Both the position numbers and the translations under genes were made by a program. From IMG/VR virus record IMGVR_UViG_3300037882_001801, positions 1-64,000 of that record: a stretch of DNA of 64,000 nt; one strand, written 5' to 3'. Of this stretch, positions 1-64,000 are shown piece by piece. This DNA comes from a virus. Positions within the stretch are counted from its first letter, which is position 1. Every line of letters begins with the position of its first letter. The notes beneath the pieces were generated by a model, which was not told where the DNA came from, did no database searches, and saw nothing but the letters and a program-made list of their open reading frames with translations.

Positions 1-490
1 AGAACATGCTCTCGACTTTGAGTGACGCGAAGCCGTTGAAACTGATAGTTCCGCCAAGCGCCCGAATTCCAAGCTGCACGAGCTGGTTCGCAGTCACAGA
101 AATGAGAGCATCGATCTCGCCGCGCATGTAGACGTTGGAGACGTTGCCGCCGTCCGCGACCGAATAGAACCCCTCATTCGCAACCGCAGCGTTAGCGACC
201 ATGGCCAGAATTGAACTGTTCATCCCGAGCGTCACGTTTTGCGTGTTAGAAAACGACATTTTACCACGCACGCGATAGAGACCTGCATTGACGATCAGCA
301 GACCACCACTCGATAGCGTCATGCCGACAGGTGCAGCGCCATGCTGCAATGACAAGATGTTCATGGCGATGTTGGTTAAGTTGCTGAACCCCGCCTGACT
401 TCCGCCGTCCAAAGCCGTTCGGCACGCGCCGCGATAGGTCGGAGCAGAGCCGCCGCCAGAGGGGAGTGTGATTGCGTTACCTTGCGACAT
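1..490 (-). CDS. Fibre-cluster structural protein, N-terminal ~163 codons only (gene runs off the left edge)
   Basis: Absent from the ORF track because it is truncated. ATG at 490-488 (minus) has GGAGAG 8 nt upstream. My hand translation (MSQGNAITLPSGGGSAPTYRGA...) stays open to position 1. It lies 53 nt downstream of the 862-aa fibre-like gene on the same strand and is Gly/Asn/Ser/Val-rich. Confidence 0.55.
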   Translation of the reverse strand, partial: MSQGNAITLPSGGGSAPTYRGACRTALDGGSQAGFSNLTNIAMNILSLQHGAAPVGMTLSSGGLLIVNAGLYRVRGKMSFSNTQNVTLGMNSSILAMVANAAVANEGFYSVADGGNVSNVYMRGEIDALISVTANQLVQLGIRALGGTISFNGFASLKVESMF

Positions 491-543
491 GATGGTGCTC
501 TCCTAGAAGATGAGGATGGACGGAGACTCGTGCTCCGCCCTAG

Positions 544-3132
544 TCAGGGGAGCCACCGCACCTTGATTAAGCCCTGCTTGAACCGTGTCGGACCTTGCCC
601 GGTGTTGCCCTTGGCCGCGATGACTTCGAACTCGTACTGAGTGCCCTCGGTTATGTCGATGTCGTTATCCGCGAACACCAATTGCCCTTGGCGCGACTGC
701 GAGTTAGGCAAGGGGTCTTCTCTAAAGTTGACACCTGGTGACACGTGTTGGCCCGAGGCGAGACCCATGATCGCCCGTGCGCCGGGGTTGAAGATGAACA
801 CGTTATCGGAGGACCGCTTCACCTTGATGTACATCTGGATGGACTGGTCATCCTGACCATCGCACTTGAAGTTGGCCCACTGCGTTATGTCCATTTTCTT
901 TGCGCCGATGGGCGCCGTGACCACGGCGCTGTGGACGACGACATCCGTGCCGGGGATATCCCCGCTCTCGCTGCCCCTGAAATTGGTCGCTGACATTTCT
1001 TGACTTGTGGCGACCATCTTGCGGTTGGCTTGATTGCCGAGGCCCGCAGTCGGGAAGTAAAACGCAGCGAACTTGCCGCCACCCACGTCGTCAACTTGGA
1101 CAGTCGACCCTTTGCTAACGGCCATCGCATTGATGGCTGCCATATTCGCCACCGACAATATGGCTGGCGTTGACGTTGCGACTGCCGTGATCTGCTGGCA
1201 GTCGATGACAACCGTATTCGCATCGCGGACGTGCAGTAGCGACTGCGCGTAACCCGCCGTCGGAGTCGTTGCCGTGATCGCGCCCGCCGTCGCCTGCGAC
1301 AGCCAATAGTATTCGCCTACCGTCAGGCCATGGCCGATGATCGTCGCCTTGCCCTGGTAGGTGACGATAAAAGTGCTTGCGTCAATGACGCTCGTCACGA
1401 TGCCGATAGCAGGCTTAGTGCCCGTGTCGGCCTGCGCCTTCGCCCAGGCGGCGCCCGTGTGATAGACGGTATCTTGCACCCCAAATCCGTGCGCGGTCTG
1501 CGTGATCGTCTCGGCCAAGTGGCTCGGGGGCGTGCCGTCGCTAACCACCGCCGCGAGTGGCGCTAGTCCGACCCACTTGCCGATACCAGAAACCGTCCAA
1601 TTAAACGTACTGTTTCCAGTAATATTATCATCGCGATTAAAATCAATCGTGTCGGGGCCAGGGCCAGGACTGACGATGATGTGCGCGCTGACATTTAATT
1701 CGTTTCGGCTCAATTCCCCATGGTGATATGCTGTTAGGTAACCAGTCGGCAGCGTGACAACAAGATTATCATTGGCTGTGCCGTAGTACGTGGTGATGCC
1801 CTGGATCGTTACCTCGGCCTGATTGTTACCAATGTACCTGCGCTTGATGTAGATATTGCCGAAGCTGACGGAGCCACCCGAAGTGCCCTGTGTCCCGTTG
1901 TGCGTGTAACTTACGCCTTCGACAGCCGTGGCTGCGTGGACGAGAGTTTCGACCTGCGTTTGAAAAACTCCATTGCCTGTCGGGAGGGCGGAGGTGATAA
2001 CAGCGTAGTTGAGATCCAATTCCAAAATGTCGAGATGGCCCGAACCTGGAATGCTATACGCGACAGGATGGATGGCGAAGTGGCCAGCAGCAGACATCGC
2101 GGGGAACTTGATGACGTGCTCTACGGTGTGTGCCGTGACGTGCGTGCTGATGACCTCGGGGATCACGAAGTTCGTGCCCGAGATGTTCTGCACATTCGGA
2201 GTGATCGCTCCGGTCGCCGTGTCTAGGACAACCCAAGAATAACCGAGCGCGGACGGTGGCGGACCATCCGACAGGACCAGTGTTGTAGCAAGAACCGTTC
2301 CTGACCGGCGAATGTATTTGATACGGAGGAACTGCTCCGTCGTCTTAGGAATATTGTGCGTTGTCACCCATGCAGCATTGCCAACCGGGTCAGATAGGCG
2401 AGCAGCTTTCAGCCCGTTTGTTGTTACCTCGGTAACAGCAACCGCGTTGCCTTGTCGTGTCCACGTAGCCAGCCATGAAACGATATCCTGAACTGGTGGA
2501 GCAGTTGTGGGTACGGTACGCACCCAAGATGTCGCTGCGGAATTCACATCCCAACGGCCAATAGACTGTTCGACTTTGCCAATGCCAGTGACTTCGACTT
2601 CGCCTGTGCCCGTGTTGATCACTTCAAGCCACCCACCAGCCACAACAGGTGGAGGGGTAACTGTCCAAGTTAGTGGTGAATCCACATGACCGTAGTAGCG
2701 ATTATTCGCTTCCAGAACAGCGCCGTTAGTTAGCTCTGTCTTTTTCGTTTCTTGTGCATCTGTTGGTGTCCACTCAGCTAATTCTAAGCTGTCGAGAGAA
2801 CCACGTGATGTACCCGCGTTTAGACGCTGATGGTTGCGATCGTTTATTGAAACAGTTTGGCTTATGTAATAATATTTGTTTGGTGTCCAAGGAAGAATAT
2901 CTGTCTGCGAAATCATATCCCACAGTTCAGCTTCGACCACAGTAAATGTGGATGCTGTTGTGCGATCACCGCCAAAGTTGCGCAGCGTAAGAGACCCGCG
3001 CGTCACCGTCGCGTGTTGCTTTATGCTTGTGTCACCTGTCCAAGGCGGCGTCCCAGCATTTGTGACAACTGTGGGTGTGCCAGAGCTGTCACCTGAACCA
3101 AAGCGGAATCCAAAGGCGAACGTCATCGTCAA
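544..3132 (-). CDS. Large tail-fibre / receptor-binding-type structural protein (862 aa)
   Basis: Dominant ORF of the region, Thr/Gly/Val/Ser/Asn-rich, with no nucleotide-binding or catalytic motifs. It is co-directional with structural-looking ORFs on both sides. Function is inferred only from size, composition and context. Confidence 0.55.
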   Translation of the reverse strand: MTMTFAFGFRFGSGDSSGTPTVVTNAGTPPWTGDTSIKQHATVTRGSLTLRNFGGDRTTASTFTVVEAELWDMISQTDILPWTPNKYYYISQTVSINDRNHQRLNAGTSRGSLDSLELAEWTPTDAQETKKTELTNGAVLEANNRYYGHVDSPLTWTVTPPPVVAGGWLEVINTGTGEVEVTGIGKVEQSIGRWDVNSAATSWVRTVPTTAPPVQDIVSWLATWTRQGNAVAVTEVTTNGLKAARLSDPVGNAAWVTTHNIPKTTEQFLRIKYIRRSGTVLATTLVLSDGPPPSALGYSWVVLDTATGAITPNVQNISGTNFVIPEVISTHVTAHTVEHVIKFPAMSAAGHFAIHPVAYSIPGSGHLDILELDLNYAVITSALPTGNGVFQTQVETLVHAATAVEGVSYTHNGTQGTSGGSVSFGNIYIKRRYIGNNQAEVTIQGITTYYGTANDNLVVTLPTGYLTAYHHGELSRNELNVSAHIIVSPGPGPDTIDFNRDDNITGNSTFNWTVSGIGKWVGLAPLAAVVSDGTPPSHLAETITQTAHGFGVQDTVYHTGAAWAKAQADTGTKPAIGIVTSVIDASTFIVTYQGKATIIGHGLTVGEYYWLSQATAGAITATTPTAGYAQSLLHVRDANTVVIDCQQITAVATSTPAILSVANMAAINAMAVSKGSTVQVDDVGGGKFAAFYFPTAGLGNQANRKMVATSQEMSATNFRGSESGDIPGTDVVVHSAVVTAPIGAKKMDITQWANFKCDGQDDQSIQMYIKVKRSSDNVFIFNPGARAIMGLASGQHVSPGVNFREDPLPNSQSRQGQLVFADNDIDITEGTQYEFEVIAAKGNTGQGPTRFKQGLIKVRWLP

Positions 3133-3155
3133 GCCTCACCAGCTTTTGCCTGAAC

Positions 3156-3461
3156 TTAACGGAAAACGATTACGCGAACAGAGTTCGCTACAGCGTTGGA
3201 ACCAGGAGGCAATCGAACGTGAAAGTATTCACCCGCGACAAGCGCCCCAACAGGAAAGAACTGTTTTGGTGGGATAGGGATGCCGCGCAGTGCAACAGGC
3301 GTTGCTGCAGCAGCGGTGCCAACAAAGACCAGTTCAATTGCGATTGTTGAACTGTCGTTGTAAATTCCGCCACCCTTGGGGTGCAGACTACCATCCATAA
3401 CGTTTACAAAAGGTGGTGTAGCTGTGGCGATTGGCACAGCAATGTGAACAGTCTCAGGCAT
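3156..3461 (-). CDS. Small virion-associated protein (101 aa), first gene of the fibre cluster
   Basis: Internal ATG at 3461 (MPETVHIAVPI...) is preceded by GGAGGGGGAG. The longer track ORF (to 3533) has no ribosome-binding site (RBS). The stop lies 24 nt before the 862-aa gene. Confidence 0.6.
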   Translation of the reverse strand: MPETVHIAVPIATATPPFVNVMDGSLHPKGGGIYNDSSTIAIELVFVGTAAAATPVALRGIPIPPKQFFPVGALVAGEYFHVRLPPGSNAVANSVRVIVFR

Positions 3462-3494
3462 ATGCCTTCTCCCCCTCCAACGACAGGTGTCGCA

Positions 3495-3547
3495 CTTCAA
3501 ACCTACAAAACGGGCTAGCCCAACCCGCATCAAGCTTGTAGGTGAAG
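3495..3547. promoter_or_regulatory. Nested palindromes in the divergent fibre / early-gene control region
   Basis: CTTCA(aa)CCTACAA at 3495-3508 pairs with TTGTAGGTGAAG at 3536-3547. These arms enclose the perfect 10-bp palindrome GGGCTAGCCC (3512-3521). The site lies between the divergent starts at 3461 (-) and 3620 (+). Confidence 0.3.
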
Positions 3548-3619
3548 CGCAAGTCGCGCCAAGATGTTGTAGAGAGCTGACTTAGTGTCGGCAACCCTTA
3601 GCAAATGGAGAGTAGACCC

Positions 3620-3958
3620 ATGCTACCGACTGGATGGATTCCTAGTGGCCAACAAGACACAGTTTGGAAATACCTCGAAGGTATAGACCTAAACGCTATG
3701 CAGGGCAGCATCGTTACCGCACTGAACTTCCTTGGCATCAAGAGCGGTGCAGAACAGCTCTCCATCTTCGTGGCAGCGTTGATTGCTGCACTGATGGTTG
3801 TCGGCTACGCCCAGGGTCCAGGCGACAAGACACCTACACCACCGACGACAACGACACCTGAAGTGAAACCACCAACAGCAGCGCCCGCAACACCGCCCAC
3901 TGAGATCGTGGCAACATCGCCAACACCGGCACCAATTACTGAACAGAAAACCACATAA
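3620..3958 (+). CDS. Small membrane protein with Pro/Thr-rich C-terminal tail
   Basis: ATG 3620 has GGAGAG 8 nt upstream; the track start at 3605 has no RBS. A hydrophobic helix (LSIFVAALIAALMVVGY) is followed by PTPPTTTTPEVKPPTAAPATPP. Confidence 0.6.
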   Translation: MLPTGWIPSGQQDTVWKYLEGIDLNAMQGSIVTALNFLGIKSGAEQLSIFVAALIAALMVVGYAQGPGDKTPTPPTTTTPEVKPPTAAPATPPTEIVATSPTPAPITEQKTT

Positions 3959-3985
3959 ACGTGTGATTTGAACCGTTAGAGTTCT

Positions 3986-4020
3986 GGCCCCCAGGCAACC
4001 GCTTGTGGGGCCTTTTCTTT
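3986..4020 (+). terminator. Rho-independent terminator
   Basis: A GGCCCC...GGGGCC stem (3986-4012) is followed by TTTTCTTT, directly after the 3958 stop. Confidence 0.7.
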
Positions 4021-4118
4021 GCCCATACTATATGTTGTATGACAAAAAACGTTAACTCATAGAGTTGACTTTTTGTATTACAACAGGTAGCCAGCTCACA
4101 TCATGGAGATGTAAATCT

Positions 4119-4685
4119 ATGTCGAACGCAAAACCTTCTCTACCATTCGAAGTGGTTTACAAACAGGCTAGCCCCGGTGAAACACAGTTACAACCTGTCT
4201 GGTCTGTTCCTTTCGACGAGACATATAGACCTGCAGATGCTCCGAACTTTCCCGCAGCAGCAACTCCAGCATACGCGTCACTTGGTTATTACATGACGCG
4301 AAACGCTCACAGTTACATCCCAACGTATCGAGTGCTTGAGCAGTTCAACTTCAAACGCGGAAAAGATGCCGCCGATGAATGGGCCAAGAGGACAGTGGGG
4401 AAACTTGTCGTCACCGATCGCATTGCTTCCACAGCTGTGCTGTTGGAGTCGGCTGTGTCCGACACCGAGGGTGTGATCTCGTGGTTCACTCGCGAGTGCA
4501 TGCACGATGACGCGGTGCTGTGCCTGAACCGAGCAGAGCGAATCTGGTACGTTGAACGCACGCGTGAAGCGCTCACAGTGTATCTAGACGAACATAACAC
4601 TGAGATCCCAGATACTGACGGAGCCAAGTCGAAACACTACCTCACAGATCAGCACCCAAACGCTATCATGCTGAAAGGGGAATGA
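4119..4685 (+). CDS. Hypothetical early protein (188 aa)
   Basis: ATG 4119 (MSNAKPSLPF...) has GGAGATG upstream. No recognisable motifs. Confidence 0.65.
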   Translation: MSNAKPSLPFEVVYKQASPGETQLQPVWSVPFDETYRPADAPNFPAAATPAYASLGYYMTRNAHSYIPTYRVLEQFNFKRGKDAADEWAKRTVGKLVVTDRIASTAVLLESAVSDTEGVISWFTRECMHDDAVLCLNRAERIWYVERTREALTVYLDEHNTEIPDTDGAKSKHYLTDQHPNAIMLKGE

Positions 4686-4689
4686 GTTC

Positions 4690-5172
4690 ATGGGTAAGTC
4701 GAGTCGTGGAACTCCAAAACACCTGTACCCATTCTCAGTGCGCGCAACGAAAGGGTGCCCGCTGGAAGCGCGAGTACGCGAGCATCAGGTTTCTGGGGTA
4801 GGGATGACACAGATCTTGCGTCGTGAACTTGGCTTGATTGACGACTTGATGCGGCACCTTGACAAAACATTAGTAGCGGAAAGCGTAAGCTGGCCACGTT
4901 TCAACCACTACATTGATGTTCTCAGCAAATCCACAATGCATTTCGCTTACAAAGAAAACATGGTGCGCGATATAGCAACACTTATTGTGAAATTGGATGG
5001 TGGGGACGTGGTCACTGTGGAGTCGGATTTGAAACAGTACGGGTATCTTAACGTCGCGCTTATGCTTTATCGCGCACGCAACGCGTATGTCGATTTCTGG
5101 CGCACAAAAAACGAAGAATACAATCCATCAAAACGAGCAAAAAATGAAAGTAACAATAACCGCAACGTTTGA
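4690..5172 (+). CDS. Hypothetical protein, possible ribbon-helix-helix DNA-binding N-terminus
   Basis: AGGGGA RBS. The segment FSVRATKGCPLEARVREHQVSGVGMTQILRREL resembles the strand-helix-helix pattern of CopG/MobC-type proteins. This is recall-based and weak. Confidence 0.55.
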   Translation: MGKSSRGTPKHLYPFSVRATKGCPLEARVREHQVSGVGMTQILRRELGLIDDLMRHLDKTLVAESVSWPRFNHYIDVLSKSTMHFAYKENMVRDIATLIVKLDGGDVVTVESDLKQYGYLNVALMLYRARNAYVDFWRTKNEEYNPSKRAKNESNNNRNV

Positions 5173-5521
5173 TGATGAAGATCAAATCGTCGAAGTCGTG
5201 CGCCGACAGACACGAGTAGGTGAGAAGAACACAGCAGTCCTTCGGCGTATTCTCAATCGCTACGTTGAACTGATTGCCCGAACTTCTGTGCCACCTAGTG
5301 ATGTCGTGGCTCTGCTCAACACTGTGGTGGAGCAGAATTACACACTACTAATGGCCCCGGTTTACCCAGAGCGTGATGTTATGTTGATCGCAGTGGCGAA
5401 CTCTACATTGGAGCCGCTGCACGCTGCAGCTCTTGCTGACTACATTCGCGAATGCGATTTTGCTCAGTTTGCGAAACTTGTAGAGGCTGTAGAAAATATG
5501 CGCCTGAGCCTGAGAGGTTAG
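5144..5521 (+). CDS. Hypothetical protein (125 aa)
   Basis: Open frame 5087-5521. I prefer ATG 5144 (MKVTITATFDDED...), which gives a small overlap with the previous gene. The start is uncertain. Confidence 0.5.
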   Translation: MKVTITATFDDEDQIVEVVRRQTRVGEKNTAVLRRILNRYVELIARTSVPPSDVVALLNTVVEQNYTLLMAPVYPERDVMLIAVANSTLEPLHAAALADYIRECDFAQFAKLVEAVENMRLSLRG

Positions 5522-5523
5522 TC

Positions 5524-5805
5524 ATGTCTAAGAAACCGTTACAAGTTCCGGTCTGCACTGAGCAAGATCTGATTGCAGGTATCCGTCGCGATATCGAACA
5601 GGTTCTATCCGTTGTGGGTATGATGACACATAGCTGGATGATGCAGCATCTTGGTCGACGTTTCGAACCGACTATGTACAATTTCTGTATAAAACAGCTT
5701 GTGGATGAAAAGCGCATTGAAATAGTTTCGCGTACGATCCATTTTAACGGCCAGCTGAAACCAATGGTTTTCATGCAATGGCGCCATGAGGCTACGCGTG
5801 GCTAA
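5524..5805 (+). CDS. Hypothetical protein (93 aa), possibly winged-helix
   Basis: ATG 5524 has GAGAGG upstream and lies 2 nt after the previous stop. Confidence 0.6.
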   Translation: MSKKPLQVPVCTEQDLIAGIRRDIEQVLSVVGMMTHSWMMQHLGRRFEPTMYNFCIKQLVDEKRIEIVSRTIHFNGQLKPMVFMQWRHEATRG

Positions 5806-8215
5806 GCAACCAAAGTCGATAGCTGAACGTCTGGGCATCAACCAGCAGAACGACATCTTCGGTGCCAGCTCGGCACCGCAAGGTGGTTTCGCTGGTGATG
5901 TGACGATGCAAGAAGATTTAGATAAATTCGGCATTACTGCCGATGATCTGGATGCGTCTAAACTTTCGCGTATTGAATTGGATGCGATGGAGCTGGACCC
6001 CAACACGCAAGCGTACAAGATACCCTACAACAACATCGACGGTACACCGAACGGATTCTCACGCACACGCATTCTACCAAAACAAGGTGACGTGGGTGAC
6101 GGTACGTTCTTACGGCCGATGCCAGGGACAACCCGGATCTACTTTCCCACAGATTTCAATTCGTTCTCTGGACGCACATCGGTTTTGACTTCGACAACAG
6201 AATCAGGCGGCACGTCTACGGCGCCTATCACACCGCTAATCGTGGTGGATGACGAGCGTATGGCAGCACACATTCGAAAAGTGTGGGGCTATCAGGCTGT
6301 CGCAATTCAAGGGCCGAACGGTTGGAAATACGGGGGGCAGCTGCACCACTTGGCGGAGGGTTTCTCGGATCTGTGTGAGTATATCATAGGTACAGAGAGC
6401 GTTGTGATTCTCTGGATCGGAGACGGCACACAACGGACTGTGCAAACGCAAGTGGCCTCTTTTGCGATGGAGTTCAAATTTAAAGGCGTGGCGTTCACAC
6501 ACATTCGCCAAATGACAGCGCGAAAGTTTTCTCACTTTGCGGTTGATTCGTGCCTGGAACCATTATCGCTATTTCCGCGTCACCCGAACATTCGAGGCTT
6601 CATCTCGGGCAAGATGTTGTCCGGTCAGAAGCTTCAACGTCGAGATCACCAAGAGATCGCCTTGTCCATCATGGCGGATCTGGAAAGCACTGGTCATCGC
6701 ATTCGCTCTACGTCCACAGGCAACCTCTACTACTTCAGTAACCTTAAGAAGGAATTGATCAGCGCTTCGATCGCACAAGGATCGCGAGAGTTGATGGAGA
6801 ACACAGAGTTCATGGCAGAGATCTATCGACGCTATGGTCTGTCTGGGTCAGACAAGGGCGTTCTACAGTGGCTGTCTACGTTCTTTGTGAGTGAGCAGCC
6901 AATCCTGAACTCAACAAGCTACCGGATGATGCTGTCAGCCACGCGTAAAGAGTTGACGTTCGCATACCAGATAAGTGACTCACATTTTGCCTGTCTTCGC
7001 GAAGGCCAAACGGAATGCGATATCCTGGAAAACGGCGACAACGGTATCCTGTTCGAAAAGGGTAGTGTCCAGCCTATGGACCCACAGAAGGTCGCGGCTG
7101 AGATTATCAAAGCACGAAAAGAAAAAGTTTTGCCGATGTGGTGGAAAGAGATCATCGACGAAATGCGGATGAACCGCGACAAGGAATTCAAGACACTTCT
7201 GGCTCTACTCTATTATGTGTCGCCCTGGCTGAAGGGGTGGCGCGGAATGCAGTTGCCTATCGAAGTGGTGACAGGTGAAGCAGGGACCGGCAAGTCATCT
7301 GTATTCGAGCTGCGGCTCAACATCATGAATGGCAATGCCAAGCTGAAAGGTCTGCCTGACTCAGTGAAAGAGTGGCACACTGAGGTTGTCAACACGACTG
7401 GCATGATCGTGTTTGACAACGTGCACTTGGCCAACAAGATGCACCGGCAAGCTCTGTCGGACGAAATGTGCCGCATCGTGACTGAGCCAACGCCAACCAT
7501 TTCTATGCGCAAGCTCTATAAGACAGCTGAACTAGCTGAAATGCCTGTGCGTTGCACGTTCGCTTTGACCTCCATTCAGAACGTATTCACCAACATCGAC
7601 TTTATCGACCGCGCTATCATCGTAGGCTTGGAACGCCCCTATGTTGAGGGTGGTGCGGTCAAGTTCGTGCCGTGGGTTGAGAAGAAGCTCGCAGAGCGGG
7701 GTGGCCGAGAAGCCTGGGTCGCACATCATATCGTGGCGTTGGAACGGTTCTTCGACATGGTCGAGTTGAAGTGGTCCGACACCTATCAGTCGAAGGTTCG
7801 CTTAATCAATTTTGAGCAGTCTATGATGCTCATGGCGAAAGTCTTCGGAATCGATGCGCGATGGCTTCCTGAGAAGCTTTACCAAATTACACGTGTGTCG
7901 GCGGTAGAGCTAGATTGGACCCTGGAGGGCATTTCGAAGTTTGCAGCGTACAGAAAATCTTTGAAAGGTGCGAGAAACAAGAAAGGCGAACTGCAACCAT
8001 TCACGGCGGGCGAGCTGGAAAACTGGGCGGATGCCCACGAAGTTTTCTGTCGCAACAAGACACTCACCAACGCTAGAACTTTCAACAAGTACGTGCTGAG
8101 CCACAAGACCATCATCCAGCAGACAACAGGGGTGACCGTTACCGAAATAGAAGGTAAAGGCACATTCTATGTAATAGACGAGAAGGTGAAACTCAATGCA
8201 GACAAGTCTAGCTGA
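5786..8215 (+). CDS. DNA primase / P-loop helicase (P4/D5-type replicative protein)
   Basis: Walker A is VVTGEAGTGKSS and Walker B-like is GMIVFDNV. The N-terminal half has a TOPRIM-like layout (PLIVVDDERMAAH...AVAIQGPNGW...VILWIGDG). At 809 aa it heads the replication module. Confidence 0.7.
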   Translation: MRLRVAKQPKSIAERLGINQQNDIFGASSAPQGGFAGDVTMQEDLDKFGITADDLDASKLSRIELDAMELDPNTQAYKIPYNNIDGTPNGFSRTRILPKQGDVGDGTFLRPMPGTTRIYFPTDFNSFSGRTSVLTSTTESGGTSTAPITPLIVVDDERMAAHIRKVWGYQAVAIQGPNGWKYGGQLHHLAEGFSDLCEYIIGTESVVILWIGDGTQRTVQTQVASFAMEFKFKGVAFTHIRQMTARKFSHFAVDSCLEPLSLFPRHPNIRGFISGKMLSGQKLQRRDHQEIALSIMADLESTGHRIRSTSTGNLYYFSNLKKELISASIAQGSRELMENTEFMAEIYRRYGLSGSDKGVLQWLSTFFVSEQPILNSTSYRMMLSATRKELTFAYQISDSHFACLREGQTECDILENGDNGILFEKGSVQPMDPQKVAAEIIKARKEKVLPMWWKEIIDEMRMNRDKEFKTLLALLYYVSPWLKGWRGMQLPIEVVTGEAGTGKSSVFELRLNIMNGNAKLKGLPDSVKEWHTEVVNTTGMIVFDNVHLANKMHRQALSDEMCRIVTEPTPTISMRKLYKTAELAEMPVRCTFALTSIQNVFTNIDFIDRAIIVGLERPYVEGGAVKFVPWVEKKLAERGGREAWVAHHIVALERFFDMVELKWSDTYQSKVRLINFEQSMMLMAKVFGIDARWLPEKLYQITRVSAVELDWTLEGISKFAAYRKSLKGARNKKGELQPFTAGELENWADAHEVFCRNKTLTNARTFNKYVLSHKTIIQQTTGVTVTEIEGKGTFYVIDEKVKLNADKSS

Positions 8216-8690
8216 TCTTCTGGTAGATAAAGGCGTTCGTATATTGTCTTTGGACCCAGGAGAAACAACTGGGTTTGCAATAATGAATAGCCACGAAATA
8301 ACTGAATGTGGTCAGCTAGATACAAAAACAGTTGACAAAGGGTGCACTGTCATAGAAAAGCTTTTCCAACACTATCAAGACGAGATAGACATAGTAGTGG
8401 TGGAGGATTACAGGGTCTATGCATGGGAGTCCGAGAAGCATAAGTGGGCAGCGTTGCATACGCCTAAGTTTATTGGAGTAATCCATGCGCTATCCAGAAT
8501 CGTCCTACAAACTACGCCACAGTACCAGATGGCAGTCGAAGCGAAGACTTTTGTGACTGATGCGAAACTGAAGGCGTGGGATCTGTATGTACCAGCCAAG
8601 CGTCATGCTATGGATGCTGTAAGGCACGCCGTACACTGCCAGCTATTCGGAAAGCATACGAAACCTAAATCCGGCGTTGCAAAGAAATAA
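8196..8690 (+). CDS. RuvC-like Holliday-junction resolvase
   Basis: Shows the catalytic-acid pattern ILSLDPGETTGFAIM ... VVVEDYR ... HAMDAVRHA typical of RuvC-fold phage resolvases. Confidence 0.7.
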   Translation: MQTSLADLLVDKGVRILSLDPGETTGFAIMNSHEITECGQLDTKTVDKGCTVIEKLFQHYQDEIDIVVVEDYRVYAWESEKHKWAALHTPKFIGVIHALSRIVLQTTPQYQMAVEAKTFVTDAKLKAWDLYVPAKRHAMDAVRHAVHCQLFGKHTKPKSGVAKK

Positions 8691-8769
8691 GCTGGACAAG
8701 TTTTGTTTACGTTTGTAATGAATATTCGTAGGGGCGTGTAAAAACGCAAAAAACGGAAAGATCTTTTCG

Positions 8770-9960
8770 ATGGCTAAGAAGAACGCAGATGCGGGTAGTG
8801 AAGGTGCGGATGTCGGGCATGCTGCTACTAAGGCACCAATCCTGATCACAAGCGGCTACAAGCAGCGAGGTCCACGCGACGGTTACAAGGTCGCAAACTT
8901 CGTCGAAGTGCTGGAAAAAGCAGGGTCGGTTGAAGACATTCAATCGTTGGTCCAAAAGTGGTCTAGCACACTCGCGAAAATCGGTGAGTCACATTACGTT
9001 CCGTCGATCCCCAACGAAGATGAACCTGTCGGCGTCTTTTCGCAGAAATTTGCCGAGAGCATCAAGCAGATCACACCGCTCAAGAATGTATACTGTGTCA
9101 CGTTCTCATTGGGTCTAGTTCGGCTCAATGGTCGCTACCCTCTGGTCAACTTCGGCGCGCCAGATTCGAGCCAGGGGATCTATACGATTGGCGCAGATGG
9201 CAATGAAGAAGCAGCGCCGTCCCCCAAAGAGTGGTGGGATGCGCTGACCAGTAACGAAACCTATCCAGTCGAATCGTTCGCCTCTGTGATCGGTGCAGCT
9301 TGCAAAGCTGGAAAGCGCGTGATTGTGGCGCTGAATGGCCTGTCTTTGCTCAATCAGACCAACGATCTGAACAAGGCGTTGGCAGCTTTGGGCCAGGATG
9401 TGATGTACAAACACGTCCGGTTCGTCGGTCCAGGTCTAGAAGACAAAGTGCCCGCGAAACTTCTACCTTGCTGCATGCCCTTCGACGCAGAGCGTTTGAA
9501 TGCAGTCGTGCCTGGGCCGAAAGCTCAGGGTGTGAAGCGGATGGCTTATCTGCTCACACACATCCTCGGGGATGCACCGACTGACCCTGTCCACGATTCG
9601 AACGCATGCGAGAATGCATTGAACACCGAATGGGAAGAACCTTTCATCTACGAAACATCGGGTGGTTCAAGATCGGCACGTAAAAAAGTTGACGACGCTG
9701 AGCTGAAAGCAATCATCGAACGGCTTACAAAAGTCGCCGGTCATAATCCGCAACGCATCATGCGGATGGCCAAGTCTGAAGGCGTCTCTGTGTCGGAATC
9801 ACGCATCGCAGAGCTGATGGGTACTGAACCGACAACGAAGGCTTCAAAGGCAAAGACAGCCAAGGAAGATGCGGTCAAAGAAAAGGCGTTGAAGGTTAAG
9901 GCACAAGCTAAAGTTCAGTCTAAGCCAAAGGGTAAGACGGCGAAGAAGTCGAAGAAGTAA
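8770..9960 (+). CDS. Hypothetical replication-module protein with HTH-like segment and Lys-rich tail
   Basis: 396 aa. The C-terminus (NPQRIMRMAKSEGVSVSESRIAELMG) is followed by KASKAKTAKEDAVKEKALKVKAQAKVQSKPKGKTAKKSKK. No family recognised. Confidence 0.6.
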   Translation: MAKKNADAGSEGADVGHAATKAPILITSGYKQRGPRDGYKVANFVEVLEKAGSVEDIQSLVQKWSSTLAKIGESHYVPSIPNEDEPVGVFSQKFAESIKQITPLKNVYCVTFSLGLVRLNGRYPLVNFGAPDSSQGIYTIGADGNEEAAPSPKEWWDALTSNETYPVESFASVIGAACKAGKRVIVALNGLSLLNQTNDLNKALAALGQDVMYKHVRFVGPGLEDKVPAKLLPCCMPFDAERLNAVVPGPKAQGVKRMAYLLTHILGDAPTDPVHDSNACENALNTEWEEPFIYETSGGSRSARKKVDDAELKAIIERLTKVAGHNPQRIMRMAKSEGVSVSESRIAELMGTEPTTKASKAKTAKEDAVKEKALKVKAQAKVQSKPKGKTAKKSKK

Positions 9961-9993
9961 AACTGAAAACGCCAACCTGGAAATGGTTTTTCC

Positions 9994-11457
9994 ATGAAAT
10001 CGTCCACGGCTCCAACTGCTAAACCCGCCAGCCTGATGTTTCAGAACAGCTGGCAGGACCGGGAATACCAGACGGAAGCCGTGGACTTTTTAGTTCGACG
10101 CAAAGGTGGTGGAATTCGAGCCTCAACGGGCGCGGGTAAGACTTTCATTTCTTTGACTGCTGTAGAGAAAATTGGTTTTACACAACTTCTTATACTTGTT
10201 CCAACTATAACTGTTTTGCTTGCTTGGGAGAAAGGTCTCTCTGAATTTGGCTATAAAGAAGGCGTCGACTTCTTGGTCATGAATAAATTCAAAGAAGCTG
10301 AGCGTTACAAAGTCTATAAAGAAAAGAAATTCAAAATAGTTGTCATGCTCTATCTTGTCATGACTCGCGATAGGAATCTTATTCGTGAATGTGACTTCGA
10401 GCCGGATGTGTTCATCTGCGATGAAGCCCACGCACTGTCGAACCGCCAGACGGGTACATTCAAAGCATTCAAACAACTGGCGTTGAATAAAGTCTGCATC
10501 TTCCTAAGTGCGACGATCCAGCAGCGTGGTCCACAAGATCTGTGGACGTGGCTGCACATGCTTAGTCCAAAGGTGTTCCGCAGCTACCATGCTTTCGTGG
10601 AACGCTACTGTGTAATGGAAAACGATGGCTATAGCACCAAGCCAGTTGGCGTCCGAGAAGACAATTTGGTCGAGCTTCGTCTTCGTGTGGCAGGATTCGT
10701 CTTTAACATTCCGAAGTCGCGTCTGAAAGGTTTCGTACCAGAACGAAATCGCCAGCGGCTCATTGTCGAAATGGATAAGACGGTCTCCAAGGCGTACAAG
10801 CAACTGTACCGAGAGCGCATACTAGAGCTGCCGGGTTCAACACCACTGTTGGCACCAAACGTCCTGACCAAAGTGCTGAAGCTTCGCCAGTTGCTAGCGT
10901 GTCCGCCAATCCTAAAGCTGAGATCTTTTGGGCCTATTATAGATATCGTAGAACACGCCAAAATGCGTGATCCAGAGCCTTACTGTGCCATTTTCACAGA
11001 CTTCAGAATGGCTACGCAAGAATGGCAGTGGTACTTAAACTCAATAGGAGGTGTAGCCCATGTGATTGAAGGTGGAATGGAGCTAGGCGAAATACGTGAA
11101 ACAGTAAATTATTTTAACAATATAGGAAGATTAAGAAACATAGAAGATACAGTCTCTGTTGAAAAAACTAGAACTCGTGAAACTTTTCCTATTGAAAAAC
11201 CACGTTGGTTACTATGCACAATAGGGTCCGCCGTAAGCTTTGATTTGAATTGGTGCACAGAGGCGTATCTGTGTGGGTTCAGCTGGTCTACAAGACAAAA
11301 TTTTCAGGCTGAAGGTCGCTTGACACGAGGTGAAAAAGAGTTTGTCAATCTTTGGTACGTGGAACACAAAGGAACAGTCGAGAGTTCGGTTCTCGATGTG
11401 TTGAATACGAAAACCGAAAACTCATCTCTAGTTGTGAGCGACATTCAAGATGACTGA
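9994..11457 (+). CDS. SF2 helicase (SNF2/DEAH-like)
   Basis: Motif I is ASTGAGKTF, motif II is FICDEAHAL and motif III is FLSATIQ. Confidence 0.8.
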   Translation: MKSSTAPTAKPASLMFQNSWQDREYQTEAVDFLVRRKGGGIRASTGAGKTFISLTAVEKIGFTQLLILVPTITVLLAWEKGLSEFGYKEGVDFLVMNKFKEAERYKVYKEKKFKIVVMLYLVMTRDRNLIRECDFEPDVFICDEAHALSNRQTGTFKAFKQLALNKVCIFLSATIQQRGPQDLWTWLHMLSPKVFRSYHAFVERYCVMENDGYSTKPVGVREDNLVELRLRVAGFVFNIPKSRLKGFVPERNRQRLIVEMDKTVSKAYKQLYRERILELPGSTPLLAPNVLTKVLKLRQLLACPPILKLRSFGPIIDIVEHAKMRDPEPYCAIFTDFRMATQEWQWYLNSIGGVAHVIEGGMELGEIRETVNYFNNIGRLRNIEDTVSVEKTRTRETFPIEKPRWLLCTIGSAVSFDLNWCTEAYLCGFSWSTRQNFQAEGRLTRGEKEFVNLWYVEHKGTVESSVLDVLNTKTENSSLVVSDIQDD

Positions 11458-12634
11458 AACCGACACCGACACCGCCTATATCTCTACGTCAGATCGCACA
11501 GCGTTTCGTTCCTGTCGTCGTAAATGGAACTGGTCTTCACCACTGCGAGAATCGCTACAGAAGGTCGAGAAGAAGCACCCGCTGTGGTTCGGCTCCGGGA
11601 TGCACCATGTTCTGGAAGACTTCCACGGCGAGAAGGTCTACAAGCACACTGACGATGCTATCAAAGACTATTTGGATGCCACCAAGAAAGAGTATGGTCC
11701 TGCGAACCTACCGGATACCCTGTCACAAGACGGCGAGATGATGTCGAGCATCATGTCCCACTACAAGGATGGGTGGCTCAAAGCACGGAATCGTTCACCA
11801 CTTGAAACATACGAAGTAAAAGGCGAACCGCAAGTCGAAGTGCCATTCGAGTTTGAGATACCGCTGCCAAAGGATGTGCTCAGCAAAAGCGGTTACAAAC
11901 GCGTCGTCTATCGCGGTGTACTAGATCGGGTTGTTGTCGATGATGACGGTTATCTGTGGATTCAGGATTACAAAAACGTTGCTAGGTTTACGGATCAGCG
12001 ACACCTGGAATTAGATTCGCAAATCGGCGCTTACCTGTGGGCGGCGAGCTACATCTATAAGAGGCCGACGATCGGCTTCATCTACACCCAGTTTCGAAAA
12101 ACAAAAATTGAACCACCTAGAATTCTGAATAGTGGTGACATCAGTGCCGCTAAAGATCAGAACACAACATACTTTCTGTATCGGTCAGCACTTCATGTAA
12201 AGTACGGGCCAAACAACATACCAGAATCAAACATCGCTTGTTTGAACCACATGGCAACTTTGGAAGAACTGGAAGCCGACAAGTTTATCCGACGAGATCG
12301 CGTCACTCGCACAAAAGTAAACCACACATCCGAAGCTGAGAAAATCCTAGCTGAAGTAACTGAAATGCTTAACCCAGATCTGGCCATGTATCCAAATCCG
12401 AACTTCATGTGCCCAGCCATGTGTTCATTCGTCGAACCATGTCTGGCTACGGATCGTGGAGAAGATCCAAACGATTATCTGGAAATTGATTACGCACCGC
12501 AAAGCTATAAACAAAGAAACGAGTGGCGAAAACATCTAAAACTTGGGCGAAGAAATGAAAAAGAAGTATTGCAGATTTCTGCCTCAACTGGTAAGACTTC
12601 TGTGTCAATGAGCAAATCAGCGAAGAAAAAATAG
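11450..12634 (+). CDS. PD-(D/E)XK exonuclease, Cas4/RecB-like with Cys cluster
   Basis: Core is GVLDRVVVDDDGYLWIQDYKN (D...DxK). There is one N-terminal Cys (FRSCRRKW) plus C-terminal CPAMCSFVEPC, matching the 1+3 Cys arrangement of Cas4-type Fe-S nucleases. Confidence 0.75.
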   Translation: MTETDTDTAYISTSDRTAFRSCRRKWNWSSPLRESLQKVEKKHPLWFGSGMHHVLEDFHGEKVYKHTDDAIKDYLDATKKEYGPANLPDTLSQDGEMMSSIMSHYKDGWLKARNRSPLETYEVKGEPQVEVPFEFEIPLPKDVLSKSGYKRVVYRGVLDRVVVDDDGYLWIQDYKNVARFTDQRHLELDSQIGAYLWAASYIYKRPTIGFIYTQFRKTKIEPPRILNSGDISAAKDQNTTYFLYRSALHVKYGPNNIPESNIACLNHMATLEELEADKFIRRDRVTRTKVNHTSEAEKILAEVTEMLNPDLAMYPNPNFMCPAMCSFVEPCLATDRGEDPNDYLEIDYAPQSYKQRNEWRKHLKLGRRNEKEVLQISASTGKTSVSMSKSAKKK

Positions 12635-12655
12635 TTTTCTCAGGAAGAAGCCGAA

Positions 12656-13600
12656 ATGAACACGAAGGTCAGAAGGGCGCTGGATGAGCCTGCCAGCACT
12701 GCCCCCTCCAAGGCGCCATTCCAGATCTCTACAGGGGTCAAAGCGTCAGAGCTGTGGCTAAAGATCTTGCTCTATGGTGAATTCGGTTCTGGTAAAACCG
12801 TATTGGCAGGTCAGGCTGCTGACGTGCCGCATATGTGTGATGTACTGTTCATCGACGTGGAACGCGGCAAGACCTCTCTGCGTGGCTCTGATGCGGTGGA
12901 GAATTTCCACAACATCGACTTCATCGAGTGTAAAGACTTCGCCAAATTCGACGCCATTCACCAAATGCTGATTTCCTACTGCCAAGCGCGGGATGACGAC
13001 GATCAGGAACGCCTGGATAGGATGGCCGCGAAATACGGCTTCGACCCAACGCGTCGATATCGCACTGTCATTATCGATTCGCTGAGCGAATTGAATTCGA
13101 TTTCGCTTCAGCGTGCGTTCTCAGAAGACATGGATAACCTGCTATCCCATGCCGATTCGGATGACACGCGTCGCGACTACGGCCGGAACAAGCAGTCGAT
13201 CCTAAAGGTCGTGCGCGCTGTGCGAAACCTGCCGATGCACATCATCATGACGTGCGCTTCGGAGTGGGATGAAGACGAGCGGAAGAAGCTGAAACACCAG
13301 CCGCGCCTAACCGGCTCGCTTTCCAAAGAGATCCAAGCCTTTTGGGAAGTGGTGGGTTTTCTAGAAACGAAAGCTGCACGATCCGAAGGCGAAGGCGGTG
13401 TTGAAGATGTCAGTGTTATGCGGCGTTTGTGGCTTCAGCCTGTCGGCAAGTTCGACGCTAAGAACCGTCTAGCCAACCAGAGCGTGACACACATTGACGA
13501 TCCGTCGATGGAAAAACTCATCTCGCTTCTGGTGGGTAAGAAAAAGAAACCAGTCTTACAGGAGGAAGAGCAGAAACAAAAACCAAAGCTGAGAAAATAA
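12656..13600 (+). CDS. RecA-fold AAA ATPase (Sak4-like recombination protein)
   Basis: Walker A is LLYGEFGSGKT and Walker B is VIIDSLSEL. It sits beside a DUF669-like gene and a Cas4-like nuclease, as in known phage recombination modules. Confidence 0.7.
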   Translation: MNTKVRRALDEPASTAPSKAPFQISTGVKASELWLKILLYGEFGSGKTVLAGQAADVPHMCDVLFIDVERGKTSLRGSDAVENFHNIDFIECKDFAKFDAIHQMLISYCQARDDDDQERLDRMAAKYGFDPTRRYRTVIIDSLSELNSISLQRAFSEDMDNLLSHADSDDTRRDYGRNKQSILKVVRAVRNLPMHIIMTCASEWDEDERKKLKHQPRLTGSLSKEIQAFWEVVGFLETKAARSEGEGGVEDVSVMRRLWLQPVGKFDAKNRLANQSVTHIDDPSMEKLISLLVGKKKKPVLQEEEQKQKPKLRK

Positions 13601-13614
13601 AATCAGATTTGGTG

Positions 13615-13643
13615 TTGACGAAAAATACAGACTAGAGTAAGAA
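13615..13643 (+). promoter_or_regulatory. Weak sigma70-like promoter candidate
   Basis: TTGACG (13615-13620), 17-nt spacer, TAAGAA (13638-13643), in the 123-bp gap before 13724. The -10 element is poor. Confidence 0.3.
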
Positions 13644-13723
13644 ACAAGTACCGAGTGCGACGAACCAGTCTATAGAAAAAATCGCACCGTGTCAGCAAGA
13701 TCGAACCAAAGGTAATACACACA

Positions 13724-14449
13724 ATGGCAAAACCTGATCCGAAGAAGCCATCGCGATACGAAGATGACGATGATGATCTCGAAGCGCGTCAGAAGGCGCG
13801 TCGTGAGAAGGAAAAGGCTGCGAAGGCTGCTCCGAGTGACGATGACGACGACGATGTTCCTAAGAAGAAGTCACGCGCGTCTGACGAAGACAACGAATCG
13901 CCGAAGCAAAAGTCTCGTGCACGCGACGACGACGACGATGACAACAAAGGTGATGATGACGAGGAAGTTTACAACCTCGCAGAGGCGGATGAAAACTCTG
14001 TAGGACAATTCGAAGTCCTGCCGAAAGGGGACTACATCTGTCAGGTCTCGCAGACGGATTTCAAAGAGTTCTCAACTGGCTCGAAGGGTATGAAAGTCGT
14101 CTTGAAAGTTTCGGAAGGTCCGTTCGCCAAGTCCAAAGACCGCAAGAGTGCAGCTCAGCTGTTCACGAACGTGGTTCTGACTTCAGAAACTCTCAACATC
14201 GTCAAGGCCAACCTCAAGGCGATGGGTGCTCCGAAATCGATCTGGAATGCTGAGAAGTTCAAAGCGTCAATGCTGCAAGAACTGGCTGATAGCGGTGAGC
14301 TTCTAGGTAACGATGTTGTTGCCTCAGTCAGCATTCGTGAGTACGAAGGCAAGAAACAGAACAACGTCACGCGGATGCGTCATCCTGAAGACAAGGGTTC
14401 TGGAAAAGCTGCCGCGAAGGGTCGAGATCGCTTCATGGGCGACGACTAA
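13724..14449 (+). CDS. DUF669-like protein (putative ssDNA-binding partner of Sak4) with acidic low-complexity N-terminus
   Basis: The core FEVLPKGDYICQVSQTDFKEFSTGSKGMKVVLKVSEGPF...LFTNVVL fits my memory of the DUF669 pattern. The N-terminal 90 aa are D/E/K-rich. Confidence 0.6.
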   Translation: MAKPDPKKPSRYEDDDDDLEARQKARREKEKAAKAAPSDDDDDDVPKKKSRASDEDNESPKQKSRARDDDDDDNKGDDDEEVYNLAEADENSVGQFEVLPKGDYICQVSQTDFKEFSTGSKGMKVVLKVSEGPFAKSKDRKSAAQLFTNVVLTSETLNIVKANLKAMGAPKSIWNAEKFKASMLQELADSGELLGNDVVASVSIREYEGKKQNNVTRMRHPEDKGSGKAAAKGRDRFMGDD

Positions 14450-14460
14450 GCCTAAGCTGT

Positions 14461-14536
14461 GGGGCGGTAGCTCAGTGGTCAGAGCTGGTGGCTCATAACC
14501 GCTAGGTCGTAGGTTCAAATCCTACCCGCCCTACCA
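14461..14536 (+). tRNA. tRNA with CAU anticodon (elongator Met, or Ile2 if lysidinylated), CCA encoded
   Basis: I folded a 76-nt cloverleaf by hand: acceptor GGGGCGG/CCGCCCT (G1-U72), D arm GCTC-AGTGGTCA-GAGC, anticodon arm GGTGG-CTCATAA-CCGCT, variable AGGTC, T arm GTAGG-TTCAAAT-CCTAC, then A-CCA. It lacks the initiator hallmarks (no 1-72 mismatch, no three G-C pairs in the anticodon stem). Confidence 0.9.
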
Positions 14537-14539
14537 ACG

Positions 14540-14614
14540 GCACACGTGGCGGCTTGTGTTTAGCGGCATAAGCAGCTGGTTCATCGATGGGCCGATGGAC
14601 CGCGCCACGTGTGC
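14540..14614 (+). ncRNA. Candidate structured RNA element immediately 3' of the tRNA
   Basis: A perfect 12-bp closing stem (GCACACGTGGCG 14540-14551 with CGCCACGTGTGC 14603-14614) encloses a 9-bp hairpin (14578-14586 with 14593-14601, one G-U) and a 4-bp GCTT/AAGC hairpin. It does not fold as a tRNA. Confidence 0.35.
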
Positions 14615-14706
14615 TTTAGAATTTCGAATCGGCGGTGAGGTTAACCCCCTTCTCCACACCGCTGGTGACACAGGCTCCCTTAGCCCCTTGGTAGACTGTG
14701 TGAGTT

Positions 14707-14748
14707 GGCTCTGCGATGGTTTCCCCCTCGCAGGGCCGATTTATTTTT
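14707..14748 (+). terminator. Canonical intrinsic terminator 20 nt upstream of the polymerase ATG
   Basis: A 10-bp stem (GGCTCTGCGA with TCGCAGGGCC, one G-U) has an 11-nt loop and is followed by GATTTATTTTT. Confidence 0.8.
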
Positions 14749-14768
14749 AACCTGATGGAAAGCACAAC

Positions 14769-17324
14769 ATGGACGAACCAAAACGCTCTCGGGCAGCAAT
14801 CCAAGCGCAGATGGCCAGATTGATGGCCCCCGATAAGTGTCAGAACTGTCCGTTCAAGTCTCGCACCTGCGGCACCAGAGGTGACCCGAAGGCGCCAATC
14901 GTCATCGTCGGTGAAAGCCCTGGCCTCAATGAGATTACGGAAGGTCGGCCGTTCGTTGGGCCGTCAGGAGAACTGCTGTCTCGGATGCTTAAAAAAGAAG
15001 GTATTGATGAAGACGAAATCTATTTTATCAACGCTATCCAGTGCCTGCCACCTAGATCCCGAGACAAGAACGGCAAGTCGAAGAAAGATGAACTCGGAGT
15101 GATGAACGATGCAGGGCGTGCTTGTCGTTCGCGTTTGATTGAACAAATCACAGCGCACCCGCGAGATATAGTCATCGCGATGGGAGCGCTTGCTGCAAAG
15201 ACCACGACACATATGTGGAACAGGGCGATAACGCGCGTACGTGGTCAAATGGAAGAAAGCCAGGAGCTTGGGTGCTCAATCCTGCAGACGCTTCACCCGG
15301 CTTACATCCTGCGCAACCCAAGCGCACTGCCGCAGCTCAAGTCAGATCTATCGAAAGCTGCGAAGATGCTTCGTGGTGAGAAGTTCCCGAATCCTGACTA
15401 TAAGTACAGGCTTCTTAAGTCACGCGCAGATATTCGTGAAGTATTTGATACACACCGTGACAGTTCGAGTCGTATTGTTGCTGACATCGAGACGACTGGT
15501 CTCGACATCGTAGCGGACAAATTCCTATGTATTGGGTTCATGTTCGAAGATGAAGTCGATCCATTCGGGCACAACATGGTCTATGTCGTAGACGGTCGAC
15601 AGAATGGAGCTATCTTAAGATATCTATTTGAATATGCTAAATCACAAGAAGACACCTATAAAGATTATCTTGAATGGGTTTGGCACAATGGTAAGTTCGA
15701 TTCATCGTTTTTGAAATCACTAGGTGTAGCAGCCGAAGTACACCAAGATACGCTACTTTTGTCTTATACCTTGGACGAGAACGGTGGTCGGCATTCACTA
15801 GAGCAGTGTATCTCTGACCACCTTGGTATTCCGAATTACAAGAACATGCTTGAAGAATATGTTGGCAAAGGCGTGAAGAAGCGCAGTTACGGTGATGTCC
15901 CTAAACCTGTTCTCTACGACTATCTGGCTCGGGATGTCGTGCACACTGCACTGCTATTTCGCAAACTTCACGAGGATGTTTTCCCAACCATGTATGGGAT
16001 TAAGTCGAACTCCCAGCGTGACCGGAGACTCAACCTTCAGAGTGCATACCGGGATCTGTTGATCCCGGCCGCTAATACTTTGGGCAACATCGAACTGGCT
16101 GGAATGCCTATCGACAAGAGGGTCTTGCTTGAAAGCGAAGCCGAACTGGAAGCGGAGATCAAACCCCTCGTAGCCACGATGCGTAGCTTGTTGCGGGATA
16201 AAAGTTTCAACCCGAACTCCAGAGACGACATTCTGGCTACGCTCAAGCGTCAATGGAACCTGGAGCTTCCAGACACTAAAAAGGAAACACTCGAAAAGCA
16301 TAAGGCAAACCCTCTAGTTTCGTCACTGTTAGAATACAAGAAGAAGACCAAACAACTAAGCACTTACATCACCAGCTACAAGAAATTCGGTGATCGTGTC
16401 CACTGTTCTTATTTGTTGCACGGAACAGTAACGGGTCGTCTGTCGAGTACAAAACCAAACCTACAGAATATCCCCAAAAAAGAAATCGTACGGAAGCACT
16501 TCTGTGCACCAGAAGGTCGCGTGTTTGTTTCATTCGATTACTCTCAGGCAGAGCTGCGGTCGCTGGCTGTGTTGAGTGGTGATCAAGCTTTGATAGACAT
16601 CTTCAAGATCGGCGTCGACATGCACGCAGTTGTTGCGGCAAAAGCCTACGGAAAACGGTTCACGGATCTGCTGCCAGAGCTGACCGACGAGCATGGTAAG
16701 AAGTATGAAAACCCCCTGTATGCTGAATTGAGGCGTAACGCTAAAACAATCAACTTTGGAATTGTCTACGGAGCGACTGAACGAACACTTATGAACAGGC
16801 TTGGGATCTCCTTTGCGGAAGCGCACCTGCTAATCGATGGCTGGTTTAAGCTGTTTCCGAAAGCCAAGGCATTCATGGAAGAATGTCGTAAAGCACCTAC
16901 AATAGGTCGGCTCTCCACAGTCTTCGGGCGTGAGCGTAGGTTCTATGTTACAACGCCATCCAACCTGCATTCACAGGCCAACCAAGCAGGCAACTTCCCG
17001 CACCAGTCGATGTGCTCTGACTTCACATTGATGTCGGCCATCGAGATTGATAGGGAAAAACAGCGGCGCGGGGGTCGGCTCCCAGGTAACGCTTTCCAGG
17101 TCAACATCGTCCACGACGATAACCTGTTCGAGTGCGATGATGACGATCGAGCCATCGACGCATTACGCAAGATCGTTCAGCCCATCATGGAACGCGTCCC
17201 GGTCGACAAAGGTATCACCGCACTCACCTTCACTTCAGACGCGAAGAAGGGTAAAGACTGGTGGAAAACTGAGAAGCCGACAGAAGTTGTAGATCTGAGT
17301 GAGTTCGAAGAAGAACTGGAATAA
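14769..17324 (+). CDS. Fusion of family-4 uracil-DNA glycosylase, 3'-5' exonuclease and family A DNA polymerase
   Basis: UDG-4 motifs: CQNCPFKSRTC, IVIVGESPG, PFVGPSGELL, HPAYILRNP. Exonuclease motifs: DIETTGL, HNGKFD, YLARD. Pol A motifs: A FDYSQAELR, B RRNAKTINFGIVYG, C IVHDD. Confidence 0.9.
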   Translation: MDEPKRSRAAIQAQMARLMAPDKCQNCPFKSRTCGTRGDPKAPIVIVGESPGLNEITEGRPFVGPSGELLSRMLKKEGIDEDEIYFINAIQCLPPRSRDKNGKSKKDELGVMNDAGRACRSRLIEQITAHPRDIVIAMGALAAKTTTHMWNRAITRVRGQMEESQELGCSILQTLHPAYILRNPSALPQLKSDLSKAAKMLRGEKFPNPDYKYRLLKSRADIREVFDTHRDSSSRIVADIETTGLDIVADKFLCIGFMFEDEVDPFGHNMVYVVDGRQNGAILRYLFEYAKSQEDTYKDYLEWVWHNGKFDSSFLKSLGVAAEVHQDTLLLSYTLDENGGRHSLEQCISDHLGIPNYKNMLEEYVGKGVKKRSYGDVPKPVLYDYLARDVVHTALLFRKLHEDVFPTMYGIKSNSQRDRRLNLQSAYRDLLIPAANTLGNIELAGMPIDKRVLLESEAELEAEIKPLVATMRSLLRDKSFNPNSRDDILATLKRQWNLELPDTKKETLEKHKANPLVSSLLEYKKKTKQLSTYITSYKKFGDRVHCSYLLHGTVTGRLSSTKPNLQNIPKKEIVRKHFCAPEGRVFVSFDYSQAELRSLAVLSGDQALIDIFKIGVDMHAVVAAKAYGKRFTDLLPELTDEHGKKYENPLYAELRRNAKTINFGIVYGATERTLMNRLGISFAEAHLLIDGWFKLFPKAKAFMEECRKAPTIGRLSTVFGRERRFYVTTPSNLHSQANQAGNFPHQSMCSDFTLMSAIEIDREKQRRGGRLPGNAFQVNIVHDDNLFECDDDDRAIDALRKIVQPIMERVPVDKGITALTFTSDAKKGKDWWKTEKPTEVVDLSEFEEELE

Positions 17325-17347
17325 CTAAAAACTGTGGGGAACAGTAA

Positions 17348-17509
17348 ATGCCGCTGGAAAAAATGCTCGGTATAGCTGGACTAATATTCCTAATAGCAGT
17401 ATGTCTTCTGTTAGCTTTTGCGCTTACTGTAGGAGACAACACGTCATCCACTCAAAAGGGACAAAGCTATGAGCGAACAACAAACACACATGACAAGCAC
17501 ACACCTTAA
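17348..17509 (+). CDS. Possible 53-aa single-pass membrane peptide (below the ORF-track cutoff)
   Basis: ATG 17348 has GGGGAA 7 nt upstream. The product MPLEKMLGIAGLIFLIAVCLLLAFALTVGDN... has one TM helix. It ends 1 nt before ATG 17511 and conflicts with the 17469 start of the next ORF. Confidence 0.4.
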   Translation: MPLEKMLGIAGLIFLIAVCLLLAFALTVGDNTSSTQKGQSYERTTNTHDKHTP

Positions 17510-17849
17510 AATGGGCTTCACCGTCGAACAGTTGGATATGGGTGGGTATGTCGTTAACAGTGAAAAAGGCTCTAAAGCTTTTACAACACTCAAAGAAGTT
17601 CAAGACTGGTTTGTTGTAGAGTTAAGAAGAAGCTTCCATGAAGACCCTAGCGTAATGGCAAAGAGGTACGCATCTGAGAGCACGTCCAACGGAATACGTC
17701 TACCAGAACCAAACACACCCGCGTATCGGCCACCTCTGCCAAACACAGACCCTGGAATGATGGAAGACGAAGATTTTTACCCTGGGCGCGCGGCACAACG
17801 TTCACCGCTTGGCCAGCGACTGAAAAGCATAGTTGGATTAGGAACCTGA
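17469..17849 (+). CDS. Hypothetical protein (126 aa; alternative start 17511)
   Basis: ATG 17469 has AAGGGA upstream. ATG 17511 would avoid overlap with the 53-aa ORF. No motifs recognised. Confidence 0.6.
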   Translation: MSEQQTHMTSTHLKMGFTVEQLDMGGYVVNSEKGSKAFTTLKEVQDWFVVELRRSFHEDPSVMAKRYASESTSNGIRLPEPNTPAYRPPLPNTDPGMMEDEDFYPGRAAQRSPLGQRLKSIVGLGT

Positions 17850-17852
17850 ACC

Positions 17853-18539
17853 ATGACCACAACTGTCCGACTCATCTCAGCGTCAGATTACAGCATTGTA
17901 GGCGCTAAGTCTCTTGAAGATCTGATCGTCTATGTAGCTCGGGTATCTAACCCGGCGTCTCAAGAAGCTCAGGTCGGCGGTCAGCGCCTGATTAACTATC
18001 TCATTAAGAACCGGCACTGGTCACCCTTTGAAACGGCAAACGTGACGCTCGAAATAAAGACAACCCGAGATATCTCACACCAGATCTTGCGACACAGATC
18101 GTTTGTGTTTCAGGAGTTCTCGCAGCGTTATGGGCTCGTCCAGTCATTTCACCCTGGTAAGATTGGTCGACTGCAAGATGACAAGAACCGGCAGAATTCG
18201 ATCCCATTGCCAAGCACCGAGGAATTCGCAGCATTGAACGCTGAATGGATTCTCCGACAGAACCGCGTCGTCGAAGTAGCGCGTGAAGAATACGAGTGGG
18301 CGATATCAAAAGGCTTTGCCAAGGAATGCGCCCGCGTCGTGCTGCCGGAGGGCCTGACACTGTCGACGATCTACATGACCGGAAACGTTCGAAGCTGGTA
18401 TCACTACTGCGAAGTTCGGGCCTTGGCCAAGTCAGGTTCGCAACTGGAGCACATTGATGTAGCTATGAAGTGCCATCAGGTGTTGGCAGTTCTCATGCCA
18501 AATATCTTCCCGAGAATTGAAACCGAAAACACAAAATAA
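17853..18539 (+). CDS. thyX: Flavin-dependent thymidylate synthase ThyX
   Basis: Carries the ThyX signature RHRSFVFQEFSQRY (RHRxxSxxxxSxR). At 228 aa it has the typical size. Confidence 0.9.
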   Translation: MTTTVRLISASDYSIVGAKSLEDLIVYVARVSNPASQEAQVGGQRLINYLIKNRHWSPFETANVTLEIKTTRDISHQILRHRSFVFQEFSQRYGLVQSFHPGKIGRLQDDKNRQNSIPLPSTEEFAALNAEWILRQNRVVEVAREEYEWAISKGFAKECARVVLPEGLTLSTIYMTGNVRSWYHYCEVRALAKSGSQLEHIDVAMKCHQVLAVLMPNIFPRIETENTK

Positions 18540-18548
18540 AGATCGCAT

Positions 18549-19076
18549 ATGACACAAAGCACAACAGCACCAATAAGATCTTTTGGCGAACCAAACCCGC
18601 TTAGCGATGCTTTACACGATAACATAAAAGCCTACATCGACCACGAACTACAAGAACACATAGGCAAACATGTCACCAGCACACAAAACGCAGGAGACAT
18701 GTTGAATAGAATCGTTATCGAGATGGCTAACCGTTTTGAGTTCACCAACATGTACGTCGCGGCTATCGAGAAACATATGGCCGACAACCCTGATGTGCTG
18801 AAGAACGCAGTCGACAGATTCATCGCAGTCAGCTTGCCGAGTGTCGTCTTACAGGCCGTCACCAACTTGACGCTGAACGCAATCGTGAATCTGCAACAGC
18901 AAACCATGATCACGACGGGCTCTGTTGTTGGCCAGTCACTGGGCAAGCCTATGTGGGTAGCAGTTCAATCGGCAGTGCAGCAAGCATTCCAGAACGCAGT
19001 GGTCAATTCGAATTTGTCGCACCCGCTAGCGCCAAACGCTGCCAATATTCCCTGGCCTCCGAAAGACCAGTTCTAA
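18549..19076 (+). CDS. Hypothetical protein (175 aa), last gene of the plus-strand block
   Basis: Clean ORF with a start 10 nt after the thyX stop. No motifs recognised. Confidence 0.6.
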   Translation: MTQSTTAPIRSFGEPNPLSDALHDNIKAYIDHELQEHIGKHVTSTQNAGDMLNRIVIEMANRFEFTNMYVAAIEKHMADNPDVLKNAVDRFIAVSLPSVVLQAVTNLTLNAIVNLQQQTMITTGSVVGQSLGKPMWVAVQSAVQQAFQNAVVNSNLSHPLAPNAANIPWPPKDQF

Positions 19077-19108
19077 GGGTGCTAAAGAGTAAGTGTTAGA
19101 AAGGGTCA

Positions 19109-19149
19109 GAAGGCTGTCGCTAAGGGGAGGTGGGGGAGCGACAGCCTTC
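19109..19149. terminator. Hairpin between convergent transcription units
   Basis: A perfect 12-bp stem (GAAGGCTGTCGC with GCGACAGCCTTC) has a 17-nt G-rich loop. It lies between the 19076 (+) and 19214 (-) gene ends. The U-tract is weak on both strands. Confidence 0.55.
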
Positions 19150-19213
19150 ATCAACCGGCCTAGTGGTTCGATCCTAGCCAACCAGAGTTAAGTCAGCAGG
19201 TATAGGCCGGGGT

Positions 19214-19624
19214 TCAGTGAGCCGCGCTGGGCGTCTCTTGGGTGTCGGCTTTCTGCCTTCGCCCTGGTCTGGAACCAGATGCTTGCGCAACGGCGGATGC
19301 AGGTGCGGCTACGACGCCATGCTGGGCCTTGGCCGGAACCTCTTTCTCTTTGAGTGCCCCCGCCGTTTTGAGCGCATGTTTGGCGCAGACTTGCGCGATT
19401 GCGTGTTCCTGTTGGCGTTCGACGGAATCCTTGGCCAGCCAGACAGCGACCTGGGCGTCAGTCGTCTTGCCTTTCGGCAATTCAGGAACGTGGAAATCCA
19501 TAACCTGAGCGCATTCATTTGGCGCAGTCGGCATGAAGCTTGTCGGGAGAAGATTATTCTTCTCGCAAGCGCTGACGCCGAACGCGACGGTTGTGATCAA
19601 AGCCACAGTGCGAAGTTTCGTCAT
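19214..19624 (-). CDS. Lipoprotein (o-spanin candidate or exclusion-type lipoprotein)
   Basis: The signal peptide carries a lipobox (MTKLRTVALITTVAFGVSAC). RBS is AGGGGA. It is the last gene of the lysis cluster, and at 136 aa is long for an o-spanin. Confidence 0.65.
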   Translation of the reverse strand: MTKLRTVALITTVAFGVSACEKNNLLPTSFMPTAPNECAQVMDFHVPELPKGKTTDAQVAVWLAKDSVERQQEHAIAQVCAKHALKTAGALKEKEVPAKAQHGVVAAPASAVAQASGSRPGRRQKADTQETPSAAH

Positions 19625-19660
19625 GACAGTTCCCCTTAAAATTTGCTTGAGTAGCGCACG

Positions 19661-20149
19661 TCACTGTGACGGCGTTCCACTCGGTTTCCCTTTGGTGCCA
19701 CGGACTTCGTTGATTAGATCGATCGTCTCAGACTCGACAGGATCGGGTTTCTCAGTGCGCCAGATGCCGCTGATGACAATAGACAGGATCTTGTCCAGTG
19801 TCTTGACGACATGGGTTGTGATCTTCTGCTCAGCCGCAGTCTCAGCGTTGATCTTCCCCACCTTGTCGATGGTTTCGATGTTTCGTGTCTCGACGCGCGA
19901 TTTTTGCTGTGCGCGTTCACGCGCTGTGAAGTGTTGATTGGCCAACGCGTAGATGCCGGTGCCTATGATCAGAACCAACACGACACGTCCGGCCGTTGTG
20001 TAGACGAACCAGCGTGCTGTTGCGAGAAATCCTTGTGCTGTCGCCGTGATAGGAGACGAGCCCAATTTCAGTAGGCTGAACCCAGCCCGAGCGTACTTGA
20101 CGATGGTTGCAAGCCAACCAACTGCTTTAGCCGTGCTTGAAGAAGACAT
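19661..20149 (-). CDS. Membrane protein of the lysis cluster (i-spanin or holin candidate)
   Basis: A TM segment (VVLVLIIGTGIYAL) is followed by a charged helical region. Its start overlaps the endolysin 3' end by 23 nt. Confidence 0.55.
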   Translation of the reverse strand: MSSSSTAKAVGWLATIVKYARAGFSLLKLGSSPITATAQGFLATARWFVYTTAGRVVLVLIIGTGIYALANQHFTARERAQQKSRVETRNIETIDKVGKINAETAAEQKITTHVVKTLDKILSIVISGIWRTEKPDPVESETIDLINEVRGTKGKPSGTPSQ

Positions 20150-20768
20150 GATTTCCTATCCTTTTCCCTTGCCCTTGAGCCCACGTAGGAAGGGTGCCCC
20201 CAGTCCTGGCCATCACGATGTTTGGCTCCAAGAAGTGAGTAGCACCATCAGTCGGGTCTTGAATGTCTCCTGCGAGACACGCCAAGACCATTTTTTCTAT
20301 GTTTCTGTATCGTTCAGAAGTAGTTGGTATTTCCCACAGATATTCTGCCCTGGACATCCAAGGCTCGAATTGCCACGTGGTTATTTTTCTTCCATTCGCT
20401 AGAGTTCTAGTAGATTTGTGCATTGACACATTGGCGAGTTGGTTCCCGCCATACCATTTTACATTCTTTCGTGCGCGATTGATAATCACCCATACAACTG
20501 CAGCTTGACCAGCTTCTGGTTCGCGAGCGGCTTCACCAATAACGGTTCGAACCACTACATCAATATCCTTGTCGGTGATGATGATATGATCCCAACGCTT
20601 ATTGGTTTGTGGAAACATTACATTTTCATAAGAATCTCTAATAAACCATCCGGCGATTGAGTTAGGCTGATGGAGTTCGAACGCCCAAACGAACAGACCG
20701 AGGGCGAGCGCTGAGAGCCCACCCTCGATTAGCCGATATGTTTTTAGCGTGCGTTTCACGTGAAACAT
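20127..20768 (-). CDS. Endolysin, SleB-type cell-wall hydrolase with N-terminal membrane anchor
   Basis: VVRTVIGEAAREPEAGQAAVVWVIINRARK matches the SleB/Hydrolase_2 core as I recall it. There is an N-terminal hydrophobic segment (LSALALGLFVWAF). Confidence 0.75.
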   Translation of the reverse strand: MFHVKRTLKTYRLIEGGLSALALGLFVWAFELHQPNSIAGWFIRDSYENVMFPQTNKRWDHIIITDKDIDVVVRTVIGEAAREPEAGQAAVVWVIINRARKNVKWYGGNQLANVSMHKSTRTLANGRKITTWQFEPWMSRAEYLWEIPTTSERYRNIEKMVLACLAGDIQDPTDGATHFLEPNIVMARTGGTLPTWAQGQGKRIGNHVFFKHG

Positions 20769-22147
20769 TACCGTTGACGGAGAGCTGCACCAACAACGCG
20801 ACCGTCATGCGAGACTGTGATGTTTGCTGACACACCGATCTCTTTGACCATCGCACCGAAACGGTCGACCGTTGCGTGCGTGATCTGGTTATCACGACAC
20901 CACATCACATAGTCGTCGTGCACGAGCCCGAGCTGCTGCGAAAATGCCGGACCCATGTTCGTGCGCACAGTAAAGTATTTGTGAATCTGCATAGCCATCG
21001 GCTGCTCACGCAATGGCGCATTGGTTAGCGTGTGCGCTATAGCGATGCCAGATTGAGCCGACTGGAATTGCGCAACAGTCTCCAAGACGGAGCGTTGTGC
21101 GACTTCCTTGGCCCGACCGACTGCACGCTCTAACTTCGCCCGACCGAGCATCGCGTTGCGTTCGTCTTTGATCGCAGCGTTGACCATAAATCCATGAGCG
21201 CCCCACAACATGTGGATGATCAGCGCTGCGATAGCAGCAATGATCGAAGCTTTGAACATGGTCACAGTCTCAGGCGTGGTTCCGAGAATTTTAGCCAGAA
21301 CAACATCCTGCGCGTTTGCTGTGCGGACACTTGACCGATTGGAATTCATCATGTTGCCGGTCAGGCGGTTCACGTCAGCGTTAGCTTGAGCCAGAGCCGA
21401 AGCTTCTTCGCGTCCAGTGCTTAGCGCGTTGTACTTCTGACAAAGGTCGCGCTCATTGGACGAACGCTGTTGGCCTCGACAGCCATCAGTACGGTCACCA
21501 AGATTTTCTTTCCTCGTAACCATTGTGGACAGCAGCGCAGCCATCTCAGATTGAAACTGCCCTTCGGATTTTGCCCCGACTCTTGAAGTCAAATCCAAAA
21601 CTTTTTTCTGGGCGATGGCTAAGGCAGAGCGATCTGAACTGGCCACAGCTGCACGCGCTTCTGAACGTGCTGCTGTAGTGTCGGCCCCCGTGCTGAATTT
21701 CGATTGGAGAATCAGCAGCGAAAACGACACACCAAGCCCGAATGCCACAGCCCCGGCAATGCGGACCAGCCAACGTGATTCGCCCTTAGCTCCCCACGAC
21801 AACATGTGAGCCGAAACCGGAATGGTCAGCTCCATTGCGAAGTACAGAATGCCTATGGCGATAGCAGAAACGAGGACGTTCTCCCCGAGCCGTGTCGATG
21901 AGAAGCCATAGTATGAGTTGAGACACGCGAAGCAGAGCGTGCCGGTCAGCAAGACCCAGAACGCTACTGATTTAACGTTGTGTGAAATGACCTGTTGAAG
22001 GTGCGAATCAGACCACGTCTTTTCGTCGGTGAGACGGTGGAGTTCTTCTTCCATACCCGCCAGATCTGTAGGCGGTGGCGCATTATTGGCGTTCGCAGTG
22101 ACAGGTGCGCCAGCACCTGAGCCACCACGCCGAAGGCGAGAGAGCAT
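20768..22147 (-). CDS. 459-aa four-TM / coiled-coil protein, translationally coupled to the endolysin
   Basis: Three TM helices lie at about residues 60-150, then a long Ala/Arg/Glu-rich helical stretch, then a fourth TM (IIAAIAALIIHMLWGAHGF). The C-terminal ~140-aa soluble domain contains DDYVMWCRDNQITHATVDRFGAMVKEIG. Its stop overlaps the endolysin ATG as TAATG. Confidence 0.6.
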   Translation of the reverse strand: MLSRLRRGGSGAGAPVTANANNAPPPTDLAGMEEELHRLTDEKTWSDSHLQQVISHNVKSVAFWVLLTGTLCFACLNSYYGFSSTRLGENVLVSAIAIGILYFAMELTIPVSAHMLSWGAKGESRWLVRIAGAVAFGLGVSFSLLILQSKFSTGADTTAARSEARAAVASSDRSALAIAQKKVLDLTSRVGAKSEGQFQSEMAALLSTMVTRKENLGDRTDGCRGQQRSSNERDLCQKYNALSTGREEASALAQANADVNRLTGNMMNSNRSSVRTANAQDVVLAKILGTTPETVTMFKASIIAAIAALIIHMLWGAHGFMVNAAIKDERNAMLGRAKLERAVGRAKEVAQRSVLETVAQFQSAQSGIAIAHTLTNAPLREQPMAMQIHKYFTVRTNMGPAFSQQLGLVHDDYVMWCRDNQITHATVDRFGAMVKEIGVSANITVSHDGRVVGAALRQR

Positions 22148-22264
22148 GCGGTATACCCCTTCATTGTTCGCCTGAACGCACGAGAGTTAGCCCACTCCCA
22201 GGTGTACGAACGGCAACAGTCAACTTACGCTCATACCCAGACAGGGTCAACAAAAGAGCCGTGT

Positions 22265-24643
22265 CTATGCAGCCACACTTAACAGGGGAAGCTTCTCACG
22301 TTTAGGGTGACCCTCCCCGTAGTTGTTCACCTGAACCACTTCGAAATCCAGCGGAGCGATCTGATCAGTGCCAAAGTCGCTGATATAGTTTGTGATGGTA
22401 TAGATGTATCTTTGCTCTGTAACGTTTGCAGTACGGACAACTGCTCCAGTGCTGTTTCGAATCGTGACTCTGTATTCCTCGAAGGTTTCACCTAACGGCG
22501 GATCAACTGTATCCCAGGTATCACCTTCTCGGCGCGCACGCCGCTTCCAGCTTATGATGTATGAAGAACCAAGGCGGTCTAGCCTGACATTCGTTGGACT
22601 GTAGCAACGCATTGTCTCGTTAGAAACAGTATAAGACTCATTTTGAAATGTTGGGTGACCTATAGTGTAAACAGCTGGTCCATAACTTAAATTGTACACA
22701 TTACCAAGCTCTGAAGCTGTAAAGTTAAAATCTTGAAGCGCAGTGTTGAAGACAACGAAAGTAGAATAGTTAGCGACATTAACATCGAGTGCGTAATCAG
22801 ACCCACGTTGTGCACGCAAGAACCGTGATAATTCATAAGTGTTTTCAGCAATAAGAGTAGCGTTGACAAACTGGATAACCTCCCAAGTGCCAGCTGAGTT
22901 CTGAACAAGGGCCGTGTTTGTGCCCGATAGTACAGCGGAATCGGTCGCGGAACTCAGCTGACCATTGGCCATTTTTACAACCAGCTTAGTCGACGTATCC
23001 CAAATGCCAGTGACACCTCTCTGCCACACAGTTCCCGGCTGGATCGCCCCGACAAAAGCGCGTTGGGTCACGTTCTTCTTGAGTGTGTAGCCGCTTGTCG
23101 TAGCACTGCTGTACACAGAAACAGTTGTCGGCCAGGGCGTTTGATTCGACGCGATGTAACTCTGACCGTCAATGTCACTGTCAACCAACAGCGGTGACTT
23201 GACGATGAATATCTTGCTTTGACCGTAGACAGGTGCAACTTGTGAAGGGATGGGCTTTCTGTCTGAACTTATGAAAATGTTGTTAGTTGGTTGGTTAATC
23301 GATTTCACTGCCGCAATACGACGCGCAAAGCCTTCTTCGACCGAGACGACTTTCAACGTGATAATACGGCCTGTGTTCATATAGTCGCCAACACCAACCA
23401 AATCGGTTGGCTCGATTCTCAACATCGAAGGCATCAAAGTTAACTCGGCAGTCTCCCGCTCGATCCAAGACTGCGCCAGGATCGAATCGCTAACTGACTG
23501 AGCGTAAGAACGTCTAAGAACTGTGGGTGAGTTAGATTCAACCTTTCGAGAAGTCCTTACTAGCTGACGTGATGAACTGACTGTTGAAATGGAATATTCA
23601 TTATCGCGATCTTGATATTTTAAGACGTGATAAAGTGGAAGATCGGTTTCTTGTAAACGATTAAGCGTAATTAATGGTTGGTAAGCATCAGAGTCTACAG
23701 TTGAAGATGTTTGAGCAGAATCTGCACCGTTAGGATCAAGAAGTTCAAGTTGATCTATTATGACAGGTTGTACAACTTTGTTGCGCGCAACAAACTTTAT
23801 AACAGAGCCACTTTCAATTACTTCGGCCAGACCAACCGCTAGTAGTGGCTGTAAAGAATCGCGCAAAGAGGCTACGTTGTTTAGTATATAGCCTTGAACT
23901 TCTCCTGGAAGATCTATGTTAAATTCGCTGAATGAATAATCTTCCATAATGTTTTTTATGATACGTTCTATAGCTCTGTTATCCATAACAGATTTATCTG
24001 TTGGAGCGTCAGACCAAAAGACGGTAGGTTTTTTTGTAATCTCAAAATTACATTGTGGAATTCTATTTCCATATTTTGCTAAAGGCATTCGCTCAAAGAT
24101 GATGTAAGCTACACCTCTATAAGCAGGTGCGTTACCCGAACCTTCTTTAGTTTCGATTAAAGAGTCAGGTAGCTGTGTTTCACTACCTAAGTAAATCCTG
24201 TGTGTATAGTCAGACAATGCAGTTTCTTTACCGTCGATCCACATTTTGTCGACGCTCGTGATTTCTCCCTCACAAAGAGCAAGCGCAAAGTTGCCAAAAT
24301 AGTCATAAGACTGCCCAGCGCTAGAACTACCGCCCCCGCCCTTACCACCAGAACCAGATCCCGCAGGAACTTCCTCGAACTCGGTGGCCCAAATAACTTC
24401 AGCACCTACACGAACTGTGCCGTACACACGCGGGATCGCAATGCCCTCAGTGGAGCTGGTGACTTTGAGAGAATCTAGCTTAGGTGAGCCAGTCTGATCA
24501 GATGGTTTTGCACCAAATAGCTTACCATCAATGTAGCTACCTGCGACCGACGCGGCGGCTAGCGCCACAGAAGCCAGGACCGTACCTACAGCAGCGGATG
24601 ACGCGAAGGTACTTGCTAGCGCTACGAGGGCCAGTGTTGCCAT
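22265..24643 (-). CDS. Host-specificity / central tail-tip protein (RcGTA g15-like)
   Basis: The N-terminus (hydrophobic leader, SLKVTSSTEGIAIPRVYGTVRVGAEVIWATEF, Gly-rich GGKGGGGS, ALCEGEI, AYRGVAYIIFERMPL..YGNRIPQCNFE) matches the g15/Phage-tail_3 pattern. It follows the NlpC/P60 gene as in GTA clusters. Confidence 0.75.
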   Translation of the reverse strand: MATLALVALASTFASSAAVGTVLASVALAAASVAGSYIDGKLFGAKPSDQTGSPKLDSLKVTSSTEGIAIPRVYGTVRVGAEVIWATEFEEVPAGSGSGGKGGGGSSSAGQSYDYFGNFALALCEGEITSVDKMWIDGKETALSDYTHRIYLGSETQLPDSLIETKEGSGNAPAYRGVAYIIFERMPLAKYGNRIPQCNFEITKKPTVFWSDAPTDKSVMDNRAIERIIKNIMEDYSFSEFNIDLPGEVQGYILNNVASLRDSLQPLLAVGLAEVIESGSVIKFVARNKVVQPVIIDQLELLDPNGADSAQTSSTVDSDAYQPLITLNRLQETDLPLYHVLKYQDRDNEYSISTVSSSRQLVRTSRKVESNSPTVLRRSYAQSVSDSILAQSWIERETAELTLMPSMLRIEPTDLVGVGDYMNTGRIITLKVVSVEEGFARRIAAVKSINQPTNNIFISSDRKPIPSQVAPVYGQSKIFIVKSPLLVDSDIDGQSYIASNQTPWPTTVSVYSSATTSGYTLKKNVTQRAFVGAIQPGTVWQRGVTGIWDTSTKLVVKMANGQLSSATDSAVLSGTNTALVQNSAGTWEVIQFVNATLIAENTYELSRFLRAQRGSDYALDVNVANYSTFVVFNTALQDFNFTASELGNVYNLSYGPAVYTIGHPTFQNESYTVSNETMRCYSPTNVRLDRLGSSYIISWKRRARREGDTWDTVDPPLGETFEEYRVTIRNSTGAVVRTANVTEQRYIYTITNYISDFGTDQIAPLDFEVVQVNNYGEGHPKREKLPLLSVAA

Positions 24644-24650
24644 ATCTAGC

Positions 24651-25181
24651 TCAGCTTTCCACGACCATCAGGCTAGGGCTGACAAACGAGAAGACGCCAG
24701 CCAGACGCTTATGCCACCATGAGCCAAGGTATACTTCACAGACCTTGTGACCCTCAACTGCATGGATCATCCTACCCCCGCCTGCAAGGATCGCAGAATG
24801 CTTAGCAGGTGAAGTCTCGGTGTGTCGAAAAATAACAACATCGCCTGCCATGCCGACTGGCGTACCGTGCCCAGAAAAAGCCGGGAACGTCTGTTCGACC
24901 ATCCATCGCTTGGCAGCGGCGAGCATTTGTTCTTCGCCTGTGGCCTCTGCCCAGTCGCGTGTATAGGGGGGAGCCTTTTCAGGAGGCTGCGCACCATAAA
25001 GTTCAGCCCAGACACCACGAATCAGCCCGAAGCAATCACAGCCTACACCTTTAAGTGCTGCTTGATGGTGGTAAGGAGTTCCGATCCAGGCACGCGTCAG
25101 TTGAACTATATGTTCACGTTCCGCGTTAGTTACGGTGCGTGTTGAATTGGCAGCAACGACTTCTGTACTAAGATTTTTCAT
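24651..25181 (-). CDS. NlpC/P60 cell-wall peptidase (RcGTA g14-like)
   Basis: GTPYHHQAALKGVGCDCFGLIRGVW contains the catalytic Cys context. A downstream His lies in GDVVIFRH...HSAIL. Confidence 0.8.
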   Translation of the reverse strand: MKNLSTEVVAANSTRTVTNAEREHIVQLTRAWIGTPYHHQAALKGVGCDCFGLIRGVWAELYGAQPPEKAPPYTRDWAEATGEEQMLAAAKRWMVEQTFPAFSGHGTPVGMAGDVVIFRHTETSPAKHSAILAGGGRMIHAVEGHKVCEVYLGSWWHKRLAGVFSFVSPSLMVVES

Positions 25182-25189
25182 TTCAACCT

Positions 25190-26167
25190 CTAAGCTTCGC
25201 CACCACCACCAGTTCCAGTAGGTTCATTGTTCGTTTGTGATTCACCGAAAGTATCTGTAAGTGGTGCGGCAGTGTTATTTTCACCTTTTCGAGCGTAACG
25301 CACCATAAGATCCGTGCCAGGAATTGTAGGAAAGCCTCTAAAGTTTATTACATTGTTAAATTTATTTTTACAAGTTGTTGCAGCCTTATTACATCCTACC
25401 TGAGCGATTCCTTTTTCACTAACACTAACACTGGCGTATATTGGTTCCCACAATCGAATATAAAAATCACCTTCTTCATCTATGGGATCGGTGCTCAGCG
25501 TATGGACATAGATTTCTACTTTACTATTGGCGTTCGCACCTGTAGTCCATGAAATTAAACCACGGCTGAAGTAATCAGATAAATTATGTAAACCTTCCAA
25601 GAATGAATCAAATCTACACACAAATGTGATAGAATCTACAATACGTGTAACTGTAAACGCGTGTGACAAACCTACAAGTGACACACCACATCGAGAGTCG
25701 CCTAGATTGGCATCACAATCGTACTGGTAAATACGACCACGTTGCTGCTGAGCTTTATGTGGTATACCTCTAAACTCTGCAGTGAAATAGTTTAACGAAC
25801 GCTTCACTTGCCCAATTGAACCTTTCTTGTACAAAATTCGTTGAGCAGATTCTGCCCAATTTACACGGTAAACATAGACCTCTGCGTTGTCATAAAGCCC
25901 AAGCCTTATGTCTTGTTCTGTAATGGCATCCGATTTCAACACACCTGAAAGATCAGCGTTGTCGACACTCATTCCAGCTTCTTCGTGCAGTTCAGACGCC
26001 GTAGCGCCAGTCTCTGGTTCGAACACAGTGTTCTCGAAGGAGATTTCATTGTCGTGGTCAGTGAATCCTAAAACCTTACCGTCTGTACGCAAAATCTTCC
26101 AACACCAGCACAACGTTGTTGCGCCAGTGTTCAAGTGGTCTTGTAAAGAGATCGGTATTTCGCGCAT
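25190..26167 (-). CDS. DUF2163 / BR0599-type tail hub protein (RcGTA g13-like)
   Basis: LQDHLNTGATTLCWCWKILRTDGKVLGFTDHDNEISF...VDNADLSGVL...CDANLGDSRCGV closely follows the conserved g13 pattern. Confidence 0.8.
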   Translation of the reverse strand: MREIPISLQDHLNTGATTLCWCWKILRTDGKVLGFTDHDNEISFENTVFEPETGATASELHEEAGMSVDNADLSGVLKSDAITEQDIRLGLYDNAEVYVYRVNWAESAQRILYKKGSIGQVKRSLNYFTAEFRGIPHKAQQQRGRIYQYDCDANLGDSRCGVSLVGLSHAFTVTRIVDSITFVCRFDSFLEGLHNLSDYFSRGLISWTTGANANSKVEIYVHTLSTDPIDEEGDFYIRLWEPIYASVSVSEKGIAQVGCNKAATTCKNKFNNVINFRGFPTIPGTDLMVRYARKGENNTAAPLTDTFGESQTNNEPTGTGGGGEA

Positions 26168-26183
26168 GAGCTGAACCCAGTTA

Positions 26184-26465
26184 TCAGTTCAAGGGTTCGT
26201 GGACTGGCAATTCTACAGGTAAAGTAAGAGGTTCAGCTTGTGCAACATATTCAGCGGCGGTTTGATGAGGCACTGAAGATGTTACAGGACGCGATTCAAG
26301 CTCCTTCTTCAAGCGAGCTATTTCAAGGGCTTGCTCGTTGTTAACGCGTTGTGATTTGAGCAGCGCGGCGCTCAACATCAAATTGCGATTGGTGGCGCTG
26401 GTCAAGTTTCCTTCTAACACTTGGATAAGGTCGTTAGGGTCTACTTGGAATTGGGTGTCTGCCAT
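26184..26465 (-). CDS. Small coiled-coil protein (93 aa), possible fibre assembly/linker protein
   Basis: ATG 26465 has GGAGG upstream, 16 nt after the preceding stop. The track's longer ORF (to 26603) overlaps the upstream gene. Helical heptad-like segment: NEQALEIARLKKELE. Confidence 0.55.
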   Translation of the reverse strand: MADTQFQVDPNDLIQVLEGNLTSATNRNLMLSAALLKSQRVNNEQALEIARLKKELESRPVTSSVPHQTAAEYVAQAEPLTLPVELPVHEPLN

Positions 26466-26481
26466 GGGTAGCCTCCGTAGT

Positions 26482-27708
26482 TTAGTCGTCGATGAGACCG
26501 TGACCTGTAGTCGCTCGAAGACGTGTGAGTAAAGCATTAATCGCAGCACGTGCTTGCGTGTCAATCGTAGTGCCGCCTGTCGCGTTTGGAATAGACGCAC
26601 CACGAATACCTATGATTTTTTGGTTATTGACACGAAACTCTCCATTGGGTGCAATATTTAGGTATGGTGCAACACCACTTTCTATTTTGATAATTTCTTG
26701 ATTGTTCGCACCTATAATGACAGGAGTGTTCTCATAGTTCCAAATTCGTAGTTGGTTTGAAGTCCATACACCTACGGATGCTCCATCAGTTCCACTATTA
26801 CCTGTAGACCCTGTAGTGTAGTGCGTATGTGCCCCTTTACCACCAGAGTCAGCATGTAGCTGCATAAATGTACCTTGTACTTCCGACGACGCACCAAACA
26901 CACCAATACCAACGGACGTGTTGTCATCTCCGCCTGTGGTATGAATACGTGGGATCGCTACGCCTACTGTATTTGTAGTCAACACCAACCAGCCAATGCC
27001 AGGAGTGCCAGCGCCACCAGCCAAGCCCCCTTGAAATTGAAATGTATAAGGGTAAGGACCAATACTCTCAGACACACCAGCGTTCATCAGCGCGTGATCA
27101 AACCCAGTATAAGCATTGTTGTAATCTGGAACCTTAAATGTAATACCTGGGGTTTGTGTTAAAGCTTTTGCCGTGTGTACACCGGAACCAACAGATGTCG
27201 TTGTCAACGGCGATCCGGCATAAGTCGTAGAAACTCTAAAAGAGTTTGCCGTATAACTGCTGTTTCCGACGTAATAAACAGTATTTGCAGTAAGAGGTGC
27301 CGGAAGCACACCTGTTGTAGTAAAGGCAATTTCTGAACCTATTGGAATACCGTGCGCGGCTGCTGAAAAAGTTGCAGGCGCGCTGTTAGAGATTGTGACA
27401 GTTTTTGTGACGACTCTGCCACGTACAATATTGTCAGAGTGCAACTCTAAAGATGTATCAGAGATCGCGAAACGTCCAGTAACGCCATTAGGCGCTACGA
27501 CAAAGGTTGTGCCACCATACCCTGCAATACCTATGCCTGCATAAGCAGTCGTTCCAACCTTCAGAGTGCTAGAGCCAAGAGCCCCGGCGAAATCTGTGAC
27601 AGTAGTTCTCTTTGTAACACCACCTTGTACCACAACTATAAGCTCAGCCCCTGTAAGAGCTGTAGCGGGATCAAGGGCGCTTATTGTACGATCAACCATA
27701 GGTTCCAC
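26482..27708 (-). CDS. Fibre-like protein (408 aa) inserted between the g12-like and g13-like genes
   Basis: Gly/Thr/Ser/Asn-rich beta-type composition. The N-terminus is TISALDPATALTGAELIVVVQGGVTKRTTVTDF and the C-terminus is TIDTQARAAINALLTRLRATTGHGLIDD. No enzymatic motifs. Confidence 0.55.
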   Translation of the reverse strand: MEPMVDRTISALDPATALTGAELIVVVQGGVTKRTTVTDFAGALGSSTLKVGTTAYAGIGIAGYGGTTFVVAPNGVTGRFAISDTSLELHSDNIVRGRVVTKTVTISNSAPATFSAAAHGIPIGSEIAFTTTGVLPAPLTANTVYYVGNSSYTANSFRVSTTYAGSPLTTTSVGSGVHTAKALTQTPGITFKVPDYNNAYTGFDHALMNAGVSESIGPYPYTFQFQGGLAGGAGTPGIGWLVLTTNTVGVAIPRIHTTGGDDNTSVGIGVFGASSEVQGTFMQLHADSGGKGAHTHYTTGSTGNSGTDGASVGVWTSNQLRIWNYENTPVIIGANNQEIIKIESGVAPYLNIAPNGEFRVNNQKIIGIRGASIPNATGGTTIDTQARAAINALLTRLRATTGHGLIDD

Positions 27709-27741
27709 TCCACACTTTTACAGTCGCAGTCCACAGATCGT

Positions 27742-28479
27742 TTACACAAGCAATCGACTGCCATTTTCTTGCAACAACGCGAAACCATTCTCCTGCACAA
27801 GCTGCGATCCGTCAAACGGAAGCGACGCCAAACGCAGACGAATTTCTACGATGTTTATGTTTTGAATTTCGCCAAGTTTACCGGCTGTGGTACTCAAAGA
27901 CAAAGTGTCTGTGTCGAACCGTACAGGAACATCAAATTCAAAGCCTGCAGTTATTATTTGCCCAGCAAGTGGGGCTACGTCAAATAGAATAATTCCTGTC
28001 TTGTAATCTACATTTACAGTTCCAAGTGTACCAATAGGGGCAAGCGTTTGAAGTATTCCGTTAACGGCTATCTGTACAGTATTTTCAACCGGCTTTGTGA
28101 TATATCGTGTCCATTTATTGATAGTTCCATACGTCTTTATCAAACGAAAGGCACGTTGAGTACCATCACCAACACCAATAGTTTGGTCGGCGTTAGAGAT
28201 AGTAGCTGAAGGTTTACAGGATTTGTAGTCGGTGTAATCCTTCCACCGAAAACCAATCAATCGACCACGAACTTCTTCGAACAAGTTGATGACTTCGTGT
28301 AATTGATCTAAAGTCTTGATACCAAAGCTGGCGTCGTAACGCCTGCGTGAGTTGGCCCACCGAGCGTTACGTTCCTCGAAACCACCACCGTTGATAGCAA
28401 TGTCAGTACGGCGTTCAGGTGCGCTTACTGAACCCGCAGAGATCCCGCATGGGAATTGCTGTTCTAGGAATGATGTCAC
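27742..28479 (-). CDS. DUF2460-type distal tail protein (RcGTA g12-like)
   Basis: FLEQQFPCGISAGSVSAPERRTDIAINGGGFEERNARWANSRRRYDASF...FEEVRGRLIGFRWKDYTDY matches the g12 pattern. It lies immediately downstream of the tape measure. Confidence 0.8.
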   Translation of the reverse strand: MTSFLEQQFPCGISAGSVSAPERRTDIAINGGGFEERNARWANSRRRYDASFGIKTLDQLHEVINLFEEVRGRLIGFRWKDYTDYKSCKPSATISNADQTIGVGDGTQRAFRLIKTYGTINKWTRYITKPVENTVQIAVNGILQTLAPIGTLGTVNVDYKTGIILFDVAPLAGQIITAGFEFDVPVRFDTDTLSLSTTAGKLGEIQNINIVEIRLRLASLPFDGSQLVQENGFALLQENGSRLLV

Positions 28480-28502
28480 CCCGCATTACCCCAATCTGTG
28501 GC

Positions 28503-31500
28503 CTATTCGTTCCGGCTACCACGTCCGACCGTCCGCCTCAACATGGCACCCATCTGAGCCTCTGATTTCCTGAAGCTTTCCGCGTTAGGGGTAGAGACGT
28601 GAAACGTAATGTTGTATTGCGGTGCCACCTTTTGGGTCTCGCCGTGCACCTGCACGCCGAGCGCGCCGTTAGGACCTCGACGCAATGGCATAACGGCTTC
28701 AGGACCACTTTCGGCTAAAGAATTCATTTTTCCGTTGCCTAGGAAATAGGCTTTAGAGCCAAACACATCCCCCTTGGCATTCTGTGTCGCACCCCCGAAC
28801 AGGTTCCCGAGGAACGCAAACGGGTTACCCCCTCCACCAGCTGCGGCGTTGCCACCGCCAAGCATCGTCATGAATGGTTTCAACAACGCGGATTTCAGAG
28901 ACATTGCGACAATGTCTTTGACAATCGACTGCGCCATGTTGCGGAACATCTCACCAAACGACTTGGCATTCAGCGTGCCCTTGCTGAGCGCATCCGCGAA
29001 AGAATCGATAAAGCCTTCGAAGCCACGCTGCATAGCTTGCAGAGGCTGCATTTGCAGACTGGCTAGATTTATTCCTTGCGCTTGTAACTGTAGCGCTATG
29101 TTTAGTTCTTGCAAGTTTTTGGCCGTATCTTTCGAACTGTAGCCATAGAACTTCATGGCTGCAGCAGCTTCCTGCATAAGCTTTTCGTTCTGACGCAAAA
29201 GACGTGCTTGTTTTGCTCCTTCGTTGTTTGTCAGAGAGTCAACCTGTGTCAGGATCTGGTCTGCTCTTTCAGAAGTCATTCCATCTTTTTTGGGGGGCTT
29301 TCGTGACGCTTTCAACGCATCTTCTCTAGCTCTTGTAAGACGAGCTAGTTCTTTTATTTCTGCATCAGTAGCTTTTACAATGCTGTTACTTTCACCTGTG
29401 CCGTATTTTTCGGCAAGCTGTTTTTGTACTTGCAGCTGTTCGTATGCTTTGTAGCCTTCTTTTTTAATCTGTTCAACTTCCCTACGGACACGCGCAATCT
29501 CAGGACCAATGGCATCAAGAACTTTAGGCGCACCGGGAGCAGAAGCACCACCTGAAATATTTAGAAGATTTTGTATTTCAACGCTTAGTCCTTTAGCGTC
29601 AATAGCACCATTTTGCAAAGCCGTTGAAAGTAGTTTCAACGTACCTTCTAAAAATTCAATGTTAGCTTTTCCAGCAGCTGCTTTTTCAGCAGTTTCTTGG
29701 AAATTCTTATTGATGGTGTTTTGTGTTTGCGAAAATGTTATGCTTACATCATTGCTACCAGCATAACGTCTGTCAAATTCACGCTTTGCAATGATAGCGT
29801 CTTCTTCTGCTTGACGAAGTTTTGTTTGTTCTTCTCTAAAAGCATTCAGGTAACTATTTACAGACTTGATAGTGTTAGCAGCACCAGCTTGCTGTGCAGC
29901 ATCAAGAGGCCCAGCTTGCATCGCACGCTGAAGTTCCTCGACCTCTTTGCGCAGGATGGACATGCCGCTAGTGGCTTGATCAGCTTTCGATGGACCAGAC
30001 GCCAAGAAAGCTGCCAACGCTATTGTCGCAGCTACAATACCTGCTTTGGCAACTACAGCCGAACGAGCTACAGTGGTGAGTCCAGCAGCAATATCTCCAA
30101 GACCTGCAACCATACCTATCCAGCGAATAGCAACGAATCCGCCATACGCTGTAACCAGAGCGTCTATCTTCTGTTTGTGTTCATCATAGAATCTACTAGC
30201 ATTGCGAATAGCTGTAGCAAACACTCCAAGATCTTGTACAGGAGGCGCTAGGTTTTTAACTCCTTCGTTATTCTCTTTTTGAATTCTTGTAGCTTCAGCG
30301 GATTGCTTTTTCAACAAAGCGATCCTGTCGAACCCAACTTTTAGTTCCTCTGCTAGGTACTTAGATCTATAGTCTTTAAACAATCTTTGTGCGCTATCTT
30401 GTTCAGTTTTAATAGAGTTTAAATACCTTGCCATAAAGTTTTGGCGTAGTTCTTCTAAAGAAGTTTTCAATTGCTTATCAGCAGCAACTAAATCTGTGTT
30501 ACCTTCGTAAGCCGCAGAAACTAGCTTCTTTATCTCATCTTTCTGGTCCTTAACTAGACTTTCAACGCCAGAACGTTTTGCTGCACCTTGGCTTAGTTTA
30601 TCAAAGATGCCATCTATAGCAGTCGTCGTCGCTGCTCCGATGTCAAAATCAAGAGTTAACAGTTTGTTTGTTTTTACAGCAGCTTTGTTCGCTACAATGT
30701 ATGCAGTTAAGCTTTCAGATAATCCCTTAGCATTAGCCAGACCATCACCAATAGTTTTGTCTAGGTTCAAGACAAAAGCCTGACCAGTTTTCTGAGCGTC
30801 ATCTGCAGGTTTCGTAAAATAATCGGAAATCTTTTTTACCACTGTTGGAAGTGAGAATGCTGCAGCCAATGCAGGACCAACGAATCGTAAGGTCCTTAAT
30901 AGGTATTCAAAACCTGTACCAAGACGACCTAATGCAAGCGCAAGCACACCTGCAAAGGGTGCGACTACAGTCATGGCTGCCCCAGCAACCCTAGAAGTCT
31001 GCCCAACCGCCACAAGCGCCGATGTCGTGGCTTTAATTGCTCTGTCAGCTGTTACGGTAGCTGCTGGAAGTGCTACGTTAAAGTATTTCAGTAGTGCTCC
31101 ACCGGCTGAACCTGTTATAAGTGCGAAGGCTCCAGCAATCAGACTGAATTCTGCTAAGAGAACACCACCACCAAACAGGCGCGCATTCTCCTGCACAACT
31201 TTCAGCGCGCTGGATAAGGCATCCAGCACTGTACGAAATTTTTGTGTAGAGTAAGAAGCTTGGTCTATCTTTTCCAATGCAATAGAAACGTTAGCGTTCA
31301 ACATACCAAATGACGCGTTCAAGTTTTTTGGAGGATCATTTGTGATCCCATACATCTCCTTCAATTTGAGCATGAAGATTTCGATGAATCGTGTGCTCTC
31401 GATTTGTTTGTTCTTCATCGCAGTGAAGAAGTCGAGCGCGGAGCCTCCTTTACCCTCAACCTTTCCCGTCATTTCACGCCATGTCTCAAGACCAACTTTC

Positions 31501-33305
31501 AACGCACCCGGCAAACGGTCACCGAGCTGCTGTCTGAATTCTTCGGCCTGCACAGTACCCTTCGAGATCATCTGCTCGAAAGCTTTGGCCATACCTGCAA
31601 TGCTTTCTTGTGGCATTGCGAACTTGGCACCCACAGATGCAAAATCCTCCATGAACGACTTGAAGCGTTCACCACCCAAAGTCGTGTTCTGAGTCGCAAT
31701 CTTCAAACGCGCCAGTGGAATAGACAACGAATCAATAGCCAAACCATACTTGGCCATCGTCGCTAGCTGTGTGTCAAAGTTTAGCTGAGCATTCTCTCCG
31801 TTGAATTTGCTGAGATTCACAAACAGTTCTCTAATGGGGCCTAGCGTCCGTTCGTTAGACACAGTGCTGGTGTAGAATTCCTTCACCTTACGAAAAACGC
31901 CTGACACGACGCCAAGCATAATGTTTGCCCCACCTGAAAGGGCAGTGAAGACATCTTGAGTGAACCCACCGAAACCGCCAAGCGCATTCTTGGCGTCTTC
32001 CAAACTCTGTTGAAACGATTGAGTCTGAACACGCGGGGTGGCTTGTGTTTGCAATTGCTGATTTTGCTGCTGACGACGAGCATTTTGCTGCGCCTCACTT
32101 ATCTTTTGCTGATCTTCAACTATCCGTTGTCGCGCTTGACCGGAAGCATCACCCACAGCTTTTTGATCCGCAGCCATTTGTTTGGCGCGATTGCTAGATT
32201 TTTGACCAGTGTCTGTAAAAGCGTTTCCGGCACCTATTATTTCTTTTTGTATACCTTTAAATTCACGTTCGATAGTTTTTCCAACTCCTACAATTTCACG
32301 TACAAAGAAGTTTAGCCCATCGCGAGCATTTTTTAAGTTAGCCACACTTAGATAAGCGATGTCCAAATTTTGCTCAAACTTATCCTTACTAGTCTTGGGA
32401 GCCACACTAGGAACAGATGTAGGTTTTACCTGCTGCTGTTGCTGCTGTTGGACTTGAATCAACGCAGAGGTTTCTTTACGCAGTGCTGCTACCTGATCTG
32501 TACGTGCTTTATCGACCGCAGTAGCGTTTTTAGAATACTCCAGTTGCTTTTGAGAGTCTGATTTCACTCTTCCAAGTTGTTCTTGCAGTTCAATTAACTT
32601 CTTCAAATGATCAGCTTGAATTCTATAAACACCATTGACATCAAGTTCTATAGTTTTTCGAAGATTTGCAAGATTGTTTATTTGCTCCATCATTTGTTTG
32701 TGGAGTTTTAAAACGTCAGTACTGACTGTATTAGCACGCGCATCTGTATGTGTTGCAGTTACACCAAGTTGTTGGCTGAATTTTTCGCCAGGAGGTGTTT
32801 GCCAAACAGGTACACCGTTTGACTTCTGTGTTGTTACAGTAGGCGCAGACTTAACTTTATCGTAAAGTTCTTGTGTATGCTTAACTGCGGCCAAGATGGT
32901 TTTGTTGAAATCTTCAGCTTGTTTACGAACATCGTCAAGTCCGCTCGAAGAACGCCCACTCAACGCCGAAGACAACGATTTCATTAAATCAATAGACTGT
33001 CGCAGCTTACTTTGAAGATCATTAACAGCTGCAGTAATGACTTCAGGGCCTGCGCCCGAACGTGAGAGCGAACTGACATAAAGCTGTTGCTGACGCACCA
33101 AGGCTGCAAGACTTGATGCTTGATCTGATATAGCAGAGGCAGCCAGATTTTTGTTTGCAACACCTTTAGCATTCTGGATGGTGTTGTTGAGTTCTTTATG
33201 CAAATTCGTTATAGTGACAAGTTCAGATTTCAGCTGCCCAAAATTCGACAGGCCATCTATCGCAACCTTAATTGAGGCTGTGAGATCTGCGATTGTCTGA
33301 GTCAT
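28503..33305 (-). CDS. Tail tape measure protein (1600 aa)
   Basis: Largest ORF in the window, Ala/Gln/Lys-rich helical sequence with internal hydrophobic Gly/Ala segments. It holds the canonical position after the frameshifted chaperone pair. RBS is GAGGGG. Confidence 0.9.
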   Translation of the reverse strand: MTQTIADLTASIKVAIDGLSNFGQLKSELVTITNLHKELNNTIQNAKGVANKNLAASAISDQASSLAALVRQQQLYVSSLSRSGAGPEVITAAVNDLQSKLRQSIDLMKSLSSALSGRSSSGLDDVRKQAEDFNKTILAAVKHTQELYDKVKSAPTVTTQKSNGVPVWQTPPGEKFSQQLGVTATHTDARANTVSTDVLKLHKQMMEQINNLANLRKTIELDVNGVYRIQADHLKKLIELQEQLGRVKSDSQKQLEYSKNATAVDKARTDQVAALRKETSALIQVQQQQQQQVKPTSVPSVAPKTSKDKFEQNLDIAYLSVANLKNARDGLNFFVREIVGVGKTIEREFKGIQKEIIGAGNAFTDTGQKSSNRAKQMAADQKAVGDASGQARQRIVEDQQKISEAQQNARRQQQNQQLQTQATPRVQTQSFQQSLEDAKNALGGFGGFTQDVFTALSGGANIMLGVVSGVFRKVKEFYTSTVSNERTLGPIRELFVNLSKFNGENAQLNFDTQLATMAKYGLAIDSLSIPLARLKIATQNTTLGGERFKSFMEDFASVGAKFAMPQESIAGMAKAFEQMISKGTVQAEEFRQQLGDRLPGALKVGLETWREMTGKVEGKGGSALDFFTAMKNKQIESTRFIEIFMLKLKEMYGITNDPPKNLNASFGMLNANVSIALEKIDQASYSTQKFRTVLDALSSALKVVQENARLFGGGVLLAEFSLIAGAFALITGSAGGALLKYFNVALPAATVTADRAIKATTSALVAVGQTSRVAGAAMTVVAPFAGVLALALGRLGTGFEYLLRTLRFVGPALAAAFSLPTVVKKISDYFTKPADDAQKTGQAFVLNLDKTIGDGLANAKGLSESLTAYIVANKAAVKTNKLLTLDFDIGAATTTAIDGIFDKLSQGAAKRSGVESLVKDQKDEIKKLVSAAYEGNTDLVAADKQLKTSLEELRQNFMARYLNSIKTEQDSAQRLFKDYRSKYLAEELKVGFDRIALLKKQSAEATRIQKENNEGVKNLAPPVQDLGVFATAIRNASRFYDEHKQKIDALVTAYGGFVAIRWIGMVAGLGDIAAGLTTVARSAVVAKAGIVAATIALAAFLASGPSKADQATSGMSILRKEVEELQRAMQAGPLDAAQQAGAANTIKSVNSYLNAFREEQTKLRQAEEDAIIAKREFDRRYAGSNDVSITFSQTQNTINKNFQETAEKAAAGKANIEFLEGTLKLLSTALQNGAIDAKGLSVEIQNLLNISGGASAPGAPKVLDAIGPEIARVRREVEQIKKEGYKAYEQLQVQKQLAEKYGTGESNSIVKATDAEIKELARLTRAREDALKASRKPPKKDGMTSERADQILTQVDSLTNNEGAKQARLLRQNEKLMQEAAAAMKFYGYSSKDTAKNLQELNIALQLQAQGINLASLQMQPLQAMQRGFEGFIDSFADALSKGTLNAKSFGEMFRNMAQSIVKDIVAMSLKSALLKPFMTMLGGGNAAAGGGGNPFAFLGNLFGGATQNAKGDVFGSKAYFLGNGKMNSLAESGPEAVMPLRRGPNGALGVQVHGETQKVAPQYNITFHVSTPNAESFRKSEAQMGAMLRRTVGRGSRNE

Positions 33306-33358
33306 TTTCAGGCCCCTCTAACAACAAGGCGTCAGTGTTTTCACACCAACGCCTCGTA

Positions 33359-33978
33359 TCATTTCCGACGCATTGCAGCTTCTTGCAGCTTGTTCGTTAT
33401 GTTTATGTAAGCCACCCAATGGACCAACTCTTCATAGGACATCTCTTCGATGACCTCGTGTGCAAACTTTCCGAGCATTTCTGCTACGATGAAAATTTGA
33501 AACTTGAGTTGATCCTTTTCTAGTTTTTTTGCGCTTCCTTGATTGTCGTGCCAGTAACTTCCTGGAAAGCCTCCATAACGCGCGCGAAAGATTCGCCGTA
33601 GGGCATCGAGCACAACGAATCTTGATCCACGTCCTGAAACAGCTGCTCGCCCGTGTCTGGCGCATAGGCGTAATTCATAAGAATAAACGTGCCCGCTGCA
33701 CGTTTGTCGTCCTCATCGATCTTCAGGCTCAACATCTTGACGAGAGACGGCTGACGAATTTCGATTGTTGCGCCAAAGAAGTCGACTTTTTTCGAACGAA
33801 ACTTCTTGTTCTGAGCCGCGAAGATGATCGACTTCAACGCCCGAGCATCCATTGGCATAGTCGGAGTCGAGCCGACATTTGCCATTGGCACAACAGGCGC
33901 ACCCCCAGTGCCATTATCGTGCGGATGTTGCGTTCCAGCTGCTACCGATGCCGCATTCTGAAGTGTCTGGCTAGTCAT
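33359..33978 (-). CDS. Tail assembly chaperone -1 frameshift fusion product (GT-like)
   Basis: The -1 frame, entered at the A AAA AAC heptamer, reads LEKDQLKFQIFIVAEMLGKF... and stays open to 33359. This corresponds to the track ORF 33359-33613. Confidence 0.7.
33520..33978 (-). CDS. Tail assembly chaperone (G-like, 152 aa)
   Basis: ATG 33978 has GGGAG upstream. It sits between the major tail protein and the tape measure and ends ...GAA GCG CAA AAA AAC TAG. Confidence 0.8.
   Translation of the reverse strand: MTSQTLQNAASVAAGTQHPHDNGTGGAPVVPMANVGSTPTMPMDARALKSIIFAAQNKKFRSKKVDFFGATIEIRQPSLVKMLSLKIDEDDKRAAGTFILMNYAYAPDTGEQLFQDVDQDSLCSMPYGESFARVMEAFQEVTGTTIKEAQKN
33523..33529 (-). promoter_or_regulatory. 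Programmed -1 ribosomal frameshift slippery heptamer A AAA AAC
   Basis: The plus strand shows a run of seven T at 33524-33530. In the zero frame this reads CAA AAA AAC TAG. A -1 shift moves codon phase from coordinate mod 3 = 0 to mod 3 = 1, which is exactly the phase of ORF 33359-33613. Confidence 0.75.
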
Positions 33979-33992
33979 GGTGTACTCCCATC

Positions 33993-34036
33993 GAAAGGAA
34001 AAGAAACTACGCAGTGCCCCCTTTAGCTCCGCGTAG
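33993..34036 (-). terminator. Intrinsic (probably leaky) terminator after the major tail protein gene
   Basis: Minus-strand sense: CTACGCGG...CACTGCGTAG stem (8 bp, one G-U) followed by TTTCTTTTCCTTTC. Confidence 0.6.
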
Positions 34037-34077
34037 CCTATGATCTCTAGCACTAAGACGATGCTGACAGGCAAGTG

Positions 34078-35112
34078 TCAGACGTTCGTATAAGCACCCG
34101 AACCTTTGAGCTGCACAGAGAATTCGTTCAATGCCCCGAGCCCACCGGCCAAAGACATGTTGGTGACAACGGCCGAACCCTGTTTGCCAGAAACGCCATC
34201 TTCCAGATAGCGCGCATCAACCAGAACTTCGTTGATCCAGGCGTCAAGCAACGTTCGTACGCCTAGGTTCAGGATGCTTTCAGGTTTGTGCACCCAGGAG
34301 AATGGTGCCTGTAGAAGATCACCATCCGGTGCCCACAGATCCATGGAAACGTTTTCTTCTTCGATTGAGCCAACTTTACCTGACTGCTTGTCGGACTTAA
34401 CAATAAAGAAGCCACGACACGTCGAGTGACCTAGGCCGTCTGGGTTTAGTTCGATGATAAAGCGTTCGCGTGCCTTCAGCTCATCAAGAAACGTGGAGGT
34501 CAGCTTGTAAAAGCCTGTCAATTCAAGCGAGACGGTCTTGAGCCCTGGCTGATACTGTCGAAAGCCTTGGTTCGACTGCGCAATGCAGAGATCGGTGGAG
34601 TCGACCGCATCAGCCTGCTGCGACAGCGAATACTTGTTCATCGAACACACCTGCGCATTTGGCAGGTACTTGCCAGTGATCGTAACGGCACCTGACACGG
34701 TGTACGTTGACTTGAAAATGATTCGCCCAAAAAGATAATCGATCTTTTCAACGTTCGCAGTCTGATCGACACCTCCAGCTTTAACGACAGGCGCGGTCGC
34801 TTGATCAATAATTCGTTTGGTAGTGTCAGTGATTTCGTAGATCTGACCTGAGACCAAAGCTGCTGGTTCATCAGTGAAGACAATACCGGGTCCGGTCTTC
34901 ATGATCTTGGCTTGGTAGCCCGCGTAGCCTTTGTAGACAGCGTTGGCTGAAAGTTCCCAATTGAGAATGTCAGGCTGCATAGATTTGTAGGCATGGCCGT
35001 AGATGGTGTCATCCACCATATCTGCCTGTACCATAAAATCGGCAGTGTTGCCGCTCAACTTGCGGAAGGTGCTCGCCCCGAGGGCAGAAATCAGAACTGA
35101 CTTAGCTGGCAT
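34078..35112 (-). CDS. Major tail (tube) protein
   Basis: 344 aa. It lies between the tail-terminator-like gene and the chaperones and is flanked by expression-tuning hairpins on both sides. Confidence 0.75.
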   Translation of the reverse strand: MPAKSVLISALGASTFRKLSGNTADFMVQADMVDDTIYGHAYKSMQPDILNWELSANAVYKGYAGYQAKIMKTGPGIVFTDEPAALVSGQIYEITDTTKRIIDQATAPVVKAGGVDQTANVEKIDYLFGRIIFKSTYTVSGAVTITGKYLPNAQVCSMNKYSLSQQADAVDSTDLCIAQSNQGFRQYQPGLKTVSLELTGFYKLTSTFLDELKARERFIIELNPDGLGHSTCRGFFIVKSDKQSGKVGSIEEENVSMDLWAPDGDLLQAPFSWVHKPESILNLGVRTLLDAWINEVLVDARYLEDGVSGKQGSAVVTNMSLAGGLGALNEFSVQLKGSGAYTNV

Positions 35113-35133
35113 CGATGGTTACCCCTTTGAAAT

Positions 35134-35153
35134 CTGAGCAAGCCCTTGCTCAG
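35134..35153 (-). other. Stem-loop just upstream of the major tail protein RBS
   Basis: A perfect 8-bp stem (CTGAGCAA with TTGCTCAG) with a 4-nt loop, in the 66-nt gap between 35179 and 35112. Confidence 0.5.
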
Positions 35154-35178
35154 GTGACTGCACATTTAGAACCTCACA

Positions 35179-35652
35179 TCAAAGGCCGCTGTCCTTACGT
35201 TGTGAGGCAGTCAGATCACCCTGGTGGATGATTAGCTGGAAGTTCATTGAGAATTCTGGGCGCTCTGCCGCTGTGTCGTATCCTAAGTGGAGTATATCAC
35301 TGGTCATGGTGACGGAAGCCCACGTGTCGCCGCCACGTACCTCACTGTTTCTTCCGAGCAACAGGTCTTTAATTTCTCGACACTTTGAGTACGCGGTCTT
35401 GTAGCCGTTGGATTCCGCCCGAACCAAAATTTGAACGGTAGGATAGTCGATATCTAGTCCAGGTTCTGGGGCAAGACCCCCTGTGTCGTAAATAGCAATC
35501 ATCCGATGCGGTAACGCCATCATACGAGATATCCCAATAGCCCACACACCTTGTGGCCACGCATTCGTAGGGTAGTCAGCATGGAACACACCTACACCTG
35601 CTGCGACCAAGATGTCTTTGATGCCTTCGCTTGGGGTAGCGTATACCGGCAC
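35179..35652 (-). CDS. Tail terminator / tail completion protein (DUF3168-like)
   Basis: The GTG start overlaps the upstream TAG (TAGTG). At 157 aa, its position and pattern (IAIYDTGG...YPTVQILVRA...) are reminiscent of DUF3168 neck proteins. Confidence 0.6.
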   Translation of the reverse strand: MPVYATPSEGIKDILVAAGVGVFHADYPTNAWPQGVWAIGISRMMALPHRMIAIYDTGGLAPEPGLDIDYPTVQILVRAESNGYKTAYSKCREIKDLLLGRNSEVRGGDTWASVTMTSDILHLGYDTAAERPEFSMNFQLIIHQGDLTASQRKDSGL

Positions 35653-36239
35653 TACTTCGCTCCCATAGCCTGTTTCATGCCGCTACCAAGATCGTCTTTG
35701 ATTTGGTCCATATGCTCTTTCAGCGCCTGCTCAAGGAACTTGGCACGTGTCGGCGGATCGTGGCGATAGGTCAAGATCTCATGCACATAGGCAGCGTAGA
35801 AAGGATTACCAGCAAACCCATAAGTGATTTTTGCTGTAATCTTACCACCAGTTTCTTTGGTTACTGTAAGCTTTCCACTTTCTACAAGACGAATTGGTGT
35901 TCCACGCGAACCACTTGGACTTTTTGGACAGTAATATTGAGATTTTTCAAAAGCTGGAATCAAAGCGTTTTTAAGCGCAACTTTGCTTTCTACTTGAACA
36001 TGGTTTGCCCAAGCTTGAATTTCTCCAAGTAGCTGTTGAGTTTGTCCAGTTAAACTTTGGTTTCTGTATTGCTCTGCGGATGCACGCCAGTTCCAACTTT
36101 TCACACCAGCACGTTCTGTTCCCCCACCAGTGAACTGACCTGTGCGCGAACGAGATTGTCCAGTCTTGAGGTTCAAGAATCCTTTGTTGCCATAGCCTAC
36201 GCCACCACCAACTTTTACATTTCCATAACGTGGTGCCAT
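35652..36239 (-). CDS. HK97 gp10-like head-tail joining protein
   Basis: TAATG overlap with the upstream gene. The C-terminal RAKFLEQALKEH motif and the position fit the gp10 family. Confidence 0.55.
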   Translation of the reverse strand: MAPRYGNVKVGGGVGYGNKGFLNLKTGQSRSRTGQFTGGGTERAGVKSWNWRASAEQYRNQSLTGQTQQLLGEIQAWANHVQVESKVALKNALIPAFEKSQYYCPKSPSGSRGTPIRLVESGKLTVTKETGGKITAKITYGFAGNPFYAAYVHEILTYRHDPPTRAKFLEQALKEHMDQIKDDLGSGMKQAMGAK

Positions 36240-36604
36240 TAGAGCCTCGCCGCGTATTCAGAGAACTGGCCTCGCAGGGATGGAACCCCTGTCACTGTGC
36301 GAATAATAAAGCAGCTTGAGTCACTGGCTGGATCAGAAAGCGTTGTGACACCAAAAAACAGATACCCACCTTGTAGAAGAAGTTTTTGAACGTAAACGAT
36401 AGAGTCCGCGACGTTTACTTGAGAGTTACCCGCAGCACTTCCAAACGTGTTTGAGCTACGCTCAGTTGTGTTCAGCTCCCAACGACATCGAATGATTTCA
36501 GGCGCAACCCAAGCTTCAGCGCCGTAGCCATCCGGTTGACGATGTGCCCAGTAAGTCGCTTGGTGCGGATAGTGTTGTAGACGCGTTCCAGGAAGCCATT
36601 TCAT
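36239..36604 (-). CDS. Head closure / head-tail adaptor protein (121 aa)
   Basis: ATG 36604 (MKWLPGTRLQ...) overlaps the upstream stop as TAATG. The track's longer N-terminal extension would overlap the upstream gene. Confidence 0.6.
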   Translation of the reverse strand: MKWLPGTRLQHYPHQATYWAHRQPDGYGAEAWVAPEIIRCRWELNTTERSSNTFGSAAGNSQVNVADSIVYVQKLLLQGGYLFFGVTTLSDPASDSSCFIIRTVTGVPSLRGQFSEYAARL

Positions 36605-37038
36605 TATGGACCCCCGAGCGCATTCCGAATTGGCAGTGGCACGTTTAGCATACGCGGTGCAGAGTAGCTTTCCAAGAAGAAGCGCAAGGGCTGCTTCTGT
36701 GACGCCTGGGCAAGCAACCCCGTGATGTCTAACGCGCACGCCTGTTGGCCAAACCGCGTAGACATGAATCCATACACATCATAGCCGTAGCTTTTATAGC
36801 GTTCTTCAGAGAGCCCGCTTTTGGCAAAGGTTATACCACCGCGCTCGACAGATAGAACCCAAAAATGAGCAGCAATAAAATTCTCTACAATATCCAAAAT
36901 AGCAAAAGAACCTGAACCCCATTTGGGGCTCAGATTCTCTGTAGCTACAGCGATTGCAAGATCGCAAAATATTTGCAATTCGCTGTCGGCGTCCTCAGCC
37001 CCAGTAATTTGTTTCAGTCTGGCGGGTGTCGTCGGCAC
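36604..37038 (-). CDS. gp6-like head-tail connector protein
   Basis: GTG start with GAGGG upstream. The sequence LKQITGAEDADSELQIFCDLAIAVATENL resembles the phage gp6-like connector pattern. Confidence 0.6.
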   Translation of the reverse strand: MPTTPARLKQITGAEDADSELQIFCDLAIAVATENLSPKWGSGSFAILDIVENFIAAHFWVLSVERGGITFAKSGLSEERYKSYGYDVYGFMSTRFGQQACALDITGLLAQASQKQPLRFFLESYSAPRMLNVPLPIRNALGGP

Positions 37039-37086
37039 GTATAGACCCTCTAAATTTATACGTGTTTAGCCGTAAGGCTAAATGCG

Positions 37087-37401
37087 TTACTCCCCACGCA
37101 CTCGACGCGCACCTGCACCTGCCGGTGATTGCGCCGGAGCACCTGCGACACTTGTTTTTGGAGGCCCTGGCGGTGCAACAGCCTGTGCTGGTGATGTGGC
37201 ACCCGCCATGCTTTCAGATGCCGCCATTTTGATCTCAGCTTCGGCTTTGTCAGCCGCGACTAAAACGCCAGCAAGAGCGTTTAACTGATTTTCTGTGACT
37301 TCGACTTCGGAATCCTTACCCATTCCAGGACGGACTTCAATATTGTTGCCTTCACTGTCCTTCTTCCAGAATGAGCCGCGCACGACGACTGCCTTTACCA
37401 T
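37087..37401 (-). CDS. Hypothetical head-associated protein (104 aa) with Ala/Pro-rich tail
   Basis: ATG 37401 (MVKAVVVRGSFW...) has GAGGA upstream. It lies directly after the capsid gene. Confidence 0.6.
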   Translation of the reverse strand: MVKAVVVRGSFWKKDSEGNNIEVRPGMGKDSEVEVTENQLNALAGVLVAADKAEAEIKMAASESMAGATSPAQAVAPPGPPKTSVAGAPAQSPAGAGARRVRGE

Positions 37402-37432
37402 GATATATATCCTCAGAGTTGGTGATAGGTTA

Positions 37433-37454
37433 AGTCGGCACCGAAGTACCAACT
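37433..37454 (-). other. UUCG-tetraloop hairpin just after the major capsid gene
   Basis: Minus-strand sense: AGUUGGUAC-UUCG-GUGCCGACU (9 bp, two G-U). It starts 8 nt after the capsid stop and has no U-tract. Confidence 0.5.
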
Positions 37455-37461
37455 CAAACAA

Positions 37462-38511
37462 TCATATTGTAAAGTGAGCAATTCCGCACTGGTCGAGCGC
37501 ATCACGCTTGATTTGCGGAACTTGAATTGCCAAGACCTTGAAGTTGTAGACCATCGGTGTGGTTGACCACTCGATCAGACGTGGTGAGAATCCGTCGATC
37601 ATCTTAGCTGTACTTGGTGTCATTTGCATTAAGAGCACGTGGTTGTTCGGGAGGAACACGTTGGTCTTGATCCCTTTGAGCTGCGAGATCTCCATTAGGC
37701 GCTTCTCAATGGAACCACCACCGCCACCTGCTGCAGTACGGCCATCGTAGTCCTTACGCATAACGGGCGCGTAGTTGCGTGGAATGTAAAGCATATATGG
37801 GCCAAACTGTGCTTTAGATTCGAGCGCTTCGACCATCATCGACACGTCGTTGAATACTTGTGCCGCCGTTGTACTTGGAAGACGCCAATCGGCCGACAAC
37901 AGACCCGTGGAACGATACGGGTAGCGGGTCATACCATACAGCGTACCAGCCCCGGCGCCTGCCGAAAACTGACCATACAAAAACAGCTGTTCGATCATGT
38001 CGACAACTTTTTCGGTCGCCAATTCAGCGTGGGAAACGTCGAGACCTTGGCCATTCTTTCGTGACGCAATCAGTGTGCGAATATTCAAAGAAAAGCCTTT
38101 GTGGATCAGCGGGACAGGCATGCTGTCCTGTGCGAATTCCATACGGTCTTTGATATCCGCCGATTCGCCAGTCATGTCGATCTGAGCGCCTTCAAGGTCG
38201 CCCGAGCGGTCCCATACGATCTGAGAATGGCCCAAAGGTGAATTAAGCTTGCGACGCATCCCTGCCGAAACCATATCCGACACGAGCGAATAACGACCCC
38301 GAGCGATTGTGGTGACTGCCGTATCGTATTCGCGCCACTCGTTTTCGCGCAAGACGGACATCGTCCGCAGCTTGTTCACGTCACCGCCACTATTCAGCAA
38401 GCGGTTTGTGAACAAATCAACTTCGCCTGGGGCGCCGCCCATGCCTTTAATAGAGCCATTGGGCATAAGAAACCCAACACCTGCCGAATCGTTTTGTACC
38501 GCAGCATTCAT
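37462..38511 (-). CDS. Major capsid protein
   Basis: 349 aa with a strong AGGAG RBS. It holds the canonical position after the scaffold/protease-like and decoration-like genes and is followed by a stabilising hairpin. Confidence 0.75.
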   Translation of the reverse strand: MNAAVQNDSAGVGFLMPNGSIKGMGGAPGEVDLFTNRLLNSGGDVNKLRTMSVLRENEWREYDTAVTTIARGRYSLVSDMVSAGMRRKLNSPLGHSQIVWDRSGDLEGAQIDMTGESADIKDRMEFAQDSMPVPLIHKGFSLNIRTLIASRKNGQGLDVSHAELATEKVVDMIEQLFLYGQFSAGAGAGTLYGMTRYPYRSTGLLSADWRLPSTTAAQVFNDVSMMVEALESKAQFGPYMLYIPRNYAPVMRKDYDGRTAAGGGGGSIEKRLMEISQLKGIKTNVFLPNNHVLLMQMTPSTAKMIDGFSPRLIEWSTTPMVYNFKVLAIQVPQIKRDALDQCGIAHFTI

Positions 38512-38582
38512 AACCTGTAACTCCTGTGAGTTTTTGAACGCTTAGCCCCAACAGGAGCGTTGCTTTTAGTTTCTGCAGACGA

Positions 38583-39041
38583 TTAGAGAAGCATAACGCG
38601 TATTCGAGTGAGTGTAGTCCCAGCCGAGTTGTCGACTGCTTCGGCCGCGTAGCCGATGGCGTTCGCAGCTGTACCGATTTTGACGCCACCCGAGCCATTA
38701 GATGTGAGTGGTGCACCCACAGCAATAGCAGGAGCACCTGCAGGGACGTTGCAGTTGACTTGCATACCAGTGTGCAACGCTTCACAATACACGCGATCAC
38801 CAATGACGTAGTCGGGTGTGGCATTGATAGATGAATAGCCACTACCAGTATTGAGACCGCGACCGAAGACTTCCGCTTCAATTGCAATCAGCATCAACGG
38901 TTTGGTGTCGGCGGTCGCATGTGGAACGCAGCCACCTGTTGCGGTTGGAGTAACAAGGTCTCCCGGTCGAACAGCGCCTTCTGCGGGGAATTCGAGACGG
39001 ACACCTGTGCCCATCGCAATTACAGTAGTTCTACGCGGCAT
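38583..39041 (-). CDS. Small head protein (decoration-type, possibly DUF2190-like)
   Basis: 152 aa, GGAGA RBS, Gly/Ala/Thr-rich, located between the scaffold-like gene and the capsid gene. The family assignment is weak. Confidence 0.45.
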   Translation of the reverse strand: MPRRTTVIAMGTGVRLEFPAEGAVRPGDLVTPTATGGCVPHATADTKPLMLIAIEAEVFGRGLNTGSGYSSINATPDYVIGDRVYCEALHTGMQVNCNVPAGAPAIAVGAPLTSNGSGGVKIGTAANAIGYAAEAVDNSAGTTLTRIRVMLL

Positions 39042-39100
39042 AGTCAGATCTCCGTATTAATCTGGAATAGGTGAGGTGTTTCGGTTGGAAGTAACCGAAG

Positions 39101-40924
39101 TCACTTCTTTGCTGTTTCGAAGATGTCTTCCGGTGGCGGTGCAAATTGCGACCCTGAATTCCCACCACTACCTACCGCTGCACGACCGGAGTAGTTTGTT
39201 TTGCGCGGTGGCTTACCGTTGGGCTGACGATGGCGATCCCGCACCACTTCACCGGCACGGCTGTAGTCGATGTAATCCATCGAATTTGCACTTAGCGTAG
39301 TCTGGGCAGGATCAAGACCGTCATCCTCTGGGTCTTCGTCTTCTTCTTCTGGTTCACCACTTTCCGTCGTGTTGCGGTGCGTGGCCGACTTCGTGGCTTC
39401 AGCAAGCATGCGATCAGTGGCCGCGAACTGCGTGGCCAGAGTATCGATGACGCTGTAATCCATGGCCTTGAGCGCGTCCGCCGTGAACGCTTTACCGCTC
39501 TTAGTCGAGAGAATGTAGGTGACGGCTTTGGTCTTCGCGGCTTCTGCGATCCGAAGCATATCATCGAACTGCTTGCCTAGCGGTGTGCCAGTCAATGCTT
39601 TGCTGATACCTTTGAGATCTTCAGCGGCGTCCAGATGCCGTGCGATATCGATGATGTCGTCTGAGACACCGTGGGCGTTCTTCTTCTTGAATTTTCCGCC
39701 CTTTCCCTTGCCAGAAGAATCGTCTTCGTCTTCGTCGTCTTCTTCATCAGCAAGAAGGCGGTCGATTCCATTTTTGCGTGCGAGCATTTTGTTAGCCATG
39801 GCTTTCGATTTCCCTTTGGTTTGGCTTACTTGAACAGCTTTAGTCTGTAGTACGACTTCCTGCGGTTCACCTGAGAATGTCACTTGGTCATCGTCGTCAG
39901 TCTTATACGACATTGCCCACATTGTGATATCGTCATTTGTGTAGTCGTAGGATTGTGTGACGACCTCTGTATCAGAAAATGTGAGAACGTAACCATATTT
40001 TGCTTTGAACTGTTTCCTGAGCGCGCGGTTCAGCAAATTGTACTTGTCAGTAGAGAATGTTTTCTTCCCCCACAAAGCAACTGCCAAACCGTTGGCTTCA
40101 TCCGCGACACGAAGCATTTCAGTAGGGACTTCATCATCGTCGCCGTGGCACGCGCAATCCGAAGCCAATGCGGTGACTGGCGGTGTATCTTCAGTGAGAG
40201 ACACTTTTGTATCACTCTTAGTGGTGCGGATTCTTTTGTTTAGAGCCACGACCGTATCCTTATCAAGAGTAACTGAGCCGGTAGCTGCTATCCGCAAGCT
40301 ACCCGCAACGCCATCGTTTGCATTTCGGTAAGTGCCGCAACCGTCAGCAATGGAACAGGCGCCGATCTGGCCACCGTCCAGAAAAGCCAAATGGTCAGGG
40401 ATGACAACATCCCACACACCATTGTACTTTTTGCCTTCGTATGTGCCTTTCAGGTCACGCGAAAAAACAACCGCGCCTATAGAGACCTCCACGGTCTCGC
40501 CTGAATTGAGCATGCCCCACATTGTAACAATGTCGTCGTTTTTCGACGATTCTATGGCGTCAATGTCCATCCAAGCTTCGACCACGAGTTTTTTGTCGTC
40601 GACAATGGCTGCATGATAGAGCCGCCCAAGATAGACATCCTCAAGGATGCCAGGGTCAGACGCTAGAACTGCGTTACCATTCTTGTCTACCGGGTGGTTT
40701 AGGACAACAGGACGGCCATTCCACGTGTCAACAACGCGTCCGAATGCGGCAGCCAGGACCAGTTCAGGGTGATCGGAACCGCCTGCGTGACGAACACCTT
40801 CGACCAACGCGACGACAGAGATAACAAGATAGTCGTGCCCACGAAGAGTCTGGATCGTTGCCGATCCAGTCTTTTTCCGCAGTCCCCGCAAGTCATAGCG
40901 CGCCTTCGCCATAGAAATTCCCAT
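39101..40924 (-). CDS. Prohead protease / scaffolding-type protein (DUF2213-like N-terminal domain plus charged C-terminal half)
   Basis: The N-terminus (LVISVVALVEGVRHAGGSDHPELV...WNGRPVVLNHP) resembles DUF2213. The central segment is EEDDEDEDDSSGKGKGGKFKKK. ATG 40924 or 40912 is preferred; the track start 40948 is TTG. Confidence 0.55.
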   Translation of the reverse strand: MGISMAKARYDLRGLRKKTGSATIQTLRGHDYLVISVVALVEGVRHAGGSDHPELVLAAAFGRVVDTWNGRPVVLNHPVDKNGNAVLASDPGILEDVYLGRLYHAAIVDDKKLVVEAWMDIDAIESSKNDDIVTMWGMLNSGETVEVSIGAVVFSRDLKGTYEGKKYNGVWDVVIPDHLAFLDGGQIGACSIADGCGTYRNANDGVAGSLRIAATGSVTLDKDTVVALNKRIRTTKSDTKVSLTEDTPPVTALASDCACHGDDDEVPTEMLRVADEANGLAVALWGKKTFSTDKYNLLNRALRKQFKAKYGYVLTFSDTEVVTQSYDYTNDDITMWAMSYKTDDDDQVTFSGEPQEVVLQTKAVQVSQTKGKSKAMANKMLARKNGIDRLLADEEDDEDEDDSSGKGKGGKFKKKNAHGVSDDIIDIARHLDAAEDLKGISKALTGTPLGKQFDDMLRIAEAAKTKAVTYILSTKSGKAFTADALKAMDYSVIDTLATQFAATDRMLAEATKSATHRNTTESGEPEEEDEDPEDDGLDPAQTTLSANSMDYIDYSRAGEVVRDRHRQPNGKPPRKTNYSGRAAVGSGGNSGSQFAPPPEDIFETAKK

Positions 40925-40928
40925 AGGT

Positions 40929-42692
40929 TTAGGGCTTGTGATCGTCAATAGGGGCTTCGCCTAACAGTTCCCCACGCGCAAATACGATGTTTCTACCTTG
41001 TTCTGGATTGATCAAGAATCTCTCCTTCATTTGGAAATCTTCTGTAGTAGTCTGAGTAGTTGGTTTAGGAGGAATATTATTGCCAGCACCAGTAGGCTTA
41101 CCAAAAGGAGGCTTCCCACCAACACCGCCAGCGGAGTTATTGCTATCACCTTTATCAGCTGCAGGAGTTTTTGTTTTATTGGGTGGGGCATCACCTTTAG
41201 CCGCAATTAGTTTATTGGGGGCAGTTTCGTCTTTATACTCAGTTTCTTTTTCGTCAGCATTAATAGCTTTTGTGCGCGAGATTTGCAGCGGATAGTCCAC
41301 ACCCTCAATAGGCTTTTTATATTCAGCTATGCCTCGCGCGATGTTGGTAAACGCACGCGCTTGCTGTGCTGCGGTCTGACCGCGCTCCAGTGGTGACATC
41401 TGGAAGGCTTCCGGCCATTCGAGCCAGAAACGACCTTGAGGCAATAATTTGAGTGCCTGCAAACGTGTAACAAATGGGCGTAAGATCTTTGGCTCAGCGT
41501 ACAAGACGCGACGCTCATTGATCCTAACTGCCCAGTTTGCCCTATCCTGCTCGGAGGCCAACTTTCCCTGCTCTGAGCCAATAAAGATACGCTGTGGAAT
41601 GCCAGTCGCAATCGAAATCATCGACATCACGACATTGAACACCGGATCAGGGTTGGCAACATCGCTACCCAGGTTGTTGACTTTGGCCCCTCGTGTTCGA
41701 ATAACACGACGTACATCATTCATAAAGTCGTCAACCTCGACACGCATTTTGGCCAGATCGCCTTCTTCCACTTGCATTTCTTTGTCGATGTCGATGTGTA
41801 GACCTTGACGACCGCTGAGCCAGAACATTTCAGCTGCTCCACCGACAACTTTTTCAGCGTCGTCCAGACGGTTGTAGACGCGCTCTACAATGGGGTAGCC
41901 GTTGATTTCGTTATCAAACAAACAATCTGCTACGTGAATGACACGCGTGCGATGGACTTCTAACTCATGACCAGGATTGTTCACGCCGTCTATAACTTCA
42001 GCAGGACCACCTTCAGATTTGTAGCTGCCTTTAGACCCTCGAACCTTAATTTTGTAAGTCTTTGGCATCCCGTATTCCGGGACACTAGGGTTGTCTTCAT
42101 AGTCAACGATGGATACATCGCCAAAACCGAACGCTTGCAGATAGACAAGCTTCTTCACGCGGTTCGCGTCCACAGGAAAAGCCATCTGAGCTTCAGTACG
42201 CACATCGTCAAAGCCAAGGACTAATAGAGAAAATTTACCGATCCCTGCCAAACGATCTACGCGGTTGATGTAGTGGTAGAAGTTGATGTCTTCATCGAGC
42301 TTCCAAATCGCGTCATCCAATTCGCTAAAAAGCGCACCTGCATACGCATCTGTGCCGCTATCTTGCGCGTCAGTATTTGGCCTGCGACGCCGTGACATGT
42401 CTTTCATGTAACGCGGCGGTCTAGTCCATAGCGCATCTGGGTATGCGTTCACCACACGCGAGACGATGTCCAGGCGTTGATATCGTTGCAATGCAGATGC
42501 GTAGTCGACTTCGGCTGTGTAGCCGAATGATGCGTAGAGATCGCGTCGACCTCCATGGGTCTCGCCAAGCTTTGCCGCTAGAAGCGCTCGCGGGCTGACC
42601 GTTGAAGCTAGCGTGAGGTAGCCACGCTTTAACTTTTCAAAGTCTTCGCGTGAGACAACTTTATCGCTCGAAGGTGCCGATTGTGCTGACAT
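40929..42692 (-). CDS. Portal protein
   Basis: About 587 aa, immediately after terL with a TAATG overlap (ATG at 42692; the track start 42698 is TTG). The Pro/Gly/Lys-rich C-terminal tail and the position are canonical. Confidence 0.75.
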   Translation of the reverse strand: MSAQSAPSSDKVVSREDFEKLKRGYLTLASTVSPRALLAAKLGETHGGRRDLYASFGYTAEVDYASALQRYQRLDIVSRVVNAYPDALWTRPPRYMKDMSRRRRPNTDAQDSGTDAYAGALFSELDDAIWKLDEDINFYHYINRVDRLAGIGKFSLLVLGFDDVRTEAQMAFPVDANRVKKLVYLQAFGFGDVSIVDYEDNPSVPEYGMPKTYKIKVRGSKGSYKSEGGPAEVIDGVNNPGHELEVHRTRVIHVADCLFDNEINGYPIVERVYNRLDDAEKVVGGAAEMFWLSGRQGLHIDIDKEMQVEEGDLAKMRVEVDDFMNDVRRVIRTRGAKVNNLGSDVANPDPVFNVVMSMISIATGIPQRIFIGSEQGKLASEQDRANWAVRINERRVLYAEPKILRPFVTRLQALKLLPQGRFWLEWPEAFQMSPLERGQTAAQQARAFTNIARGIAEYKKPIEGVDYPLQISRTKAINADEKETEYKDETAPNKLIAAKGDAPPNKTKTPAADKGDSNNSAGGVGGKPPFGKPTGAGNNIPPKPTTQTTTEDFQMKERFLINPEQGRNIVFARGELLGEAPIDDHKP

Positions 42693-44338
42693 TACCAAGT
42701 CAATCCTTTGAAGATCTTACCGCCGCCACCAGTCTTCCCACGCTCATAACCAGCTTGCAAATCTGGGTTGATTCTTTGCTGGACAATTTTGCCTGCTAGA
42801 ATCAACTGCTGGTGCTCATAGTTAGTTTGACCCCAAGCAATATCGATTGGCTCGTCAGAGAACAAGTGGTTGTAGCCCATTGATGCTGTGTCTACTTGGT
42901 CATCATGCCCGCCGCTTGAAGGTGGGAAGGCACTAAATTCATCACGGAAAGTTGTTACCCACTCTGGTTCATTTATAGGTTGACCATTTGGACCTACTAG
43001 AGAGCTTTCTGGTACACCACTGTTGTCTACACAAAAGACGTTGCCACCTTCTGCCGATGCAATGAAAGGTATGGCTTTAACAGTTTTGTTTTTATTCCCA
43101 GCTGGAACACTAATCACAGTAAATTCTGGTAAGACGTTCTTTTTATAGTGCTCGAAAAGTTGCAAGCTTTGTGATCCGGGTTCGGTTTCTAGTAAGACTG
43201 TAGTCTCTGTGCCGTCCGCCACGGCAGCTCTACGAATCTCAGTTTCGATCTTGTTAGGTGACAGCTGCTTACGAATGATGTTCCAGACATAGGCTTGGCG
43301 CAGACGCCCCTTGCGTGACATCTTTGTCCCGACCAACCAGTCACCGCCACCTTGTGTCGCGGCGAAGTCCCACGCGCGAACGAAACGATGACCTTCAGGA
43401 GCTACCTGTTTAATAACCTGAAGCCAGCGACCATCGGTAAATGTCGTCTGGTTGTCTATCGGCGTCTGCTGGAACAAGGCTTCGAAAATCGTACCACTTA
43501 GCTTCATGGCACGTTGCAGCTCAGCAAGTCGACGGATCGGATAACGCTCGGGGAAAAGCACATCCCCATAGGAGCGACCTAATATGTCACGCGCCTGAAA
43601 ATCCGGGAGACCGTCCTTCATTGGGCGATAGATGCCAGGGAAGCAAATGTTCTCCCAGATGTTGGCAGGCTGTTCAGTGATCGGGTCGACTTGCAGGCTG
43701 GTCAAGATCCGGCCGATCAAGTCATCGGACCACCAACGCGTCGCCACGATGATGACCGACGCACCCGGCTCCAAACGCGTGTAGATGTTGGCAATGAAAT
43801 TGTTCCACATCTTATCGCGTTCGTTCTTCGACATCGCCTGTTCGATGCCTTTGATGTAGTCGTCGATGATGACAAGATGCGCGCCTTTACCCGTCACACC
43901 ACCGTTGATCCCGCCGAACCAGCAGATGTTGCCACGAGTAGTCTCAAAGCGATCAACACGAGAACGATCTTCACGAACGTTATACGAGAATAAATCTTGA
44001 CGCTTCTTAATAATGTCTTTGGCTTTCATACCCCATTCTTCAGCAAAATCTCCATTGTAGGCTACGAACAAAATGTTCATTCCAGGAAACTTTTCCAAGA
44101 ACCAAGGAATTGTAGATTCAGAAACCAAACGCGACTTGCCGTGTCGAGGCGGCATACTAACAACCAAACGACCATCACCACGCATAATGTGGTGTACAAT
44201 GCGCGAAGACGCATTCATTAAATGTTTTTGAGGTATCCAGCGTTCACGACCTTCGGGCCATAGCGCCATTGCAAGAGTCGCAGGTGTCAAGAAAGGGTCT
44301 AAAAGACCGTTGCTCATAGCGATCATTTTTAAGTTCAC
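42692..44338 (-). CDS. terL: Terminase large subunit
   Basis: Walker A-like is MPPRHGKSRL and Walker B is HLVIIDDY. The C-terminal nuclease-like region contains VIIVATRWW and HDDQVD. The start is GTG 44338 or ATG 44326. Confidence 0.85.
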   Translation of the reverse strand: MNLKMIAMSNGLLDPFLTPATLAMALWPEGRERWIPQKHLMNASSRIVHHIMRGDGRLVVSMPPRHGKSRLVSESTIPWFLEKFPGMNILFVAYNGDFAEEWGMKAKDIIKKRQDLFSYNVREDRSRVDRFETTRGNICWFGGINGGVTGKGAHLVIIDDYIKGIEQAMSKNERDKMWNNFIANIYTRLEPGASVIIVATRWWSDDLIGRILTSLQVDPITEQPANIWENICFPGIYRPMKDGLPDFQARDILGRSYGDVLFPERYPIRRLAELQRAMKLSGTIFEALFQQTPIDNQTTFTDGRWLQVIKQVAPEGHRFVRAWDFAATQGGGDWLVGTKMSRKGRLRQAYVWNIIRKQLSPNKIETEIRRAAVADGTETTVLLETEPGSQSLQLFEHYKKNVLPEFTVISVPAGNKNKTVKAIPFIASAEGGNVFCVDNSGVPESSLVGPNGQPINEPEWVTTFRDEFSAFPPSSGGHDDQVDTASMGYNHLFSDEPIDIAWGQTNYEHQQLILAGKIVQQRINPDLQAGYERGKTGGGGKIFKGLTW

Positions 44339-44353
44339 CCAAGCAACTAACTG

Positions 44354-44381
44354 TTGATTTGCGAACCTAATACATTATATA
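44354..44381 (+). promoter_or_regulatory. Sigma70-like promoter candidate pointing away from terL
   Basis: TTGATT (44354-44359), 16-nt spacer, TATATA (44376-44381). The same AT-rich block reads TATAAT on the minus strand (44379-44374), so it may also be the -10 element for terL. Confidence 0.4.
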
Positions 44382-44457
44382 GTCCATATAGAAAGAGGTT
44401 GTTCCCGGAGAGACTACCTCGTTCTCGATTGGTTCCGCACTGCTGACAATCTAAAGG

Positions 44458-44490
44458 CCCACCGGCTGGTTCCCGGTGGGTCTCTTTCTA
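44458..44490 (+). terminator. Terminator-like hairpin about 100 nt downstream of the 44354 promoter candidate
   Basis: CCCACCGG (44458-44465), loop CTGGTTC, CCGGTGGG (44473-44480), then TCTCTTTCTA. Confidence 0.45.
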
Positions 44491-44740
44491 TGCGCACGCG
44501 CTTGACCGCCAGACCACCACGGGCTAACCCTTCCACACCTACCTATGCCTGACGGCTCCAAGCGACAAAGTCGCCTACCCACAGGTACGCATAGCCTGCC
44601 CGCCGTTGACGGGAATCCTGGTCAACCTCCGCCCTGTGGGCTATTTGAGCAAAAAGCTCATCTCTCACAGCGAATAGGTATATCTATACCTACCTACCTG
44701 AACTCACCATCGACAAAGCCAACGATTTTTTTGTTCTGGG

Positions 44741-44770
44741 GTTGCAAGGGGTGCAAACAGTTGCAAGGGG
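44741..44770. repeat. Direct repeat GTTGCAAGGGG x2 with three helically phased TGCAA cores
   Basis: GTTGCAAGGGG occurs at 44741-44751 and 44760-44770. TGCAA occurs at 44743, 44752 and 44762 (spacing 9 and 10 bp). Confidence 0.8.
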
Positions 44771-44894
44771 TTAATAACGGTCTCTTAATGTGCCACGAGA
44801 CACGGATCAGTTTGAGCTTGCGCCTTTATGCGTCCTATGATCCTTAGCCGAGCGGCGTGGTTCGGACACGCGTCGCGCGTGCGGGGGCTGGGGC

Positions 44895-44935
44895 GGGGAG
44901 ATGTGAGTTCGCGTATCAGAATGACGCATCTCCCC
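44895..44935. other. 9-bp perfect inverted repeat with T-rich tail
   Basis: GGGGAGATG (44895-44903) and CATCTCCCC (44927-44935) are separated by 23 nt and followed by GGCTTTTC. Confidence 0.5.
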
Positions 44936-45188
44936 GGCTTTTCAAGCTCGAAGATTCTCTACAAAATGCGGTTGACGAGAGGCGTGCTCCACAGCATGTT
45001 GTGCCTCTGGCCGTAGCGTTGAGCTTCCACGCCAGTGCGAGCGAACCACTCGCAGAATCAAACAGTCAGCAACATGAACCAGCAGCGTGACCAGACGTTG
45101 CCGGGGGCTAGTATATAGTGGCGGCATATCTCCACATCTATCCACTCGGCATGTCCGTGAGCGCGCTTTTTGCGTCACGAGAACACAC

Positions 45189-48100
45189 ATGCAATTCGCA
45201 CGGCACTTCACCAAACACCTCGCCCCGAACCACGGCCAAGAGTGGTCACCTCAAAACATTCACAACGCCATCCAGTGGAAGAAATTCGATATCCTGATCG
45301 GCTCGAAATCGAAACCGATCCTCGAAATGGAAGTCGAGGCTCCGGCGACATGGTTCCAGAACGCTGTCGACATCCTGGCGCACAAGTACCTGCGCAAGTC
45401 AGGCGTCCCCAACCGGACGGCACCATCAGTGCGCACCGATGACGAATCGGTCCCTCGGTGGTTGGATGTTCAACACCCAGCGATCGGTTCAATCTTCGGC
45501 CGCGAGACCTCTGCCAAACAGGTCTTCCACCGACTGGCCGGTCATTGGACCTACGAGGCTTTCAAGGCTGGCTACTTCGACGCCCACAGCGCAAACTCAG
45601 AAGACAATAACGTTTCACGTGAAACGCACGCGCAGATCTTCTACGACGAAATCTTCTGGATGCTTTCACACCAGATGGCCGCTCCCAACTCTCCACAGTG
45701 GTTCAACACCGGCCTCTACTGGGCCTACGGGATTGCAGGCGATGCAGACACCAACCTGTGGCGCGCACCCCACATCGGTCACGAGGCAACCAACATCGAC
45801 GGTTGCTACATCACGCCCCAGGTCTCGGCTTGCTTCATCCTCGGCGTCGACAACAATCTGGTTCAAGCAAACGGAATCCTCGACACTCTCCGCAAAGAGG
45901 CGACGATCTTCAAATATGGTTCCGGTAGTGGGATCAATTTCTCGACGCTTCAGGCCGTCAATACACCGTTGAAGAACGGTGGTGTTTCCAGCGGCGTCAT
46001 GAGCTTCCTTAAGATTTTCGACACAGCTACGGGCTCAATCAAGTCTGGTGGTACAACGCGTCGCGCAGCATCTATGCGCATCATCGATGCAGATCACCCT
46101 GAAGCGCTTCAATTCGTCGAATGGAAATCTCGCGAAGAAGCAAAAGCTAAAGCATTGATCCAAGCCGGAAAGAGCGCGCGTAATCAAAAAGAAAACGCTG
46201 CTATCACACAAATACCAACAGACTTTGATACCAACACGCTCGCTGAAATAACCGACTTCTACGAAGGGGATGCCTACACCACTGTCTCTGGCCAGAACTC
46301 AAACAACTCGCTTCGTGTCACAGACACGTTCATGAAAGGTCTTAGAGAAGAACCTTCCAAGGTGTCGAGCGATCGTATTATCTCTGAAGTCACACGCAAC
46401 CAAAAACTCTTTGATAAGGCTACTGAAGCTGCACATCGTTGTGGCGATCCTGGAATGCAGTTCCACGACACGATCAACAGGTGGCACACGATCCCGAAGC
46501 ATTCCGAACAGCGCGCGACCAACCCATGCTCGGAATATAGCTTCATCGACAATTCCTCGTGCAACCTCGCATCGCTCAATCTGGTGAACTTCCTCAGCTC
46601 AATTACGAAAGGACCAGAAGCTGAATTTGGAGTGGGCCATTTCGATTCTGAGAGCTTCCGCTACGCGTGTCGTATGTGGACCATTGTCCTCGACGTGTCA
46701 GTTGGCATGGCCTCTTACCCAGATAAGCAAGTCGCCGAAAACTCAGTGAACTACCGTGCGATCGGCCTGGGCTACGCCAACCTCGGTGGTCTCTTGCTCC
46801 TGCTGGGCGTCCCTTACGATTCCAATGAAGGCCGTCGCGTGGCTGCAATGATCACTGCGGTCATGCACGGTCAGGCCGGGTGGACATCAGCTGAGATCGC
46901 AGGTGAACTCGGTGCCTTCCATGATTTTGACTTGCACGCCTCAGACACACTCAACGTCTGGAACATGCATAAAAAGGCGGTATCCGAACTTGGAGATGAA
47001 ATCGTCGCAAATTCGAACATCCCACATGGACAGACACACCCATTACACAACTTGTTCAAGGATCTGGCCGATCTCTGGGGCTTGTCGGACAACAAACGCC
47101 CAACTGAGTTCCGCAACGCACAGCTGACTTTGCTTGCTCCGACAGGCACCATCGGTATGGTGATGGATTGCACTGCGACCGGCATTGAACCGTGCTTCTC
47201 TCTGCACGCGACAAAGAAACTTGCCGGTGGTGGTCAAATGACCCTCGTGAACGAACTGGTCGGGGATGCCTTAACCGGCCTCGGTTACACCAACGCTCAG
47301 ATCAGCGACATCGAACAGTACATCGCGCAACACGGTAATGTCGGCTACGCGTGCCCACATATCCTTCCAGGGCACATGAAAATCTTCGACTGCGCTAACG
47401 ATATCGACCCAATAACAGGTCACGTCGGTATGATGGCAGCAGTTCAACCATTCCTCAGTGGCGCAATATCCAAAACTGTCAACATGCCAAAGTCAGCTAC
47501 AGTAGATGATGTGAAAAATGTTTATCTGACTGCTTGGCAGCAAGGTTTAAAAGCAGTTGCAATTTACCGCGACGGCTGTAAAGACAGCCAGCCGGTTACC
47601 GCTTCGGCGTCTAACGGTAAGGCGTCAGCAACCGCTCCAGTAGTGCCACCTACCAGGACCGAAATTGCTGGCGCCATTAACACTAAGCCTGCACCTACAC
47701 AGCAGCTCTCAACGCGAGCACTTCCGCCACGCGGTCAGATCTCCTCACGCTATAAACTGCCCAGCAAGCGTAACGGTTTCACTATCAAGGTGAACATCGG
47801 TGGCCAATCCCTGTACTTGCGCACTGGCGAATATCCAGATGGCCGTCTCGGGGAAGTCTTCCTTTCCATTGGCAAAGAAGGCTCTGGTCTGCGCCACATG
47901 GTCGACACCAGCGCCATGCTGATCTCGATTGCACTGCAACACGGCGTGCCACTCGAATCGATACGCAACTCCTTCATTGATTCGAAGTCGGACCCGTCAG
48001 GTCTGGTCATTGGATCAGATACCGTACGCACATGCACCTCGATCATCGACTATGTCGTTCGCGAGCTGTGGGCACAGTATGGCTCCAAAGAGACGGTTCT

Positions 48101-48395
48101 GAGTATCGAAGTGCAGTCTCCTGAACCCGGTGAACACAAGCTGTCGATCGAACCAGCGTTGGGCGCACAAGGCCCCGAAGTCGTTCTCCCACTGAAACGT
48201 GAGCCGTTGAAGCTGATCACTTCGAACATCCCAGGCGTCGAGGGCGGTACGGGTGAGCTTCAAGCGGGTGCTGTCCGCACGATGGCGCAGAAGTACAGCG
48301 GGGATGCTTGCCGCGAGTGCCATGAATATAAACTGGTCCGCTCAGGCTCTTGCTACACCTGTCAGGCTTGCGGAACGACCACAGGATGCTCATAA
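45189..48395 (+). CDS. nrdJ: Class II (adenosylcobalamin-dependent) ribonucleotide reductase NrdJ
   Basis: Active-site TNPCSEY with SSCNLASLNL. The N-terminus MQFARHFTK resembles long alphaproteobacterial NrdJ proteins. The C-terminal Cys cluster is CRECHEYKLVRSGSCYTCQACG. I prefer ATG 45189 over the upstream GTG 45087. Confidence 0.9.
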   Translation: MQFARHFTKHLAPNHGQEWSPQNIHNAIQWKKFDILIGSKSKPILEMEVEAPATWFQNAVDILAHKYLRKSGVPNRTAPSVRTDDESVPRWLDVQHPAIGSIFGRETSAKQVFHRLAGHWTYEAFKAGYFDAHSANSEDNNVSRETHAQIFYDEIFWMLSHQMAAPNSPQWFNTGLYWAYGIAGDADTNLWRAPHIGHEATNIDGCYITPQVSACFILGVDNNLVQANGILDTLRKEATIFKYGSGSGINFSTLQAVNTPLKNGGVSSGVMSFLKIFDTATGSIKSGGTTRRAASMRIIDADHPEALQFVEWKSREEAKAKALIQAGKSARNQKENAAITQIPTDFDTNTLAEITDFYEGDAYTTVSGQNSNNSLRVTDTFMKGLREEPSKVSSDRIISEVTRNQKLFDKATEAAHRCGDPGMQFHDTINRWHTIPKHSEQRATNPCSEYSFIDNSSCNLASLNLVNFLSSITKGPEAEFGVGHFDSESFRYACRMWTIVLDVSVGMASYPDKQVAENSVNYRAIGLGYANLGGLLLLLGVPYDSNEGRRVAAMITAVMHGQAGWTSAEIAGELGAFHDFDLHASDTLNVWNMHKKAVSELGDEIVANSNIPHGQTHPLHNLFKDLADLWGLSDNKRPTEFRNAQLTLLAPTGTIGMVMDCTATGIEPCFSLHATKKLAGGGQMTLVNELVGDALTGLGYTNAQISDIEQYIAQHGNVGYACPHILPGHMKIFDCANDIDPITGHVGMMAAVQPFLSGAISKTVNMPKSATVDDVKNVYLTAWQQGLKAVAIYRDGCKDSQPVTASASNGKASATAPVVPPTRTEIAGAINTKPAPTQQLSTRALPPRGQISSRYKLPSKRNGFTIKVNIGGQSLYLRTGEYPDGRLGEVFLSIGKEGSGLRHMVDTSAMLISIALQHGVPLESIRNSFIDSKSDPSGLVIGSDTVRTCTSIIDYVVRELWAQYGSKETVLSIEVQSPEPGEHKLSIEPALGAQGPEVVLPLKREPLKLITSNIPGVEGGTGELQAGAVRTMAQKYSGDACRECHEYKLVRSGSCYTCQACGTTTGCS

Positions 48396-48430
48396 TCCAG
48401 GCTAGTCGGGGTAGCTAGGAAAGCGGGATA

Positions 48431-48457
48431 GGGGTGGTGGCAACACTGCCCCTTTTT
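48431..48457 (+). terminator. Probable intrinsic terminator after nrdJ
   Basis: GGGGTGGT / ACTGCCCC stem (8 bp, two G-U) followed by TTTTT. Confidence 0.5.
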
Positions 48458-48505
48458 CGCATTCAAAACATTGACTGCGCCGCAATAAACATTTAGGTTC
48501 CGCAT

Positions 48506-48715
48506 ATGAGATACAGTCCTACAAGACGAAAAAGACCAATAATTGCACAAAAAGGCGATATAAGAATTTTGTTTGATTCGACTACATACGCCACACATGC
48601 GATTGGTCGAGCGAACCGAGAAGTCATCGCCTTCTGGGCTACTCACGAACTGACCAGACTAGGTTGGACATGGTCCTATTACAAAGTGGAAAGCATCAAT
48701 GCATCTGAAAGCTAA
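48506..48715 (+). CDS. Hypothetical protein (69 aa)
   Basis: ATG ORF whose end overlaps the next start. No motifs recognised. Confidence 0.5.
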   Translation: MRYSPTRRKRPIIAQKGDIRILFDSTTYATHAIGRANREVIAFWATHELTRLGWTWSYYKVESINASES

Positions 48716-49217
48716 TTTCATCACGCGTCGGCTCGCACGCTTCTTCAATAGTCGCGCTGACAAGGTCATGCGACGCCCACCAGACTTTATCATCGGTGGC
48801 GAAGACAGCCCTTACATGAAGCGTTGGTATGTCTTGCCCCGAAATCGTTGGGGCAACATCTACTTTCACGAATACCATCGCCCTGACGACGATCGCGCGC
48901 TTCACGACCACCCGTGGCACTCAGTGTCGCTGTGCCTAAAAGGCCCACTGCTTGATGTAACTGAGAAGCAGACTTTGGAGGTCTGGCCGGGTGATGTTGT
49001 ATTCCGCGGAACCAACGCCAAGAGTCCGCATCGCATCGATCTGCCCATAATCAGCGAGGCTGGGCACCACCTGACGCACCAACGGACCCTTTTCATCATG
49101 GGGCCTCGCGTCCGCGAGTGGGGTTTTCACTGTCCCAAAGGCTGGGTGCATTGGAAAGATTTCACCAAACATACAGAAACCGGCGATAGCTCCAAAGTTG
49201 GTCGAGGCTGCGATTGA
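48699..49217 (+). CDS. Hypothetical protein with His-rich cupin-like motif
   Basis: YFHEYHRPDDDRALHDHPWHSVSL ... SPHRI suggests a metal-binding beta-barrel. Recall-based, with no firm family. Confidence 0.6.
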   Translation: MHLKANFITRRLARFFNSRADKVMRRPPDFIIGGEDSPYMKRWYVLPRNRWGNIYFHEYHRPDDDRALHDHPWHSVSLCLKGPLLDVTEKQTLEVWPGDVVFRGTNAKSPHRIDLPIISEAGHHLTHQRTLFIMGPRVREWGFHCPKGWVHWKDFTKHTETGDSSKVGRGCD

Positions 49218-49825
49218 CACACGTCCCTGACATTGGCCCACCCGGCGAACGTTTCCTCAAAGTAGGAGACTTAGCCGTGTATCACCTCTCCGGGATCTTC
49301 CTGAATAGAGAACGTCTAACTAACGTAATAGAGGCATGCGAATTTAACCATTATGTAATCAAACTCCAAATAGATGAGTGGGGAAGATACATTCCAGATG
49401 CTAAAGGAGGTTTTAAGAAGTTAAAACAATATGGTCATGTTGAGATAGTTATGCTCTATGACTACTCTGAGAACGACAAAACTATAAAGCTACGCCAAGA
49501 AAAGTTTATTGAGCGAAAAACTCTCTACGTTACACGTACAGTATACTTAGCAGACCAACTTAACAGAGCTTTTAAACACTCAGGCTGTGAAGCTCGGGCT
49601 GCTGCCTTTGATAGTTGTATGACTGGAACACTTTACCAGCGCATAATTTGGACGTTTAGTTTTAAAGGTTTTAATGATTCAATATTAGGAGTGTCAGGGA
49701 CACAACGCGCGATACAAAGACGAAAAGAGTATTGGCCTACGCACCTATCTCTAGGCAATACAATAGAAGACCGTGACTACGACGAAATATACGCAGAACA
49801 CTATGCGAAAGGTTTCTCAAAATGA
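49214..49825 (+). CDS. Hypothetical protein (AT-rich gene; start uncertain)
   Basis: The track start is a TTG overlapping the previous TGA. An alternative is GTG 49277 with GGAGA 7 nt upstream. Confidence 0.5.
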   Translation: MTHVPDIGPPGERFLKVGDLAVYHLSGIFLNRERLTNVIEACEFNHYVIKLQIDEWGRYIPDAKGGFKKLKQYGHVEIVMLYDYSENDKTIKLRQEKFIERKTLYVTRTVYLADQLNRAFKHSGCEARAAAFDSCMTGTLYQRIIWTFSFKGFNDSILGVSGTQRAIQRRKEYWPTHLSLGNTIEDRDYDEIYAEHYAKGFSK

Positions 49826-49835
49826 CAAACCAAAA

Positions 49836-50108
49836 TTATGATTTAGAATGCCGTGGTGCGACCTCAGCCGCCCGCTCAGCGTCGAGAGCACGCAGACCAG
49901 CAGGAGTGATGACAAACCGCACACGGTTTGAAGGGTTCACAGGGTAATAGTGATGCACGTAGCCTGAAACATACATCCAGTCGGCTATCTTCTTCGGAAG
50001 AAGATCCACACGCTGGGCCTTTTCACCTCCACCCTCGGAAGCAACGCGAACAATGTCGAGCCACTGGCGCTGTTGCTTCGTCATTCCCTCAGTCTTTGCC
50101 ATTGCCAT
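49836..50108 (-). CDS. Hypothetical 90-aa protein, lone minus-strand gene, possibly DNA-binding
   Basis: Clean ATG ORF, divergent from a strong promoter-like element. Basic/helical content, with no family recognised. Confidence 0.55.
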   Translation of the reverse strand: MAMAKTEGMTKQQRQWLDIVRVASEGGGEKAQRVDLLPKKIADWMYVSGYVHHYYPVNPSNRVRFVITPAGLRALDAERAAEVAPRHSKS

Positions 50109-50139
50109 TTCTCTTTTTGCTGGAAGTTTTAGTTTTTTC

Positions 50140-50167
50140 TTGACAGTTCATTTATAGCTGCTATTTT
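50140..50167 (+). promoter_or_regulatory. Sigma70-like promoter
   Basis: TTGACA (50140-50145), 16-nt spacer, TATTTT (50162-50167), about 35 nt upstream of ATG 50201. Confidence 0.55.
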
Positions 50168-50200
50168 AGGTTCTAGTCAACCAACAGGAACCGTATCACT

Positions 50201-50641
50201 ATGCTGATTTCTCAGAAACATCGCCACGCACGCGGAAAAGTCAAGCCAAACGAACTTCCTGAAACCGCGCCTGTCACAGCTCTGTGCGGCTGGATTTCCA
50301 CGCGCCTCTACAACGGCCTGCTCAAGACCTGCCAGAACGTCGGTGAGGTGATTTCATTCCTATCTGATGACGGCCGGATCTCTAATGCTGGCCGGGAAAG
50401 GCACGCAGAAGCGCTGGATCTTCTGATGGACGGTCGTGTAGCGCCCAAAGTGAAGTTGGCGGGTCAAGAAGTCGAGGACGATAACTATGAGGTAAAGAAG
50501 TTTCAAAAGCAGCTTAAGCAGTTGGAGATCTACACCTGCGTTTTAGAGCGTATTGTTTACCAATACGTCGACCCAATGGCGGTCTCTGACGCGGATGCTG
50601 TTATCGTCATGTCTATTGGCCGAAAGCCTCAGGCTCAGTAG
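50201..50641 (+). CDS. Hypothetical protein (146 aa)
   Basis: Clean ORF behind the promoter candidate. The segment WISTRLYNGLLKTCQNVGEVI is vaguely helix-hairpin-helix-like. Confidence 0.6.
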   Translation: MLISQKHRHARGKVKPNELPETAPVTALCGWISTRLYNGLLKTCQNVGEVISFLSDDGRISNAGRERHAEALDLLMDGRVAPKVKLAGQEVEDDNYEVKKFQKQLKQLEIYTCVLERIVYQYVDPMAVSDADAVIVMSIGRKPQAQ

Positions 50642-50685
50642 TCTACACATCCAGTGCATTGTACAACAAACGTGAGGATGAGGGT

Positions 50686-51201
50686 ATGCTTAAGTGGCGA
50701 CGGCTAAACTATGACGAGTCTCGTTCGTACAAGTGCTCTGAATGTCCGGCAGATCATGCGCACTTTTTGATAGAATCGTCTTATAGAACACCTATGCGTA
50801 GAACCTGTTGCGGCAGCTGTTATGCTGAACACATGTTGCGCATCGAAGAAATAGGCGAAGAACAACAAAAAATAAATATACTTAAAGATGAGCTAAAGTT
50901 TGGGATTTGCATTGGCGGTCCCATTGGAGGTCAAGTTCGAACAGCTATTGGGATGAGTTTTAAGGTTGCGTTCGACAGACCGTATGGTTTCGATGATTTG
51001 TCGCCTACACCCTTGAAACGTAGGAAAACCGAAGCAAAAACCGTAAAAGCTTGCGCAATCTACCACTACGAAAGGTTAGAGTTCACGTTTAAAACTGGTA
51101 ACGTTATCGGTTTATGGATCTACGAACAAAATAAGGCTAAAGATATTGTTATGAACGTGTTGAAAGCCTACTCTGCGCACGCGATGGAAGAACTACCATG
51201 A
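50686..51201 (+). CDS. Hypothetical protein with N-terminal Cys4 zinc-ribbon-like motif
   Basis: ATG 50686 has GAGGATGAGGG upstream. Motif: CSECPADH...CCGSC. Confidence 0.6.
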   Translation: MLKWRRLNYDESRSYKCSECPADHAHFLIESSYRTPMRRTCCGSCYAEHMLRIEEIGEEQQKINILKDELKFGICIGGPIGGQVRTAIGMSFKVAFDRPYGFDDLSPTPLKRRKTEAKTVKACAIYHYERLEFTFKTGNVIGLWIYEQNKAKDIVMNVLKAYSAHAMEELP

Positions 51202-51476
51202 ATGACACACCTGAGAAGAAGCCTCTTGAGTTTCCAAAGTATCGTGCGCACTGGCCTAGTAAAGCTGTTGATGTGTGCAAGTGGCACGCAGAACAGCTCG
51301 CAGGGCTTGCATCCGTCATGGGCTTTAAGCTTCCAATCAGCTTGTTGATAGAAACACCAACTGGAAATGATATGTTTTGCATCAACTGTGTCAACGAAGT
51401 GAAGCGGAATAACCCACAGTTCGAATGGCCACCTAAACCATCTGAAACTGAACCGAAAGTGGTGATTGATGACTGA
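51198..51476 (+). CDS. Hypothetical protein (92 aa), Cys-containing
   Basis: ATGA overlap with the previous gene. Motif: CKWH...CINC. Confidence 0.6.
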   Translation: MNDTPEKKPLEFPKYRAHWPSKAVDVCKWHAEQLAGLASVMGFKLPISLLIETPTGNDMFCINCVNEVKRNNPQFEWPPKPSETEPKVVIDD

Positions 51477-51588
51477 AGTGGCGCAACAAACCCTCTGTGG
51501 GAAGTATGCACTTTGCATAGATGACGAATCGTGCAAAGTAACCGCTGACAGGGCGGCAAGCCATGGCGAGGTGCGCCATGGTCGATAA
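51469..51588 (+). CDS. Possible 39-aa peptide bridging two genes
   Basis: Its ATG overlaps the previous stop (ATGACTGA) and its stop overlaps ATG 51578 (ATGGTCGATAA). Supported only by this coupling geometry. Confidence 0.3.
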   Translation: MTEVAQQTLCGKYALCIDDESCKVTADRAASHGEVRHGR

Positions 51589-51787
51589 AATAGAAACAGA
51601 CGATGATCTGAACGTAACCGACGAGATGATAGACGCGGGCTATGACGTTCTGCGAGAATTTGCCTACGACTGGACTGACGTCACCGAGCCAAAAATTGTG
51701 GGATTAGCGCTTCGCGAGATTTACAAAGCGATGCTCATGGCGAAACCGAAGCAGACCGCTACACGACAGGATAGCCGACAGCTGTAA
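51578..51787 (+). CDS. Hypothetical acidic protein (69 aa; alternative start 51563)
   Basis: Product MVDKIETDDDLNVTDEMIDAGYD... No motifs recognised. Confidence 0.55.
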   Translation: MVDKIETDDDLNVTDEMIDAGYDVLREFAYDWTDVTEPKIVGLALREIYKAMLMAKPKQTATRQDSRQL

Positions 51788-51980
51788 GCTCGTCGCTGGC
51801 GTCAAACATGAGCAAGATAAGGTCCGCAATAAACATGTCGCCAAGGTTGCCGTAAACAAGGCGGTCGTTGTCGGATTTAGTGTAGTTGAGGTGGCGCAAG
51901 CTGCATTCTATGTCAAGTGCACACTTCCCCCTCTGTCTTACAGTGACCCACATAGATCCCGCATTCTTTATTGCAGTGTT

Positions 51981-52496
51981 ATGGCTTCACAGCTTAATGT
52001 TAGCTGCGTGTGTAACGATGTTGGTCACACGTTGGTCCGACGCACGGAAAGTCGAATAGCCATGAGAGACCCCCTTCAAGTCGTACCAATTGATTGCGCC
52101 GGGTGCACAGCCTGTTGCCGCAACAATACCATCCCAGTGGTCGCTGAACTTGGGGACGATTTGACCAAATACCGCCTCCAAAAGTACCTTCCGACCGGCC
52201 CACGGAGCTACGATCACTACCTAGCCGAAAAACAGGATGGTTTTGTCCTCTCAATTGAGCAAAAACCGAACGGCGATTGTGTCTATTGTGGTGTCGATAG
52301 CTGCCAAATCTACGAAGATCGTCCTGTTGTGTGTAAACTGTTCAACTGCGTTGAAGTTGTCAGAGACATAGCAGAAACTGAACCTGACAAGCTTGGAGCG
52401 CTTGGTAAAGGCGTTATGGAAGCCGGTCTAGAGAGACTTTCGCGTCAAGAACGGCGCAAAATCCTCCGAAAAGTTGAAAATTCACTCAAAAAGTAG
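51981..52496 (+). CDS. YkgJ/UPF0153-type Cys-cluster (CxxCxxCC) protein
   Basis: DCAGCTACCRNN is followed by CVYCGVDSCQIYEDRPVVCKLFNC. The start is uncertain (GTG 51891, ATG 51981 or ATG 52064). Confidence 0.65.
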   Translation: MASQLNVSCVCNDVGHTLVRRTESRIAMRDPLQVVPIDCAGCTACCRNNTIPVVAELGDDLTKYRLQKYLPTGPRSYDHYLAEKQDGFVLSIEQKPNGDCVYCGVDSCQIYEDRPVVCKLFNCVEVVRDIAETEPDKLGALGKGVMEAGLERLSRQERRKILRKVENSLKK

Positions 52497-52505
52497 AGAA
52501 CTAAC

Positions 52506-52760
52506 ATGAGACAGACTAGAACCTACGTCGAATTGGACCTGCCTAGAGCCGTTTGGGATCTGATCCACGCGAAGCTCGATGCAGCAGGCTATGAGCACGC
52601 CATTGATATGCAGAACATGACCCTAGACATGCAAGGGATCGGGATCATAGTCAGCGATTGCCCTGACGGTTGTCGTGGATCAGGCCGTGAAATGATCGAT
52701 CGTGGCCATGGAGACGTTGCGGATATACCGTGCTCACTATGCACGCCGCAATTTAAATAA
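52506..52760 (+). CDS. Hypothetical protein (84 aa) with CxxCxGxG-like zinc motif
   Basis: Motif: CPDGCRGSG ... CSLC. Confidence 0.6.
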   Translation: MRQTRTYVELDLPRAVWDLIHAKLDAAGYEHAIDMQNMTLDMQGIGIIVSDCPDGCRGSGREMIDRGHGDVADIPCSLCTPQFK

Positions 52761-52786
52761 TCAGAGCAGGATAAGATAGCCGCTTA

Positions 52787-52812
52787 GGGGCTTTCCCGTG
52801 CAGGAAAACCCC
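52787..52812 (+). terminator. Terminator-like hairpin between convergent genes
   Basis: GGGGCTTTCC / GGAAAACCCC (10 bp, one mismatch), loop CGTGCA, followed by a T-rich stretch. Confidence 0.5.
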
Positions 52813-52838
52813 CAAGATTTTATATGTGTGTTTTATCT

Positions 52839-53123
52839 CTAATCCATACCAAGATCGGCGCCAATTATACGTGCCCCTTCTAGTGCTGCAGTTTTGATAA
52901 ACCCAAATCCGCCAGCGTCAAGTTCGCCCATACACAATCCGTAATCATTCGCGTTGACGATCAAATCATGTATAAACTTTGCGCGTAATCTAGGTCTTCT
53001 ACTAATTTTACAAATACTTTTATTGCTTATTCTTCCACGTGATTCACCATTTTTTTCTACTAATTTAGCTATCAGGCTAAGTGTTTCTTCTACGGATAAG
53101 TATTGCATGTGTTCAGTCTCCAT
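52839..53123 (-). CDS. Hypothetical 94-aa protein, markedly AT-rich gene
   Basis: Clean ATG ORF downstream of the 377-aa minus-strand gene. No motifs recognised. Confidence 0.55.
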   Translation of the reverse strand: METEHMQYLSVEETLSLIAKLVEKNGESRGRISNKSICKISRRPRLRAKFIHDLIVNANDYGLCMGELDAGGFGFIKTAALEGARIIGADLGMD

Positions 53124-53246
53124 GTTGAAGGCTGATTTACAGTAAACTTAAAACATAGTTAAAGCAACACTTATTTCAGATTAACCATCGAAGCCGGTGT
53201 CTGGTCACCGTGTACATGCCCTGTGAGGGCGAATAGTTTTATTTCG

Positions 53247-54380
53247 CTAAGGTGTTTCGTCTGGGGGTTCATCTTTGGAACGTGCAGCCAGCATTGTTTC
53301 GATCGCGAGCGCTTGTAGCTTCTCAGCAGCGGCCGGGTCATTGGCCATAAAGTCGTCAAGCTTTTTGCGAAAGCGGCCGATTTCGGATTCTTCTTCCTGT
53401 TTCAAGCCATGGTAGTTGGTGACGCTATCTTGAATGCCACGCGCTACGGAGGCGTGTGGTGCAGGCTGGAAACCAGCATCTTTGAGAGGTTTCGGCCCTG
53501 TGGCTGGGTGGCCAAGAGCTGTACGCTGCATGCGTACCAGGGTGTCGATCCCAGCGATAAGATCCTTGGCCTGAAGTCCCGCCCACGGCCTGCCATCCTG
53601 ATCATCGAAGCGCTGTTTGATCTCCGTTTCTAGCTGATCGATGAGCCGCCCAGTCAACTTGAAGTGCTTGTCTTCCACGTCGAGGATGCGCTGGTCTCGT
53701 AGTCTGGCTGCCGCGACCGGCTGCAGGATGTCATAGGAGCGGGCACGTTCTTCCCAGTAGTAGAACGTGTAGATATCCAGCTGGTCGAGTTCCAGCGCTG
53801 AAGTGTTGAGGTTGGCTGTGGCCTTGCTCTTACTGGTTTTGCCCGTCTGCTGAAGCTGTGTGGCCTTCTGAAGGGCGCGGTTGTCTGTGGCAGGTGTTAG
53901 CGGCTGACGCTCTGCGGAGCGCAGGTAGAGCTGAAAATCCTGATGAAAGTGGTCAGGCTCATGTGGGAGCTTCAACCACACCGGCTGCTGATGCTGGCGC
54001 CGGGTTTTCGGGTTGGTGTGCGAAAACGCATGGTAGCCCTCAATCATGGATAATGGGATCTTGGCCGCTTCGAGAATCTGATTTTGCTTCTGGGCAGGTT
54101 TGTTGGCGAAGTTCGCAGGGAGCTTCGTGAAATCAATGAAGTATTGCAGGTAGAAGTTCCGGTCGCGTGGCGTGTTTGCGACGATACGCCTGAACGTTTC
54201 AATAAACGGTTCCAGCGAGGGAGATTCGATCTCTCCGTCGAGAATATCGTGCTTGAGCTGCTTAAGCTGTGTTGTCTTGGTCTGATTCATGGGGTGAATG
54301 ATTAGCAGTTCTGGTTCTGCATGGGCAAATAGTTTTGGCGCTAAACCGCGCATAAATTTTTTGATCAGGGTGCTGAGCAA
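53247..54380 (-). CDS. Hypothetical 377-aa protein (orphan; start TTG 54380 or ATG 54353)
   Basis: Long clean ORF with helical, charged, Gln-rich sequence. It is divergent from the 54834 cassette. No catalytic or nucleotide-binding motifs seen. Confidence 0.6.
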   Translation of the reverse strand: MLSTLIKKFMRGLAPKLFAHAEPELLIIHPMNQTKTTQLKQLKHDILDGEIESPSLEPFIETFRRIVANTPRDRNFYLQYFIDFTKLPANFANKPAQKQNQILEAAKIPLSMIEGYHAFSHTNPKTRRQHQQPVWLKLPHEPDHFHQDFQLYLRSAERQPLTPATDNRALQKATQLQQTGKTSKSKATANLNTSALELDQLDIYTFYYWEERARSYDILQPVAAARLRDQRILDVEDKHFKLTGRLIDQLETEIKQRFDDQDGRPWAGLQAKDLIAGIDTLVRMQRTALGHPATGPKPLKDAGFQPAPHASVARGIQDSVTNYHGLKQEEESEIGRFRKKLDDFMANDPAAAEKLQALAIETMLAARSKDEPPDETP

Positions 54381-54473
54381 AATAGTTTTTCAAAAATTGG
54401 CTGACACCCACCAGTACTGAGCAACAACAGTCGCCGGGCACGCGCGTCTGCCCAAGAAAGTTACTTTGTCAAG

Positions 54474-54608
54474 TCACAATCTTGTGATCGATCTTATCAC
54501 ATCCCTAGTCGTTTGGTAGCTTGACTATCCTAATGCACATCGTTAGAACTGTGATTGTCAGGACGGCGACGGACTGACGAACTAGCCTACCGCTCTTTGA
54601 CATTGTGA
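54474..54608. promoter_or_regulatory. Cluster of five TGTGA/TCACA half-sites (candidate operator array)
   Basis: TCACA 54474, TGTGA 54483, TCACA 54497, TGTGA 54550, TGTGA 54604. It includes TCACAATCTTGTGA and the palindrome GATCGATC. About 0.3 such sites would be expected by chance in 135 bp. Confidence 0.5.
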
Positions 54609-54833
54609 GAACTAACAGACTTGACCTAGCTACCTAGTCAGTAGCATCGCGCTAAACGCGTCCTCATGACGGTGTAAGGCTCCGTCGAACTATCGCAGGA
54701 CAGATCACCTAGACGGTATCTGCACACTGCTCTTGCCAACCCTGCTACTAGCGTAGCTTAGGCATATGGACAGAGTACCAATTAATTAAACCGGCAACCA
54801 TGCCAACCCAAACTAATGGAAAGCACACACGCC

Positions 54834-55319
54834 ATGAACAATCTCCCGAAAACTCTCCGTATCTCGCTTGCAGTGATCGCAACCGTCTTCGGCTCGGCAT
54901 CGGCCTTCGCGCAGGGTCAGCCCGCCACGACTCCAGGTGCTGCTCCTGGCACGACCGCGCAAGTGCCGCCGCGTGCACCGACTCCAGGTGCTGCTCCTGG
55001 CACGACCGCGCAAGTGCCGCCGCGTGCACCGACTCCGGCCGCAACTGGTGCTGCTACTACTGGTCTGGCATCGACGCGCGTCAAAGGTTCGTCAACCCCG
55101 GAAGTGGCACGTCGGGACTATGCCGCCAAGCTGGCGACACGTCAGTCCGCATGCACCGCTAAAGGCGCGTTGTATCGCTGGAAAGCACCGCACAATGTGG
55201 GCGACGCAATCGCGGGCAGCAATCCCGTCCAATATTGGGCCACTACCTTTAACGGCGGTTGCGTCCAGGTCGGGCTGAAAGACGCGCTTGCTTCTGGCGC
55301 CGTGCGACTCGCACAGTGA
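54834..55319 (+). CDS. Secreted protein with Pro/Thr/Ala-rich repeat linker
   Basis: Signal peptide MNNLPKTLRISLAVIATVFGSASAFA/QG. TPGAAPGTTAQVPPRAP is exactly duplicated. I prefer ATG 54834 over 54816. Confidence 0.65.
   Translation: MNNLPKTLRISLAVIATVFGSASAFAQGQPATTPGAAPGTTAQVPPRAPTPGAAPGTTAQVPPRAPTPAATGAATTGLASTRVKGSSTPEVARRDYAAKLATRQSACTAKGALYRWKAPHNVGDAIAGSNPVQYWATTFNGGCVQVGLKDALASGAVRLAQ
54928..55036 (+). repeat. Exact 51-bp tandem duplication (2 copies plus 7 nt)
   Basis: 54928-54978 is identical to 54979-55029, and the next 7 nt also match. The repeat is in frame (17 codons). Confidence 0.95.
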
Positions 55320-55795
55320 CAGAGTACAAGGAGTCGATTGACCACGCGGCACTAGCCCGCGACGTTCAGTTAATCCTAGATCACCTCACTAGGCCAGATT
55401 GGCCTAGTGCGGTGCCCTATCTTGGCGCGTCCCCAAGCCAAGAGTCGGCACCGCATCAAGTTATGTGTGCTCCCCCTGTGCATGTAACCGATGCGGTGCC
55501 GCACCCCTTACCGATGCCAGATAATCCGCCGCAAGAGATCGAACCACACCCATTAGCGACAATGCTTTTGCAGGCTTTACCGCCTGAAATGCAGCATCCT
55601 GTCGGTGTGGTTCTAAATCGTCTTTCAGGGCGGAAATTAGCGCTAGTTGTCCTGGCAACGGCATCCGCTGGCATGGCTTACGGAATTATTCCTAAGCCAC
55701 AATTGCTAGTGGATGTAATCGCTTACGTTAAATCGTCGGGTAATGCACCTACGCAATGCCCGCCACTGATTCCCGTACCACAACCACAAGGCTAA
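55316..55795 (+). CDS. Hypothetical Pro-rich protein with C-terminal TM helix
   Basis: GTG 55316 overlaps the preceding TGA (GTGA). The TM helix is LALVVLATASAGMAYGII. No RBS, so the start is uncertain. Confidence 0.45.
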   Translation: MTEYKESIDHAALARDVQLILDHLTRPDWPSAVPYLGASPSQESAPHQVMCAPPVHVTDAVPHPLPMPDNPPQEIEPHPLATMLLQALPPEMQHPVGVVLNRLSGRKLALVVLATASAGMAYGIIPKPQLLVDVIAYVKSSGNAPTQCPPLIPVPQPQG

Positions 55796-55800
55796 CTCCC

Positions 55801-56172
55801 ATGACAAAGCGCAAAAGCGCACACGTCGACACAGTTAAACCGTTGCCGATTGTGCACGTGCAGACAATGCCGTCGCCGGAATACCTGTCAAAACTGGTGA
55901 CGGAAAAACTAATAGACGATGCGGCTAAGCCGGCACGTGCCAGATTCGACCGTCTTAAGGAGATGGCGAAACTCGATTGGGGGACGGGCGAAAATGCACG
56001 CCGTGAGGCGTGGATTATCCCGCATCCTGATGATCAGAATCGGCTGTACATGGTGCGCGTCGTCGTCGTGCCTAAACAGATGATTTGCCGCTGTCCAGCG
56101 TCCGAATACACGCGAACAGAACACCATCTCAAGATTGAGGCTTGCGGCGCGTTGCCGCCAGTCAAAGCCTAA
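55801..56172 (+). CDS. Hypothetical basic protein with Cys/His cluster
   Basis: ATG 55801. ICRCPASEYTRTEHHLKIEAC loosely resembles a SWIM-type CxC...H motif. Confidence 0.55.
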   Translation: MTKRKSAHVDTVKPLPIVHVQTMPSPEYLSKLVTEKLIDDAAKPARARFDRLKEMAKLDWGTGENARREAWIIPHPDDQNRLYMVRVVVVPKQMICRCPASEYTRTEHHLKIEACGALPPVKA

Positions 56173-56843
56173 TGTTGGTTAGATTGGCACTTGCGCTAGG
56201 GGTTATCGCGCTAGCGGTAGCCTCTGGCGCTAACAATCTCTCACACACTAAGGCGTATGGTTGGGAGATTGTGATTCTTGTCGGTGCGGCGGAGCTGCTG
56301 AAATTGGTGTTGCCCCTGGCGATGCTAGTTTTCGCAAAATCGCATCAACCTGCAAGGTGGATTGCAGCACTCTTTATGTGGGCGTTAATCGTCGTTTTTT
56401 CGGCCGTGAATACGTTTGGCAACGTAATTACAGTGCACGCGACGAAAAAGGCAAACATGCAAGAGGCACGACAGAACCACACGTCGCGACAAGAGCATGT
56501 GATTCTGCGCGACATTAGCAACGTTGCTACGTGCAACGCGACTGTTGTAGGCAAAGGCAAAAATCGCGTTACGTTTCCGCCTGATGAGCAATGTGTGGAA
56601 AACCGCAAAAACAAAATTGCGGCGTTTCAATCAGAGCTGCAAAAGGCTAAGGAAACGCCTGTAGCGGGCGCGAAAGTAGATGCGTTCGCGGTCGAGGACG
56701 GTTATGTGATGACGGCCGCGTTATTCGGTTGGTATCCAAATCGGAATCAAATCGCGATTTACATGTTGCTTTTGTGGGTTGCGCTTTGTGAGATCGGTTC
56801 TGCGTTGGGTGGATTTTGCATACCAGAGCGCAAAAAGCAGTAA
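56172..56843 (+). CDS. Four-TM membrane protein (3 TM, helical segment, C-terminal TM)
   Basis: TAATG overlap with the previous gene. TM helices: LALALGVIALAVASGA, IVILVGAAELLKLVLPLAMLVFA, WIAALFMWALIVVFSAV and IAIYMLLLWVALCEIGSALGGF. Confidence 0.65.
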   Translation: MLVRLALALGVIALAVASGANNLSHTKAYGWEIVILVGAAELLKLVLPLAMLVFAKSHQPARWIAALFMWALIVVFSAVNTFGNVITVHATKKANMQEARQNHTSRQEHVILRDISNVATCNATVVGKGKNRVTFPPDEQCVENRKNKIAAFQSELQKAKETPVAGAKVDAFAVEDGYVMTAALFGWYPNRNQIAIYMLLLWVALCEIGSALGGFCIPERKKQ

Positions 56844-56901
56844 TGGAGTTAAATAGCGCCGCGCGAATGCGGCGCACTTTCTAAATCAGTTGGGGGCTAT
56901 C

Positions 56902-57105
56902 ATGCAAAATACAGTCACGACTATTCAAATCTCGAAAGATAAACTAATCGCATCATTCAAAGCGACATTCAAACACAGCGACATTTGTGTTGAGTATCTA
57001 GAAGTTATTATCGACATAATCCGCGCGACACCTGAAAATCTTTTGCAATCGCGCGTATTATTCGATGACAGAGTAATGCTCGCAATTGCGCAATGCGCAA
57101 ACTGA
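56902..57105 (+). CDS. Hypothetical 67-aa protein
   Basis: ATG 56902 has GGGGG upstream. Its stop lies inside the palindrome GAGATAA-CA-TTATCTC. Confidence 0.5.
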   Translation: MQNTVTTIQISKDKLIASFKATFKHSDICVEYLEVIIDIIRATPENLLQSRVLFDDRVMLAIAQCAN

Positions 57106-57136
57106 GATAACATTATCTCAAGTAACATTATAAAAG

Positions 57137-57165
57137 CCTCTTGCGAAAGCGAGGGGCATTTTTGC
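57137..57165 (+). terminator. Intrinsic terminator with GAAA tetraloop
   Basis: GCCTCTTGC-GAAA-GCGAGGGGC (9 bp, including G-U pairs) followed by ATTTTTGCGTTT. Confidence 0.75.
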
Positions 57166-57173
57166 GTTTATAA

Positions 57174-57280
57174 TAATCAGTGTACTGATTATAGAATATA
57201 AATAACATTATTAATTACTAATAGCATTATTGATTACTAATAACATTAATAATAGAATAATAATAACATTATTAAATTTT
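57174..57280. repeat. AT-rich iteron-like array
   Basis: Palindrome ATAATCAGT-GT-ACTGATTAT (57174-57193). A 19-bp tandem pair follows: AACATTATTAATTACTAAT (57205-57223) and AGCATTATTGATTACTAAT (57224-57242). Further AACATTA(T/A) copies lie at 57243 and 57266, with two more upstream at 57109 and 57125. Confidence 0.85.
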
Positions 57281-57424
57281 TTATAGGTGATGTTTCGCGG
57301 CAACACCGCCGGGGGTCTCGCTTTGCTCGACCAGCGAAAAAACGAAATTCAATTTAAGTTCCAGAAAAATTCTATTAGAATGTTGATGTTACATACACCA
57401 AAGTAAGTTTGTTCCCTTAAAGGG

Positions 57425-57670
57425 CTATTCTTTCTGGGCTATCAGCTTAGCCTTGTGTGCACTGTCACCTCCAGGGCTTTCCATAGACCCACGTGTATTA
57501 TTACAGACAGGACAGCATACATCTGTGGGTTGGCACTCCGACCACTTCCCTACATAGTAGGTCTCGCATCCACTGCACGATATGCCAAACGTGTCAGGAT
57601 CTGCTGCGTCGATCGCCTTGAGGAATTCCTCATCGCCCCGTAATGCTGCACCCATGAATGCCGAACTCAT
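57425..57670 (-). CDS. Small Cys-rich zinc-ribbon protein (81 aa)
   Basis: ATG 57670 has a strong AGGAGG RBS; the track start 57694 is GTG. Motif: CSGCETYYVGKWSECQPTDVCCPVCNN. Confidence 0.65.
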   Translation of the reverse strand: MSSAFMGAALRGDEEFLKAIDAADPDTFGISCSGCETYYVGKWSECQPTDVCCPVCNNTRGSMESPGGDSAHKAKLIAQKE

Positions 57671-57703
57671 AGTCACCTCCTGTGTAGGGTCCACACTACT
57701 ACC

Positions 57704-58252
57704 ATGCCACTGATAACCAACAAGTCGCTCAGAGACTATACTGGCCTGAAGATAGATCAGGTCACTGTCCTAGGCAGAGCTAAGGACTACTCTGTGAAGT
57801 TGGCTATGCCGGGGGTAGAGGTCAAGCCGAAGAAGCTATGGCGCCTACAGTGCAGCTGTGGAAACGTGTGGGTTCTACCTCACTCACAAATCTCTGAGTA
57901 TGGCCCTCGCACATGTAAGACGTGCGCACCAAAGGCCCGAGACAACAAACCTATTGCGCCCAGAGGCAAGTATCACAAACAGACCCACCCCTCATATGGG
58001 ACGTGGTATGCGATGATCAGAAGATGCACGTCACCTAAACATGTAAACTACCATAGGTATGGAGGTAGGGGTATAACTGTTTGCGCAAGATGGATGGACT
58101 TTGATCTATTTGTTGAGGATATGGGGATACGACCCGATAACCAAAGTATAGATCGAAAAGATAACTCTAAAGGATACTACAAAGCTAACTGTCGGTGGGC
58201 TACAGCGAAAGAGCAACGCGCAAATCAAACCAAGAAAACGAATTTAAAATGA
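57704..58252 (+). CDS. Homing-endonuclease-like / DNA-binding protein (conserved YGGRGI...DRKDN...NCRWA motifs)
   Basis: YGTWYAMIRRCTSPKHVNYHRYGGRGITVCARW...SIDRKDNSKGYYKANCRWATAKEQ matches a widespread family that I recall being annotated as HNH-like or AP2-like. No obvious RBS. Confidence 0.5.
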   Translation: MPLITNKSLRDYTGLKIDQVTVLGRAKDYSVKLAMPGVEVKPKKLWRLQCSCGNVWVLPHSQISEYGPRTCKTCAPKARDNKPIAPRGKYHKQTHPSYGTWYAMIRRCTSPKHVNYHRYGGRGITVCARWMDFDLFVEDMGIRPDNQSIDRKDNSKGYYKANCRWATAKEQRANQTKKTNLK

Positions 58253-58266
58253 AATTCATAAAATTC

Positions 58267-58291
58267 GTAGGTCGCGTTCGGCTAGACCTAC
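58267..58291. other. Hairpin after the 58252 stop
   Basis: GTAGGTC, 11-nt loop, GACCTAC. It is followed by an A-run on the plus strand, so the U-run lies on the minus-sense side. Orientation is ambiguous. Confidence 0.4.
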
Positions 58292-58501
58292 CAAAAACAA
58301 AACTCGGCATGTGCCGCGCATAAATTTTTTGTAAAACAACAGTTAGCTTGGTAGCTAGAACCATTGCGACCTTAAAGAGGGTAGTTTGTCAGCACTCATA
58401 CTGTACTTACACCTATGCAATCCATACCCTAAGCATCTGTGTTCTAACTAACACACCTATCTAGCGCTAGCGAGAAATCGTACATAACCCCAATTATTTG
58501 T

Positions 58502-58530
58502 TTGCAAACTACGGGCGATTGCCTTATAAG
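58502..58530 (+). promoter_or_regulatory. Sigma70-like promoter
   Basis: TTGCAA (58502-58507), 17-nt spacer, TATAAG (58525-58530), about 115 nt upstream of ATG 58646. Confidence 0.5.
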
Positions 58531-58645
58531 AATAAACGTAGGGAGTGAATGACAGAGACGAACGGGCACTAGCCTAACAGTCTAACGTCAACCGCCTAAG
58601 CTAATGACCGTCTAGCAGGGACGCCCTATCGTGGGCGACACGTCA

Positions 58646-59017
58646 ATGTCTTATGCGCTCCAGAATGCTTCCGGCCTTATCTCGCAATACCCGGCTGTTG
58701 ACTTGTTCCGATTGCGCCAAGCACGCAATTCCACGGCGCAAAAGCCGGAAAAGGTGCGCGTTAAGGCGGACACCCTAACCTATCACGTCCGCTATGTGAC
58801 TATGTGCGACGCAAACAACCTGCACGCTGATCTCAAAGAACCGTGGAATCATGTCATCGATGGCAAAGGTCACTTTGTCCAGAGCAAGCGTTGGCAAGCG
58901 CTCAAACAATGGGCACACGCTAAGACAGCAGAACTAGGCGATTCTGCCTTGCTTGTCGCCGCGTACCTTGTGCGAAACGATACCAACGAAGTCGTGGTGC
59001 AGCTCAAGCTGCTCTGA
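58646..59017 (+). CDS. Hypothetical protein (123 aa; alternative GTG 58631)
   Basis: Clean ORF flanked by long ORF-free regions. No motifs recognised. Confidence 0.55.
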   Translation: MSYALQNASGLISQYPAVDLFRLRQARNSTAQKPEKVRVKADTLTYHVRYVTMCDANNLHADLKEPWNHVIDGKGHFVQSKRWQALKQWAHAKTAELGDSALLVAAYLVRNDTNEVVVQLKLL

Positions 59018-59044
59018 CAAACAAAACACTCACACTAACAGTGC

Positions 59045-59074
59045 TCATAAGTGAGCACTGTTAGTAGACGCACG
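59045..59074. other. Perfect 13-bp stem-loop (terminator without U-tract, or protein-binding palindrome)
   Basis: CTAACAGTGCTCA-TAAG-TGAGCACTGTTAG, 28 nt after the 59017 stop. Confidence 0.6.
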
Positions 59075-59876
59075 CCTAAACGTGCGAACAACAATGCAAA
59101 TAGGCTCTAAAACAATTTTCCACTAGAAATAGTGGCTAATGTTTTGAGCGTAAAACGAAAACAAAAATGGTGGAACGCCTACAGTGTGCACTAACGTGAA
59201 ACTGTTGGCACCCCTACGTGTTTAGCTCAACACTGAAAGGTCACGCTGTGACTAACAACACGAACGCTTGTGCAAGCGCTAACGCGCTGACGCACAAACA
59301 CGCGCATATTCGTGCGAAAACGCAACCGCACGCTCACTCTGGCGCTCATTCATGTGCGCACTCTGGTGCTCACTCTGGTGGGAGCCCAGTATCCCCCACG
59401 TTTCGACGCCCAATTGTGACGAATCACGATTGGCGACGCATTCACTTAAAACTCTGCACGAAAGCTGCGATTGCACTGGTTGCAGCGTCGGCTGTCTATG
59501 CCTTTTTCACTGAAAATCATCAACAATATCAACGTCGTTCAACCCAAGACTGTACCATTTTCAACGTCGGGTTACAAATTTGACTCGGCTGGGCCTATGC
59601 AATGTTTTCAAAACATGAGGAGTTCACTACATTCTGTATTACAACACTACAATACCTACCCTATTCCTCTCTTTTTACCCTTAGACTTCTAAAAACAGTA
59701 GAAACAAGGTAAAACGTAAGTTTTACTAAGTACAGGAAAACATTGAGACTTTTCCATCCTAACGCAAAGTATCGACACCATGAACACACATCCGCCATAA
59801 TTCGACGACGGTTTCTAGCACACTTCAAACTATCACATAAAAAATTACTTTTTCACATGATGCCACAACTACGCCA

Positions 59877-59909
59877 TTTAGTTAGTGCATAACAGCTTTA
59901 GTTAGTGCA
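59877..59909 (+). repeat. 13-bp direct repeat TTTAGTTAGTGCA x2 with 20-bp period, upstream of the 59956 gene block
   Basis: Exact copies at 59877-59889 and 59897-59909, 47 nt before ATG 59956. Confidence 0.85.
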
Positions 59910-59955
59910 GCGCCTAAAAACTATCGTGTAGCCTCAAACCTAGGAACAACGAACC

Positions 59956-60156
59956 ATGTTTGGTTACATCTGCCTGTATCTGCACTCGGATGAGAAATTC
60001 GAGGTCCGTACCAACGAAGGCATCTACGCGGCCAAGCTCCAAGCCCTGGAGCACTTCCGCGCGAAACACCCACGCCGCAAGATAAAGCCTCACGAGGTCA
60101 CGGCATACCTTGCCGAAAAGGCAGGTGAACCCGTCACACATACCGCCGACTTCTGA
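59956..60156 (+). CDS. Hypothetical protein (66 aa)
   Basis: First gene of a tightly packed early block. AGGAAC lies upstream. Confidence 0.55.
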   Translation: MFGYICLYLHSDEKFEVRTNEGIYAAKLQALEHFRAKHPRRKIKPHEVTAYLAEKAGEPVTHTADF

Positions 60157-60183
60157 CCTAACTCACAAGCCAAAGGAGCCTAC

Positions 60184-60795
60184 ATGACCACGACAAAGGT
60201 TAAACTCTCAGCACCCGACCGGCTCGACTTCGCATTGTTCTGCGAGAACGCTACGCTGGCGCAGCTACCAAACATCATCACAAAAGAACGTGACGCCAAA
60301 CGCTGGGAATATCACGGTATCGCCGTGGCTGAACTCATGCGCCGAGAACGTGAAGGTAAAGTCTTGCACTGGCTGGATGATCCCCGGGGTATCTACACCC
60401 CGCGAGACTTCGCGCTATCCTTCGGTGAAGATTTCCGTCAGCACCACATCAAAGGTATCTCACCAGAGGATTGGCTAATCCTCATGCACGGTCCAGGTGG
60501 CATGCTCGATGATGACGACGGAGACATTGCCGAACGCTACAAGAAAGCCTTCCCAAACGACAAAGACCCACACGCCCGAAATGAGCGTTACTGGGACACG
60601 TGGTCCGAAGTCTGCGACAACGCCAAGCTCTACCTTGACCGTCCCAACCGACCAGACTCCAAACACTATTGGCGCATCCACCAAGACGGCTCATGCTGGC
60701 TTGTCCGAAACGACGTAGAATGGTGCCACGAATGTGACGGCTGGAAAGACAAAGATTGTGGATGTCCGCACACCAACACAGATGAGGCTGACTAG
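60184..60795 (+). CDS. Hypothetical protein (203 aa), C-terminal Cys/His cluster
   Basis: RBS is GGAGCC. The C-terminus reads WCHECDGWKDKDCGCPH. Confidence 0.6.
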   Translation: MTTTKVKLSAPDRLDFALFCENATLAQLPNIITKERDAKRWEYHGIAVAELMRREREGKVLHWLDDPRGIYTPRDFALSFGEDFRQHHIKGISPEDWLILMHGPGGMLDDDDGDIAERYKKAFPNDKDPHARNERYWDTWSEVCDNAKLYLDRPNRPDSKHYWRIHQDGSCWLVRNDVEWCHECDGWKDKDCGCPHTNTDEAD

Positions 60796-60797
60796 CT

Positions 60798-60947
60798 ATG
60801 AAACCTCTTCACGCTGAACAGCGCCGACTGTCACGTTGCCCGTGCTGTCAATCCAAGGCCAGCAAACACAACTCGAACAAAAAGAACAACGGCAAATCTG
60901 CCGCTCGACATAAGGCCAAGTTGGCAATCAAGAAAGAATTGACATGA
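60798..60947 (+). CDS. 49-aa basic peptide with CPCC motif (below the ORF-track cutoff)
   Basis: The ATG lies 2 nt after the previous stop, and its TGA overlaps the next ATG (ATGA at 60944-60947). The product is Lys/Arg/Asn-rich. Confidence 0.5.
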   Translation: MKPLHAEQRRLSRCPCCQSKASKHNSNKKNNGKSAARHKAKLAIKKELT

Positions 60948-61141
60948 AAGAATATGCTTTTGATTGCAAGCTTTGGGCTGTCTGTCGAGTGACCGCACCA
61001 GACGTGAAGACAGCTCGCGAGAAAATGCAAAACGTCGTCGATTGTCTCGACATCGGATACGATCAAGACGGCGTGAAACTAACAGAAGCGTCAATCGAAG
61101 GCGAAGGCGATCTTTTCGAAATCGACGGCGAGGCTGTCTAA
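60944..61141 (+). CDS. Hypothetical protein (65 aa)
   Basis: Translationally coupled on both sides. Confidence 0.55.
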   Translation: MKEYAFDCKLWAVCRVTAPDVKTAREKMQNVVDCLDIGYDQDGVKLTEASIEGEGDLFEIDGEAV

Positions 61142-61143
61142 TC

Positions 61144-61344
61144 ATGAACCCTGACATTTATGGTTTTGGTGTTGGGCAAGTTGTGCGTCTGCACGAAGCA
61201 CAAGTCAAATACGGATGGCCTGAATATGGAGTGATCATTAGAATTGATTATCCTGAAACAAGCCCATACTTGGTTCAGTTCAAGAACGGCGAAAAACGAA
61301 AATTTCACCGTGTTATGATCGAAAAGGTAAACCCCAATGGCTAG
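61144..61344 (+). CDS. Hypothetical protein (66 aa)
   Basis: ATG 61144 lies 2 nt after the previous stop. The track's longer ORF starting at 60964 overlaps the previous gene. Confidence 0.55.
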   Translation: MNPDIYGFGVGQVVRLHEAQVKYGWPEYGVIIRIDYPETSPYLVQFKNGEKRKFHRVMIEKVNPNG

Positions 61345-61522
61345 CTACCTTGTGACTTGGCAAATCGATGTAGATGCAGACACACCTGAACAAGCTGCTC
61401 AAACAGCACGCGAATATCAAATTGACACAGAAACAACAGCAAACGTCTTTGCAGTCTTCGACAAGGTGACGAAAGAAGAAACAATCATCGACCTTATGAA
61501 TAAGGACAATGGCAACAAATGA
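61337..61522 (+). CDS. Hypothetical acidic protein (61 aa)
   Basis: 8-nt overlap with the previous gene and ATGA overlap with the next. Confidence 0.55.
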   Translation: MASYLVTWQIDVDADTPEQAAQTAREYQIDTETTANVFAVFDKVTKEETIIDLMNKDNGNK

Positions 61523-61758
61523 CCAGCCAAACTGTTCGTGAGCAATGGGGAATGCAATGCCCTGTATGTGATAGCGACGAAAACCTTTACGTCGAGATCC
61601 TGGTCTCCGCTAAGCTGTCAGTCGACGGAACAGAACCTCAAGGGGATCACGAATGGACCGATGAATCAGGATGCTCATGCGATTGCGGTTGGGTCGGCTC
61701 AGTCTTGGAGGCTAAAGCAAATGCCACGGACACAAACAATCACGAAACAGATCTTTAA
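61519..61758 (+). CDS. Hypothetical zinc-ribbon-like protein (79 aa)
   Basis: Motif: CPVCDSDE ... CSCDCGW. Confidence 0.55.
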   Translation: MTSQTVREQWGMQCPVCDSDENLYVEILVSAKLSVDGTEPQGDHEWTDESGCSCDCGWVGSVLEAKANATDTNNHETDL

Positions 61759-62425
61759 GTACAGAGAGCTAACTAAGAAGGCACAAGCCAATGCTCGCGA
61801 GTGGTGGCGTAGCCAAAGTTACGGCGACGAATGGCACGAATACACTATCGAAGATGCGGCTCATTGTGCCAGTCTGCTCGGGATCGCAATCTACAACCCA
61901 AAGAACGACATCTATTTTCAAGTTTCAAGCTCGCAAGGTGACTTTGCAAGTTTTGAAGGCAACTGGTCCGCACAGGCAAAACTGAAAGGTGACAAAGACG
62001 CAGCAGGAAAAGTCAAAAAGTTCAACACGTTCCGAGATGCGATCAAAGACCACGCTCCACAAGACGAAGAACTCTCACGCATAGCAGAAGAATTAGACCG
62101 CTGCCGTATGTGGGTTTACATGAATGATCCTGAAAAATGGCCTGTAAGCTGTGTAATTAAGACGCCGAGCTATAGTAATCACAGATTGGTTTTCGAGTTT
62201 GCAGATGCAGATTGGTATGGTGGAAAAGACGACGGTTCTGACGATCATCACGAAGTACCAGACTGGTTCATGCCAACCGTAGAAGAAGCGCTCAAAGACT
62301 TCGCCAAATGGATATTCAAGCAACTGCAACAGGAGTGCGAACACTACTACAGCGACGAAAACATCCACGAACAACTAACCGATCTAGATTGCGAGTTCGA
62401 CGAACACGGAGAGTTTCATGGGTGA
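61721..62425 (+). CDS. Hypothetical strongly acidic protein (234 aa)
   Basis: ATG 61721 has GGAGG 9 nt upstream. The C-terminal half is very Asp/Glu-rich (ADADWYGGKDDGSDDHHEVPDW...DLDCEFDEHGEFHG). Confidence 0.6.
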   Translation: MPRTQTITKQIFKYRELTKKAQANAREWWRSQSYGDEWHEYTIEDAAHCASLLGIAIYNPKNDIYFQVSSSQGDFASFEGNWSAQAKLKGDKDAAGKVKKFNTFRDAIKDHAPQDEELSRIAEELDRCRMWVYMNDPEKWPVSCVIKTPSYSNHRLVFEFADADWYGGKDDGSDDHHEVPDWFMPTVEEALKDFAKWIFKQLQQECEHYYSDENIHEQLTDLDCEFDEHGEFHG

Positions 62426-62633
62426 CACAAAACGCGGCAATATACAAATTCACTACAGCGTGACGGTCATCGTCAAGCCCGCGATCCTAGTCTCAGAAGA
62501 ACGTGCGCGTGAAATAGTTGCAGCAGCACAAACGCACATGCGTCAACTTATTATGGCTGCGCAAAAACACAATAGTCCTGAAGTATCTGCGACCGACTGC
62601 AATGGTAAGAATCTGTTCAACTACACCGAATAG
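62418..62633 (+). CDS. Hypothetical protein (71 aa)
   Basis: 8-nt overlap with the previous gene. Confidence 0.55.
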   Translation: MGDTKRGNIQIHYSVTVIVKPAILVSEERAREIVAAAQTHMRQLIMAAQKHNSPEVSATDCNGKNLFNYTE

Positions 62634-62644
62634 CGGAGAACACT

Positions 62645-63298
62645 ATGCCAGTTAACGAACAAGGCTGGGGAACACGAACCAAAGCAGAAATCTTTGCGGA
62701 TGTCGAAATCGCCCCTGACACAAAACCTAAAAAGCTGGCCCGCAATACCTACAGCTATACGCACAAAGACGGCTCTTACCGTGTCCGACTTCACGTAACC
62801 GACATCTACATCAAGCATCTCGACGGTTTCGAGATACTAGACCATGGTGTGTTCCAAACCGTCACCACCAAAGACCGGATCAATCGGTTCACACCCTATA
62901 CGATCCATCAAGCCAAAGGCATCTGGACGGTCTACGGTCCAACAGGTTCAGGAATAGTAGCCGCTTGGGATGAAAAGCATTTCTTTATCCCAAGCAGCTA
63001 TGAGCAAAGCCTAATGCCAGATCAGGCGCTGATAGAATACAACAAGAAAGTCACTAAGCGGATGATCTCAAAACACCGCAAGTGTAGGAAACTTGCAACA
63101 AAAACCGTTGAGGCTTTCATTCGCGATGGCAACGTCATCGCGAAAGCTCAAGTCGAGGCTGCCTTTGATCGGCTTGGGATCGCAACAGAGAATATAACTT
63201 TCAACTTAAGGTTCATCGAACTCTCGAAGAACCGTTTCGTCAAAGCAGTGACTAAAATGTTCTATGAAACTGAAACAGGTATATCACGGTCAAGGTAG
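62645..63298 (+). CDS. Hypothetical protein (217 aa)
   Basis: Clean ORF with GGAGAA upstream. No motifs recognised. Confidence 0.6.
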   Translation: MPVNEQGWGTRTKAEIFADVEIAPDTKPKKLARNTYSYTHKDGSYRVRLHVTDIYIKHLDGFEILDHGVFQTVTTKDRINRFTPYTIHQAKGIWTVYGPTGSGIVAAWDEKHFFIPSSYEQSLMPDQALIEYNKKVTKRMISKHRKCRKLATKTVEAFIRDGNVIAKAQVEAAFDRLGIATENITFNLRFIELSKNRFVKAVTKMFYETETGISRSR

Positions 63299-63304
63299 CA
63301 CACC

Positions 63305-63781
63305 ATGCCACACTTTGTCGGAAAAAACAAGGTCCGGTTCACAAAAGAAGAAGTTTCCAACTTCATTCAATCGTGGCCCGGAGTAGAAGACCCTCAGCGT
63401 AGCTATTGGTTCGAATTCGACGACAATGATGATCTTGTCGACACAGACGTACCGAACGAACAAGACGGATCTTGGACTGTGGCACTAGCATATGACGCAA
63501 AAGAGTGGCGCGAGTCAAACCGAGACGCTCCAATCTCATCTGCGCCACGAATCACCCGCCCAATCCACATCACACCTGATCTGGCAACAGCTCTCAGCTT
63601 CGCGCTTATGTTGCTTGATGTGGAACAAGCACTCGACCCAGACAGCCGACACATTCAGGAACAAGACATCGAAGCATTCAACAAGAACAGAGGGACAACT
63701 GTAGAACTAGAAAAAGTCGAACAGTACATGCAAGCGATTCGTCTCCTAAACCTTCAAATTCGAGGCGAACTTTTCACTTGA
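63305..63781 (+). CDS. Hypothetical protein (158 aa)
   Basis: Clean ORF starting 7 nt after the previous stop. Confidence 0.6.
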   Translation: MPHFVGKNKVRFTKEEVSNFIQSWPGVEDPQRSYWFEFDDNDDLVDTDVPNEQDGSWTVALAYDAKEWRESNRDAPISSAPRITRPIHITPDLATALSFALMLLDVEQALDPDSRHIQEQDIEAFNKNRGTTVELEKVEQYMQAIRLLNLQIRGELFT

Positions 63782-63853
63782 CGATCCGAACTAGAACTGT
63801 CATAAGCCTATGGGATAATTCACAAGAAACAAGCAACTCGAAAGATCAGCACT

Positions 63854-64000
63854 ATGTTAACAAAAGCCCTTGTGCGACCGGAAGCACAAATCAAAGCGCC
63901 AACTACCCAGCCTAAACCGCACGCGACACAGCTAAAGAACCAAATCCAAAACCGCGCGATGCTGGTGTCTCTGACAATCTACAGCTGGACGGCTCGCATG
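63854..64000 (+). CDS. Hypothetical protein, N-terminal 49 codons only (runs off the right edge)
   Basis: ATG 63854 (MLTKALVRPEAQIKAPTTQPKPHATQLKNQIQNRAMLVSLTIYSWTARM) is open to the window end. Absent from the ORF track because it is truncated. Confidence 0.45.
   Translation, partial: MLTKALVRPEAQIKAPTTQPKPHATQLKNQIQNRAMLVSLTIYSWTARM

Follow-up and report, generated by a model that had tools for sequence, protein, structure and literature searches.

A predicted envelope-protein operon divergent from a probable small terminase gene in one lineage of tailed phages

Introduction

A compact block of small genes without recognisable relatives, set between an intergenic leader and a terminator inside a phage sequence, raises the question of whether it is cargo that the phage has picked up or part of the phage itself, and of what its products would do in the infected cell. 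The sequence-only reading of the window (the whole stretch of 64,000 nucleotides analysed here) had answered the first part by taking such a block, five genes that we call A to E, for a moron standing next to an orphan gene, F377, on the other strand. Here we examine the cassette, its leader and its neighbour in the window and in related phages.

The exclusion genes known so far usually occur in some relatives and not in others. Among the phage proteins that act in the envelope, Spackle of T4 is early and periplasmic and acts in exclusion (PMC7677548). The T4 antiholin RI, also periplasmic, has its signal peptide cleaved off; it binds the holin T and works together with the cytoplasmic RIII (PMC8385771).

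Results

The cassette encodes predicted secreted and membrane proteins

The five ORFs and the GTGA and TAATG start/stop overlaps were found where they had been described (Table 1), and we agree that these are genuine, closely coupled genes whose products are predicted to be secreted and membrane proteins. The start of A is placed at the downstream of its two candidate positions because the A homologues begin at the signal peptide. The coupling of D to the ORF upstream recurs in relatives: the two overlap by 1-11 nt at the start of D, both in the window and in L002, L005, L008 and L011.

Table 1. Coordinates of the cassette genes, their parts and the surrounding features in the window
Feature	Position	Strand	Basis or remark
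F377, probable TerS	53247-54290	-	probable ATG start 54290; mechanical TTG start 54380
Conserved single-copy non-coding element	54368-54465	.	aligns across six lineages
Two GT(R)CTGAGCAA repeats in the element	54370-54380, 54414-54424	.	
TCTGCC in the element	54447-54452	.	
AAAGTTACT in the element	54457-54465	.	
Palindrome TCACAATCTTGTGA	54474-54487	.	two of the five TGTGA/TCACA half-sites
Second conserved leader block, TTGTCA(A/G)GACG	54555-54565	+	leader alignment, six lineages
A, ORF	54816/54834-55319	+	likely start 54834
A, Sec-exported periplasmic protein (predicted)	54834-55319	+	hydropathy, repeat detection, alignments A5/A10/A11
A, signal peptide	54834-54911	+	single N-terminal hydrophobic segment, then AFA/QG
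A, Pro/Thr/Ala linker with 51-bp duplication	54928-55029	+	
A, C-terminal domain, ~75 aa, invariant Cys pair	55086-55316	+	
B, bitopic membrane protein	55316-55795	+	GTG start within GTGA overlap; hydropathy, alignments A6/A13
C, small basic cytoplasmic protein (predicted), pI 9.4	55801-56172	+	alignment A12
D, four-TM inner-membrane protein (predicted), best-conserved cassette member	56172-56843	+	ATG start within TAATG overlap; alignment A3, AF2
GC-rich hairpin between D and E, weak T tail	56856-56875	+	
E, 67-aa acidic protein, GC 0.40	56902-57105	+	outside the conserved core
Intrinsic terminator: 9-bp stem, GAAA loop, T run	57136-57165	+	fold z-score -3.4

In A, both the Sec signal peptide and the exact 51-bp tandem duplication (54928-54978 and 54979-55029) are present as claimed. 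Five homologous clusters were found for this protein; the homologues read AFAQ, SFAQ, ALAQ or ANAQ at the aligned cleavage site, and C23, C59, PH, GD and the Pro of NP are invariant. The L001 protein is without the duplication and 17 aa shorter. The AF2 model of A is poor (pLDDT 62). The description of B as Pro-rich with a single C-terminal TM also holds, with 16% Pro and a single hydrophobic stretch (residues 107-126 of 159), so placed that an N-terminal helical segment, a Pro-rich linker and an HPLAxxLLxxLPxExQ motif precede it and a short tail follows.

The account given of C stands only in part. The protein is basic and carries the Cys/His cluster (C96, C98, H108, H109 and C115), but the cluster in the form described is not conserved: the homologues share just two Cys, set in a short loop, and E107, H109 and K111, the spacing of the Cys pair varies between CxC, CxxC and Cx4C, and C115 and H108 are limited to the window and L001. 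Since the homologues have two Cys and one His in common, not four ligands, and no Pfam zinc-finger match was obtained, we do not retain the label of a Zn-type protein. A search of 5.8 billion proteins with C returned only C itself.

The predicted TM pattern of D, three N-terminal TMs and a fourth at the C-terminus, is borne out by hydropathy (hydrophobic segments at approximately 1-23, 31-55, 60-88 and 193-218) and by the AF2 helices, which coincide with them in a confident model (pLDDT 87.4). Between TM3 and TM4 lies a helical loop of ~100 aa, presumably periplasmic, in which the conserved C121 and C141 bracket a beta-hairpin. This Cys pair flanks the loop of most variable length and is probably joined by a disulfide that closes the hairpin. 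The family comprises 18 representative clusters, all full length, in a search of 1.84e9 proteins, and its conserved residues are K44, W70, S77, N80, N84, R106, C121, C141, E155, E207, S210 and G213. On sequence comparison, D does not appear to be a paralogue of the 459-aa four-TM protein beside the endolysin (BLAST E > 3; hhalign probability 1.3%).

The cassette proteins match no known family

As the sequence-only reading had held, A-E fall outside known families, with nothing found in Pfam, PHROGs, PADLOC, NCBIfam or PDB sequences. PADLOC gave no defence-protein match for A-E at E <= 0.1, neither A-E nor any of 19 D-family proteins searched matched a holin or antiholin family of Pfam or PHROGs, and no homology of A-E to exclusion proteins was detected in Pfam, PHROGs, PADLOC or NCBIfam. 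For D, Pfam and NCBIfam returned transporter matches at noise level only (E > 0.01). PDB sequence and profile searches with A, B, C, D and F377 returned nothing. By structure, the D model found nothing with Foldseek in PDB, in a release late enough to include the 2020 Spackle structure, or in BFVD (best E 0.36 and 0.17, TM-scores <=0.32), and A had no PDB match in a Foldseek search for which its model is too poor to count. Thus, no likeness of the cassette in sequence or fold to exclusion, antiholin, holin or defence proteins was found.

Similarly, GenBank phages held no near-identical DNA and no tblastn match to D, and single-protein scans of IMG/VR and an exact-sequence look-up of the window's D gave no match. 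Profiles of D and TerS found no prophage copy in the genomes of 185,579 species, and a role in the lysogen is therefore unlikely.

The neighbouring gene probably encodes the small terminase subunit

F377 was described as an orphan, an assignment that we revise: it belongs to a TerS family and is probably the small terminase subunit, judging from its sequence profile. Three members of the F377 family match phrog_6299, 'terminase small subunit' (E 0.017, 2.2e-5 and 4.6e-5), a similarity that is moderate and to a PHROG whose name is annotation-based. In addition, hhalign pairs the family with gp47 of Brevundimonas phage MaInes at 98.1% probability, and gp47 sits directly upstream of the annotated TerL in Brevundimonas phages. 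F377 thus has profile similarity to both (E 2e-5 and 98.1% probability). Unlike gp47, it is split from TerL by an RNR gene and transcribed alone; in this lineage it is not directly upstream of TerL, and the two lie 9 kb apart in the window. No TerS candidate was found flanking the window's TerL. F377 adjoins the cassette in all relatives, at 37-43% identity.

Conserved elements in the shared leader

The region between terS and A holds a non-coding element that aligns across six lineages though the flanking proteins are just 30-45% identical, and that is unique within the 64-kb window. A structured RNA or riboswitch in this element was considered and set aside, RNAalifold giving -0.42 kcal/mol with no compensatory pairs or covariation; Rfam gave no match at E <= 1 across 52.5-58 kb.

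The leader had been called operator-rich. Its five TGTGA/TCACA half-sites are indeed there, against 0.89 expected, a number reached in only 0.5% of 435-bp stretches of the sequence, but they are specific to this phage, and the parts of the leader that are conserved are the other blocks. The TCACAATCTTGTGA palindrome is likewise not conserved in L001 or more distant relatives. A CRP-type array (TGTGA-N6-TCACA) does not fit, as the sole dyad is TCACA-N4-TGTGA and the half-sites are absent from L001-L008. No conserved sigma-54 or sigma-70 promoter was seen in the leader by eye, and the scan was also negative.

Downstream, the GAAA-loop terminator exists as reported (z-score -3.4), its hairpin proper spanning 57136-57157. 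The hairpin between D and E has a folding energy of -17.2 kcal/mol with a z-score of -0.8, and the terminator scan made no call there.

The cassette holds a constant position in its lineage

We compared the window with L001, L002, L003, L005-7, L008, L010-12 and L013. The gene order of the lineage is TerL(-), class II RNR(+), HTH(-) and F377(-), then A, B, C and D(+), and further on HNH. The position of the block is constant in every relative recovered, over 7-8 lineages and 28-78% identity. A and D occur in all of them and B in most (L001, L002, L003, L005 and L008, and after D in L013), B being unrecognisable in L010-12. The conserved core is thus D, A and usually B, while C and E are lineage-restricted: other small ORFs occupy the place of C in L010-13, and E has a homologue in L001 only (34% identity), unrelated small ORFs following D in other relatives. 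Two genes are inserted between terS and A in L013. Small genes nearby shuffle, namely E, g94, g128 and the HNH insertion.

In distant relatives, D is 28-38% identical to its counterpart in the window, A 30-51%, TerS 37-43% and RNR 43-49%. These values point to purifying selection at core-gene rates, the block diverging at about the rate of the terminase small subunit. The L001 copy is decayed, with approximately 7 disruptions across ~4.2 kb, and D is the sole intact large ORF there, which would happen by luck with a chance of ~0.3; L001 may be a decayed prophage remnant in which D was selectively retained.

We consider it highly likely that A-B-C-D is a co-translated operon, vertically inherited and fixed in one uncultured lineage of 60-90-kb tailed phages, divergent from terS and made up of families without described relatives.

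The block is very unlikely to be a moron

How, then, does the proposal of a horizontally acquired, separately regulated moron, carrying defence, anti-defence or host-conversion cargo, fare? The window copy has its own terminator and AT-rich flanks, the cassette has no assignable known function and shuffling small genes surround it. Like lambda-type morons, it is compact and lies between an intergenic leader and a terminator. The contrast in composition that had been seen by eye is real (GC 0.538 in the cassette vs ~0.39 in the flanks), but the GC3 of A-E, 0.41-0.61, is inside the 0.34-0.63 of 37 other phage genes. Only in A is the overall GC high, for which its Pro/Ala/Gly/Thr codons account: the GC of 0.64 comes from codon positions 1 and 2. 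Unlike lambda-type morons, the block is not sporadic, its GC3 is not foreign and none was found outside the lineage: the D family was found in this synteny alone, and no copy was seen in reference bacterial genomes. The comparison with relatives, suggested as a way to tell whether the block is an indel, found it in every one at the same place, the outcome that the sequence-only reading had itself named as counting against a moron. Nor is an insulated unit supported, since in relatives overlapping small ORFs, not E and a terminator, follow D. As to a promoter and terminator of its own, a terminator is present in the window, the scan gave no sigma-70-like site in the leader and the operon runs past D in relatives. 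Given this constant position, the terminase-like divergence, the absence of a GC3 shift and of any PADLOC match, we regard moron status as extremely improbable.

Discussion

What the operon does is a question that we answer tentatively. On our analysis, it is possible, though short of an even chance, that its products form a complex of the inner membrane and periplasm whose role is to exclude or sense secondary infection, or else to tune the timing of lysis. The A-D products would assemble at the inner membrane, complex formation being suggested by the coupling of the genes and the co-occurrence of A, B and D. D would be the membrane core, with a conserved polar stripe in each of three TMs (E41/K44, S77/N80/N84 and E207/S210/G213) and, by the positive-inside rule, a topology that would place its helical loop in the periplasm. 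B would supply an extra TM and a cytoplasmic domain. A would be exported by Sec, cleaved after AFA and act in the periplasm through its Cys-pair domain, held on a flexible Pro/Ala/Thr spacer, and C would be a dispensable cytoplasmic accessory. Hypervariability is confined to the A linker, with its recent 51-bp duplication, and to the Cys-flanked hairpin of D, which suggests a role in partner recognition; A and D vary mainly where exposure is predicted, as would be expected of exclusion proteins. The envelope of an already infected cell would in this way be conditioned against further phage attack, or respond to it, either by blocking DNA entry over the periplasm and inner membrane (superinfection exclusion) or by sensing the superinfection and delaying lysis.

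This logic would be that of T4 Spackle/Imm and of T4 RI/RIII/T, to which no homology was found. Like Spackle (PMC7677548), Imm and P22 SieA (PMC10883804), the cassette products are predicted phage proteins of the periplasm and inner membrane that would act on the envelope; unlike them, they form a lineage-universal multi-gene operon, whereas those are single proteins, often patchy. Against this reading speaks the universality of the block in its lineage; and the regulatory region that the cassette shares with the late-type gene terS makes early expression uncertain. The cassette also resembles T4 T/RI/RIII (PMC8385771, PMC11413866) in its predicted products, namely a soluble periplasmic protein with a cleavable signal peptide, a small protein of the cytoplasm and a membrane protein that has a periplasmic domain, and in lying apart from the endolysin gene. 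It differs in that it has no sequence or fold similarity to them, that holin T has one TM and D four, and that the T4 genes are scattered while A-D form one coupled operon.

That last resemblance leads to the reading of the cassette as a lysis effector, in which D would be a holin or pinholin for the SAR-type endolysin (20127-20768), with A as periplasmic and C or B as cytoplasmic antiholin. The endolysin does have a Gly/Ala-rich N-terminal TM and is followed by spanin-like genes, and with no small canonical holin close by, the holin slot is occupied by the atypical 459-aa four-TM protein. The TMs of D contain conserved charged and polar residues, its C-terminus is short and basic, and the intergenic region shared with the late-type terS would suit a lysis function. 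However, Pfam and PHROGs gave no holin, antiholin or lysis family match, and a distance of 34 kb separates the lysis genes from the cassette, which stands among non-structural genes on the other strand. To our knowledge, the 223-aa, four-TM architecture with a folded periplasmic domain predicted for D is unlike the three canonical holin classes. An intact D in the decayed L001 would also be odd for a lethal protein, a point that chance could explain. We judge this reading rather unlikely; that the cassette is itself the phage's lysis cassette we reject, as the canonical lysis genes, a Hydrolase_2 endolysin and spanin-like genes, sit elsewhere, at 19.2-20.8 kb.

Other readings start from the neighbouring terS or from the membrane interior of D. 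Membrane proteins of phage phi29 organise replication at the membrane, and with this precedent D and B might serve as an inner-membrane anchor for replication, for packaging or for an incoming DNA end. A cos/pac or organiser site would then be formed by the conserved repeats next to terS. The linkage of cassette and terS over the conserved single-copy repeat element holds in every lineage, and B and C have predicted cytoplasmic domains, C being basic. Yet no match to a DNA-binding domain was obtained for B, C or D, cytoplasmic tethering would need neither A nor the D loop, both predicted periplasmic, and in L013 two inserted genes stand between terS and A; we find such a genome-handling platform quite unlikely. 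It is very doubtful, too, that D is a small-molecule or ion channel or a membrane enzyme whose polar stripes form a conduction path or an intramembrane active site that alters envelope physiology for the phage, with A as periplasmic substrate or cofactor. The polar residues on one helical face in three TMs, the invariant R106 and E155 at the membrane-periplasm border and the confident compact helical model would fit, but no transporter, channel or enzyme fold was matched (best Foldseek TM-score 0.32), and the transporter matches in Pfam and NCBIfam are noise (E > 0.01). Finally, it is unlikely, but worth stating, that A, B and D are a so far unseen inner-membrane/periplasm machine with which the whole lineage detects or blocks incoming phage DNA or gates lysis. 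It would be built around a novel four-TM fold in which polar residues form a network within the membrane and a hypervariable hairpin is held shut, probably by a disulfide. The conserved GGGTACTGAG repeats by terS would here be a packaging or genome-end site, so that the operon would be at the leading or the trailing end of the DNA as it enters the cell.

Whatever its function, the locus holds two lessons for annotation, as a terminator-bounded, GC-rich block need not be a moron and its 'hypothetical' neighbour probably encodes the small terminase that this phage group had seemed to lack. Moreover, A, B and D are each delimited as a new protein family, and D has a confident model without a structural neighbour. 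Few phage systems are known to work on the infected cell's envelope, and these are mostly single proteins from a small number of model coliphages. If the function that we propose, excluding or sensing secondary infection or tuning lysis, is confirmed, the cassette would add to them a multi-protein, lineage-wide system.

Results

Mechanical ORF listing and direct reading recover the five plus-strand frames of the cassette, A to E, together with the proposed start overlaps of B and D, and an overlap of 1-11 nt between the start of D and the ORF before it is seen in five lineages. The GAAA-loop terminator that a sequence-only reading had placed at the cassette end is likewise present. Directly past it lie four AT-rich direct repeats of 19-23 nt with a ATAACATTATTAA core; these resemble iterons and may represent an origin or an array with a regulatory role. 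None of A-E has a match in Pfam, PHROGs, PADLOC, NCBIfam or the PDB sequences, and the claim that the cassette is undescribed stands.

Features of the cassette, its surroundings and the phage
Feature	Position	Strand	Basis or remark
A	54816/54834-55319	+	ORF listing and direct reading
B	55316-55795	+	GTG start within GTGA; ORF listing and direct reading
C	55801-56172	+	ORF listing and direct reading
D	56172-56843	+	ATG start within TAATG; ORF listing and direct reading
E	56902-57105	+	ORF listing and direct reading
Terminator	57136-57157	+	9-bp stem, GAAA loop, T run; z = -3.4 vs shuffled sequence
Direct repeats	57188-57275		Past cassette terminator
GT(R)CTGAGCAA, two copies	54370 and 54414		GGGTAC(T/G)GAG in relatives; leader alignment
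TCTGCC and AAAGTTACT			Conserved leader blocks; leader alignment
TTGTCA(A/G)GACG	54555-54565		Conserved leader block; leader alignment
CAACCCTG			Conserved leader block near RBS of A
g94	52839-53123	-	Unrelated AT-rich 94-aa ORF beside the probable terS; GC 0.39, GC3 0.31
g89	57425-57694	-	Acidic 89-aa protein, six Cys, zinc-ribbon type; adjoins HNH gene
HNH endonuclease	57704-58252	+	Conserved; phrog_374, E 1e-43
128-aa ORF	58631-59017		3' of HNH gene
TerL	42692-44338	-	Then portal, capsid, tail genes, 1600-aa tape-measure protein
Large RNR subunit	45087-48395	+	Class II domains seen in its relatives in the related contigs
Hydrolase_2 endolysin	20127-20768	-	Gly/Ala-rich N-terminal TM; SAR-like
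o-spanin-like ORF	19214-19624	-	Lipobox; lysis block, with an i-spanin-like ORF
459-aa protein	20768-22147	-	Holin slot; overlaps endolysin start
tRNA-Met (CAT)	14461-14536	+	Single gene; just upstream of DNA polymerase gene

Hydropathy gives A a single N-terminal hydrophobic segment followed by AFA/QG, in agreement with the Sec-type signal peptide proposed for it, and in alignments its homologues keep both the signal peptide and the A-x-A/Q site. The exact 51-bp duplication reported in A is also found (54928-54978 and 54979-55029). The Pro/Ala/Thr linker varies in length among homologues, and the 17-aa duplication seen in the window is not in the relative L001. In A, the domain of about 75 aa carries an invariant pair of Cys together with PH and GD. 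No weight attaches to the Foldseek result for A, whose model was poor (pLDDT 62). Pro-rich B has the predicted single transmembrane (TM) segment at residues 107-126 of 159, and in its alignment a conserved helix at the N-terminus precedes a Pro-rich linker, the HPLAxxLLxxLPxExQ motif and the TM. Protein C lacks hydrophobic segments and is basic (pI 9.4), as had been said of it; however, its CRCP-x10-HH-x6-C cluster is not a family feature, since only two Cys with variable spacing and E107, H109 and K111 recur among homologues.

For D, hydropathy (segments at about 1-23, 31-55, 60-88 and 193-218) confirms three N-terminal TMs and a fourth at the C-terminus. The AF2 model, built on a 19-sequence alignment (pLDDT 87.4), places TM1 at 2-24, TM2 at 31-56 and TM4 at 191-216, while TM3 begins at 60 and its helix runs on to residue 101, followed by helices 108-116, 139-161 and 173-184 and a beta-hairpin at 124-135. 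By the positive-inside rule, both termini would be cytoplasmic and the 100-aa loop periplasmic. Conserved residues form one-face stripes on three TM helices (E41/K44, S77/N80/N84 and E207/S210/G213); R106, E155 and the pair C121/C141 are conserved too, the two Cys flanking the segment most variable in length. Foldseek searches of the model against PDB and BFVD returned nothing (best E 0.36 and 0.17, TM-scores <=0.32). With D as the query, a word-indexed search retrieved just D itself and a single protein, 78% identical; exhaustive HMMER over 1.84 billion cluster representatives yielded a family of 18 clusters, every one of them full length (205-268 aa), with identities as low as 25%. No copy was found in one genome each of 185,579 prokaryotic species, scanned with the D and TerS profiles.

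Genomic contexts were recovered from L001, L002, L003, L005-7, L008, L010-12, L013 and L014. All those with visible flanks share one gene order: TerL (-), class II RNR (+), DnaA_C-type HTH (-), a homologue of the minus-strand gene F377 (-), then an A-type secreted protein, small ORFs and D (+), and further on the HNH endonuclease, which is 3' of the cassette in most relatives. A and D are present throughout; the protein at the A position in L010-12 is 91 aa long and has a signal peptide and two paired Cys, but its homology to A could not be shown. B is present in most relatives (3' of D in L013), C is limited to the closer ones and E is found only in L001. Sequence identity between the distant relatives and the window is 43-49% (RNR), 44-62% (HNH), 37-43% (F377), 28-38% (D) and 30-51% (A).

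Small genes relocate inside this module. The position of g94 is filled by the DnaA_C-type HTH gene in L002, L003, L005 and L010-12, and the 128-aa ORF has a homologue between A and B at L002 6836-7189. A TROVE (Ro60-like) gene lies between TerL and RNR in L005 (958-2505) and L006 (221-1768), and none is there in the window. In L001 (2766-3340), the C/D junction is the exact insertion point of an HNH-like ORF (3033-3308, minus strand), and the C ORF ends in RMLVRLG, a duplicated copy of the D N-terminus, which looks like a homing-endonuclease insertion. The phage-derived part of this contig (1-6200, GC 0.50) carries frameshifts or stops in the terS, A, B, g89, HNH and 128-aa ORF homologues, with C and D intact amid them, and the remainder (6200-14027, GC 0.59) carries GAF-cyclase and Cache genes; L001 may represent either what is left of a decayed prophage or a chimeric assembly.

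The GC contrast noted by eye is real (cassette 0.538, window 0.497, flanks 0.39), but it is not accompanied by a shift at GC3, which is 0.41-0.61 for A-E and 0.34-0.63 for 37 other genes. The high GC of A (0.64) is due to codon positions 1 and 2, through its Pro/Ala/Gly/Thr codons, and the AT-rich flanks consist of the small unrelated gene g94, E and the AT-rich repeat array.

The divergent gene F377 (53247-54290), previously taken for an orphan, is probably the small terminase (TerS). Three members of its family match phrog_6299 "terminase small subunit" (E 0.017, 2.2e-5 and 4.6e-5), and tblastn finds a distant homologue in the Brevundimonas phages MaInes and StAshley, supported by hhalign of the family profile (98.1% probability, E 1e-13); the Brevundimonas gene lies directly upstream of an annotated TerL on the same strand. 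The flanks of the window's TerL hold no TerS candidates.

The true intergenic region is probably 54291-54833. The leader had been described as operator-rich, and it does contain five TGTGA/TCACA pentamers against 0.89 expected, a count reached in only 0.5% of 435-bp windows; in an alignment of leaders from six lineages, however, neither these sites nor the TCACAATCTTGTGA palindrome are shared beyond the window. Conservation is seen in other leader blocks, despite an identity of just 30-45% in the flanking proteins. One composite element (54368-54465), present once in the 64 kb, recurs in the terS-A intergenic regions of L002, L003, L005 and L008; upstream of the TerS-like gene it carries two repeats of the GGGTAC(T/G)GAG type, about 44-52 bp from each other. 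Rfam gave no match to it and no RNA structure is conserved in it, so it acts at the DNA level. It is known that cosB or pac repeats occur beside terS genes. The element could be a terminase recognition (cos/pac) site, by analogy, or it could be a set of regulatory sites shared by the divergent pair.

The window is a novel siphovirus-like phage that also encodes a DNA polymerase, helicase and exonuclease, with no close relative among GenBank phages (TerL <=32% identical). Its endolysin and spanin-like ORFs form a separate lysis block, and we therefore rejected the cassette as the lysis cassette of the phage. The 459-aa protein in the holin slot comprises three TMs and a long coiled coil, then another TM and a C-terminal domain. 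In gross architecture it is like D, to which it has no detectable similarity (BLAST E > 3; hhalign probability 1.3%).

Discussion

We conclude with confidence that the block is a vertically inherited, co-translated operon fixed beside terS in one phage lineage, and that its predicted products are one exported protein and two membrane proteins, all from new families. The sequence-only reading had instead seen a moron, an insulated and separately regulated accessory unit. That the relatives carry the block at the same place in the same gene order, and that the GC3 of its genes falls inside the phage range, both speak against this. A fixed place among relatives without a shift in composition is the outcome which that reading had itself named as refuting, and the accessory, insulated, operator-controlled part of the proposal does not stand; we regard it as scarcely credible.

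As for function, the operon would combine a periplasmic soluble protein, small cytoplasmic partners and an inner-membrane protein, D, whose folded periplasmic domain probably gains stability from a disulfide, with variability sitting mainly in the exposed linker and hairpin. Functionally, such a combination may come closest to the systems with which phages deal with a secondary infection. T4 Spackle is periplasmic and early (PMC7677548), P22 SieA blocks DNA delivery at the inner membrane (PMC10883804), and T4 RI, periplasmic and made with a signal peptide that is cleaved off, binds the holin T, with RIII acting in the cytoplasm (PMC8385771, PMC11413866). No homology was found between A-D and Spackle, SieA or RI/T/RIII, so our proposal is one of working like these systems rather than of belonging to them. 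Other roles can be envisaged for the same proteins. D may serve as the holin for the SAR-type endolysin of the phage, which we consider unlikely; a platform at the membrane where the genome is handled, linked to terS, seems to us quite unlikely, and a channel or membrane enzyme very unlikely.

Taken as a conserved phage module made up of new protein families, the finding is of moderate interest. It would be of higher interest if A, B and D did form a superinfection-response or lysis-gating machine.
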